Shown: positions 1 to 64,000, numbered from the stretch's first letter. The stretch: DNA of 64,000 nt from Marsupella aquatica (GCA_973895155.1 OZ316896.1:13000549-13064548); one strand, 5' to 3'. Notes: generated by a model not told the origin, from the letters alone. Numbers and translations are program-made.

Positions 1-2175
1 AGTTGGAAGGCTTGGATGGAAATCCCATCCTAATGACTCTTTAAAAGCGTAGTAAATGGTTAAAGTTTTTTTTTAAAGCTTCAGTCTGTCTGTATTGACG
101 AGCTCCTAAGACAACCAAGCACGGATGGGGTCAGTCTGGCACCTAAAATGTTATCGTTTACAGAACTGACGGAAGTGTGACCTTTAAGGCCATTGGAACT
201 GCTTACTGCATGAACTCTTTCGTTGTCTATTCTAGTTCTAGTCATACCTTGGTTAGCCATATTTGATAAGGAAAAGTTATTTGAACTTTCCTCAAGACTT
301 TTGCAATTGGCCATTAAAAATTTTCCCAGCCAACAAGCTCTTTCAGTCTGCGTTTTCCAATATTTCTGCTGCACCTAGCCAAAACATGTGTCCGCTGCCT
401 ATTTCAGCAGGATAGATGTTTTCAGGGCATTTTGCCTCAAATAAAGTTTTTCAGGCTAAAGTATTTTAATTACTCCCCATTTTTTGGAACAGCTTGCATA
501 CTTTACACCCCACCATTTTTTAAGCAGCACATTTTGAGCTGACCCCAATTTGTTTTTAAATCATACGTGTTTGTGCAAACCTAATTACTACATTTCTCCG
601 AACATCCCACCTGCAATTCCAACGTTCCTGTTTCTTATCCATCCACATTGTCTACAACTGAATTGCATTGCCACTATTTACTTTCAGGATTGCTTACAAG
701 GCCACTTCAGTTCAGCATGCTCTACAGGACCAGTTCAGCATAGAGGTTCTTTTCAAATTTAGTGCGGTCAGGATTGGACTCGACTGAAATCAACAAATGT
801 CCAAACGGTTTAATCCTCGACTAGCTTGATCGAAGAACATTAACCAGGAATAAATGTTGCTCATTCTGCCCTACGTAGCTTTTCTTGATTAGCTTGTTCG
901 GAACAAGTAGTATGCATGGTGACAACACGGCCCCACAGAATTGGAGAAAATGCAGAATGTTGTCAAGATGAATTTGGTCATGAGCTGCTTCAATTGCTCA
1001 GGAAGAAAAGAACGTGCGCATGGACGAAACAGGGGTGGACTGACATGTCACTCATTCACTGAATGAGTGAATGAATCCATCCTCGAGAAGAAAGGAAGTG
1101 TTATCAATCTGACGAGGTGAAGCCAGACAATTTGGATCAGTACATTGAGTGAGACAGAAATTGCGTTTCAGTACATTGAGTGACGCTATTGATATGAACA
1201 TTTTTTTATGCTGGGAGAACTATGCTAAAGTGTCCTCTCAATTTTAAGTAAAGCCAAAGTGGGCCCGTCATATGATATTGGTATGAGCAGTTGTGATGAT
1301 TTCGGAAAGCAAAATCTTGCAAATCAATTGATAGCCCCGACTACTTGTTCGTTCAAGGCTTGAGTAGAGACACGACAACAAAATAGTAACCAAATATTTT
1401 TACTATTTCCTTCCTTTAAATATAAATGGAATGGATAAAAAGCAATGATTCATGTCATACATAATATACCATCATGTTCTATGCAAGGCCCCTATCCAAG
1501 GCCCTAGAGTCATGGTCTAGAGGTGACTCTAGCTTCCCCTTCGCACTTTATAACTAAGATTGATCGGAAGGGTTGTGATGACATCTGAGAGCAAAATCTT
1601 GGAGGTGACAGCTCAATTGTTGTCCTGCATGTATGTTGGAAGTGGAATTGGAAGTGGAAGCTCACTTGTTGTACTCTCGTTCTGATAAGCCCCACTCAAT
1701 GGTCCACCAAATGTAGCACCCCAAACGTTACAAAACCTCAGTGGACAATATAGTGTTCCAGTACAGCAAATCGTTTTGTAAAGCACATTGGAAGCTTTCG
1801 TGAATACCTATTTTGTCAAACAAGTGCGTGGTGAATTGAGAATCCTGTCTAGGAGATTGTCTTTCTTACTTCGTGTTAGCTGGAAGTTTCGAATCGGCCG
1901 TTGTTAAGCTTCGTCGTATGATAGTATCGTGAGGAGTAATCTTCTCTATGCTATCTCGTACTTAATTGTCTTCTCGAATTGTTTCGCTCTCAGCCTCAAA
2001 CTACTTCTATCCGATTTTGCAAACGTCAGAGAGATTGAGGACCCCGGTTCAGTTGTGCACTGAGCGCGAAGGCCGACGATCCTCCCTCTTTCGGCCGAAC
2101 CGATCAACTGGTCAATTACATTCAATCTTCCCTACAGCCGCTTCCTGTAATGTCCTCAATATTGAAATGTTTACA

Positions 2176-3186
2176 TTACAGACTTATAACCACTTTCTTT
2201 GCAGACATTGTCTTCTGAGCCTCGAGACCGTCCTGTATAGACTGGAGGCCCTTTCCGACCACAACAGCTTCAGGAGCGGGCACAAATTTGCCCTCAGCGA
2301 GAGCCTTTGGCAGGTACTCCTCGTACACAGCCTTGCCGACCTCGTTGTCCACAATGCCCCAGATCCACTTCGTTCTAACGGCGCCAGGCAGGTCCTCCGG
2401 AGCTTGAACGGCCGTAGAGATGAATTTGTGGCCTTGGGACTGGCTCAAGACTTCCGCGCAGACCTCCACTACTCCATCAATGGTGATGCAATCCAGCACG
2501 CCAGCGATCGTTTTGCCCTTGAATGCCTCAACGAGCTCCTGGACGATAGTTTTGCTCTTGTAGTCGAAGACCTGGCTGGCGCCGAGCTTTTTGACGTAGT
2601 CGAAGTTCTTCGGGGACGCAGTGGTGATGACCTCGTAGCCGGATGCAACGCCGAGCTGAATCCCGTTGCTGCCGACGCTTGACGCCCCTCCCCAGACGAG
2701 CAGGACCTGGCCTGTTGGCTTTGGACTCACGGACGGGTTCTGAAGCCCAAGGTAGTCTTTCTTATACAGACCGACGGCTGCAGTCGACAAGCCCAAGGGA
2801 AGGACCGCGGCAGCCTCGAAGGAGATGGTGCTGGGAATTGGCGATGACATGTAGTCATCTACCACGGTGTACTCCTGGAAAGCGCTTTGGGAGGCACGCT
2901 GGGAACCCAAGCAATTTCCGTGACCAAGCACGCGATCGCCCACTTGGAATCGGGTGACAGAATTGCCAACCTCCACGACCTCACCAGCAACATCTTCACC
3001 GAGTATAGTTGGATAGTTCAGTGGGAACAACGCTAGCTCTTGCAGCTTCCAGTCGACGGGATTGATGGCCACCGCAGCGTTCTTGATGACAATCTCACGC
3101 TCGTTGGGAGGGGTGTAAGGAGCCGGCCTGACCTCGAGTGGCTTTACCTTTTCTCCGACAAGCCATGCAGCCGTGTTGGATGGCAT
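2176..3186 (-). CDS. MDR-superfamily enoyl-reductase-like oxidoreductase (zinc-binding ADH family, CipB/LovC-like), copy 1
   Basis: Intact, intronless 336-aa ORF with NAAVAINPVDWK, ILGEDVAGEVVEVG, PLGLSTAA, the NADPH-binding WGGASSVG motif and C-terminal SAKKVVI. Confidence 0.9.
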   Translation of the reverse strand: MPSNTAAWLVGEKVKPLEVRPAPYTPPNEREIVIKNAAVAINPVDWKLQELALFPLNYPTILGEDVAGEVVEVGNSVTRFQVGDRVLGHGNCLGSQRASQSAFQEYTVVDDYMSSPIPSTISFEAAAVLPLGLSTAAVGLYKKDYLGLQNPSVSPKPTGQVLLVWGGASSVGSNGIQLGVASGYEVITTASPKNFDYVKKLGASQVFDYKSKTIVQELVEAFKGKTIAGVLDCITIDGVVEVCAEVLSQSQGHKFISTAVQAPEDLPGAVRTKWIWGIVDNEVGKAVYEEYLPKALAEGKFVPAPEAVVVGKGLQSIQDGLEAQKTMSAKKVVISL

Positions 3187-3580
3187 TTTAGCGACGACGA
3201 TGAGTTCCGAGGCGGCGAAGGAGCAGAAAAACAGTTCGCTGCTGTCGAAGATGAGAACGGGACAGAGAACAGGATCCTGTCAAACTAGCTCCCGTCGAAG
3301 CAAATGACTTATCGATCAACGCAACAGCTTTCGAATTGTGTGTTGGCTATAAACAATCGGCCGTGGGCGTTGGAGGCAATGTGATGCGGGGTGTCTCGAT
3401 CATGACACCTTGAAAGTTCCACGCAGAGAAAAATCCTCGTCTCTGCAGGGAACGGAACGGTTGAATGCAGATTCGATCAGATTTTAATGGATATACACAT
3501 ACTTTATACAGAAAAAGGCCAAATAGAGTACAAAAGAATAAACAAGAGAGGTCCCAAGTGGACAAAACCAAACGCAGAAA

Positions 3581-3674
3581 AAGTGAGCAAAAGGAAACCC
3601 TAAAAACCAAGAAAGAGTAACTAAAAGAAGTGAGCAAAAGGAAACCCCTAAAAACCAAGAAAGAGTAACTAAAA
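3581..3674. repeat. ~47-bp direct repeat x2 in the retroelement 3' UTR
   Basis: aagtgagcaaaaggaaaccc(c)taaaaaccaagaaagagtaactaaaa occurs twice. Confidence 0.9.
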
Positions 3675-3726
3675 CTACCGCAAATGGACCGAGGTCCTCA
3701 TCATACCTAGCAAATGTGGCTACAAG

Positions 3727-6700
3727 CTAGTGGTCTACATCAAGTGTCGAAACTAGATCGGCAAGTGGGACAGGAATGTCCTCTAGGGGGGCTAGCCGCT
3801 GCGGAGTCACACTAGCACCCACTGTCAGAGATCGACGATAGACGGCCCGAGCTTGAGCACGCTGTAAGGTGACTGAAATGCGTTGGCGAAAGTGCGTGGT
3901 CAAAACAGATAGCGGGGGCCCGGTGGGACCCATCCGGCCGTGAACATCCCGAGCAGCTTGGCGAAGAAGCCCGTCGAACTGATGATGGAGACGCCCAAAT
4001 ATCTCAAGAGCAAGGGGCAGGAAGCTATCAGATGAAGCTCGTGCAGCATATTTGGCCTCCTTCGTTTGTGCTGCTCGTGATGCTGCTGCCCCTGCCGTTG
4101 TTGCCGCTGTCCCAATGATGTCTTGGCGCAATGGGTTTGCCACCACAACATCTGCCAAAGTACGGTGACCGTCACGGACCATGGCAAGATCCACCCGTAA
4201 CCGCTGTGATGGAGGACCAGGTAACTCGAGCACCACCTCCCGCCGCGCGCAGACCAAAGAGCTAGAGAGAACCTGAGCAATCGCATCTCTCACAGTGTCG
4301 TGAACAAAAATGGTTTCGCCGCCCAAACTGCATCGAAGAAGATGGACACCTGTGGCATCACAAGGCTTCCCACAAGTGCAAGTAGGAGGTAAACCAGCAA
4401 GAAGTGGGTAGGGCAAGCCCATACGAAGACGCATGGTTGTCGCAAACTCCGCTGAAGACATCCGCAGGTGAGGAATGACTGGATTGGCCTGAAGCCAGCC
4501 TCCTGCGCCCTTCCCTCCGGAAGAAAGAATCTGAGCTCGGTCCGTGTCAGGTGCCTTGGTGAGGATGCTGGAGAGGGTGAAAGCGTGCATACGTCCAGCA
4601 AGGTCTGCCTAAAGACGGACGGGGTCCAAGGATAAAACCTCCTGGAATGAAGGTAACGCAGCTCGAACAGGTAATGATGACCGAGCCGTGCGCAAATGAA
4701 CCTGAAATGGGAGGGAACCCTCCTCGACCTCCATGAGAGATGAAAGTAAAAAAAGGTCGATCCTCAATAAGGAAACGATCTGCCAACAATGAGAAGGCGG
4801 CCGCCCACGCGCCCAAGAAGGCCAAAGGTGCAAGGCGCTCAGTGGAAGTAAGCCCAAAACCACCGTGAGAAATAGGAAGACTGAGCTGTCGATGAAGCCA
4901 CGGAGATGAGAGTAAAGTACCTGGCCCTAAAAGAGAGGCCAAAGTCTCACGAATGGAGACATCAAACGCTCGGAGGTGTAGAGAAAGATCCTTGGTAGGG
5001 GGATGTGTCCGAGCCAAATAGGACGCACGAGGGTGGATGCATCTCAATAACAACCCAAATGCTGCCTGAGATTCTGCTAACTTAGGGAGCATAGGAGTAG
5101 GGGCTAAGGCAGCCTGGAGAGCGTCAGCAATGAAAGATGAGCAAAAGGAGGCGGTACCGACTGGGGAGCCAAGGACCCAAAGACCGTCGGCAGGACGTAA
5201 GAACCCAGGGGGAAGCGCAAGATCAGAGGGTAACCCAGCTGGACTCCATGCACGACTCTTCACCAGCTGTACTCGTAAACCGAGGCCCAACAAATGGGTG
5301 GAAAGGGTGGCGAGGGCAGAAGTAACAGCAAAAGCTGGACCAATGATGTGGGTGTCATCTGAAAGGGAGGGGAAGATACACTGGGGGTGGGCCGCGGAGG
5401 CTTCTCGTAAAGCAGTAAAATGGGCAATGGCAAAAAGAGGCCCACCCAAAGGGTCACCCTGACGTGTACTTTCTGCAGAAGAAAGAGTGGTATACACTCC
5501 TGTAGAGGTGTGATGACTATAGAAGAGGGGGGCCTCACACCCATAAAAACAACGGACAAAGGGGATAAGGGACTGGATGTCTGGATCCGCTGCCCTCAAA
5601 GCACGAAAAATTGCTGCCCGAGAAACCGTATTGAAAGCATTGGAGACATCAACCTGGAGGACAACCCAATCAGGGTGGAGGTCCATGGTAGTACGAATAC
5701 CCGCAATAACTGTCTCACAACCGCCAGGAACGCCCACTGCAAACTGATGTGGAGAGAGATGATCTGATAGTGCAGAGCGATACTGCGATGAAAGTGCGCG
5801 AGACACCAGACGAAGAAAAACCTCTCCAATAGCTATGGGCCGAACACCCGGTGAAGACTTAGCCATGGCCAATAAACGAGAAGCACTCAAAAGCCGAGAG
5901 ACGGGAGGAGGCAAACGGCCGGCAACGATACACTGGCAAAAGGAGAAGAAAACTGGAAAACCAGACTGAGGATCCTCAGGGGGGAATAAATCACGAAAAT
6001 GCTCAAAGACATAGCCAGAGGGGCCACCAGCCGCGCAACGCGGAGCATGGAGGAAAGCATAGGTGAAGTGGTCCCTACTAAACTGAAGATCCTCCTCAGG
6101 CTCAAAATCCTCCACGAACAAAGGGAGCTGATCACAGGGCTGCGGATGGAGATCCTGAAGGGCCGTCAAGGTGACCTCGCCAGGGGGGGCTGGTGTGGTG
6201 GGAGAAAGGGCCTGGACCGCACGACGATATTCACCAGCCTGGGCCAAACGACAAGAGTGACGAAGGCGTCTGTGCTCTGGAGGATGAGAGTGGCGAGCTG
6301 GGTCAGACAAAGCACGGGTAGTAAAGGAACGGGCTCGAAGAAAGTACTCTTCCTGAAGCTGTTCCCAATCTCCCCGTAGAAAACGATGGATACGAGAGGC
6401 AGTCTCACGATGACCCACGCGACCACCGTGACTAGGGAGGGTAAGAGTCCACTGTGGAAAAAGCATGAGTAAAGACCAATAGGAGACCTCGATAGGATGC
6501 GCCAAGATAAGCTGCATGAGTTGCAACAAGGATGACCGAACTAATGGGCGCAACGCTAGTGGGATGTGGTTATAAAGGCGAGGTCTAATGTACCCTGGAT
6601 GGTAGGCTGGAAGGGGGTCTAGAGAGCGAACCCAACTCCATGCCTGCTCGGAAGCCTCCAAGGAAGGAGGGGCAGAGCTAACTGGGTCAAGAGGGGGCTG

Positions 6701-7135
6701 GGGCTGGGGCTGGGATTGGGCTTGCTGGCGACGTTGGCACTGGCCCCGCCCGCGGTGATGAGGAAGGGAGAGGCCAACCCAGCCACACTCAGGACAAGTA
6801 TGCAGGGGACGCTCGTCTGGGGAGGGAGCAGGGAACGACTGGACAGGAGGTGGGGGGGGAACCGACGTGGATGAAGAGGCCGGAGGGGGATGCTGGAGGG
6901 GTGGAGGGGGAATGGGCTGGGGAGAGGAGCCAGGGCGTCGATGGGGTGGGCAGTAGACTGGGGGGACCGGCAGAACATCGGGCATGGGGTCATCACGAAG
7001 ATGAGAGAGATCCAATGAAGAAGAGCAAACACGAAGGCGACCACGAGGCGGGGGGGAGGAGGGGGGAGAACTGTGTGGGGGGGCTGGGCGCTTGCCCCGC
7101 GCCAACACTCTCAACGTAGACATGATAGGTCGCAA
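3727..7135 (-). pseudogene. Non-LTR RT-RLE polyprotein, disrupted
   Basis: N-terminal CPECG..HH zinc finger; RT motifs RPIAIGE, QFAVG, DVSNAFN, QGDPLGG, LSDD; CTCG..HLLRC knuckle; HDTVRD and RVDL..LADVVV (PD-(D/E)xK-type RLE). Frameshift in the T-run at ~4747-4754 and an in-frame TAG at ~4609. Confidence 0.85.
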
Positions 7136-8468
7136 CCCGATAAAAGCAAAAGCGCATCAAGAAGCAACAAAAGGCCCAACCAAGACATGTGAAAAGAAAG
7201 GGAAGGCTATGGAGAGAGCCCACCGCGTCAAAATCCGAGAAGCGGCGCCCCCGCTAGCCTAGAAAACCGTTGAGCACGTGCAAGCACAGCCGGGAACAAA
7301 GCTGGAGCTCTCGTCAATGTGTCCGTTGAGGAGTCGATGCGAGTGAATATCTCTCCGCTGATTTGAGTGTGCTGCTACAGCTCCCAAAGATGGTGGAATG
7401 CAAACTGGTCCACTAAACTTGGCAAAAACCACCTTGTCAGAACTGAAGAAGAAAGACAACCACCAATCGGAGGAGAAACGTGGCAAGCCAGGAATGCTCC
7501 AAAGCTGATCAAGGGAAACCGTCACCAAAAATGGAGGAGTAAATCAGAATCGTAATCGGAGCCGAAAGTGGTTGATATGTCACCAAAAGGACCGCGGTAG
7601 GGATAGATGTTGCACTCCCGGACAAGAGCTGGCCAAATCACATGAGAATGCCGGATTCCGTGAACGAGGAACTGCTACAGGACCCTAAAGCTAATTGAAA
7701 GTGAGAACGGTGGAAATTGAAGAAAAAACGTGAGAGCTAATCAAAGTCCAATCGGGGCAATAGGAGACCAATTGGACCGCTCTTGGGATCAATCTGATGC
7801 TCCCGGAGAAGAGCTATACAAAGCACTTGAGAAATCTGAAATCCGTGAAAGATTGACCGAGATATGACCGTCGAAAGGAAGACGAAAATCGTAGAAAAAT
7901 GACTGAAAAACGGCGAAAACGAATGTGACCATAAGTATGTTGATACGGCACCGTTTTGGACGTGTTTTATATCGATTTGATGCGCCTCGGCAAGAGCAAG
8001 CTAATGCAACTGAGAAAACTGGATTCCGAGAAAAACTGAGTGCGGGAGGGTAGTCGAAATGGCGCAAAAACTGTGCTACAGTTTGACCTCCATAGCCAGG
8101 AGCTCAAAGACTGAGGGGGACCGGAATCACAGCATCAGCAGGAGCCCCTGCTCTCCTTTGAAAAGTCAAAGTTGGATGGCTTCACCATCCAACTTTGACT
8201 TTTCAAAGTTGGATCAGATGGCTTACACTAGGATGGAGGGTTTGGGTTTGCATTGAAGCATGGTTGCCTTATATAGATCTGAGAGGAGCCATGGAACCAA
8301 ATCGAAACTGAAGAGAGACCACGGAGGTCATTGGAGACCCGGAAGGCCACCACCCGGTGAACAATCCAACCGAATAAATTATATCCTGTTGTTTCGCTTA
8401 CAGAAAGGAGTGGAGTGAGAAATTTCATGTCAAAAAGGACCCCATGAACAACCGAAAGTTTGAAAATT

Positions 8469-8682
8469 TCAGTGTGTGTGTGGGTGGGGTGTAGTGGTGG
8501 GAGTATTGGTTTTTCTTCAGCCCTGGCTGGTCCGCTTTGGGCTCTGGTCCAACCCTCTCTCCCTCCTGGTCCTGGGTATGACCCCCCTTGTGGGCTACCC
8601 TACAGAGGTGCATGCTCCGGAGTTGATGGTCTATCCTCTGTTGGATTGGTCAGCTTTCGGTTTCAAGGCAAAAAAAAAAAAC
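8469..8682 (+). mobile_element. 5'-truncated poly(A)-tailed retroposon (SINE-like) with a 32-bp target-site duplication
   Basis: A-tail at ~8670-8681. ggaccccatgaacaaccgaaagtttgaaaatt at both 8437-8468 and 8683-8714. Body homologous to ~10740-10975. Confidence 0.8.
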
Positions 8683-10644
8683 GGACCCCATGAACAACCG
8701 AAAGTTTGAAAATTGACCCATAAAGACACGCTGAAATCTAGCAGTACTTGGGAATGCCCTGTGGCACCTAGAGCAATCCAGCGGCTTCGAGGAATGCGCA
8801 TTTGGATTTCTGTGACCTCCCTGGTTCAGCTTTCACCAGACCTGTGAACTCAGGCAGAGTGTTATAATTTGAGTAGAATGCAAGGAATGATGGTGGCGAA
8901 ACTTCTCCTAGACCTCCACTGTCATCGTAGAATGTAAGGAATGATCGTAGCGAAACTTCTCCGAGACCTTTGGATGTGCAGGTCGAGGCGATGGCAGCTC
9001 CGCGTGTCTTCCGCTGAGACAGAGGATACCGAACAAGGACCAAATTTCTACCAATAGCTGAACAAAGTACAATGGAGCAAACGCAAAAGATATGCTGTCC
9101 ACATGTCGAATTGCCGCGTGTATACTTGCATTACAAGGATGTGGTCCACTAATGGTGGAGCTTCTTCCTTTTGTAAATGCTCCAAAAATGCAGTGTGCAT
9201 CTCGACCATCACCAAAAAACACAAATGTACAAGTGCATTTCTAGGTGTACACTTACACTTATCGTGAACTGCAAAGAACACACAATGTGCTTTGGATTCC
9301 TATTAAGAGTTGCAAAGATTTAAAAACTAAATTAACTTCTGATTTTATTACACATGAACCCTTGATGGAGGGAAATAGCGGGCCAATGAAAGCATAACAG
9401 CACCCAAAAGGGTACAAGAGACCAAAGTGGCACACAAAGAGAAAAAAAGGTGGAGGGCACAGCGGGGCATGTGAACATGGGTCACCTGGCCAAAACTACA
9501 CAACACTCAAAGAAAAGTAGTCACTGCACCACCTTCCCAGACTCACCAACAAGAGCAATCAAATCATAGTAAGCAATGGGCTAGTGTGACCATTACTCAA
9601 CAACATTCTAATGGGCATCCTAATCAATCTAACCTGCAGATGCCGTATAGGCTTGTGCTTGAGTACAGTTGTTCATGTAAACAGCTAGCAAGGTACTCAA
9701 ATCAAGTGTATTTGCAGTGATCTGGTCTGTCCTGCCATCTAACTGAGAGAAAAGTAAAGCATAAACCAATTCAGAGGTAGAGAGTTAGAGTAGTCTTGGA
9801 CCTTGTAGGATCCAACAGGCATACTAAACACCCTCATTTGAGATCCATAATTCTACATATACAGGAACCAAATGGATAGAGATCACTTTTTGGGCCTTTA
9901 GGGTGGCTTCCCACCTAAGGTTATCTTTACGACTAATATTGTTAAATGAAAAGAAAACTAGGCACACCTTTCCCGCCGGTTCAAGTGGTGTGCTTAGTCA
10001 AATCCGAGGTTAAATCTCATAGTTATAGTCAGTTACGAGCATCAGTTAGGCTCAGTCACTGGGCAAGTACTTAACAAGAAAATATTTAATTTTTAAGGGG
10101 AAACTTGTGAAACCCCACATAAAGAGATCAGTCACTCACAACTTTTGAAACCAAGACCTATGAGTCACTACTCATGTGAGCTACCACATAGCCATGCCTC
10201 TCCACAAAAACTTGGAACTTAACTATTGATAAGTTTTTTTACTCCCACAGTCTGTGGTGGTGGGGTCATTGGAATGTAGATTCCCGAGCTCAATGCTGGA
10301 CACAAGCAACTGCCAACATAAGCAATCTGTCAAGTCATGGCGAGGAGTTTGTTCTTTCATGCGGGGACTCCTTGAACACAAAACAGTGGTGCTCATTTTC
10401 TCTCAATGAGTGTTGTCAGAATTGGTCCGTGAATTTGATGGAGAGAGGAAAACCCAGCAACTCTAAGCTTGATGGTGATGTCACCGATGGCCATGGAATA
10501 GCCATTCTCCTTCAGCTTCTTGGAAATATCACTCGTGTACTGGGAGACAGTCCATCTGCTCGAGTATCTCCTTCTTGTACCCAAATCCATTCCTGTTGTA
10601 GGTGCTGCTTGAATTGAGCGACCTTCTGAACCCCTTTGTGTCAA

Positions 10645-10978
10645 ACGCCTCTGTGAGGAAAGCCTCAGAGTGAGCCCAGAACCAAGAGGTCCTAGGGTCA
10701 ATCCCCCCCCTCCACACGCAAGGGGTATGGAGGGTATGTGTGTGCATGTGTGGATGGGGTGCAGGTGGGAGTCCTAGTTTCTCCTCAGCCCCTGGCTAGC
10801 CTACTTTAGGGCCTGGTCCAACCCTCTCTCCCTCCTGGTCTGGGTCCCTGTCAGATCCTTGGGCTATTGTACCCCCTTGTGGGCTACCTATAGTGGCGCA
10901 TACTCCAAAGTAGAACCTCTATCCTTAGTTGAATGGGTTAAGAGGTCTACTTTTTTGGCTTTCAAAGCAAAAAAGAAA
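10645..10978 (+). mobile_element. Longer copy of the same SINE-like family, with a possible tRNA-derived head
   Basis: Shares ggtccaaccctctctccctcctggtc and ccccttgtgggctacc and an A-rich tail with 8469-8682. B-box-like gaggtcctagggtcaatcc at ~10686-10704. Confidence 0.6.
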
Positions 10979-13900
10979 GTCAACATATTATTCTCTTGTT
11001 TTTGTTTTAATCCAAAAATTAACATATACACTAACAAGTTAGTCTTTACTAAACAAAGCTCAGATGGACCAAGACAATGTCCCTACCCATCCCCATGGAC
11101 TGCGTAAAGCATTCATTGCTTTTACAACAAAAAGAAAAAAGAACTGGTCAAGGATTGCAGCCGACAACTTTGACTACCTTGGGAAGAAAGTAGTCAAGAT
11201 TTCATGGTGATGCTGAGTAATGGCATGACATCTTTCAGGGGGAGGGGGGGGGGGGAGGGGATTTTGAAGGTCGTCAAGTCAACAAGTTACTAAGAAAACT
11301 GTTTTGGTAATATAATTGAAACATTTCAATCAAATGTGTAAACAATGTTATCTGAGTCAGTTGAAATGTTCTGAGCAAGTCCATCCCGGGGTCCATCCCA
11401 AGCCAATTTAAATGTTCTGAGGAAGTCCATCCAAGCCACTTTAAATGTTATGAGCAAGTACATCCAATCCTTGCCAGTCGATCCAGGTTTCATAGACAAA
11501 TTGGAGGTCTATCCCGGCTTTAGTTTCCATTGGTCACGTGATTTCCAGTGGTCGTGGGAAAACGATTAGATCATTCTTAAAATCATCACAAAGTTCTTTC
11601 CAACTTTTCACAGGCACCCTAAAATATGTGGTCCTTCAGGGCCCAAAATCTTAATAACTATTTATTTTCTGTGCCAAGGGGGATGGCACTTAGTGTAAGG
11701 TATTCTGAACTGTTGGTATAATTTCTAATTTTACAAAGGACAATTAGAGCTGGCTACAAGCTACTCTGAACCAAGTACGTACTTGACAATTCACGAGAGA
11801 AAATCATACTTCTTTCCATTGGTCACGTGATTTTTTAGGAAAGGATTTGGCAAAAAATTGGCATAAAGCAAAGCTGGCTCTATGAGCCATCCCAAGCCCT
11901 CCTAAGGATTGTTTTCTCTGCTCCTGCTGGCAAAAGGTCATAGGTCTCTTGAAATTCATCTGCTGCACTGTCTCCATTTCACCAACCAAAAAAAAGAGCG
12001 GTACCAAGCTGAGGTGCTCCATGGTGGCTACTCCCTTTTCTATTCAATGGTCCTCGTCAGGCCAACTACCAAACTGATGGAATAAGTGGCAGATATTCTT
12101 TCATCATTCGCCAAATACTTATCTCCCTACTGGAGCTACTTTGACAGATCTAACGACCCTACTTAAGTCTAGAAAGATATATAACACAGTGCCCAAGAAA
12201 GACCAGACAATTCGGAAACATCCATCATTCACTAGAATAAAAAGAGAATCTACCTCCAAAAGATAGTCATTCTACCGTACTGCTTAATATATGATAAAGT
12301 TGTGGTGGTTTAATGATAAAGTCGCAGTACAGCTGTGCGACTCAATTGTAAACTACTTTCTTTCTGGACTAAGGTATTATTGCACAATAATATTTATTTT
12401 CAACCAGGCATTTTGTACCCAGTGTGCTTCTTGAGAGGTGTCTCCCAGCACTAAGGTAATACCTCCTTCAAAATTTAATGAACAAAAAGGCTGTTGATTG
12501 GGACACATCACAGATGGGTGCATGGGTTCTGTCTCTCTTGGTGGGGGGCGAGTGTGCATGCCTAGGGCTCTATGAGGACCCCTTTTTGGATTCTGGATTA
12601 AGTTATCTGAATCAACTCACCTATTGCTCGAAAAGGTGGAGGGCACATGGAGACGTAACGACTTGAGGGCCACAGCGAAGACTTTGGGCACTTCTTGGTC
12701 AGTTTCTGACGAAGCTGACTGAAAGGGCTGAATCGGAAGACTCTAGGGGCGCCTGGGGAAAGTGCTTGATTGCTTCGCTGCATCTCCTATTTTACAACTA
12801 ATAAAGATTCACTTACCAGCTTTTCTGATGGACTCTCGAAACTATAAGTATGCTTCGAGAAAATGAAAACTTCCTAAATTAGGAGCAATGGAAGCAGTGG
12901 GGAGGGTGGTGTAGAGGAGGTGCGAGGAAGGATACCCAGACTCCGCGATGCTTTTTCTTGGAAGGGGCTCCATTGGTGTCTAACATTTGGAGGCTTGTTC
13001 TTGGAAGGGACTGGCCATGTCGAGACACTGCCCAGGGAGTGGGCCTCGGTTCATGAGACTGATGATGGGACCATTCGAGGAGTCAACTTAGCTATTGGTG
13101 GGAAACTTCGCCTGAGTGTGTTAACCGAAAGTTCTCCGTAAAGTACGAAAGCGATCCCGGTCGAATGATTTTTGATAGTTTTGATTTTTGATAGTTTTTG
13201 ATGTTTAAGATTCACTTAAAAAAAAATTGCTGCCAGTTCGATTTCTGGTGCCATTTCGTTTTGTTTGCAGGTCTTGCATACTCTGAACAACAATTTTCTC
13301 ATTTGCAAAGATTTCGCTAAAACTAAAATCTTTGCAGGTGAGGGAAGGAGATACCTGAACATAGATAAAGGGAGGTTTGGAGAGCGCATCTCGTGTCAAC
13401 TTCAATTGAAACTGTTACTCCGGATGCTGCCATGTCTTTTGACAAGACTTGGGGCACTCGAGGAACTCAATGCGTTTGTTGAAATCGTGTTACTGCCTTT
13501 GTAATTGTGAGGATAGAGTATCTGGCTGTGTTTAAGAAGTTGGAAATGTCCTGCCTGTGGTGATGCAAATTACACAAGATGGAGCTTAGGCCACTCCACA
13601 GGGAGCTTTGCCTCCAGTTTCTAGGACTTGCAGGTGTTCCCGCAGAAAGACCCTGTCAGTATGCTCGATGAGTGGAGGATATTGGCTTGATCCTTAGTAA
13701 CATGCATCATGTTTCAACTCTTTGCCTTCCCATCAGGCAAACAAAACATTTGCCTCTTGCAAACGTGTGCATGACTGGTTTATGGTTGCTGAAATCTCAG
13801 TTGAGGTAACTGTGGAGTGATTATTCATTTAATGATGTTTTTGCAGGCGGCGGCCACACTGATGCACATGTTTGATCCATAAATCGAACGGCGTAAAGAT

Positions 13901-15495
13901 GCTGTTGTCTAGATCTGTCGGTGAGCACTCTGTCTGCCTCAAAGAATTGAGTTGAATGTTGCCAATGTTATCATGAACCAACTGGATATCAACGCACGGA
14001 GTACAACATTCTATATCTCATCCTGTGATTTGGGATGTGAAGCAGATCACTTGAAGCTCACCAGACCGAGGCATGGGTGGGCAGGGTGGTTTGAGCGGCC
14101 AGTGACACAGAACCTGCGTGAAGTATCCCTGATTTAAGTGTATTACTTATATAATGGTTCTTAATAGACATAGGAAATGTCGAAGAATAATCACAGTCAG
14201 CTTTCACCGGAAGCACGTTACTCGGTCCATACGGGCAACTCAAATTGCTTCAAATTCAGAACCATGCACTCCATTCATAATAACTTCGATGAAACGTCTA
14301 AGGACAGAACAGCCTCCTTACCTCTGTAAGACGTTGATAGGCTCTAAGCTTTGCATTCAGTCATGGAGTTTGTTGAGTTGGAGAACGGTGAACATTTTTC
14401 TTCTATGATTTACAAGGCAGGCGAAGCTGTTTGTCATTTCCTTTCAGAAAGTTTCATGTGTACCACGGAGAAGGAGAAGGGCAATGGCAAAAGTGAGTTG
14501 GCAACTTTCTCGGCTTTATTTGAGAGCGCCCTTTCACTTTCCAAAGTCTTTTTCAAGCTGCGAGACATTGTGGTTTCACTGCACTCATCCGTTGAAATCA
14601 GCTGTCATAATTCGGAGCGTACAGAAATAAAACGATAATGTCCCTGTGGTCGTAAGCCATTGCAATTGCTGCACTTTAAGTAGATTATGCTACCTACGTG
14701 CAGTCGTGTGCTCCCTCCCTGAGACTTTGTCACCGATGAGGTCGTCAGTATAGCTTGCAGAGAAAAAGAAGCGGAAACGATGGGGTCTCAAAAGCTTCTG
14801 CCTGTAATTGGGTCTTATCCCTGTTATCCTGTGAAATACAACCTAGACTAGCTTTGTAGCTGACCTCTCCGCTTTTTTAATCTTCCTTCAAAATGGCTGC
14901 CTGTTACAAATGGAGCGGACGGCAACTCACTTTGGTGTTGGAAAGCCCTGACTGATTTGGAGAGGCGTGGACTAGACTGTTAGCAGTCCTGTGGATTTAC
15001 GAGGATTAGGAGACTATAGACGATTCAAGAATTGCAACTGCGAGTCTTCATGGCAGTTGGACTTATCATAGAAGAAAGCTGTCCCCGTTCTTCAGCTCAA
15101 CAGGGTTACGTCTTTAATGAACAGCGAGTCAGTCAAAAGAGGCATCGATACCAGCAATGTATGCTATCCTCGTATTTTCTTTGAAAATTTTACAGTCATA
15201 GGAAAAGTGGATCCTGTCAGGTTTAGCAAGATGTTTTTCCTTAGAGAAACCTGTCCCAAGGTGAGGTTCTGGAAATTAGGCTTGTTCAGGTGTAGGGTCT
15301 TCAGAACTGACTTCTTGTAAATTTTATAGATTGTTTTTGCTGAGTTTGTTATATACGTCCAGCTCCTTCAGAAGTACATAATCATAAATAATCACCAGGT
15401 GAAGTTTTAACCAGTGAACAAGAACTAGATCCTAGACTGCTGAACTCCTCGATGGCTCCTTGTCCCTCTTGAGTGGATCCTGTCTCCCGGTTCAG

Positions 15496-15589
15496 CACCC
15501 CCTGCTCTGTGGCAGTTTGATATATATATTCTTGAGTGATGCCACCCCCTGCTCTGTGGCAGTTTGATATATATATTCTTGAGTGATGC
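15496..15589. repeat. 47-bp perfect tandem duplication
   Basis: caccccctgctctgtggcagtttgatatatatattcttgagtgatgc x2. Confidence 0.9.
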
Positions 15590-15703
15590 CACGGAGAAAA
15601 ACCGGCTAGATGTCAGATTTTCCTAGGCTTGAAAATTTGTACCCAAATAGGTGGGTGGATTACAGGTTTTAAAGTTGAGTCAGAGAACGGTGCTCAGCTT
15701 TCT

Positions 15704-15792
15704 TTCTTTTTTGTCTTGAACTGAAATGGGGAGGAAATACAATTAGACTCCCCCCATCCCGTTGGGGCTCACCCTGGTCTGGGTAACCTACA
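15704..15792 (-). mobile_element. Short truncated retroposon insertion with a 15-bp TSD
   Basis: ggtgctcagctttct at 15689-15703 and 15793-15807 flanks a segment that starts with a T-rich tract (A-tail on the minus strand). Confidence 0.6.
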
Positions 15793-17892
15793 GGTGCTCA
15801 GCTTTCTAGTGTGATTTATTTTATTGAACATACGAATGATATATATAACAGAGAACATCTGAGCTGTACAGTGGGACTTAGTGGGGAGTTATTTCTGCTT
15901 GTTGTCATTGGACACGTGCTTTCTCTTTTTCTCCTGAGTACTTGTTCACGTTTTGTTTCAGCGTCATCTCTTCCCAAACACTTTCCTTTCCCTTCTTATA
16001 CTTTTATGATCTATATTATAAACTCAGCAAAAACAATGTACAAAACTTACATAAGAATAGGTGACAAAAAACTTGGCAATGTATATCTCGGTATCATGCT
16101 GGGTCATGTCCCACATCAATTATCCAACGTGCAAGTGTATCATGATTCAGATGTCGTCCACCTCATCGGAACAACTTGAGCTTCTAAGGTGGGAGGCTGT
16201 CATTTATGGGGAAGGAATCTTTTAGATCCACTTAAGGTCCTGAATCCTGCCAGTAAGAAATAGAATCTCTCCCTATCTTCGATCTTAGCAGAGATCAGGT
16301 GAAACCACAAGTGAGATTGTTGGAGTCAGGTCCTCGTTTCAGCTTCTACCAATGACGAAGATGCCAACTTACTCCCTCTTGAGATATTTCGACCGGTGTT
16401 TGGAATGGCAAGGAATAAACAAAGTATCTACGAGCACGCCTAGAACAAATACTAAAATGCAAAACTGAGACAATCATGGGAGGAAACAATTACGTATCAT
16501 TGAGGAAAACTTTTCCCCGTTCTTCAACTCATCATGGTCATGTTCTGGATAGAGTCTTTGTGGGCCAGAAAGCATTAGAAGTACTGACGCCTTTTACTAT
16601 CAGTTTTTTGATAGCCCCTCTTCGAGCTGTACGCAGACTAATGTAGGGTATATCCAAGCTTTAGATTCTCCCAACTGTCGGCCAAATCTTGATAGCCGGA
16701 CGTCTGGGGATGATGGAGATCCTATTTTTGGTTGTTATGACAACTCGCACATCATTCAATTCAGTATGTGATATACATTTTCACCTATCTTTTTTTAATT
16801 GTTGGGGTTTTCATCTCTCCAAAACTTTTCTCCTGAAGTGAATGGAGTTTGGGTGCGCGTGAATATGCAATTCTTTCCGTTTGGAAGAAGCTCTATATGC
16901 AGGGGCATCCATGTGCGTGAATGTTTATTGTCAGTACGATGCTTGTCTCTTCGGCTTCAGCATTCGACCAGTGGAAGTGTTTGCATTCCCAGTAGAGACC
17001 TGAAATGAATTCAGAACATTTTGTCTTTGCGGTGCCTAACTTCTAGATTGATGATGCAGAAACAGAGAGAAGGCTCGCCGCTTCCACAAGAATCAATGCG
17101 ATCGCGTCTTGCTCAAGTGAATTATGGTTTACATGATTGCCGGATTGCTGCTTGCCAGTAGGATCCGATTAGGAGGGGGCGAAAAGAATGGACCAACGAA
17201 GTCTTGATTCGATCGGACATTACAATACGAGCAGCACTACTGTTCATGATGAACACCGTAGTGACCGACCACTAAATTCTTGTAGATTTGAAACTGAACA
17301 GAGAAGAACTTCTACTTGCGATCATGTAGATACTCTCGTCTTTTCTTCCTTACAGAATCAAACTTTATACAAGATGGTGAGGCATGCATTTAACTTGATC
17401 TTCCTTATTGCCTTTTGAAAGAAGACGAGGCCTCGGCGCCGCTCTGTTTCAAGGCCTCCTTGCTGATTTTTCGTGATAGACGAATTTATACAAACTATTG
17501 TTACAAAAAGTTGGTTTTTTCCATTGGAAAACTCATTGATCATTCCCCACTAGTGCGAAATTTTGTGGTTCTCAACAATCCTAACGACTGTAGCAAAAGT
17601 GTTTGTGTTCGTTGGAAACCCAGGATCTTCTAATTTTAAGCTTCATCGTGTAATATTATTGTATGACGCCATTGCTATCTCCGACTCGTATTCTCGAAAC
17701 GTCTTCCTGTCTCCGACTATTTGTAAACAATTCTACAAATTCAGAGAGACTGAAGATCTCGGTTCAATTTTTCCCTGAGTTCCAACGTCAACGATCGTCC
17801 CTTTCGAATTTGATCAACTTACTGGCGAATTTTATTTCGATCTACCCTACAGTCGCTTCCCATAAGGTCCCATAAGGTCCTACATGTTGAAA

Positions 17893-18906
17893 TTACAGAG
17901 TGATAACCACTTTCTTAGCGGACACTGTCTTCTGAGCCTCTATAGCGTCTTGTATAGACTGTAGACCTTTCCCGACTACGACGGGATCAGGTGCGGGGAC
18001 AAATTTGCCCTCCTCGAGAGCCTTTGGTAGGTAATCCTCGTAGACAGCCTTGCCGATATCGTTGTCCACAAAGCCCCAGATTCTCCTGCTTTTGACGCCG
18101 CCAGGTAGGTCCTCCGAGGCCATACCGACCGAAGCAATGATTTTGTGGCCTTTAGACTTGCTCAGGACTTCCGCACAGGCCTCAAGTACTCCATCCCGGG
18201 TGATACAGTCGAGCAAGCCAGCCATTGTTTTGCCCTTTAATGCCTCAACCAGCTCCTCGACGATAGTCTTGCTCTTGTAGTCGAAGACCTGGCTGGCGCC
18301 GAGCTTCTTGACGTACTCGAAGTTCTTTGGGGACGCAGTGGTGATAACCTCGTAGCCGGATGCAACGCCGAGCTGAATACCGTTGCTGCCGACACTTGAC
18401 GCCCCTCCCCAGACGAGCAACACTTGGCCGGTCGGCTTTGGACTCACGGACGGGTATGGAAACTCGAGGTAGTCTTTCTTATACAACCCTACAGCAGCAG
18501 TCGACAAGCCCAAGGGAATGACCGCGGCAGCCTCGAAGGGCATGGTGCTGGGAATTGGCGATGACATGTAGTCTAATACAACTGTGTACTCCTGGAAAGC
18601 GCCATCGCAATCACGCTGGGACGCAATGCCAATTGCGTTACCAAGCACTCGGTCGCCCACTTTGAATCGGGTGACGGAACTGCCGACCTCGACGATCTCA
18701 CCGGCGACATCTTCGCCGAGGATGGCTGGGTATTTCACGGGAAACTGGATCACCTGCTCTTGCAGGATCCAGTCGGCGGGGTTGATGGCCACTGCGGCAT
18801 TTTTTATGACGATCTCATGCTCACCGGGAGAAGTGTAAGGAGCGGGCCCGACCTCCAGCGGCTTCGTCTTCTCGGCAACAAGCCATGCGGCCGCGTTGGA
18901 TGGCAT
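17893..18906 (-). CDS. MDR enoyl-reductase-like oxidoreductase (CipB/LovC-like), copy 2
   Basis: Intact, intronless 337-aa ORF, ~79% identical to copy 1 by manual count. The 5' and 3' flanks are also homologous (1860-2170 vs ~17640-17890; 3187-3400 vs 18907-19110). Confidence 0.9.
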   Translation of the reverse strand: MPSNAAAWLVAEKTKPLEVGPAPYTSPGEHEIVIKNAAVAINPADWILQEQVIQFPVKYPAILGEDVAGEIVEVGSSVTRFKVGDRVLGNAIGIASQRDCDGAFQEYTVVLDYMSSPIPSTMPFEAAAVIPLGLSTAAVGLYKKDYLEFPYPSVSPKPTGQVLLVWGGASSVGSNGIQLGVASGYEVITTASPKNFEYVKKLGASQVFDYKSKTIVEELVEALKGKTMAGLLDCITRDGVLEACAEVLSKSKGHKIIASVGMASEDLPGGVKSRRIWGFVDNDIGKAVYEDYLPKALEEGKFVPAPDPVVVGKGLQSIQDAIEAQKTVSAKKVVITL

Positions 18907-19129
18907 TTAGAACGATGAGTTCAGAGGCGTCGAACGAGCAGTTTCGTAATGTCGAGGACGAGGCTGTGACAGAGCAGAGAGTCCTTCGTAAAACTTGTTC
19001 CCCTCGAAGCAAATGGCTGCTGAATCAACGCTACAGCTTTTCAATTATTTTGACTGTGAATGATCGTCCGTGGGTGTTGGACGCAATGTGACACGGTGTC
19101 ACGGTGAGATGAGTCACGGAAGGAAAATG

Positions 19130-19390
19130 TGTTGGAAATGCTGCGATCCTCAGTACCGTTTACCTACTGGGCCCACTTACCATTCCGTTGCGCCACTTGC
19201 TGTTCCTTGTAGTCTTCCGTCCTCTTCTGAGGACCATCTGATCTAGGTCTGCCTCACTGCTCCCTTGATCTGATCTATGAGTCCCGCTCACCCTGGGGCG
19301 CCTCTCTTCCTCTGGGCACTCCTTGCCTTGGCTTCACTTAAGTACTTTCACTGTTCAGCCATCTTAGTCACGTAGATAGTTTTATCAACA
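19130..19390 (+). repeat. Copia 5' LTR (261 bp)
   Basis: TGTTG...CAACA termini, directly followed by the PBS. Confidence 0.85.
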
Positions 19391-19402
19391 TGGTATCAGA
19401 GC
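19391..19402 (+). promoter_or_regulatory. Primer-binding site, tRNA-iMet
   Basis: TGGTATCAGAGC, the canonical plant copia PBS. Confidence 0.9.
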
Positions 19403-19601
19403 AAGATTAGCTCCTCCGTGACTAAGATCCTGCGCTGCACTTAGATGAGGGTTCTTTAGGTGTGAGTGACCAGAACTAGAATAGTCTTTTCTCTTTTCCG
19501 CTGCTTAGATTCTTTACTATACTTAGATGAGAGTTCTCTAAGTGTGAGGAGTCAGTACATTCGACTACACCAGTTGGTGAGAATTCCCATACGCTACAGT
19601 C

Positions 19602-20355
19602 ATGGATCTAGCTAGAATCTTTGGCGAAGCTAACAAGTTAGATGGCGACAGCAATCACATCTCTTGGAGCTTACTTGTTCAGACCCTACTCGAGCGAGAC
19701 GAAGTGTGGGATGAACTGAACTTTGCTGGCAACACTGCCACAACAGAAGATGCGACAGTAGAGGACGAGATTGTCCTCACTCCCAAGGAACGGAAGAAGA
19801 AGATAGTCAAGGCTAAGTCTATCCTGATGGCTACTGTGAAGACCAAGCTTCTTCACGTTGTTGCTTCCTTTGGCAACGATCCAGTAGCCTGCTTGCAGCA
19901 CTTCAAGCAACGATTTGGAGGTGATCTTCTCCAGCGGAGGCTACTACTCGAACAGAAGCTACATGCTGTCAAGATGGCCGAAGGCACCAATGTAGAAGAT
20001 TATCTAAGGGAAGTAGAAAGCATCACTTCTCAACTTGCCACGATTAATGCTACTGTTGATAACTCTCGTCTCTTACACATTGTTTTAGGAGGCCTTCCCC
20101 AGAGCTGGGGTCCTTTTGTCTCGAGCTTTGGAGTAGACTTATCTAAAACTCCCACACCCCAGTTCTCGACTCTTGTGGAACGTATGCAGGCAGAAGACTT
20201 CTGGAGAAGGGGCAAACGTGAAGAGATTGCTGAAGAAGCACTTTTTACCCGTTTCCATCGTCCTCCAGGGAGGGGCAGTGGCCATTACGTCTCAAATCGA
20301 TACAGTCAACCATCAGACCATCGTGGACCTGTTGGCCATCGTGGACCTGCTGGAG
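19602..20355 (+). pseudogene. Copia gag, N-terminal part (UBN2-type)
   Basis: KLDGDSNHISW, KMAEGTNVEDYL, VLGGLPQSW. Removing insert A rejoins the frame: GPAG|DYRAPA. Confidence 0.85.
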
Positions 20356-23300
20356 TGTGACACGAGTAACGTGGCACTTAACCGAACCCAGGTCGTAGAT
20401 TAGGTCTTATACGGTCATTAGGACCGTAGCCGTAGCGTAGAATAGCACGTATAGCCGTCTGTTGCCATTATGAATAGATTAGGAGTAGGTTAAGTTGACC
20501 GAATGATTTCGAATTTAGGAGGAGGATTATTACGTGCGACCGAGGTACGGCGGCGGCGGCGGCGGAGTAAAAATCCATTAGGAGCATCCCGCTTGGATCG
20601 AGGCGCCGACTTCAGCTCATTATCAACGACCAAAACGGCCTGGCCTTCTCACGCTCGGGCTCACCCTGGCACCTCCATGAGAGAGGAGCCGATGGCGCTG
20701 CGGGCCATTTGCTCATTTCTACCGTTCGGAATTTGCGGACGCTGCCATTCACTCGCCTTTTTGCTCGAATCAAGCTGACCTTTACAAGGAGATTATCAAG
20801 AGATAAGAGCGGGTTGTGGCGAGATTTAGTCAGGACAAGGAAGGCCTCCACCAGTAAGCAGACCGAACAGCGGGAACGCGGACTCGACAAACCAGACTAC
20901 AAAGGTTAGTATGACCCTTACAGCCTTGGGATTTTGGACCTTGTTTGGCGAGATAGGTGCTAAGTTCTCCAAGACTTACTGGTATTCTTGTCCCGAGAAA
21001 GCCGCTTATGAACGAAGATATGCGAAGCTGGTGGCCAAGGTAGCACAGGTTAATTGCGAGAAGACAGCCATCACCAGAGATTCCAGCTACAATGAGCTGC
21101 GAGACTACATCACCGAGCTATATCTCAGCGAGGAAGGGCTTAGATCGGTAGCAGAGGCGATTCTTGAAGTCCCTGCAAAGTTCTTTAGGCTGAAGGGCAG
21201 CCAGCGGCTTACTCAAGCGGAGTTCGACAAGATCCTGGGGTACCTAGACCAGCAGATCGCAGCCAAAAGGCGCCAAGAAGACATCAACAGACAACGGGAA
21301 GCGGCACATAACCTTATGTTCCTCGGGGAAAGCTCCAACGCCTTCAACTGGGATAAGGCAACACCAACACCACCAGCGCCTCAGCCGATGACCATCGGCG
21401 TACCACTGAACCAGTCCCAAGTCCGCCCCGTGAACAACACCGAGTGTTCTTCGGGTTCCGAGCGAGTTAGTCCGCATCTCGAGCAGCATTCTCGTAAGCG
21501 GGCAAGGACGACATCGGCCCCAGAATCGACAACACAAACCAACACCGCTCCTGCACATGCCCTGACAAACCCCCCAGCCAACCAGACCCGACGGCCCTGA
21601 ATAATCCCAAGTCTAACTTATTACAGGTAATCCGCGTTCCCGAGGTAGTCTGGATCGCGATCAAGAAACTCAACCACGTGGACTATCTCAAGGAGCATCA
21701 GTTAGAGCAATTCGCTCACTTGCTATGGAGACCGTGCGCGGTCGGGCCAAAGGAGATTTGTGAGTTCATCTCCAATTTTGACACCGACGCATCGACCACT
21801 AAGGTTTCATGGCAGACCTTATCACTCACGGAGCATCGGTTGGCACAGATCTTCTGCCTGCCAAGCAGGCCGGTGCCGGTTGAACTCCAAATTCGGGATA
21901 AGGAGTATACACCTCGGCACTTCAAACCCGAAGGTAAGATGGACAACGGATACAAGCAGGGGTCGTGCACCAACTTAATCTGCATGGAGCGGCTTAACTT
22001 CATACGGACTACCCTACACATGATTGAGCCAAGATCCGAGATTTCCCTCTGCACGATCATGCAGGTGGAACAGTACAAACGGCGGAACTAGGCCCAATTC
22101 TTTTACCGAAGGTTCTCGGGAGAGCTTAAGCGGGCTTAGGGAGGTATGGCTATTGGGGGGAAGACTTACCTGGGAAGTCATATCGCCATCATCCTCGCGT
22201 GGTACAAAGCACGGCGGGAGGCCAAGGGAAAGAATATGGCCACCTCAGCCCTGACTAATGTCACCCCCGCCCCAGAGGAGGCAACCCCGAGCGCGCGGAC
22301 TACCGTCCCTCGGGAAAACCCCGAGCCGGAGGCCCCGACTAATACTCCGTCACCTCCTCCTATCAAAATTCCACCGCCCCCTTCCGTCGAGCCTCCGCTA
22401 CCCGCAGTACAATCACCCCCAATTCCTCCACCACCTAAAGAAACCTTCCCCTCCCTAGCGCAGACTACGGAGGAGATCGTTGCCCCGCTCGAGGAACCAC
22501 CGGTACCCGAGAGGATGGAGGACTACCAAGTAGCCCCGGGGACCATGGCCTACAACCCGGTCCAGAAGTTTAGCCAGACTATGTCTGGGGAGCTGGCGAC
22601 GTACATCAGACAACAAGTCTCGGCATACTTTCAACCAGCCTTCTTCATGTTAGAGCACCAACCACGGATCGTCGGCCGCTTGGAAGAAGAACTCATGGCG
22701 AAGGGGAATGAGATCGGGCGACTCCAAATGTTGGTGGAACACCTCAAGGAGGAGGCCACTACCCGCCGCGAGGAGTTAGTCCGCACCGTCGAACAGCGAG
22801 ACGGACTAACCCAAGAGTTGAGCGGGGCACAAGCAGATCTCAAGAAGCTGGACGACACCATGCTTCAGTTGCGCTCAGAATCCTCGGCTCGGGTTACCAG
22901 CCTAACCGACCTTAACAACCAATTCCTGCAGGCAGCTCAGCAGGTAGCTAGTCTCTCCGCCGAACGGGATAAATTGTTGGCGCAGGACCAGACCCATCGC
23001 GACTCCATTAACCAGCTCAACCTGGAGGTAGCTCGGCTCCAGACAGAGGCCGATGAAGCCGCAAACAAGGTGGAGGAGGCGGTGCGGGACAACAAGGCCT
23101 TGCAGGACCGCGTTACCCTACTCGCCCTCCAGCGGGGAAAATCTGGGCCCACCTCTGATCAAGGCGGCTTGAGGTCTCGCCCCGACAGGGGGACAAACCC
23201 TGGTCCGACCACAGCACACACGTAAGGGGTGGTTAGCGAAGGGTGGAAGTAGGCGCCGCGTGAGGCAGTGAGTCAGCGGCATCTTTTGGTTAGGCGTAAC

Positions 23301-24193
23301 GACAGAATAGCCGTCATTAGGCGCCGATTAGCGGCAGTAGGAAGAATTAGGACCAAATCAGTTAGGATCAGCCAACGTAGGATGGAGTCCATCAACGGAC
23401 TAGATTTTTTTCAGTAGGCTTTGCTGCTGCCATTCCTGTCGGCACCCTTGTCATCGACGGTCAACCAGTCAAGGTGGCGCGGCCAGTTAGTCAGTAGGTA
23501 TTACCCTGGAAGGTAGTATCCTCCGGTTCCCTTTCGCAACCGTAGTATTTAGGCTTCCCCTTCCGCTATGGGAGGGGAGAAGGCTTAGTTATCTCAGTAG
23601 AAGAAAAGGCGAGACACGGGGAGTCCCGGCTTGAGCAGGGTCAGAGCGCACCAAGGAGTGAGAGCCAGAGTCGAGCTTGCTGGGCAAGTGCAAGGCGGGG
23701 CCTCGTAGAGACTGGGCATCGACTGCCGTTGGGCCTACTGACCCCCTTAGAAGTCGAGTCAACCATGTAAACTGATGCTTCGCTGAGTAAATGTAGTCTT
23801 TTCCCTCTAATGTTTCCGCGAGTAACTGGTGTTGTGTGTATGCGTTGTCTGGGCAAAGGCGCCATTTCAAGGGACATACCGGGTGCGGACTAATGGTAGG
23901 GATTGCCACCCATTGCATGTCACAAGGTTCTGTCGCGTCGATGGCTTGAAAGCCCCAAGCCGGGAGTTAGTCTGAGTCACTAACTATGGGAACATTCCAG
24001 CGGTGGAAAACAAATATACCTATGACTAGTACAAGTTGCGTAAGTGTTATACCAATAAGTATATTGCCTTAGCCCAACTAGGGGCTAATCGAGGCCGCTA
24101 CACACCTCCTTGCCCAAACCCTCACCCCTACTGGTGGTCGAGGTCGCGCCATGGAGCTAACCTGGATTTAAGGCCCGGGTTAGGGACGCAACA
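20356..24193 (+). mobile_element. Insert A: 3838-bp gene-bearing unit with integrase-type ends (putative giant solo-LTR)
   Basis: Starts TGTGAC, ends GACGCAACA. TSD TGGAG at 20351-20355 and 24194-24198. No internal paired LTRs, no gag/pol. Confidence 0.85.
20911..23225 (+). pseudogene. Insert A gene: N-terminal helical domain, plant-transposon (PF20167/PMD-like) domain, Pro-rich linker, coiled coil
   Basis: Pieces 20911-21600, 21678-22091 and 22146-23225 align with the insert B protein. One frameshift near 21600 and two in-frame TAGs (22089 aligns to Trp in B). Confidence 0.75.
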
Positions 24194-26218
24194 TGGAGAT
24201 TATCGTGCTCCTGCTGTTGATCCACGTAGTCATCATCTGACTGCCCCGGCTCCCCGTCGTCCGTCTGGTCCTTGCAACTATTGTAGCAAATCTGGCCATT
24301 GGGAATCTGAGTGCAATTTGAAGAAGCTTGATGATCAGATTTCCCACTTGATGATTCGAGCTGGAAATCTACGACACATCAAACCCCAGGCTCACCTTAC
24401 TGAGTACCCATCTGATGACCTTGAGTTTGATTATCCTTTCCCAGATATGCAGGATGACAAAATTGCTGCCAATCTCATTGAATACCGGAATACTTCACGA
24501 GACTGGTACATGGACTCCGGTGCTAGCAATCACATCACCGGGAACCGCTCCACACTCGATAGTTTTCAGCCTAGTTCCTCTGGCCCTGGTGTAACCACTA
24601 CGAGTGGTGCCACCATGCCCATTTCTGGCAAAGGCACCGTCCATGTTGACAATCAAGCTATCAACAATGTTCTTTACGTGCCTGGTGTTCACAAAAATCT
24701 CATGTCTGTGGGCAAGCTTGCTGATGCTGGTCATCTCATTCTCTTTGATTCTACATCTTGCCATGTCTATGATAAGGATAACCCAACGTCAGTTGTTCTA
24801 CAAGCATCTCGATCTTCTAGGAACAGTCTTTACCGACTGCTGCCCCCCAGCTCAGGCCTCAGCCACCCAGAGATGCCTCGACTACTTCCCCCAGAAGTCA
24901 ACTCCATCACCACCATTGCAACTGACCCAGCTGATCTATGGCATCGACGTTTGGCTCATCTCAATTTCCAGACCGCCCACCACATGACAACTAGGCACCT
25001 TGTTACTGGCGTTCCCATGCTCTCCCTTCAGAAGAAGAAATGCACCACATGTATTTTAGCCAAAACTCACCGTGAGAGTACTCCTCAATACTCTCTCCGA
25101 CGTACCACTCGTGTTTTGGCCTTGGTGCATACTGATCTTTGTGGACCCATTCAATTGACCTCCACAGTGAAGTATATCTTGACTTTCATTGATGACTTCA
25201 CTCGGTTTACATGGGTCTACTATCTCTCTCACCAATCTAACACCTTCCGCTGCTTCAAAAAATTTTAAGTGGCTACTGAAAAACAGCTTGGCAGCTCACT
25301 TTCCTGCCTTCGCTCTGACCGGGGGGGCGAATACATGTCACATGATTTCTGAACTTCTGCACTGACCACGGCATTCAACGTCAACTGACTGCTCCCAGCA
25401 CTCCTCACCAGAACGGAGTAGCTGAACGTAAGAATCGTACTTTGCTTGAGGCTGCCCGTAGTATCTTCATTGAAGCTAAATACCCACACTTCTTATGGCC
25501 GGAGGCAATCAAGGCTGCCACCTATGTCCTCAATTGGTGCCCCACATGGGCACTCCACCTCTCCACGCCATTCCAGGCTCTTCACGGTATGAAGCCTGAT
25601 CTTTCTCAGTTACGTGTTCTTGGGTGCTCTGCTTTTGTTCATGTTCCCAATCGTCCTGTTGGGAAATTTGGGCCTAAAGCAGTTCCCACTATCTTTATTG
25701 GCTACGACACCAACACTAAAGGGTATCGGTGCTTTGATCCTGTCTCTCATCGTATCCTGATTTCACGCAATGTTACTTTTATTGAGGATTCTCCTGGTGA
25801 TTTCAATGTTCCCCATTTTCCGTCTGATCTCTTTCTCGATCTCCTGCCTCTTGCTATGGCTTCTACTGAGCCAGGGGGAAGAGCAGCAACAATCTACTAC
25901 TGATCAACCAGACAACTCTCAACTTGAACATCATCAACCGGACAATTCTCAACTTGCACATCATCACCAGCATGACGAGAACCCTCTCCAGGATCACTCC
26001 AAAATCCACCATGGTAACAACAAGGCTCCCTCTCTACCGGGCTCTCTACCACGTGCTGCTCATACATCTCCAACTCTCCAGTCAAACTTGCCACCCAAGC
26101 GTCGGGGCTCACAGGCAAGACAACTACCGGCTTGGGTGCGTAGTGGGGACTACGAGATGCACATCCCGGAGGATGTGGACTTATGTATTATTGAGACTAC
26201 TAATTCTTTGAGTGACGA
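24194..26218 (+). pseudogene. Copia gag zinc knuckle, protease and integrase (frameshifted)
   Basis: CNYCSKSGHWESEC, WYMDSGASNHIT, LWHRRLAHLN, VHTDLCGP, RSDRGGEY, QNGVAER, FIGY..NTKGYR. Frameshifts and a stop near 25260-25365. Confidence 0.9.
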
Positions 26219-26569
26219 CATGGAAGAAAACAGGGCCCTTTATGACCAATCACCCAATGACGGAGATGAATAAATGACCAAAATTTCTAATGACACAAAA
26301 AGAATGACAGGGGAATGACTGTCCACAATGACCAATAGATCAAAATGACAAAATGTTAACTTTTGCGTCATTTTGTATAATGTCTGTAATGACTGATGCG
26401 ACCAAAATGACCCAATTTCCTTAAATGGTCAATTTAGATACATGTCCTAAATGACGCAATTAATAACAACAATGATAAATCAGTGTTTAGCAACATTATA
26501 GGCACTCTGGACAACGGTGATAAATGACAAAAAAATATTACCGTCATTTTAACCAACGGTGTTAAATGA

Positions 26570-27005
26570 CGGTAATATAGGGTCAATCTGAAAATGAGAA
26601 TATATCAGTGTTTACAACAATATATTGTCATTATGGATTTCTCCCATAAATGACTAACTCTAGGGTCAATCTTGAAATTAGGACATATCAATGTTTACAA
26701 GAACATACCGTCATTATGGACTTCTCTCATAAATGACTAACTCTAGGGTCAATCTTAAAATTAGGACATATCAATGTTTACAAGAACATACCGTCATTAT
26801 GGACTTCTCTCATAAATGACTAACTCCAGAGTCAATCTTGAAATTATGATATATCGGTGTTTACAACAACATACTGTCATTATGGACTTGTCGCATAAAT
26901 GACTAAATATAGGGTCAATCTAAAGATCATGATATATCAATGTTTACAATAACATACAGTCATTATGGACTTATTGCATAAATGACTACTTATAGAGTCA
27001 TTAAA
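26570..27005. repeat. ~82-bp tandem repeat (~5 copies) in the CACTA subterminal region
   Basis: gtcattatggacttctctcataaatgactaactctagggtcaatcttgaaattaggacatatcaatgtttacaagaacatacc reiterated. Confidence 0.85.
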
Positions 27006-27089
27006 GAACCCAAGAGATATGAAGATTAAAATACTCAATAGTCATTCCAGACACCGGTCATAATTGTAGAGTCATTGATATAGTTGATA

Positions 27090-30000
27090 ACCCTTCCACT
27101 AAGTGCGGGACACAATAGTCATCATTGTCCTCCCATTGGTTGCAGCATTAGCAATTTGAACACATGTCTTGCATTTACTTTAGGCATGATGCACCTAGCT
27201 TTGGGGAAATCACTCCCAAGTCATACACCTTTGGCGTGATTTTCCAGAAGTGTCACCATATATAGATGCACGCATACTATCGTATCCAAAGGCAAATGAA
27301 ACATTTTTGTCTCTCCAAGAAGTAGGGCAATACCAATGGAAGGTTGTCATCCTTTGTTGTAATTGTGTCATGTTTGTGTCGGTGTTTGGATGGGGAATAT
27401 TTTAATTTGCAAATAAATAGTGATGGGGCATTCAAGGAGCTAGTGTAATCTTTATTGGGTCATTTCAAAAAACATTTGCATCACAAATACCAATGACTAC
27501 AAGTAGGGTCATTAAATTTGTCATATGGACTGTGATATAAGTCAAGTGATTGGACTTGTGGTCATTTGTGTGGTCCCTCATGCAGTCATTAAACACAAGC
27601 ACAAATGACCAGTTTGGGGCTAGGGGTTGGAGGTGGGCCCTAGAGTGCCATGGGGCCCCACATAGAGGTGAGAACCCCTCCACTGGGTGTGGGACACTAT
27701 ACTCATCATTGTCCAACCACTAGTTGTGCCATGAACACTTTGGACACATGTTTTTGCGTTTACTTAAGGCATGATGCACCTTTGGGGAAATCACTCCCAA
27801 GTCGTACGACTTTGGAGTGATTTGCCAAAAGTGTCACCATGCATGCATACCATCACATCCAAAGGCAAAAAAAAGTTGTTTTTGGTTCTCAAGAGGTAGT
27901 GCTGCACCAATTGAATGGGCAGGGGAGTTGTGCTTCTCAGTATGGTGTGGGTGCGGGATTAGGGAAGAGGAATATTCCAATCTTGTAAGGAATCTAAAGC
28001 TGGCTCTCTTTGGAGGTACTAGGGCCTTTATTGGGTCATATGTGAGCAATGGCCCATCATTAATACCAATGACTAAAAGTAGGGTCATTAAAACTGTCAT
28101 ATAGAGAGTCATATCAGTCTAATGACTGGATTTGTGGTCATTTGAGGGGTCCCTCATGCAATAATTAAGGAAAAGCACAAATGACCAGTTTGGGGCTAGG
28201 GGCTGGAGGTGGGCCCTAAAGTGCCATGTGGCACCACATAGAGCTCGCAACCCCTCCACTAGGTGTCAAATACTATAATTACTATTCTCCAACCACTAGT
28301 TGCACCATTAGCAGTTTGGAGCCATGTTTTTGTGTTTACTTAAGGGATGTTATAATCTTGGGGAAATCACTCCCAAGTCATACGACTTTGGAGTGATTTG
28401 CCAAAAGTGTCACCATTGATGCATACCGTCCTATCTAAAAGGAAATGAAGCCATTTTTTTTGTCTCTACAAGAAGTAGTGCAAGGCTGTTGTCCTTCCAT
28501 ATAATTGTGTCATGTTTGTGCCGGTGTTTGGATGGGGAATATTCTATTTTGCAAATGAATAGTGACGGGGCACTCAAGAAGGTAGTGTAATCTTCATTGA
28601 CTCATTTCTGAAAAAATTGGTGTCATAAATACCAATGACTACAAGTAGGGTCATTAAATCTGTCATATGGGCTGTCACATAAGTCAAATGACTGGATTTG
28701 TGGTCATTTGAGGGGTCCTTTGTGCAATCATTAAGCAGAAGCACAAATGACCAGTTTGGGGTTAGGGGCTGGAGGTGGGCCCTAGAGTGCCATGGGGCCC
28801 CACATAGAGCTGAGAACCCCCTCCACTAGTTGCGGGACACTATACTCATCATTGTCCAACCACTAGTTGTGCCATGAACACTTTGGACACATGTTTTTGC
28901 GTTTACTTAAGGCATGATGCACCGTGGGGAAATCACTCCCAAGTCATACAACTTTGGAGTGATTTGCCAAAAGTGTCACCATGGATGCATACCACCGTAT
29001 CCAAGCGCAAATGGAACCATTTTTTGTCTCTCCAAGAAGTAGCGCAACACCAATGGAAGGTTGTCATCTTGTGATGTAATTGTGTCATGTTTGTGCCGGT
29101 GTTTGGATGGGGAATACTCCATTTTGCATATGAATAGTGTCGGGGCATTGTGAGTAGGTGTTGTAATCTTCATTGGGTCATTTTGGAGGAATAGTGTGTC
29201 ATAATGCCAAAGATTGCAGTAAGGGTCATTTTTGCAATCATTTTGGAAGTCATTTGTGCACAATGACTGCATATGGGGTCATTATAGAGGTCCCTCATGG
29301 TGTCATTATGGACCATCAGAAATGACCATTTTGAGTCTAGGAGCTTAAGGTGGCCCTAGTGTGCCATGGGGCCCTACATGAAGGTGGCAACCTCTCCACT
29401 AGGTGCAGGGTACTATACCCACTATTCTCCAACCACTAGTTGCACCATGAACACTTTGGAGCCATGTTTTTGCATTTTGTTAAGGCTTGATGGAACCTTG
29501 GGGAAATTACTCCCAAGGCATACGGCTTTGGAGTGATTTGCCAAAAGTGTCACCATGGATGTATACCACCACATTCAAAGTTAAATAATAGTTGATTTCT
29601 TGTTCTCTAAGAGTAAGTGCAAAACCAGTGGAAAGTTGTTGTCCTTCGATTTAACTATGTCATGTTTGTGCTGGCGTTTGGGTGAGGAATATTCTATTAA
29701 ATTGCTAAGGATTTGCCAGGGGCCACTCCGATAGGTAGTGTAATCTTCACTGGGTCATTTTGGAGGAATGGTGTGTCATTAAAGCCAATGACTACCATGC
29801 ATATGGGTCATTTTGGCAGTCATTTGGACCAAATGACTGCATACCTGGTCATTACAGAGGTCCCTCATGGTGTCATTAGGGACCAACCTAAATGACCAGT
29901 TTGGGGATAAGGGCTGGAAGTGGGCCCTAGACTGCCATGGGGCCCTACATGGAGCTGGCAACCTTTCCAATAGGTGCGGGACACTATACTTACTATTCTC

Positions 30001-30550
30001 CAACCACTAGTTGCACCATGAGCACTTTGGAGCCATGTTTTCGCAATTACTTAAGGGATGATGCAACCTTGGGGAAATCACTCCCAAGTCATACAACATT
30101 GGAGTGATTTTCCAAAAGCACCATCATGGATGAATATGTTATGTTCCAAAGGCAAATGGAGCCATTTGTTTGTTCCTCCAAGAGGTAGTGCAACACCAAT
30201 GGAATGGGCGTGGTAGTGGTGCTTCCCTCTATGGTGTGTGTGCTGGTTAAAGGTATAGGAATATTCTATTTTTGCAATGAACCTAGAGTGGGCTCTCTCG
30301 GGAGGTACTAGGACCTTCATTGGGTCATTTTTGCACAAAGTTGTGTCATAAGTTCCAATGACCACAAATAGGGTCATTACATATGTCATATGGACTGTCA
30401 CATAAGTCAAATGACTGGATTTGTGGTCATTTGAGGTGTCCCTAGTGCAGTCATTGAAGACAAGCATAAATGACCAATTTGGGGCTAAGGGCTTAAGGGC
30501 CCTAGAGTGCCATGTGGCCCACATAGAGCTCGCAACCCCTCCACTAGGGT
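27090..30550. repeat. ~570-bp tandem satellite-like array (~6 diverged units)
   Basis: Anchor ccactagttg recurs at ~27716, 28293, 28860, 29433, 30004; ggggaaatcactcccaag recurs in each unit. Confidence 0.9.
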
Positions 30551-32589
30551 ATTTTCTATTAATTTGCAAAGGAATTGTAAGGGGGCACTCCTAGAAGGGG
30601 CGACGACTGTTGAGGGGATCTGATAGAAAGTTTGAGGCATCCTCTGATTGATAATGAGGTTGTTCGTGCCTCAAGATTTGTAGATGAGGAGGCTGAATCA
30701 ACATCGAGATCTGAGAGTAGTGAAGTATCTACTAGCGAGGAAAGCACAAAGAATTCAGGTTCCGATAGTTCTATTGATGTTTAGTCAGGATTAGATGACT
30801 ATTGATTTTGTCCAAATCTTCTTGATATTTCCTCATCCTTGTGGATAAATATCACTTTAGAAAGAAGTGGTACTTTTAATGTATTTGAGAATGGAAAAGT
30901 AGTTATGTATCATCTCAAGTCATCTCAATAAAATACTATTGGTACTATTTTGGTTCATAGGGTTTTGGATATGATAGAACAATTTTTGCTAGCGAGGTTT
31001 GCTAGCAACTTTCATGATGGATTGAATAATTGATATTAGTTTTTTTCTGCCAAATAATGAAGTTAAATGTGAGGTTTTGCTTTGCTAGCAATGGCTTTGT
31101 CTCGCTATCAGTATATGTTTTTCCTATCTGCTTTCTCCTTTTTACTAACATTGTTAAAAGCCCCCTATATAACTATGTCATGTTTGTGCCGATATTTGGA
31201 TTTTGGATATATTCTATTAAATTCCAAAGGAATTGTAAGGGGGAACTCCGAGAGGTAGTATACTCTTCATTGGGTCATTTTCACATAATGTCTGTCATTA
31301 ATGCCAATGACTACAATAAGGGTCATCTTGGTAGTCATATTGGAGGTCATTTGGAGCAATTGACTGCATATGTGGTCATTAATGAAAACACCTCAAATTA
31401 GGGTAATCTTGGTTGTCATACTAGAGGTCAGAAGTACCAAATGACTGGAAATGTGGTCTTTACAAAGGCTATTGGGGGGTTCTCTTTGGAGGTACAAGGG
31501 AGTTCATTGGGTCATTTGTGAATTAAATGGTGCTTCAATTTGAGGACTAAACATGGGGTCACTCACGCTGTCATATTGGAAGCCATTAATGTTGGCATAT
31601 TGGAGGTCCTATTAATTTTTTGTTACCCAACAACTAGTCGTATCCTTAGTCGCCCGCCGTACATTGGGTCATTTAGGTGGGGCCCTCTTTAATTTGGATA
31701 TACCATAACCTTCATTGGGTTATTTGCAAACCAATAATAATTCATTAGTTGCCACACAAATGTGATTTCCACAATTAGTCTAACCATAGTTAAGAGTTAA
31801 TGCATAACAATATCCATGGCTTATGGTGGTCATATATAATACCAGATTGGTTGCACATAGGGAGTTGCAAGTTGGGCGAGAAGTTGGGAGGACATACATT
31901 TAGGTACCAAAGGTAATGATGGGTGCATTGGATGGAGTCTAACTGTGGTCATACTCAGGTGTCCAAGGAAGGCATATGAGGCCCTGGCAAGGCCACAAGG
32001 GGCTCAACTTTTGTGACCAAAGCTTTCTGGTCACAAACGTATTTAGTTATGGTCTTAAAGTGGATTTAGTGTGAACCATATGTTGAGGTTGAGGTTATGA
32101 GGCAGCATGGTGAACTTGAAGTTGGAGTTTAACCCTAAGACTTAATCAGAGCATCTTCAAAGGTTACTATGTCCCCAAAGTTACTATGCGCAACGGGACC
32201 TTTGGGGAAGAGCACAAGTCGTGAAATGTAGGGTTTTTGTGGTTGATCTGCGCTTTTTCTTCAGAGGAATGTGTAGTGGCGGTGGGCAATGTGCATGGAG
32301 TGCGGGGCACATTGAGGTCAGTCACACAGAGTTTAGGCAGCTACCGTGGAGCGCGCACTCCATTTCTTCCCATATTGTATCAGGGTGCTGCGCGCGGTCG
32401 GGGGAGTAGGAAACCTTAGGGTCAGCCGGTAGGACGCGGGAGCTACAACCACGGAAGAGCTCCGATCCATTATAATGTCGTGTAGCATTGCGGAGCATTG
32501 GGCGTTGCAGCTATAGGTCTCAAAAAGCTGCAAAGGGTGACGACGTGCGATCGATGATAAGCACATTGTTGTGAGGATACATTACATTA

Positions 32590-32900
32590 TGAAGGAGCTG
32601 CAGGAGGTTACCTCAGCAAAGGGCGATGAGCTGTGACCGGTGATAAGCTGCGGGTGATAAGCTGCGAGGAGTGGGAGGATACATTGGGAAGGAGGTGCAA
32701 GCTGTGACTGGGGATAAGCTCCCGATAGTATTGGAGCTGCGGGAGGTCACAGCAGGCAGGAGGTCACATTGGTGGAGCTGCGGGAGGTCACATTGGCAGG
32801 AGTTGTGGGAGGTTATAGCAGGCAGGAGCTACGGGAGCTGCAAGAGGTTACATCAGGGAGGAGTTGCAGGAGCTGTAGTCGGTGAGGAGCTATTGGTCGG
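32590..32900. repeat. Degenerate short-period GGAGCTGC/GGAGGTCACA repeat
   Basis: Multiple imperfect ggagctgcgggaggtcaca motifs. Confidence 0.6.
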
Positions 32901-35085
32901 TCAAGAGTTGGAGTTAGGTTTGTGCGCTTCCCTCTCTCTCTCTCTGACTGCTTGAGTTTTGCAAATAAGGGTTCGACTGCCAAAGTAAATTAGGAAACGC
33001 CATTTTTCCTGTCTGTCTGTTGATTTCCGACAGTCCCTATCAATTGTTTGATTGTTCACGTTGGTCCCTGTCTTGTTTGTTGGGTTCTAGCATTGCCTAA
33101 ACAGATCCCCCTAGTTCCTGTACAGTTTTAGGCTGTTCATCCTATAGCCACTGTCAAGTCTGCGCCTAGACTTGCTCAATCTTTCAAGTCCATGACTATT
33201 TTTGTTATGCAGCGGAATGTAGCCTCTCAAAATAAATCATTCACACAACTCTGACCGAATTAGCAGTTCAAACTGCCACTCGTCTCCCTGGTTCAACCCA
33301 ATGCACATCAATTGATCAAATCCTCTGCCAGTATGTAGAGCACAATCATATATTTGATGAGGCCCCATATTTTGAGAATTGTTGAAGGCAGCCCTTGGTT
33401 TGGGGTTTAGTAGGGAATGAAGATATAAGAGTCGGTTATTGAAGTTTGGTGATCGAGCCTAGTGTCTCAAGAAGAGCTTAAACTGTTGCGGGTATTTTAT
33501 AGTATTCCAAACGGTTGGTTCGCTTTGTCATTGACCTCACGGTATACGTGTTTTGAAGTTTGGGCCAAGCGCAAGTAGAATTTTACCGCCACTTAGACTC
33601 TATCTACATATATGCGGAGGTTCTCAACCTCGTACACATAGGCACCTGCAGAGCACTAAGCTAACGAACAATACTGGATGTGTAACTCAGGTCTCACTGA
33701 TTCTCTCTGGCCAAGTATCATTCTCCGTTTCCATCTCTCCATTCCACATCCCATTTGGTGAAGTTCATGCAACAGATGGCAATGCTTTCGACCCGTGCCT
33801 TAGACCCCAGTGTTAATATACAAGAGGTCTAAGCTGAGTGAGGCATTGAAGTAGAATCACCGGCTGTTAATCCTCGCAGAGAGGGACCTGCCCTTGACAG
33901 TACCATAGCCCAGACCTAGTGAAGACCCACTGAATGACGAACATCTGCGTATGTTGGATCTCTGTTGCGCTCTACTTTCTTTCACAAATTTTCTTGTCTC
34001 TGTCCTTTGTGTTCAGCTTGCGGGTGGGTTTGTCATGATTTGATTGGGTGATTGTTTTGAAGTCGTAGCCGTGGTCAAAAGCTGGTCTATAAAAAACGAA
34101 TTCATGGAGCTCAGGTTGCTGCTGTATATAAAGCGCAGCAGGATCCAGAAGTGGAAAACTGTCCCAGCAAATTTAAATTTGTAGCTCTCACTACTTGAAT
34201 ATATAAATTTATAGCTCTCACTACTTGAATCCGAATTGCAAGTTAAAAATACATGAACTATTTGCTGCCTTAATTGCTATGTACCATTTGACATTATATA
34301 TGATGAATGTACTTAAACAATTCACTCTCATTGTGTCAGACAGTTCTCTCCATCACGTCCTGTTAATAGCACATTGTTGCATTAGAAAGTTCATTGTACT
34401 TCTGACTTTCTTATGTGCAGCAAATGGAGCTTAAAACATGAGAAAGCTCACAAGGAGAAAGCTTGTTGAGAGTACAATAACTTACGGTTCTATAACAGAT
34501 GTGTCCAACACCTTAAGATGTAGAAGGCTTGGGACCTTTGGGGAAGTGTGTGTCACCTTTAATGGTTTGCATGTTGAACTTACAGGTCCGAATCTTGATT
34601 TAATTTCGCTGCTGAAGTTCGTATCTCTTGCCTAAGTCCCAGTTTGCTGGAGTTTTGTTGCTCTCTATGCTTTTTTGTGCACATTGTTGTGTCAAATGCT
34701 TTGTTTGCCCTGGTCGGTCTTAGCCTGCTGCGCACAAGGCAGGCAATGAAACAAGTCTGTCCATTTTAAAACTTGAGAACCAATGCTTTGCTGAAACTCA
34801 ATTGCTATTTGTTCTGTGTTGCCCTTACAGATTTTAAAAAGGCAGGGCGAGTGAGCACTGCTGGACAGCAGGCGAAGGCATATAGGTTGCAATATTTGTG
34901 ATTGCTTCCAATCATAGGCCAAGGTTATTTGCGCTGCTCAGTCCTAGTGCTTTGCCATCCATAAAGCATTGGTTTATGCTGCACCCTTGTGGTTACATGT
35001 CATATTTTATGCTGCACCCTCATTCTTTTGTGTCATGTTGAACCCTGTTATTCCTTCTTGTTTCACAATCTGATGTAGGGTCTGA

Positions 35086-35757
35086 GTGTGCAGGACCATG
35101 GCTTGCAATAAGCAGAAGGCCATGAATCGTTGCAGAGGTGAATCCTCTCAAGCACCTCAATTGTCCTTATATTCAGACATTGAGATTAACCAAAATAGCC
35201 CACATGTATGTGCGATTTGTGATGAGGGAGGGGATCTCATTGTTTGTGATGGGCCTTGCCACCGACATTTCCATAAGAATGTTTCCTGTCCTTTGGGTCA
35301 GCAATGGCTATGCCCAACTATATCCCTGGCCGATGGCCATGTTGGAGAATGGCTTTGTGTTGACTGCAAGAATGAGGAACATTCTTGCTTTAAGTGCCAT
35401 GTGTCTGGAAAAATTGGTGAAGAGGTAAGAAAATGTCCAGATCCTCTCTGTGCCCGGTTTTACTGTCGGCAGTGTTTGGTTCCTGGCACAACATCATGTG
35501 GACTCCATATTTGTCACACTTGTGGACAGGGGCCCAATGATGGGGCTAATGGCTTTTTGGTTCAGTGCATGAGGTGTCCTAAGGCATGGCACAAGGACTG
35601 CCTGCAGTTTATCCAGCAAAGGGGATTTGCCCATGATCGAACAATTTGGGATCACTCAGCGCATGGGCAGCCCAAGAAGGGAATGTTTTACTGTCCTGAC
35701 CATGACATTGATCCTACACTAGGCACTCCTGCCAAGAGCCACATTTCTTGGATTTGA
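35086..35757 (+). CDS. EDM2/NSD-type tandem PHD-finger protein (TE-borne)
   Basis: VCAICDEGGDLIVCDGPCHRHFH...WLCVDC..EHSCFKC...CARFY...CGLHICHTC...QCMRCPKAWHKDCL...FYCPDHDIDPTLGTPAKSHI matches the EDM2 PHD array, including its YCxxHxID..LxTP..H tail. First ATG at 35098; may be one exon of a larger gene. Confidence 0.8.
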   Translation: MCRTMACNKQKAMNRCRGESSQAPQLSLYSDIEINQNSPHVCAICDEGGDLIVCDGPCHRHFHKNVSCPLGQQWLCPTISLADGHVGEWLCVDCKNEEHSCFKCHVSGKIGEEVRKCPDPLCARFYCRQCLVPGTTSCGLHICHTCGQGPNDGANGFLVQCMRCPKAWHKDCLQFIQQRGFAHDRTIWDHSAHGQPKKGMFYCPDHDIDPTLGTPAKSHISWI

Positions 35758-36346
35758 TTGAGGCTGGATAGAACACAAACTTGAGATAGATGTTTTGATG
35801 GTTTCACATGGACTTAAACAATTTTCAGAGTGCTAAAACATGTGGACTATTTATATGCAGTTTGATGAACTCCTCATGTATACACACTCTACGACAGTGC
35901 ATTGCGGATTGAGGCAATTAATTTTGAGAAATCAACTTTACTATCTGGAACCAGGGTAGGATTCCGATTTTCATGCATGTGCTTTGAATGTGAGACCTGT
36001 CACTGTGGATGTCTAAACTTCACTTGTAAATTTTTCACTGGTGTCACAAACGTCACTCATTCCAGACCTGTCTGCTCACATTCATTCATACTGGAAATCA
36101 TGAAGGCACAGAGATTTACGTTCATAGTATCATTCTGATGACACTGTCTGTGATGCTCTATTTGTATGCAAGAAGGAGAAGGTGCCCCACTACAGTGGAT
36201 TTGAGAAATTGGGCTCTGTGGGTTTGAGCAATTGGACTGTGGTTGGCATCGGTTGTACAACTGTGACGGTAGGCCCAATTTTGTATGCATGTCACACTGA
36301 TTGAGTTTGAAAATCAGAGTTTGAATACAATTTCAATCAAGCTAGC

Positions 36347-36654
36347 ATGGCACAATTGCCACATAATAGGTTAGGTGTGGGTAGAACTCCAAAGTTGCCG
36401 CTCTTCCATCCAGCTAGAGTACAACATCGTGATGATGCTTTGTGGGTTCGAGAACAGAAGGCCTGCCACAAGAGTGGGGACCATAAGATGTACTGCCCTT
36501 GTGTGAACTGCAAAGGGAATTATAGGACTAATCGAAATACTGCTAGACTGCACCTTATTAAACATGGTCGGTACCCTGCATGTCGAGTGTGGGTGGGAGA
36601 GGGACAGGACTCTTCTGATGAAGAGTGGGGTGCTGACTACATGTCACAACATGG
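36347..36654 (+). pseudogene. CACTA-1 transposase N-terminus (transposase-associated domain)
   Basis: KMYCPCVNCKGN...ARLHLIKHG. Rejoins 40633+ in frame once insert B is removed (SQHG|PEAL). Confidence 0.8.
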
Positions 36655-37013
36655 TGTGACGCCGCCGGTACCGCGGTTAATGAGTGATTTGGTCTAACTG
36701 CGCTAGGCACGCGCGTTAGGAGTGTCTTAGACCGCTATTATTAGCATAACGACAGTATTTAGGTAATCATTATGGGTAGGATATCATTAGGCAATAAGGG
36801 GGAATTCAGGTTTGGACTGGCGGCTGGTCGCTATTCGCACACCCGGGTTACGAGCGTGGAGGGGCCCCTCCCTCGGGTCCGTATAACGAACTTAAGGAAG
36901 CGGCCACTGACACGCGCTGACTCAGACCGGCGGAGTGGCCGGCACACCACAAGCGTGAGCGGTTCAGCCTATGGGCTTCGAGGAGACGTCAAGGGATCGA
37001 CAAGCCCTCAAGG

Positions 37014-37020
37014 TATAAAA
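37014..37020 (+). promoter_or_regulatory. TATA box of the insert B gene
   Basis: TATAAAA(GGGG), ~100 bp upstream of the ATG at 37122. Confidence 0.6.
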
Positions 37021-37121
37021 GGGGAGCCAACCCTTTGTAGTGCACCAGTCCATCAGTCCACGCGCCAGCTTCGACCCCAGCTCTCTCGTTCGCTCTAAGT
37101 CGCCACTACTATCTCCTCTGA

Positions 37122-39752
37122 ATGTCGCACACGATCCTCTCCAGCTCGGCCATTCAATTCTGGACGCAGTTCCTATCTACCGGAAGGCACTTGGCCGACT
37201 CATTGAAACACGCCAACCCGCGCTGATACAAAATCGAACGCGAGTACGAGCGAGCCATCCGCCTAGCAGGACAACACCACTACATTCTTAACTTTGACTA
37301 CCCGTCTCAGAGCGAGCTTTACCGACCAGCAGAGGTATCCGGGTACTTCTTCAAAGGAGACAAATATATCGGGTTCTGGGAAGCATTGCTTCGGCTTCCG
37401 GACGAGGTCTTCAATATCCCAGGTACGATCGACTTGCAGCGACATCACTTCGACCACATCCCTGCTCAGGTTTGGGCTATCATCAACAGCGAGTCCAGCA
37501 CTACCCGTTCGACAAGGTCATCTGCACTCGCTTTGGAGAACTTCTACCAGCACCTACAGAGCTTCATAGGAACTCGGCCAGCAACCAACATGACCAACTC
37601 AGTTGTACCCGTACCCGTACCCGTACAACCTCAGGTTCAGCTTCAGCCTCAGCCGCAGCCTAGCCAAACCCCACCACCGATCGCCCAGCCAGCACAAGTA
37701 CGCTCCGTCATCAACGCTGTGGATCTTAGCGATGACGACGAGGCTACCCTACCCTTGACCAGGCGGCCCAGAGGAACAAGCGCTCAGGGGGCCGATACTA
37801 TATCGTCCCCACCCCCTGCTCTGACCCCAGGAGCGGCCCCGGCAGACAACATGGTGACCGTGGCCGACCCGGGCCTATTACTAACGGCAGTAGCACTACC
37901 CAGGCCCGATCGGGAGGATGGGGAGGTGTCACCTTCCCCAAGCCAGTCATGGGGGAAGAAGAGGAAGGAATCCGTCACTGCATCCGGGTTACCATTGGCC
38001 ACGGTAGCCGTGGCCAAGGTGACGATGCACCGCATGCAGGAAAACATTCACAAAAACATCCTCCATCCCAAGCATGCGGTGTACCTGAAGATTCAGGGAT
38101 TGGAGCACCTCGCCTCCCTCCCCTGGAACACTTGCAGGTACTATGGGGAGGACATGACGGAGTTCATCAAGAATTATGATGACGCACGTCAACATACTCG
38201 GCTACGGGGAAGGAGTATGTCCCTCACGGAAGAACGGCTCAGGATGATCTTCGGGTTACCCGAAGGTGACCATCGAGTCGAATCACGGGCTCCCGGGGGC
38301 AAGGGAGCCAAGTACCAATCTTCAAGTTTTCCCTCAGAGGGAGCAGTGGACAACGGGTTCGTGATGAAAACCTGCCTCATCCCCGAGATAGCTGAGCGAC
38401 TGGAGTTCCAGAGGTACGCCCTCCACATGATGGAACCCCGGGGGGAGATCTCCGCCGCCCAGGTTATCCAGGTCGAGAACTATCGACCTAGGAGGTGGGC
38501 GTCGTACTTCGCTAAGAAATTCCATGAAGAGATGGAGCGGCAAAGGAAGATGCTGTACATTGGCGGGAAGGCGTATTTCGCTAGCCACATCGAGATCATT
38601 CTTGAGTGGTACGCCCGGTTTGATCGACGAACCCTTCCCCGTGTCAACGTTACAAAGCTGGTCCCAGCTAGGTGGGTTTTCCCGGCCTTGGAGAGATGGC
38701 CCCAGCCCGAGGCCCGAAGTCCAGCGGACATGCCAACTTCACCCACCCCACCTCCACAAGTAGCTGTAGTCGTAACCGAGGAGGTACCGGATGGGTCGGG
38801 TGTCGCAACCGTTGATGCGACCCAACAGGCCGGGCTAAGTACAGAAGTCGGTACGGCGGAGGTCTTACCCGAGCCAGGGTCTCCCAAATACCCACCGGTG
38901 GCTATTCCGGAGAACCGGACATTGCTGCAGGAGGACACTCCAGCCCCTTCCAACGTTACATCCCCAGGGCTGGACGTCACTGCCCCGGCCCCCGTGCGTG
39001 TGGACGTCTGCTCGTGCCCAACTCCGGACAGGCACAACCTGGACCACCCGGAACTCTTCGTACCAGGTACATTTCTGAACGGGCTTCTGGGAGATTTCTC
39101 TCATCAAATTGCCCGGGATACCGGGGAGTTCATGGCCCGGAAGGTAGCCTGTTTCTTCAATCAGGAGTTGGTTGCCGCAGTAAAGGCGGGTCGGGCCCAG
39201 TCAAAGGCCCTTCAGAGGATAGAGCGGTACCGGGTGGAGTCCGTGTACCTAAAGAACAAAGTTGCAGCTCAAGAGGCTGAGCTTCTACAACTACGACCCA
39301 AGGTTGCAGCCGCCGATGAGTTGTTAGCAAAGGCGCACGCTCTTACCGCCCTAACCGAACAGGCCAAAGCTGGGAACGAGGCCGAGATTACACGACTCCG
39401 GAACCAGATTGACAGTTTGAAGAATCAAACTGTCACCTGGCAGAAAGACCTGGAGGAGGCCGAGGAACGGGCCCAACGGGACACGGCGGAGATAGCCACG
39501 CTGCAGGCCGAGGTGGCGCGGCTCCAAACCGAGGCCGAGAGGCAGGACCAGCTGGCGGGTAAACTGACAAGTGACGCCCAGCAGCTAGAGGAGGCTTGTC
39601 AGGAGGCAGTAGAGGAGACGGACGCGGCGAGGCGAGAGAACGAATCTCTGCTGGACCAGGTCCAGCTCCTCAAGGCGGACAATGACAGGCTTCGAAGGCA
39701 GCGGGATGGCCGCTCCCATTCGGGCGGCTCTGGCAAGCGTGCCAGGCATTAG
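37122..39752 (+). pseudogene. Insert B gene (~876 codons): N-terminal domain, PF20167/PMD-like domain, Pro-rich linker, coiled coil
   Basis: ATG 37122 is in frame with the 788-aa ORF, with a single TGA at 37224 (probably CGA). SAIQFWTQF/EALLRLPDEVF align with TALGFWTLF/EAILEVPAKFF of insert A. Confidence 0.8.
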
Positions 39753-40632
39753 CGGCGGAGTAGGAATAGAGTAGGATTAGGACTAGCTTAGTCAGGCTCT
39801 TGGGACAGGCACCTGCCTTAGGTACAGCATCGCTGCCGTGCTGTCCAGCCTGCATAGATTAGGATCTTCTAATAAGACATAGCCGTTTCCGGCCTGACTG
39901 TCAGCTTAGTTAGGACCTTAGTCAGCGAATCTTCGGCGAGAGGACACCCCGTCCCTCGTCCTTTAGTATTTAGTGCACCCCTCGGTAGAGGCGGGGGGGG
40001 GTTTTAGTTGCAAAGTTGGGCGTCCGTGGTATGTGCGGGGAGTCCCGACCTCTGGGAATGAAAGAGTACCAAGGGGAGGGGGTAGGACTAAGCTTGCCGG
40101 GCTCCGTTGTAGTGTGCACCCTCGGCCTTGAACCTGTTCATTACGGGGCTGTTGGGTCAACTAAGTGTACGCATATGTTCCCTTTGTAGTAAAATCCTTT
40201 CCCATCATTTTTCTTCGTGTAAATCGAGATTGTATGCATGTGCGCGTGTATGTGTGTGGGTTTCTCGTATATGGGTGGCAGCGCCAGGCCGAACGCACTA
40301 CCCGAGATGTGCACAGGGTGCAGCCTGCGGGTAAGTGGTTGCGAGCATGGGTTGAGGACCTGTATCATCGAATCCGGATCGAAGGCGGACAGCACGAAGG
40401 CTTAGAAGCCCTTAAGCCGGGGTCGATCCTGCTATCGACTAAGGTACGTTTCGACGGCGGAACACAAACCATACCTAGGAGGTGTCCATATTTAGCAGTA
40501 TGCGCACTTAGCGCTAGTTTACGAGAATAAGGTGCATTACGCGCTTCCCTTCCTGCCCGAACCCTCAGATTTACGAGGGATATGCCCGTCTAAGCTGAAG
40601 TCTGAGTTAAGGCCACAGCCGATGACGTGACA

Positions 40633-42842
40633 CATGGCCCTGAGGCATTGAGGGTAGCAAACCTTCAGCAGGCAACCTGTGCACAACAGCCAACTGTAGA
40701 TGTTGAAGAACATTTATTTGTAGATGTTCCAGAGTATCCAAGTGTGGATGTTCCACAGTATCCAACTATGGATGTTCAAGAACATCCAACTATAGATGTC
40801 GAAGAACATATCAGGGCTCTACTGGAAGAAACGTTGCTGAGAACTAGTGAAGAATCCCCTGAGCATGAACTAGATGATCAGGACCGTTTTGACTTGGATT
40901 TTGTACTTGGGGATGATGAGAGTGAAGGAGGTGCCCATCCTATAAACCCCCTTGAAACCTCTGAAACTCCTATGGAGACTGATCCTGCACAGTTATCTTT
41001 AGATGCAGCAATGCAACCTTTGTTCCCAAGCAGCAAAATAGATGTTGTGTCATTCATGTTGCTTCTGCTGAACATCTGTCATGGCCATGGATTCTCAAAC
41101 AAAGGAGTGAATGCATTGTTGGCTTTGATGGGGGAGCATGGTATGCCTGCAGAGCATAATCTGCCCAAGAACTTATATGCTGCAAAGCAGCTATTGAGAA
41201 AGCTTGGCTTGGATTATGAGAGAATCCCTGTTTGTGAGAAAGGTTGCATGCTCTTTAGGGGTGAGTCTGCCAAGTTAGAAAACTGTTCAGTGTGTCAGCA
41301 GCCGAAGATGAAGAGAGTGGGGAATTCATTACAGGCAAGGAAGGTGGTGCGGTATTTCCCTATAATTCCCAGGTTGAAGAGATTGTATGCCACTGCTGGT
41401 ACATCTAAACTCATGACTTGGCATCATGAGAATAGAAGCACAGACAACATGGTTTGGCACACAGCAGATTCCAAGGCTTGGAAGCATGTGGATACAAATA
41501 TTGATAAGAAATTTGCAGCTGAACCAAGGAATGTGCGATTTGGGTTGGCACTTGATGGGGTGAATCCCTTTGGGAATAATTCCACAGCTTGGTCTACCTG
41601 GCCAATCTTGTTGTTGAATTACAATTTATCTCCTTGGCTTACCACCAAGAAGTTCTTTGTCATGCTAGCTATGCTGATTCCAAGACCTGATTCAGTAACA
41701 GAGGAACAGCTGGACATAATATTGGGCCCATTCTATGAGGAGCTGGAGCTGTTGTGGAAGAAAGGAGTGCCCTGCTTTGACAAATTGCCATGCCCAGGAT
41801 TGTCTCAACACTTCAACCTAAGGGCTGTGCTATTGTGGACAATCAATGATTACCCTGCATATGGTTTAATATCTGGACAACAACACGCTGGATACAAAGG
41901 ATGTGTCATCTGTGGGCCAAAATGTGTGGCACGTGGTTCTAAGCACTTGCAGAAATTAGAGTACAGTGGCCACCATCGATGGTTAGCAGCAAGGCATCTT
42001 TTTCGTAGACCAGACAGTGCACAATACTTTGATGGTGCAATTGAGAGTCGACCTGCACCGTGTAGAATGTCAAGCTCTGATAGAAAGAAGTGGGGAGACA
42101 AGACAACAGAATATTTGAAGAAGGGAGGAACCAAGGTTGAGGATGAGAGCTGCCCCATAAAGGTGCATGGAGTGAAGAGGGCTATTGGTCTGTACAAGTT
42201 GCCCTATTGGAACGTCAAACTCCATACTACTACAATGAATTTCTGCAATCTCTTCATATGACTTTGAAATGTGTTTACTTCCTGTAGCCCAGATTTTGTA
42301 ATTGTTGTATTCAATGCCCTAATTTCTGAATTGTGTGTCCACTGCAGGAACTACTCATTAACCATTGTCTAGATCCCATGCACTGTGAGAAGAATCTTGC
42401 ACACAACATTGTGCACACTATCATTGGGACCAAGGACACTCCTTCTGTGCGAGAAGACCTGAAGCTCTTACAGGTGCACCAACACCTATTGCTTGTACCC
42501 AATCCAGCTCCCAAGCGTAAGGATGACAAATTGTTGATGCCCCCAGCCCCATATTGCCTGAGCAAGAAGGAAAGAACAAGGTTCTTGGAGGTGTTATTGA
42601 CCTTGAAAGGGCCCACTGGTTTTTCAAGTTCTTTGGCAAAGTGTGTTACAAAATCCAAGAAACTCTCTGGGTTGAAATCACATGATTTCCACCAACTCAT
42701 GCAACAGATTCTCCCTCTGGCAACAATGGGATTACTTGATGAAGGGGTTCGCTTGGCCATAGCTGGGATGAGCAATATCTATCGCCAGATATGTACGAAG
42801 GTGTCGGACCCTTCAATGTATGAGAATTTGATGATGGATGTT
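40633..42842 (+). pseudogene. CACTA-1 TNP2-like transposase (Transposase_21 + DUF4218), truncated
   Basis: CEKGCMLF, RYFPIIPRLKR, RNVRFGLALDGVNPF, WTINDYPAYG, LDPMHCEKN, GLKSHDFH. Probable intron 42214-42347. Confidence 0.9.
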
Positions 42843-43539
42843 CACTAGTACATTTTTGCTCATTTTCTGATGCTCCCTTTGAAACATGAAACAGGCGTCC
42901 GATAGCCAGAGTTACGCAAACTTTTGTTAACAAAAGTATCGGAACTTGCGATCCCCACAGCTTCGGGAACCCAGTATCCGATTTCCAAAACATCGGACAT
43001 AATTTGCGATACTCTTAATATCGGAACATATCCGATGTCTTGACTATATCGGACCCCTCTTCTAAAATTGTTACTAAATTTCCGATCCTTGAAGTATCGC
43101 ATTTGATGTCCGATTGAGTAAATTACGGAAATATTGCGATCAAAAATGTATCACTTAGTGCTTCCGATAGGTTGGGTATCGGAAATTGTTTCCGAAGTAG
43201 TGTGTATCACAAATAAGTCCGATGCGACAAGAATCGGAAATAGAGTCCGAAAGGGTTTATATCGGATATATGTGGTTCGAGGTCAAGATTTGAACAAGGA
43301 GGTGTTCCGATGGGCTTCCGTTGTTTTAAGCATGGGAAATGGTATCGGGAATAAATGGACATGACTCAAATGCATATATTACTTAGGGATTGCAATTTGG
43401 ATTGTGTCAAGGGACTATATACAGTTGTATCCAAAATTATATCCAACCAATGAATCTTTGGGCATGTGTGAAATGACATGACAAAATGTATATGATATCC
43501 ATGAAGATAAAACATATAGGAGTTTTACCTAGGTCGCAT

Positions 43540-46500
43540 CTATTGTAATGAGGGGTCCAAATCCTCTACTACAACTACACTTGGCTTGTCTTGAACAATG
43601 GATCGTGAGCGAGGGATGTAAGGCATAACAATGGACCACTCTGGGTCATTCGGATAAGGAAGATAGAAAGATTGCTCCAAATGATGGGGAAATGCAAATG
43701 GATCTGAGGTCCTCCAATTGGAACTAATGACACTAGTTGCACTGGTCTTCAATCGTGTGAACCCACATGCATCTTCTTCACAGGTCCGATTATGGCCAAC
43801 AAGATTCATCCGAAACCATTTGCACTTGAACACCACCTCCTCCAAGGTTGTATGGGCATGATAATTTACGATAAGAATCTCCTCCATCTTCCCATAGTGG
43901 GCCACAGTTGAACGTATTGGATTCCGGTCAGAAGTGCTACTTTGTGACTCTTGGGTGAACCACCCCATCACCCCACAATCTTGTGTTGCTGCTCTCTTCA
44001 TATCAAGATGTTGGATTCTAAAATGCCTCCCCTTTGACCACATGGCTGTTCGAGTCGTGACCATGAGTAATGGACCATGAACAAGGGTGCGAATGTCATT
44101 GGTGACCTTCGGAAAGTGCAAAACACTCTCACCCTGACCCAACAAGGCATCAATCTCTGTCAACTTCTCCTTCATATATGGGAGAAACTTGGGGAAGAGG
44201 CGTGGCCGACGACTATTACTCTTCTCCTCCTCATAAAATGCAGTCCACTCCCCTGCAATCTCTGGTGAGTTATACAACATGAATGTGGTGAGTTGCAGAC
44301 GTTCAGCAGAGCCTAGTAGTCGTTCTCCCTTTGCTCCAGTGAGTCTATCCTCTTCATAATCTGCCTCTCGTGCTGACTCATCTATCCAACCCCTTGGAGC
44401 ATTTGGATCAAGTGTAGCCACAATGTTCGTACAATAGAACATACTCTCTGCTCCAAGGTGACGTTCGGCAATGCTACCTTCCACCCTAGCACGGTTTGAT
44501 ACATATGACTTCATGACTCCCATGAATCGCTCTACCCAATACATCCAACGACAATGTACTGGGCCTGCAATGGCTACTTCACGCACTAGATGTACAAGAA
44601 AATGAACTTGACCATCAAAGAAGGAAGGAGGGAGTGCTCGCTCCAACTTGCACACAACCTCCACTCCAAATACCTCCATGGCAGCAATCTCTCCCTCGTT
44701 GACCTCCTTTTGACAAACCCATCTCAACAATCTACCCAATGACCAAAGTGCATCTCGAAGATCCTCGCTGCCCAATCCAATAATAGCAACTGGAATAACG
44801 TGCTGCAATAGACGATGATAATCATGGGTCTTCAAGAAAGCTGGCCATTTTGGAGAGTCATCTCCACCAAATGCCTTGCAAAGATTGGCACCATACCATG
44901 TAGGAAACCGCATTGACCCTATCCGCTTGCGAAACTCTATTCGCCCACTCCTTGTGAAAACCCATGGGGGATGGATAGTAAGGGGAGGGTCAGGGTCCAT
45001 AGATGGCCAAAAACCATGAAGGCCATGCATCCCCATCTCCTCACAACTCTCCCTCCAATTGTTGTTTTTCTCTCCATATAGATGGCGGATCAATGACCTC
45101 CCAACATTCCCCTCAATATGCATAGGGTCCAATAGATGATTTATCGGCATGTGTTCCCAATATGGAAGTTGTGCCAATGCAGACAAACGGGTCATGCCAC
45201 ATCTAGCCAAGGGTAATGGGTCATCTGGATCAGTCACCCTCTCCCATACCTCCTTCCAATATATTGGGTCCTTCGGTACAGGCTGAGGTCTTGTGTCTGG
45301 CTGGCCCTCATCCGTGTCATACAAAAATGGATCATACCTCCAGTCATGCCCCTCAGGAAGATACTTTGTGTGACCAATGTAAACTATCTTCCGCAGGGTG
45401 GTAGACTTTGGGCGCGCCACTCCCTCCAAGTCTGGTCCACAAGTTGGGCAAGCACTTTATCCAGAAGTTTGCAAGCCAGAAATATATCCAAACCCTTCAC
45501 AAACAATGGTCACAAATTAAAACCCATTAAGTTTTGAAACCAAACCAAAGGGAAAAAAAATAAACAGAACGATATATATATATGGGTAGCTGCACAAGCC
45601 ATACTTAATTTATAAAGAGTTGGGTACCTGGAAGATCATGCATGGTCCACATAAGAATGGCTTTGAGCTGAAACTCACGGGGTAAGCCCCCTGTATGCAC
45701 TCGACCATCATAGCAATCCACTCCCCCCCAAAGTTTCTGTAGCTCCTCAATCAACGGTTGCAAGTATACATCAATCTTCTTCACTTGCTTAGGGCCAGGA
45801 ATAATCATAGATAGGAGCAAATGACACTTCTTCATGGCCATCCATGGTGGGATGTTGTAGTTAGTGAGGACTACTGGAGAAAAATACAGAGTATGGTTTG
45901 GCCTTGCCGGCCAGTGCAAATGGGCTAATGCCGTCTGATGCCAAACCAAGGCGAACATGACGAGGGTCAGTCTTGAACTCACCCCAACGCTCTTCCACAA
46001 ATCTGTTTGCAGGAGAGTCAATCATCATGCGCATGGTTGGATCCTGAGTAGTGTCTGAACGGTGTCGGGAATGCCATACCATATACTTAGCCAACTCTGC
46101 GCATCGAAACTGGTGACACAAACGAGGAATAAGGGGAAAGTACCTCATAACCTTTTGAGGTACTCTTCCTGTCAACATATCCTCACGATATCTTGGCGCG
46201 TTGCACACAGGACATGTAAGAGCATTTGAGTGCTCCTTCCTGAACAAAATACAATCATTCACACAAGCATGTATGACCTCATACTTGAGGCCTATGGACT
46301 TCAACACTTTCTTCGCCTCTTTCCATGATGCTGGCAAGTTATTCCCCTCTGGTAACATACGATCATGCAATATCCTGAAAATATCATCAAGAAGCAAGTT
46401 GCTTGCTCCATGTCTTTGCTGCAAGTTCAGTAATAACATGATTGCTGAAAGACGAGATAATCTAGACCCCTCAAAAAGATGAGTCCGTGCATGCTCTTGA

Positions 46501-46769
46501 GCCTCCTCCCACTGGTGCAAGTGTGGATTCCGTGAAGGCGTATGCCTATGAGGAGGAGGTAAGTCAATGTCCTCCCAGTCACCTGGGTCATGATCACCCC
46601 GGGGATCACCCTCATCTGCATCCATGAATTGGTGCATCAACTCATCCATAGCCCGGTCCTCATCCACTCTTTCTTGGGTAGCATTAGGTAGTTCATGTGG
46701 AATGTCCATATCCTCAAAAGGTTGACCCCCTTGCCTACCATCCATGGCCTGAAGGAGATGTTGTCGCAC
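43540..46769 (-). pseudogene. CACTA-2 TNP2-like transposase (Transposase_21, DUF4218, DUF4216)
   Basis: IHACVNDCILF, RHVRLGLASDG, YNIPPW, WTMHDLP, LDPMHIEGN, KTHDYH, RWMYWVER, FKCKWF. Frameshift at ~45880, probable intron ~45490-45627, and a stop in the CPTC exon. Confidence 0.9.
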
Positions 46770-46983
46770 AGCTCGTGATAATACCTCAATATCTGGCTGA
46801 ACAAATGCATTCTATCATACACAAAAGAAAACAATGAGAATGATATAAGTCCAGGCCTCTCAACCAACAATTGAGACATCCATATATGAATGAGTCAAAA
46901 GACTCCATAGCTCTTGAAACCAATTAGAGAATGACTCAAGTAATATTTTTATAAAAGTGAACATATACACATGTTTGTATGTG

Positions 46984-47410
46984 CTATGAAGGACGACACC
47001 GTATGGCCATCTTAGGCGCGTTCCAATCATAGTCACAAAAGAGTTCCTCACCAGCCCTAATAGTCCTAATGGCTACAGTCATAACATGGTCATCCATATG
47101 CTTCATATAGTAAGGTGGTGGCGGTGCCCCAAAAATCTGAACCCACTCTACATTTGGTTGAAGTCCTCGTCCTCTCCCTTTGGTACTATTGATATACCCA
47201 GCAATGTTATCACATCGCACAGGATCACCATCAATCATCCTACAATGCCAAGGCCTCTTGAGGACCTCATCCGGATTGGAATCCATTTGCAATGCATACA
47301 CTCCCCATGATGGTTGTTGCCGTAAAATAATGTTCCAATTCTTGGCAGTGTATATAGGGCCAATATAAGGAAATAAGTGTTCCCCATTGTCACGCGATTG
47401 ACATGGGTCT
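46984..47410 (-). pseudogene. SET-domain protein remnant carried by CACTA-2
   Basis: LFPYIGPIY...YALQM...IDGDP..NIAGYINS...NVEW...VAIRTIRAGEELFCDY, i.e. SET motifs. The N-terminal part is degraded. Confidence 0.7.
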
Positions 47411-49190
47411 TAACACCAAAAACGTCACTATGGGTGCCAAAACCATCTCCTTGTACCTGAGGATCACGAAGGGATGTTGTGAATGCCGGTAAACACCAGT
47501 TTATGCCCTTAACACCAGACTATCATAGCAAGACTCTATCACACATCACCCAAGCTCAATCCCAAGGAACCAAGGTTGGGGATCAGATCTGCGCTCATGA
47601 TAGTTCTGGTGAGAAGGGGTCTTCATATCGGGCCCGTACACACAGGGCCTAGCGCTACGGTGCGCATAGGTCTATACATATGCTTACTGTCATAGGTATG
47701 TTTCTATTCCGCCGCCGGAATGTACCCATAAACCAGTGACTCCTGACTGATTCCCGGCTTAGGGACTTCTAAGCCATTGCCCCACCACTCTGCCATTCCA
47801 CTCTCAACAATCAGAGCTATGACAGTCCTCACCCAGCCCGCTTCAATGCACCCGGTACACCTCTCAGTGGCGCTGCTAGTTCCATCATACACTCAGATTG
47901 CCTCACACACACACACATCCATGAGAGAAATGAGGCCTGAGAGGAAAACTCAATTAGATTCAAAGATGTGCACAATAGTTCACTGAGAACACTTGATCCG
48001 AACACTAGGGCCGAAGGCTGTCTCCTCCAGATTGTGACGTGCTTGCCCTGCAAGCCCCGTGCTTGCCATGCAAGCTCAATCCTGAACTCAACCTCCTTCA
48101 CTACACTTCATTCTTGGGGGCACATACAGATCTCACACCTCCAATTCAGAACGTCAAGTTACGCATGCATAGTTGACTCGACTTCAAAGCTGGTACCAGG
48201 CCTAACGGCGATCTATCCCAGACTGCAATGAGGCCCGGCCTCACGCTTGCCCTGCAAGCTCAGCTCTGGCCATAGATCCCTTAGTGCTCTCCACCAGACA
48301 AAGGCCGGGACTCCCCATGGATCACGTAGCCTTGCCAGACTGAACTGTAAATGCTCCTCCTGCTGCCCCTTAATCAGTACCTCAGCCTCCCTAATGTGCC
48401 CACCACAAATCGAATTGAAATCCTCCCCACAGTTTACAATCACCAATACATCACCTATCACCAAGGCTCTGTATCGGGGGAAAAGAACCCAGTTGTGCTG
48501 CCCACTAGAAAGAGCCACAATCCAGCTCGCAAACCTAGCAACCCGTTGTTGTGAAGCTTGGCTGATTACTCCCTGAGTAATAGCACAACCAAGCTCTCCC
48601 CAACACGCAGCGTCCAAGTCCAGCCTTGCTTGCACAGAGCTCCTCCCCGCTACTCAGTCTAAGTGAGATCACACAACTGAAGTCCCCCCCTGCCTCTACC
48701 GGAGGGATGCTCTATATACTCTCTCATACTGAGCCCAAATGGGTGGATACTATGCTGCTGGAGCCCCATCCCAGCCCTAACAGAGCCGCCACTATCTCTA
48801 ACTACTGAACCCTAACTCGCAACTTTATTTCTATCTCGAATTGGCTATGTACTTCGGATTCGGCCCTCCTCCATGGTTTTCGCGAGCTTGCGCCTCCTCT
48901 CCCGATTTCTCTATTTAACCATTTTCTGCGTGGATAGCAGCGTTGGAAGCGGCTTGAGCTCCTCTTTCCAACGAGGTCAATTATAGCCGATTTGATCAAA
49001 TACACAGAGAGTTATGCCCCCGCAACCGAGAGGGGGTACTCACTGCTGCGCTAACCCGAGTTTGGCTAACCTAGCTATCCTATCTAACCCGAGTAGAGCT
49101 AACCCGTGGTCTCGGGTTAGGCCGCTACCCGCTATCCGCTATCCTAGCCTAAGCTGAGCCCGAATCCGAGCTTACCTATGCTAACCTGAG

Positions 49191-49371
49191 GCCGCGCTGA
49201 CCTGAGCTAAGCTGAAGCCGTGTTGACCTGAGCTAAGCTGAAGCTGTGCTGACCTGAGCTAAGCTGAAGCCGTTCTTACCTGAGATAAGCTGAAGCCGTG
49301 CTTACCTAAGCTAAGCTGAAGCCGTGCTGACCTGAGCTAAGCTGAAGCCGTGCTCACATAAGCTAAGCCGT
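49191..49371. repeat. 26-bp tandem repeat (~6.5 copies)
   Basis: gctgacctgagctaagctgaagccgt reiterated head-to-tail. Confidence 0.9.
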
Positions 49372-51864
49372 GGTCGAACTTGGGTTAACCCGAAACTGAA
49401 GCCGAATCCGCTAATTCCGGCCACAAGTTAACCCGTCACACTAATCAGGCCGTATCTTTCTTAATACACCTCCGTTTCCCGAGTGTTTTATATCGATTTT
49501 ACTCGCCTTGACCAGATCTTTCCAATGCTCTTTACAGATCCGGATTTGGTGACATATTGAAAGAGATATGGTCATCGACCACCTACGACATAGCTTTTAT
49601 TTCCCTACTCTTAACGCCATGATTGCCCTTATTCTTGCCATCTTGCTAATTGTTATGCAATATCAATAGCTACTCCTTGCATACAGCAACCTACTTAATC
49701 AGATTACAAAATAAGGACCATGTCATTGGCGTCACACCCATCATAACCTCTTCGCCATGGCTTTGGATGGACCACAATGTCCTCCAAAGCAAATAACCCA
49801 AATCCTACATATATCAACACCAAGGGAAGATGACTGCACTATCCAATGACGGCCCCATATCTCTATAGGGGCATTAGTGGGTATGCCTTGAGGGATTTTG
49901 AATATCTCAGACGAGAAGTCCTTCACAAGAGGCAACGCCTTTCCAGTGAGATATGACAATCCCAACCTACCCTCCACTACCACATAACCCTCACCTGGCT
50001 TCATCATAGGTAGACCTACCAAGTTTGGGTCTTGAGACTCACGAGTGCCCAATGGTTCGTAATGTCTCCTATGCCTATGGGAGCGTGGGCCGGTGCGTAA
50101 AACCCTAGATGGAGGTACCTCCAGGTCACCATGCTCAATGTCCTCCACCCTTGCTACAGGTAGACTCCCGCCCTCACCATTGGGGCATGGGGCAGGAGGA
50201 GGGGGTGTAGATGTTGATGCAAGCATCCGTCTTGCACTAGCCAAGAATGTGTCTAGCCATAGCTCTTTAGAGATCAATGGAGGAGGGGGCCTACGGGGCA
50301 CCTATTCATTCAAAAAAAATCCAAAATTTATAAATATATGATGATAGTGGCCATGATTGTAAGTGGCAAATTATGTTTCCTTCAAAATGTGTGGGATGAG
50401 AGTATGGGGTGCATACCTGGTGAGCTGAATGTCCTGGTAAATCAGGTTGGTGTTGCCCATAATTCTCAATATGCTCAATACACTCCCAAGCTTGACGAAC
50501 CACCATTCCCTTACATCGCACACACCAACGTGGAATGGGGCCTAGAGGAGGAGGATGATGCGGCCTCAGAGGGGGGGGGGGGGAGGAATGTCCCCTCAGA
50601 AGATGACGAGTCTAAGTCAGAATCTGACTCGGAACTCCCAGAATTTGACATATGCCCATCAATGTGAAAATTAATCACATGTCAAAAATCTTTCCCACTC
50701 ATATTAAGTACCCTAAATATAATATGTCAAGATTGGAACCTAGTTTACACTAAGCGAATAATTAAAAATAATGACTGTGCATCTTACCTAAATGATATCC
50801 GCACTGAACAATGCCTACTAGGATCTTGGCCTTAGAATATATGCTAAGACAATATCCGAAATGTCTGCACAATTAAAGGAATACCATCAGAATTTATCTA
50901 TACATATGTCCCCATAGAATCATATCCACTATATATTGTGGCCATCAATGAAAAAAGTTTAGCCAAATATATACTTAAAGTGCTCACCTCCAAATGATAA
51001 AGGGAGTATATCATACCTTTCGGATGCACGGCCTATCGCGATGCATAATGCATTGCAAAAATGGACCTACAAAAATACAAACAAAGAGAACGACCCAACC
51101 CTCCGCAAAAAAATACTGCACAATACACGCACATCAGGTTAACTTTGTTTGGCCCCCAGAATTAAATCCACATACAAGGTGGACAAATTTGTCAAAACTT
51201 TTAATGTGAGTGGGTCAATGATCATACCGTTCAACCCCAAAAGTATGTTGTCGTAAGGGGGACGTTACCGCACCTATAACCGGCTTTTATTCAAGAACCC
51301 CACGTACCGCCCAAACAAAATCCGGCTACTCAACCAGGCCTACAATTACAATGCAAGTTTTCACATCAACTAAACTTACATTTCCTTACCACATCCCCAG
51401 CCCGCCCCCCCCCATTGACTAACTTATTATAAATCCATCCTTAAAGGCATAAAAAATAATGGACAAGCTAAGTCCGATCATATTGGAAGAGGGGTCCGAT
51501 ACTTTAAGCATCGCTATTTCCGATCCCATTTTCGATAGTTCAAGTATCGGATGTTCGGATTCTTAAAAAGTTGGATGGAGGGCACAATAGGGTTTGGTAC
51601 TTTTCCCGACTAAAGTACGAATGTCTTTGTATCGGGCTTGGTTTCGGATGCAACTTGGGAGGAGCTGCGGAGTGAACACAAAGTGGAGAAGCACGCATTG
51701 GAGGTCGAGGCTATGGAGGGGAATGGCACGGATGGGGGGGAGGAGACGGAGCAGCCAGGGTGGGTGGAGATGGAGCAGGGCCGTCACAGCAGATCTCGGA
51801 CATTATGGCAGAGATTTTCAAGAGGCAAGCAGGCCTGTCTGCTGAAGCTGCGGCCATAGCAGCT

Positions 51865-53183
51865 TGTAAACGATAAAAATTACATCGGCGATATTATAGT
51901 TTTTTTGAGGTTTAGAAGTGTCAACTAGAGGTCAACCAAGAGTATTTAGGAAGTAGTAAGCAAGGACCAGCGGTTATTCATTTTGTTGAGATGACAGAAA
52001 GGCTGGAAGTAGGGGAGGCGACGATCATCTCGATTAACGGTCGTGTAGGAGTCGAGTTCTGCTATGAAGGCTGCGATGGCCTACTAGCAGATGGCAGAGT
52101 ATGTGCCTTAGGCACAAGAGCTTGACAAAAAAGGCAAGGGGGGGCGGATATAGGAACCCCCGTTAGCAGGAATCGGTTAGCTCATGAGTGTAAGTCGCTA
52201 GGCGAAGGAGTGCCTATGTTCATGTTCACTATTCGGATCAAAGAAGGAAGCTGTCGTGTATGGGATGCGGCGGGGCAACAATTGTTCGAAATGAAGGGCG
52301 AAGAGTTCCGCCAATGATTCACCACCGGCGAGGCCATCGAAGAACTCTGTAGAAAGGTCATGCGGAACAAATGGAATCTGCTGCTAAGACGGGATAACAG
52401 CCATGATCAGCGGATTACATGGCGATTAATCACCGCCGAACAAGTAATTGTGGCCGGCAAACCGAGCAACCCCAAGGAAGATGACAGAAGTTAGGAGGTC
52501 GAGGCACATATGGCAAGATTAACAATCGGGAGTCCGGAAGCTTCCGGATCAGGCGCAACCGAAGGGAATCGAGGAGGCCGTTGCACAGTTCAGTAACCAG
52601 GAAGACAGAACTTCTTGACATAGTAATCAGCAGTTCTTGGCTTCCACTCATCGTTCTGGTAAGCATTAGTTAGCGTTCTTGATGAACGAGCGAAGGAGAT
52701 CAAAGAGGAGGCGCGAGTCGTCCAACTGTAATCGGCGCACCCCAAGAAGTAGTAGAGGCCTCGGCGAAGACGGACGCGAGGCATAGGTATTTAGAGGCTA
52801 TGGAGCGCTAGGCGCTCTGTCACTTTTTGCTAGAAGTCTGGGGCAAGGTAGGGCTCCGCTCACCTTAGGAATGCCAGCAATTTTGTAATAGTGTCCCTAC
52901 TCAGTTGAGTAGTCTTTGAGTATAAAGAGAGAGTTTGGAATGAATGCAATAGAGTGAAGTCCGCACTTGAGCAGTGAATGAGAACGTCGAATCAGAGAGA
53001 GAGAGAGAGAGAGAAGGAATTTGCTTTATGCAGCAAGTCGTTACTCGTTAATCGCAACGATGAATGAATATCGTCTCATTGCGAACCAGAACCTTACGGG
53101 CCAGCGCCTCAAGGTATAGGTTGAACAGATAGCTAGTGAGAAGCGGTGTCTGGTTGGAGATAGTGTGTTTTGAGGGCGATACA
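51865..53183 (+). repeat. Gypsy 5' LTR (~1.32 kb)
   Basis: Starts TGTAAACG and matches 63381+ (about 12-13 differences in 620 bp by manual count). Probable end CGATACA at 53183, followed by TGG. Confidence 0.8.
51991..52494 (+). pseudogene. LTR-encoded RPA1 DBD-C-like OB-fold ORF (168 codons, two in-frame TGA)
   Basis: MTERLEVGEATIISINGRVGVEFCYEGC..VC..*...HEC..PMFMFTIRIKEGSCRVWDAAGQQLFEM..*..EELCRKVMRNKWNLLLRR..DQRITWRLITAEQV. TGA at 52123 and 52315; the second is CGA in the 3' LTR. Confidence 0.6.
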
Positions 53184-53343
53184 CTGGTTGTCATACACCT
53201 CCATCATACAAGGGTAAACGTGATACTGGGGTACTTGCTTAGGGTAACCCTGTCATAGTCACCCACACAATCCGGAAATCAATTGCCAGGCAGGCTGATT
53301 CAAAGGACAGTCGGACTTAATCAGGTCACGGCTACTAAAAACC

Positions 53344-54431
53344 ATGAACGCAGACAGCAGTGACGACAAGTCTTGCTCCTTGATTACCTTAAGATCACTG
53401 GAACTATGGATCTGTTCTATCGGCACCCATCTTATTTCCCGTCAATCACTATACGAGAACATTCTGATTTGCTTGATCACTTACCGTGAGTGGTGTGGGT
53501 TTATTGAGATTGTGTATAGAGAGGGGTTAGTGTTGGCCGAGGCTGAAGTGCCTAAGAAGTGGAAGACGGAACTCGACATTCAAGAGCACTTGGTCGGATT
53601 CACTTACGGGGACTGTGTCGAGATAGAAGGAGTGCCGCCTCTCAAAGGTCGGTTAATCATTTAAACGAGATTACTGAGGAGAAGGTAGTTAAACAACCAT
53701 TAATCGCAAGGTCGAAGTTGGCATTTAACATTTTTGGCGACCATACTGGGGAACGCCTCGTTGAGGGTTCCGAAAGAGGAGCAACTGCTACGACCAGCAG
53801 TCCGAACCAAGAGAGAAACGCGCAAATCTAGAAAGGCGAACGGGTGACATGAACTCGCCGAAGGAGTTCTGGACAATGTTCTATTTTGAGAAGGATGCCG
53901 AAGCAGCAATCATAGCAACACTGAACGAGAAAGAGCACTCGATACTAGCCAGCGGGAGAAGTAGGGCACGAGAAGGCGATGTTATGATAATTGCTTACAC
54001 CATGCCCACACACACAGAGTTGGTACTTCGAGAAGCGCATGGAGGAACCTGGAACGTGAGGAGGCGAGCAATTCATTTGCAATCCTCTGTTCGGAGCAGC
54101 GTTTACAACAGCGACCATGCCACCAAGTGATCGATTACCTCAAGGCTACACGCAGTACCGCCTACCCAAGAGAAAGGAGGACCTTAGAAAACTCTTAGAA
54201 TGGTGTCATTGGAATCGAAATGAGTACCCAATTGCGATAGCATTCCAGATAAGCAGAATCGCTAGGAAATTAAGTTCTAAACTAGAGGAAACCGCAGGAG
54301 CTTGCCCAAGATGTATGATGTGGAGTCAACATGACAGTTTTGAGTTTTCTATGTTAAACCATTTATTAACGATGTGCTTTAACGAGGAACTCATGGCTCC
54401 AGAAGCTTGCACTCCTAGTTTAAGCGAATAG
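53344..54431 (+). other. Cluster of small same-strand ORFs in the gypsy 5' leader
   Basis: 53344-53664/53559-53831 (possibly one frameshifted ORF), 53849-54130 and 54117-54431 (CPRC...H...C), tightly packed or overlapping. Confidence 0.4.
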
Positions 54432-54653
54432 GAGTCATTTCGCAGAGGGCATAGCCGCAGTTGAGCAAAGGAGAGAGAGGAACTGATTAACAAAAGTTAT
54501 AGCATTAGTCAAGTAAAGGAGACAGTAGAAGGTCTCCGTTTTTGTGAAAAGTAACGAGTAATAAGATCTTGACATCACCCTTGTAAAGAAAGACCTGATC
54601 GTTGAGTATATAGCTTGAAGGCAGAGAAAAGGCTTTGCTAACCCAGAAGATAA

Positions 54654-55724
54654 ATGGGCAAGACGCCCATCAATCCCAACGAAGGGGAAATGGCAGAGGA
54701 GTTCGAACCTTTCCAAGGAAGCAGACTCAGACTTGAGGTCGAAGAACGAATCGAGACTTCAAGGGCTCAAGATAAGGTCGAAGAACCCCTGGAAGAAGCC
54801 ATGGAACGACTTAAAACCCACCAAGGAGCTGGCATTAGTTCTAGATCGGCTCCTACCAGAAGGGTTAAAATACCCATGTTCAAGGGAGCACCTGATGAAG
54901 ATGCCGATACCCACTTAGCACGTTTCGAAGAAATGCTCAGAGCTAACCACGAACAGAATGACACAGCCTGATTAGAGCTGTTTCCCAGCTCACTGGACAA
55001 GGAGGCTTTTGTATGGTACACTCAATACCCAGCTGACCATTTCAAAACTTGGCTTGAGTTTTCAAAAGAATTCTTAGATCATTACAGAAGGGCTAAGGAA
55101 GAATCTGATTTGTATAGCATTCTGCAAAACATGACTCAGAAGAAAGAAGAACCAGTACAGAATTATATTGGACGGTTAAAGGTAACAATGAGGCGATTAA
55201 CTAACAAACCATCCGATGGGCAACGAATTAGCTGGATGAGAAAGGCTGTGAAGGGAAGTCTAGTCACAGTGGTAGAACAAAATCCCACTTCTAATGCTGA
55301 CGAATACGAGAAAAGATTAATACGTCTAGAAGGCATTACTCAAATGCTTAACCAGGAAAAGAACGAGAGCAGTAAGGATGAAGAGAGGGTTAACCGGAAA
55401 ACAGAACCTTCTAAGGTAGAAGTCAAGGAAAACCGAGAGCAAGGCGAGCTGAGTACTCGTAAATTCTGTGAAATACATATGAGGCCTGGACATACTACTC
55501 AGGAATGCAACCAGAATCCTTTTAAAAAGAAACCTAGCCTAGGTGTAAATCAGGTAGGAACAAGCAAACAAGATGGGGATAGGATGGAGAGTAGTTAGGG
55601 ATATTACAATCCGGATCGTAATGCAAACCGAAGGCCCTATAAGGATGGTGGTACTAAATACCCACCGATTTGCTATTACTGTCGACTAACTGGCCACATC
55701 AGGGGGCCCGATTGTGAATTATGG
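54654..55724 (+). pseudogene. Gypsy gag
   Basis: KIPMFKG..DADTHLARFE, LFPSSL..EAFVWY, QKKEEPVQNY, CEIH..GHTTQEC, CYYCRLTGHIRGPDC. In-frame stops at 54969 and 55596. Confidence 0.85.
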
Positions 55725-58700
55725 ATGAAGGACATGAAAGAAAAAGAAGAAATAGCGGGGAAAGCCCCAGCACCTGTGAATACTGTGCAGGTGTCAACAT
55801 ACGTGGTGACAAGATCTCAAGGGCAGCCAGAGAACTCAACCCAAACCAATTCCCCGGAGACGGAGGGGGGATTCGATTGGAGCCAAATGGATGCAACCAC
55901 CCGAGAAATGGCGGATGAAATTCGCCACAAACAGCGGAACGAGACTTTGCCACGACCTGAACGATTAATGCGTTCAGAACCTTACGCAGAGACAAATACG
56001 GAAATTCTAGAGGAGGGAGTGACTATGGGGGGATTCGATCAAGAAACGGGACAACTTCCACGAGACAAAGAACCACCGAATAACCCTGCCGAAGCGAACC
56101 AGCGAATAGTGGATAAGCTAGTGCAACTCATCGTGAAGACCCGAGTCGACATCACTGTCGAAGAACTGTTCCAGTTAGCACCACAGTGCAAGGAAGCAGT
56201 AATGAGACGGTTGGGGGGCAGAATTAGTCCTACCACATTACCCGGAGTACCACTATACCAAGCTGGGAAGATTCCCCTAATCGACAAAGGAGCCGTAGTA
56301 CAGATCAGCGTAAGGGGCATCAAACTAAAGAACGTATTGCTGGATGGAGGGTCAGCCGTAAACCTCATGAGTGAGCAAACCTACAGACTTCTAGGCAGAG
56401 TCAAACTCTTACCAGCCCCTTTTAATTTAATAATGGCCGATCAAAGCAGTTGTCACCCACTGGGTTACGTGCCAAACTTACCAATGCTGATTTCAGGCAT
56501 CAAGTACAATTTAGGAGTGGTAGTTTTGAGAGAAGCAGATTCCACCCGAGGACAACCCATGTTGTTAGGACGACCTTGGCTAAGACAGGCCAAAGTAAAA
56601 CAACACTGGGGGGAAGAGAAGGATTATATAAAAATAGAACACGGAGGAGAGACTTTCAAGATCAGAACCAAGGCTATCGAGGATGGTGTACCACCTATGG
56701 CCAGAGTCTGTACCTTGAACTGGGCAGAGGGGTTGAATGAGGATGAAGAAGAGACCTATTTAAAATGCCGTCCAGACTTAGTCCCAATTTCAGATATGGA
56801 AATAGTCAAGCTCGACGAGATGCAAGGAATGACCAAAGAAAAAATGGATCATGATCTACGAAACGATCTGTTTAAACACATAGACCCGCAAGGCATTCAG
56901 GAGTGCTCATTAAAGGAGGAAGAAGCACAGACCACCTTGCAGGATCTAGCAGAGAAGGTGGTGGGATGGAGTGCCACCGAGGAAGAGCACATTCAGAAGG
57001 TCGATTTGAGTGACATTGAACGACCACGAGAAGTAAAGATAGGGAAACACCTTTCCCCCGAGCTCAAAGAGGAACTTGTTACCCTACTCGCCGAATTCCG
57101 AGATGTTTTTGCCTGGGATTACACGGAGTTAAAGGGAGTTCCAGAGTCAATTGGCGTACATCGAATCCGACTCGTACCAGGATCAGTACCGGTGCAGACA
57201 CAACGATATAGGATGAACCCCAACTATGCGGAAAAGGTAAAAGAAGAAATCCAAAGGCTCCTTGATGCCAAATTCATTGAACCTGTTAAGCGTTATACGT
57301 GGCTATCCCCGATAGTCGTAGTACCTAAGAAAAATGGGAAGTTAAGAGTCTGCATTGATTTCAGAAAATTAAACGCAGCGACCATAAAAGACCCTTTTCC
57401 GGTACCCTTTCTAGAAGCAGTTCTGGATGTGGTAGCAGGAAAGTCAGCTTATTCATTTTTAGATGGGTACAGCGGGTACAGTCAGGTCCGGTTAGCAACA
57501 GAAGCAAGGGAGCTGACTACTTTCATTACGGAATGGGGCGCCTTCCAGTGTCTCCTATTACCCTTTGGATTATGCAATGGGCCTAGTACATTCCAGCGAT
57601 TAATGATGATGTTATTTCATGAGTATTTGAATCAGTTTATGCAAATCTTCCTAGATGACTTCACCATATACGGAGAGGAAGAGCAACATATAGGTCATCT
57701 CAGATTATGCCTCTTAAGATGTAGGGAAGGGGGAGTCAGCCTGAACCCTGATAAGTGCACCTTCTTTGTACCATCGGGCAAGATATTAGGACACATAGTT
57801 TGTAAACAAGGCTTGTTAGTAGACCCAGATAAGATAAAAATCATTAAAGAGATGCCAGTCCCCAATAGTGCAACTCAAGTCAGAAGGTTCCTGGGAAGTG
57901 GAGGTTTCTATCATCGTTACATCAAGAGTTACTCCCAAATCAGTGCCCCGTTGGCACGATTAACGGGTAACCATCAAACGTTCACTTGGGACGACGACTA
58001 TCAGAAAGCGTTTGAAGAAATCAAGGACCGGTTGTGCCATGCACCCATACTCAAGGAGCCAGATTGGAAGAGGGAGTTCCATCTACATACAAATGCTTCT
58101 CTGGTGGCGGTGGGGGCAGTGTTAGCACAGAAGGGAGAACAAGGTATCGATTTACTAGTATACTATGCCAGTAGACTGTTAAACGTGCATGAAAGGAACT
58201 ACACCACGACTGAGAGGGAAGCATTAGCCATGATATTTGCAGTAAAGAAATTTAGGCATTATTTACTTGGGAATCGATTCATATTCTATGTAGATCATAA
58301 TGCCTTGGTCAACTTAGTAAACAAACCACAGCTGTCGGGCCGAATTGCAAGATGGATTTTGTTATTAGCTGAGTTTGATTACACCATCATTTATAAACCC
58401 GGGAAAACCCATGTCATACCCGATTATTTGAGTAGACTCGAATCAGGAGAGACAGGCAAGGAAGAAGACGATCAATTACCGGATATGGAGCTATTTCAAG
58501 ATGCCAAGGAAAGGCATCATGTAAATCTAGTGACCTTGGATGACGAACCAGCATTAGAAAGGTATTTACGCACAGCGGTATTCCCCGAGGGGTTGTCCAG
58601 TAAGGAAAGGAAGGTCTACGCCTATAAGGCAAGACCCTACACCTTGATCAACCACGTGCTTTATTACCAGGGGCCCGATGACATACTACGTAGAGTAGTT

Positions 58701-59789
58701 CCGGAGGAAGAACGGCCAGAAGCCTTAATTGCAGCACATGAAGGACTAGGAGGGGGACATTTCGGCACCGAGATCACCCTGAGGAAGATTCTTCAGCAAG
58801 GATGTTGGTGGGCAACTGTCCATAAAGACACTCGGGAGTTTGAAAAAACGTGCGACCTGTGTCAGCGTACAAGACCTATAAAGGAAAACATGGAGTTCAG
58901 GCCTATAATCGCCCCTTATATTTTTCAGAAATGGGGACTAGATTTCATAGGACCCATCACTCCATCTTCCAGATATAGTCAGAACCAGTATATTTTAGCA
59001 GCAACAGAGTATACCACAAAATGGGTGGAAGCAGTCGCAACTCGGGAGAACACTGCCCGAGTAACAGCCAAGTTCTTGTACCAGAACATCATCACGAGAT
59101 ACGGATTACCAGGTGAGCTAGTGAGCAATCAAGGTTCACATTTTCTGAACAAGGTTATCCAGGAACTGACGGATAATTACCATATAAGCCATCGGTTTTC
59201 GACTCCCTATTACCCTCAGTGTAACGGGCAAGCGGAGTCAACAAAGAAAGTCTTACTCAACGTTTTACGGAAAGTGGTTAACGAACAGCAAAACGATTGG
59301 GACGTTCAGCTGCCGGCGGCAGTATGGGCATTCCGCACGGCATATAAGGTAACCACGGGCCACACCCCTTTTCAATTAATGTTTGGAGTTGAGGCCCGTA
59401 TACCGACGGACTACGAATTACCTAGTTTGCAAATCGCAGCGGGATACGATATAAATCAGAACCCGTGTTTAACTAGACGGTTAAAAGCACTATTGAAGGT
59501 TACCAAAACCCGGAGAAGGGCCGAAGAATGATTAGAGTATGTACAAGGACAACGCAAGCGACGAATAGACGATCAACGGGAGGTAACCACGTTCACGGAA
59601 GGGGAATTAGTACTGTGGTGCCGAAAGCGGGCATGAATAAAAAAAGGAAAGTTGAGACTTAAATGGGAAGGACCCTTTACCGTCCTCAAGGCGTGGGGAA
59701 ACGGAACCTTCAAAATTACCAGCCAGGATGGGAGCGAGCAACAGCAGGTGAACGGGAATAAGATGAAGTAGTACCACGTAAGGAACGAC
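55725..59789 (+). pseudogene. Gypsy pol: protease, RT, RNase H, integrase with GPY/F
   Basis: LLDGGSAVN, CIDFRKLN, FLDDF, WGLDFIGP, KWEGPF. RNase H HTNAS and integrase VSNQG have lost catalytic Asp residues; three stops between 59529 and 59772. Confidence 0.95.
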
Positions 59790-62700
59790 GTGTACTTACG
59801 AGAAGTAGAGGATACGGTTAACGACTACCCAAGGGAAAGCAAAGTTGGCAACGACTCCGATACGGTACCGGCGCTCAACGAGGACGACGACAGCTATCAA
59901 TTGCCGACAGCACCACCTAACGAGAATCAAGCGGATGGAGAAGGGTACGAGCTACCCACTAGAATGGTAGCCTGTATCGGCATGACCCCCGATCAAGCAT
60001 CTACGGAAGCCACCGGAGGGGCACTCACCGCCAAGAACAAGGAACGACCCTTAGCACACGCAAAGAAGCTAGTCGCGACCACCACACGTGACACACTACG
60101 ACGAGAAGAAAGCACCAATGAACAAGGACGAGAACTAACGATCAAGGGGTACCCGTTAGAGGATTACGTGAACGGAACCATTCCATCAAACGAACCAACG
60201 GAATCAGGTCAAATCAAGTCAGTGGTTCTAGCGGAGGAGGACCTATCTGAAATCTTTCAAATCCATGATTGGAAGCACAAATTACCCAAAGGCCAGGAAG
60301 AGAGGAGGAGAAGGTTTCCTTATAGAGTAGTAATTGTAGGATGTACACACGGACCCTTTTCCACATGGATTGCAGATCGGATTTTGATAGGACCCAACTC
60401 GATACCCTGTATTGAGGACTACTCCACGGGAAAATTACATGTTATACTAGAAGTTCAGGATACACTAGAATCCAAAGGGCGAGCACCATCATCCGCCAAA
60501 GAACTGTTAAACCAAAAACCCTATTTCCGACTGGCAAGGAGATTACGAGAGAACCCCGAGTGGAGTGGCTATCAGCGCGAGGTGAAATTCGAATGGTCGA
60601 GGGTCGGTAATAGGCATTACACATTACCGATGGGCATGAAGACTTTGAAGCTGAAACGATCAAACGAGTTTGAGGACGATAAACCGAGGAAGCGCGTTAC
60701 TATCAGCGAACTACTCGAAACCCCGGCGATGGAGGAGACACCAGCCCCCACGCACACAGAAGGAGAAGGGCCGACAACAGCAGAGGGCATGGAGCTGGAA
60801 GTTTCTGAGTCAGCGGAAAGGGAAAGTAGCAACCCCAAAGATGATCAAGAGATCGTGAGTCAGGGACCTTCAGCGGCTGACCATCTCTCGGAAACTACAG
60901 CCAAAAGGGAAGGGCAGGGGCCCGCCGAGGAGCCAACCCTAGAGACACAAACCAAATCAGTAATCAAGGCACCAACGGAGCAAGCGGCCGAGCAGACAGA
61001 AGAACAACAGGGAAACTAGCTGAACGAACTTCAACGAGAAGGGAGACGGAAGCTGACCATGGGAAAATTATTAGCCAACCTGGATCCCACGGAAGCGATC
61101 ACAGCGGTCACCACAGCGATAATGGAGGAAACGACCCCTTCTAGGACCAAGAGGAACCGCAAGGGGACAGCCAAAATGATTAAACTTGAGCCGCCAACGA
61201 TGAGGGAGGTGCGATCCGTAAGGGGAAAGAGCAAAATAGTCGAATACGAGGAGGAAGAACCGGAAGAATCCGACAGTGAAGAAGAAGAAGAACTAGTAGA
61301 AGAAGCAAAAAGTAGGACCGGGAAGGCGACGCGCGCCGCAAAGGCGAGTCCAGGGGAAACAAGTCATGTTTTGAAATTTGAGAGAATGGGGCCACAGATA
61401 TTGCAAACTATGCACGGACAAGCACACAGGAAATTTCTACAGACACAAGGATTGGAGAAATTTGTGAAACTAAAGTGGAATCAAACCACGAAGCTACAAG
61501 CAGAGGACTACAGCGAGTTCATCACCACGTGGAAACCCACCAAAAATCAGGGAATATGTAGGGGCCAAGTCATTAAGACGAATCCTCGGAAGCTTCAGGA
61601 GCTTTTCAAACTGCCAAAGCAAGGAGCGGAGATCAAGAAACGGATGGGGAAAACTTGGCAACCTGCCACATTTCCACAACACAAGGACGTAGACGACAAC
61701 AGGGGCTATCCGACCAAGCATTGCACGAATGAGAAAATCAAGGAAAGGCTCAAATTTGTAACCCATGCATTACATTGGAAGAGGCCCAGATCAGAATATC
61801 CTCGATTTATGATTAAAATTGTAGAGGAGGGAGACGGGAAGCAAAAGGATTGGTCGGCCTTTTTCCATGAAGGGTTTCATGCAGCCATCAAGCGAGCTAA
61901 ACGATTAATCAGCAGTAAAAGCAACCTGCCAGTAGAGATCGAGTCGCATCTCCAAGTGCTAATCGAGAGTCAGCTTACAGGGGAAGACGGGGGAAAAATG
62001 GAATCAACAGCTACCATTTACCAACCAATGAGGAGTGAGGGAGCCAAGAAGCAGAAGGGCACCCTGCCAGAAGAGGAAAGCAGCCAACAAAGAGCAAGAG
62101 GGGGACGCATCACCAGTGCGCACCACCAGAAGGAAAGAAACCAATCCAACACCGACCAAGAAGGAGTCAGAATCAGAGGGTCAGGAACCAGCGGAGGAAG
62201 ACAAAATACGAGCAGAAACCAAGGCTTATAGGACAGCGCCCATTAATGACGACGACCTCAAGTACGCCCTCTCAACCGTAAAAGAAGGTGATGAACAACA
62301 ATTCCGGGAGAAGCTGGGGATTGAAGTATTGAAAGAGAAGATCAGCACAGTGCAAAAAGATAGCATCTTTACAGTCATGATCGGACAAATCGCCAGTCAA
62401 TTAGCCATTTATCAGGGAATAACGAGTTCGCTAGTACACTTGGAGTGGAACAAGCGAGAAGAAGAAATCGCCGAGGACTTAGCCGGGAAGGAGGAGGCAG
62501 ATAAATGGGCAGTGGAGGCCGAGGAGACCATCAAGGAGTTACTAAATCGTAACAAAGAGCTAATAGCAGATAAGGATCAACTGACAACCATAGGAAGAGG
62601 CTGGAGGCATGAGGAGGCAGCCACGCAGGAATTGGCTGATTACCTAGGAATGGAAGGGTTACATCCAGGGGGACTAACGACAAATTACCAGGAGGTTGTC

Positions 62701-63303
62701 ACGGCCATCGGAGCAGCCATAGCCACAGTCAAAGCAGATAGCCAAAAGATCAATTCACAGCTAAGGGAGGATAACAAGAAACTCAAAGAAATAGAAGAAT
62801 TGCAATCGCAACTCAAGGATGAAGCAGCAAAGCAACGCAGAACAGCCGGGGAATGGGCAGTGGAACGCCAGAGGGTGGAGGAATTGAAGAAAAAGCTCCA
62901 GGGTCTGGAAACCCAACTCCAGCAAACCACCGCAGTCAAAGGGGACCCCACGGAGGATCTGAACAAACAAGCCCTACTGGAGGAGCAACTGGGGAAGCTC
63001 GAACGAAAACACTATGAAGTATCGGAGAGTTGGAGAATCACAGAAGACGACTATAAGCGGAAAATTGCTGAGTTAGAAGCCACTGTGAAGCTACAGGGCA
63101 CTGGAGAGGAGAGTATCACTGAACAGACCAAGGAACTCGAGCAGTTGAGGGCAGAGAACGATCAGCTTTCGCAAGAACTGGAAGATAAGGAACGATCAAT
63201 TTTGGATTTAAAATCCGAAGTGAGGAAGCTGAAGGCACAGAGTAGAGTTCCGATAACTCCAACCAGGACGACCAATGTTAGCGAGGGTAGGGGAGTGAAG
63301 TAG
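59790..63303 (+). pseudogene. Gypsy 3' accessory region: unknown domain, PF20167/PMD-like domain, long coiled coil
   Basis: 59790-61019 and 61059-62231 are in the pol frame, separated by one TAG. A frameshift leads to 62035-63303. The 61400-61980 segment is homologous to the insert A/B proteins. Confidence 0.75.
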
Positions 63304-63367
63304 AACGGTGACGACTTGTCCCCAACGTGTACCAAGCATAACGGATATCGAGGACGAATCCGTAGGT

Positions 63368-63380
63368 AAGCAAAGGAGAA
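63368..63380 (+). promoter_or_regulatory. Polypurine tract
   Basis: aagcaaaggagaa directly before the TGT of the 3' LTR. Confidence 0.6.
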
Positions 63381-64000
63381 TGTAAACGATAAAAATTACA
63401 CCGGCGATATTATAGTTTTTTTTAGGTTTAGAAGTGTCAACTAGAGGTCAACCAAGAGTATTTAGGAAGTAGTAAGCAAGGACCAGCGGTTATTCATTTT
63501 GTTGAGATGACAGAAAGGCTGGAAGTAGGGGAGGCGACGATCATCTCGATTAATGGTCGTGTAGGAGTCGAGTTCTGCTATGAAGGCTGCGATGGCCTAC
63601 TAGCAGATGGCAGAGTATGTGCCTTAGGCACAAGAGCTTGACAGAAAAGGCAAGGGGGGGCGGATATAGGAACCCCCGTTAGCAGGAATCGGTTAGCTCA
63701 TGAGTGTAAGTCGCTAGGCGAAGGAGTGCCTATGTTCATGTTCACTATTCGGATCAAAGAAGAAAGCTGTCGTGTATGGGATGCGGCGGGGCAACAATTG
63801 TTTGGAATGAAGGGCGAAGAGTTCCGCCAACGATTCACCACCGGCGAGGCCATCAAAGAACTCTGTAGAAAGGTCATGCGGAAGAAATGGAATCTGCTGC
63901 TAAGACGGGATAACAGCCACGATCAGCGGATTACGTGGCGATTAATCACCGCCGAACAAGTAATTGTGGCCGGCAAACCGAGCAACCCCAAGGAAGATGA
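63381..64000 (+). repeat. Gypsy 3' LTR (runs off the window)
   Basis: Near-identical to 51865-52484. Confidence 0.95.

Follow-up and report, generated by a model that had tools for sequence, protein, structure and literature searches.

The window analysed here is a stretch of 64,000 nucleotides from Marsupella aquatica (GCA_973895155.1 OZ316896.1:13000549-13064548), within which a 3.8-kb insertion, termed unit A, interrupts a copia element. Two siblings of this unit, B and C, and a Gypsy element, G, lie further along the same window. The positions of these elements, all counted from the first letter of the window, are as follows.

19130..19390, + strand: 5' LTR of the host copia element, with the PBS at 19391
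19581-20355 and 24199-25268, + strand: gag/pol of the host copia element, split by unit A, with domains on either side
20351..20355, + strand: left target-site duplication (TSD) of unit A, TGGAG
20356..24193, + strand: unit A, a TG..CA element of 3838 bp, probably a solo LTR
24194..24198, + strand: right TSD of unit A, TGGAG
36655..40632, + strand: sibling B, 3978 bp, TSD CATGG, lying in the frame of a CACTA transposase
37122-39752, + strand: gene of B, the same gene as in A, 877 codons with one internal stop
47388..49736, - strand: sibling C, 2349 bp, TSD CCCAT, with no gene and the anatomy of an ordinary solo LTR
51865..53730, + strand: 5' LTR of G, followed by the PBS; the 3' LTR starts at 63381
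59772..63303, + strand: extra ORF of G, in pieces, between pol and the 3' LTR, its core homologous to that of A and B

Unit A begins with TGTGAC and finishes with GCAACA. A sequence-only reading of this stretch had proposed TGT...ACA ends and an exact TGGAG duplication for it, and we confirm both at 20356-24193. It is important to note that TG..CA ends with a 5-bp duplication are by themselves not above chance in this window, since the + strand holds six TGTGAC..ACA pairs with such a duplication, where 30 Markov shuffles average 3.9. The insertion is proven instead by a host-frame test, taken together with sharp borders in contig depth. With unit A removed, the gag/pol frame of copia stays open through the 258 codons ahead of the site and the 356 beyond it, so that copia gag is indeed restored on removal, as had been claimed. 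This test is informative for A and B, not for C; across the site of B, the CACTA transposase frame is open for 114+541 codons. Unit A is thus a genuine insertion.

For the depth comparison, contigs of four public runs (X1-X4, carrying two organism labels and coming from two studies) were mapped over 19900-24700, and 23 inner bins were compared with three flank bins, setting aside both border bins as well as two flank bins of higher depth; X2 was omitted from the ratios, as some of its flank bins were empty. Contig depth jumps sharply at both borders of unit A. Relative to the flank, the depth of the unit was 105-727 times in X1 (median 295), 59-234 times in X3 (median 120) and 60-206 times in X4 (median 120), bearing in mind that summed contig depth is not a copy number. 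Gene and arms are covered about equally (118 vs 117 in X3, 125 vs 107 in X4). Our conclusion from these data is that unit A represents a high-copy family that spans the whole unit, gene and arms alike. Flank contigs of X3 and X4 align up to 20350, beyond which 30 letters of them remain, and others begin at 24194, which, from the lengths only, fits an empty site, either as an allele or as a copia paralogue. Among the 15 best-supported of 101 joints, five skip 590-2388 nt of the unit at about the depth of the flank contigs, so these large deletion derivatives are not amplified; one of the large deletions takes out the whole gene (20899-23189). None of the 15 leads from the end of the unit back to its start.

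The inside of unit A is that of neither a complete retrotransposon nor a miniature one. That it has no terminal direct repeats, as the sequence-only reading held, is borne out by BLASTN (word sizes 7 and 11), by a repeat finder and by aligning the 5' arm locally to the zone that follows the gene (z 0.3). A Pfam search likewise upheld the absence of gag/pol, with no match to either inside the unit. Scanning by pattern with PBS motifs gave no PBS- or PPT-like signal in B or C; in unit A the same scan gave one weak PBS-like match and no PPT or PPT+TG. With no PPT and no convincing PBS in A, B or C, the signals for reverse transcription must therefore be outside the unit. We reject the idea that unit A is itself a TRIM or LARD, given that it is without two terminal direct repeats and without an internal PBS and PPT. 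An Rfam scan of 20300-50000 returned no match at E<=1.

Reverse transcription requires R repeats, a PBS and a PPT, and for this reason a single TG..CA unit with a TSD is normally the product of LTR-LTR recombination. We favour, as the probable reading, that unit A is the solo LTR of a Ty3/Gypsy-type family in which an accessory gene has been taken into U3, the parent being with or without gag-pol. On either side of A and B lies just the target that each interrupts, to which neither a PBS or PPT nor any internal domain is joined. The main alternative among unpaired units, which we consider unlikely, is a standalone LTR-only unit that has neither gag/pol nor terminal repeats and depends on Gypsy enzymes, acting in trans, for its copying and integration, for instance through a circular or read-through intermediate. 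Such a unit would account for the sharp ends and high repetition, for the finding that all three family members in the window are single, each with a distinct TSD of its own (TGGAG in A, CATGG in B, CCCAT in C), and for the lack of any full-length parent there. Yet established retro-element chemistry needs the three signals named above, none of which is convincing inside the unit; and, among the 15 best-supported joints, the end-to-start kind is missing and the large deletion derivatives remain unamplified. Families with long LTRs are, moreover, known to be rich in solo LTRs: for Retrosat2, 429 solo to 162 complete elements are given (PMC3485330).

The resemblance common to all three units lies towards their 3' ends. 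Their 3' non-coding parts are homologous (z 9-13), with no detectable homology between the 5' arms (z 0.9-2.2). Three features stand out in this region of unit A.

23546..23551, + strand: TATA-like TATTTA after the gene, a putative LTR promoter, with the same motif after the gene in B
23615..23767, + strand: non-coding block kept in A, B and C, 74% to C
23941..24031, + strand: conserved block with four helices and compensatory changes, a putative R/U5

In the last of these blocks (90 nt), 6 of 24 pairs are changed on both sides, a figure reached in 3 of 500 shuffles and compared with 0-1 in slid controls, for a structure derived from the same three sequences that it is judged on. The folding z of the single sequences is weak (-0.2, -0.8 and -2.1). 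The region of the post-gene TATTTA in B aligns to a TATATA motif in C (83% over 47 nt), and C carries, besides this TATA-like motif, a 26-bp tandem array of 8 copies. The promoter, the poly(A) site and the U3/R/U5 borders of unit A are accordingly putative placements, read from sequence features of this kind.

As to the parent, one could suppose that it was itself non-autonomous, LARD- or TRIM-like, a short PBS-PPT spacer enclosed by a pair of giant LTRs, with the gene in the LTR as its only gene. The data on ends, siblings and depth fit such a parent equally well, and no gag-pol is linked to the unit. We regard it as a possibility, if on balance a doubtful one, and treat it as a sub-case whose share is already counted within that of the solo-LTR reading.

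The gene that would make this probable solo LTR unusual occupies the middle of the unit, where we place the following features, all on the + strand.

20400..20582: (G/T)TAGG cluster at the 5' end of A (6 on +, 0 on -, in the first 250 nt)
20911..23225: accessory gene of A, about 771 codons, broken (ATG 20911, TAA 23225, 2315 nt)
20920..21225: N-terminal domain of ~100 aa, shared with B and with liverwort and Logan homologues (by HMM)
21633..22205: core domain of ~200 aa, with a predicted PMD/VANC(DUF1985)-like fold (by structure model)
22686..23156: C-terminal coiled-coil-like region (sub-threshold matches, to coiled-coil families only)
23249..23553: second (G/T)TAGG cluster, directly after the gene (10 on +, 0 on -, in 330 nt)

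The estimate of ~770 codons in the sequence-only reading holds for the size of the gene. That reading had left the protein unnamed and had overlooked that the gene is not one open frame: the frame shifts somewhere between 21498 and 21600, and in-frame stops stand at 22089-22091 and 22137-22139. Among 40 of the 777 variant rows, other copies differ at the stop at 21600 (83-100% of depth) and at that at 22137 (at least 99%), and because they read differently there, these two stops look private to this copy of unit A. No canonical TATA was found upstream of the gene in A; B has a TATA box at 37014, ahead of its gene. The proteins of A and B share one layout, in which the N-terminal ~100 aa are followed by a low-complexity linker, the core of ~200 aa, a Pro-rich linker and the coiled coil. 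An HMM of the N-terminal domain, built from four outside matches, finds it in A (E 1.6e-14) and B (E 3.5e-13), with no match in the three pieces of the G ORF; the domain has no Pfam match.

Searched with a profile, 1.84 billion representatives yielded 81 matches, and the 20 that were looked up comprise 9 proteins of Calypogeia fissa, the rest being unnamed Logan, ENA or NCBI entries, one with JGI members. One relative, P0085 (906 aa), matches the A/B protein in architecture throughout. The extra ORF of G is also related, to the protein of B with E 3.8e-20 and to a piece of that of A with E 8e-11. In a tree of 49 rows, from which the 17 of 66 rows shorter than 130 residues had been removed, A, B and P0085 form one group (92/94), to which G does not belong. 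Pfam Transposase_32 was matched by 6 of the 66 aligned members (best E 1.6e-7), five of them scoring at 17-32 bits against a cut-off of 45, and none of the 66 matched PMD or DUF1985 in Pfam; among the window's own proteins, none matched PF10536 or PF20167 above the curated cut-off. These comparisons show the accessory protein to be of Gypsy origin. G itself is rejected as the parent of unit A: the LTRs are unrelated, with no homology between that of G and A, B or C (z -1.7 to 2.6), and the G protein is in another clade and has no N-terminal domain.

Several other searches were made around this family. Near-identical split copies in adjacent Calypogeia accessions were rejected as an LTR pair, as their order is mirrored. 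Viral contigs and metagenome contigs, searched by DNA pattern and by protein, held no related locus. Word-index protein searches gave nothing, with the B core at near length and with alignment A4 at 1587-4530 residues, and this constitutes weak evidence. Compared with a Calypogeia protein, the pol of G shows 77% identity across 65% of the query region, which by itself points to a leafy liverwort as the likely host.

The sequence-only reading had wavered between a giant solo LTR that encodes a protein and an undescribed unit mobilised in trans. The former is now favoured by the gene-less, LTR-like sibling, by homology to a Gypsy accessory ORF and by the lack of an internal PBS/PPT or a terminal repeat.

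The TAGG clusters offer a further view of how the unit is built. TTAGG, a motif chosen after inspection of the data, occurs 11 times in the arms of A against 2.8 expected (0 of 1000 shuffles) and 7 times in those of B against 2.4 expected (8 of 1000 shuffles). B resembles A in having one cluster at its start and another right after the gene, and the true LTR of G and sibling C likewise start with one. Because G has such a cluster too, the clusters are possibly generic to these LTRs, and we read them as either a target motif of the family or a generic feature of LTR starts. The two clusters of A and B, one at the 5' end and one directly after the gene, would also suit a different history, in which unit A is the relic of a two-LTR, gene-only element (LTR-gene-LTR) whose LTRs have lost opposite halves, leaving a U3-like arm 5' and an LTR-like arm 3'. 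However, the two TAGG zones retain no residual similarity to each other (z 0.3 and 1.2), and a relic of this kind could not itself have multiplied to such high and even depth unless it worked as one LTR. We consider it improbable. On the solo-LTR reading, the post-gene cluster may mark an older start of the LTR.

To what function the gene may be put is suggested by a model of its core domain. AlphaFold, given the B core and the 66-row alignment, returned a model with pLDDT 96.5 and pTM 0.91; a 3-row alignment had given a pLDDT of 38.6 only. Compared by VIA with 48,161 chains, the model is best matched by VANC21 bound to DNA (Z 8.0, rmsd 4.1, 192 of 204 aligned; the next match is at 2.4), with the caveat that a Z under about 13 can reflect an arrangement common in helical proteins. 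Foldseek also ranks VANC21 first (TMq 0.55, E 0.14), a match of fold at 8-10% identity, and the ESM Atlas leads are to clusters of DUF1985 (0.90) and PMD (0.89). BFVD gave no match at E<=0.001, and a PDB sequence search gave coiled coils only. MAIN/PMD chains are absent from the lists of fold matches, an absence that excludes nothing. VANC21 appears as the clear best fold match for the modelled core, at moderate strength, and we predict a PMD/VANC-like DNA-binding fold for this domain; given that fold, anti-silencing activity would have about an even chance. PMD has been linked to the DUF1985 domain of VANC (bioRxiv 2024.09.27.615353; PMC13547354), and ORFs combining PMD with a coiled coil occur in Tat elements (PMC4408406; PMC9289625). 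VANC21 binds a short motif that has accumulated in non-coding regions (PMC5735166). The VANC21-type motif YAGTATTAY is itself absent from all 10 regions in which it was counted.

A VANC-like gene raises the possibility that unit A is no retro-element at all, but a DNA transposon that has TG..CA ends, is non-autonomous and carries its gene much as VANDAL elements do. Both the predicted fold and the motif clusters in the non-coding arms point that way. The ends do not: inverted matches between them number 4 (A), 7 (B) and 8 (C) in the first 10 nt, much as in the true LTRs of the window (5 and 7), and over 30 nt A has 15/30, like the true LTRs, with C somewhat higher at 20/30, so that in A, B and C we found no terminal inverted repeats beyond the att-like ends of LTRs. 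MULE-type TSDs are 9 bp, against the 5 bp seen here; the unit contains no transposase, and the closest homologue that could be placed is a Gypsy extra ORF. A DNA transposon is thus highly improbable.

The course of events that the solo-LTR reading would imply begins with an ancestral extra ORF that sat, like the one of G, between pol and the PPT. The LTR boundary would have shifted once a PPT further upstream came into use, so that the gene entered U3 and was copied into both LTRs. Integrase would then have placed the two-LTR element in copia gag, where recombination between the LTRs, favoured by their great length, left one of them. Long LTRs are more prone to LTR-LTR recombination (PMC7251063). 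The LTR that remained would keep the complete gene, with its own promoter and the LTR poly(A) site. It is likely that the protein attaches to short motifs in the non-coding DNA of its family and opposes silencing, the one-strand TAGG clusters being candidates, and solo LTRs with intact genes would provide this anti-silencing protein in trans. A bolder combination is that these are liverwort LTR-only units, integrated in trans, whose VANC-like gene keeps helper retrotransposons unmethylated, that is to say a mobile trans-acting anti-silencing cassette; this we think quite unlikely.

Solo LTRs, LTRs of more than 3 kb and extra ORFs of the PMD type are each known separately. The solo LTRs of Retrosat2/RIRE3/RIRE8 and of Del/Tekay resemble unit A in having LTRs of >3 kb, TG..CA ends and many solo copies, and the terminal letters of Retrosat2, TGTCACACCC/GGGCGTGACA, are similar to those of unit A (PMC3485330). 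The extra ORF0 of Retrosat2, however, is described as lying upstream of gag-pol, outside the LTR, whereas the gene of A and B, at 770-880 codons, is inside the TG..CA unit. The att sites of Del are treated in PMC4029996, and liverwort LTR lineages in PMC12885004.

On the side of the protein, the accessory ORFs of Gypsy elements (the PMD-CC eORFs of Tat, the env-like/Transposase_32 ORFs of Athila, those of Retand, and gene23 of Grande) share with A and B a core followed by a C-terminal coiled coil, and kinship shows further in the homology of A and B to the 3' extra ORF of G and in the weak Transposase_32 matches among their relatives. These plant ORFs have been placed in the internal region, either 5' of gag or between pol and the 3' LTR (PMC7264820; PMC4408406); the gene of A and B differs from the published ones in lying inside the terminal unit and in having an extra N-terminal domain. 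With VANC21/DUF1985 of VANDAL MULEs and the PMD of MAIN/MAIL, A and B have in common the predicted core fold, the coiled coil and the motif clusters in the arms. They differ from VANC in that identity is 8-10% with no Pfam match, the ends are of the retro type with a 5-bp TSD, and there is no MULE transposase, the resemblance itself being a predicted one. VANC has been described as dicot-specific (PMC13547354), as against the liverwort host here. The sag gene of MMTV is a parallel in another respect, being an accessory gene in U3 that lengthens the LTR (PMC9147501), but the protein is unrelated, the LTR is about 1.3 kb rather than 3.8-4.0 kb, and the element is a retrovirus, not a plant retrotransposon. 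Among titles and abstracts, subscription papers being outside the scope, we found no precedent for a plant LTR with a gene of the A/B kind.

The role of the extra ORFs of plant Gypsy elements is stated to be an open question (PMC7264820). A VANC21-like predicted fold in a bryophyte Gypsy ORF makes it testable whether retrotransposons practise sequence-specific anti-silencing, far beyond the dicots. A gene within the LTR would also reverse the usual meaning of solo-LTR formation, in that deletion of the element leaves behind a complete expression unit; a genome could therefore gather many trans-acting genes while purging gag-pol. LTR finders that depend on paired repeats are likely to overlook gene-bearing solo LTRs, and annotation will probably list these as orphan genes of the host; the Calypogeia homologues are entered as 'unnamed protein product'.

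Loose ends of contigs from X3, one of the four public sequencing runs compared with the region of unit A (a putative solo LTR carrying an accessory gene), begin or end (13 and 11 contigs) at the edges of the unit's structured block, a conserved non-coding stretch, at 23953-24025. Because these ends fall at the block edges, they suggest that additional families have the structured block alone in common.

The Gypsy element G carries a 119-codon open frame within its own LTR (63642-63998), with a counterpart in the 5' LTR (within 51865-53730) that is broken by a stop; the LTR pair differs at 12 of 620 comparable sites. This frame, which has no match in Pfam, may be a second instance of coding sequence inside an LTR. 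The first 415 codons of the element's extra ORF (59772-61019) likewise gave no Pfam match, nor any similarity to the N-terminal domain of the gene carried by A and its sibling B.

The host copia of unit A ends abruptly at about 26.2 kb, ahead of reverse transcriptase. Other features of the window are as follows.

2176-3279 and 17893-18906, -, pair of zinc-binding dehydrogenase paralogues lacking introns
3727-7156, -, LINE-like (non-LTR) element with a reverse transcriptase, split over two frames
26578-26988, diverged tandem array, 83 bp
27078-30548, diverged tandem array, ~575 bp
35086-35757, ORF with NSD-like PHD fingers, adjoining a CACTA element
36400-42300, +, first CACTA (Transposase_21) element
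43540-46811, -, second CACTA (Transposase_21) element

Unit B lies within the first CACTA element, and the gene-less sibling C is directly upstream of the transposase frames of the second. The dehydrogenase paralogues, which share ~80% DNA identity, appear to be of fungal type, and horizontal transfer is a possible source.
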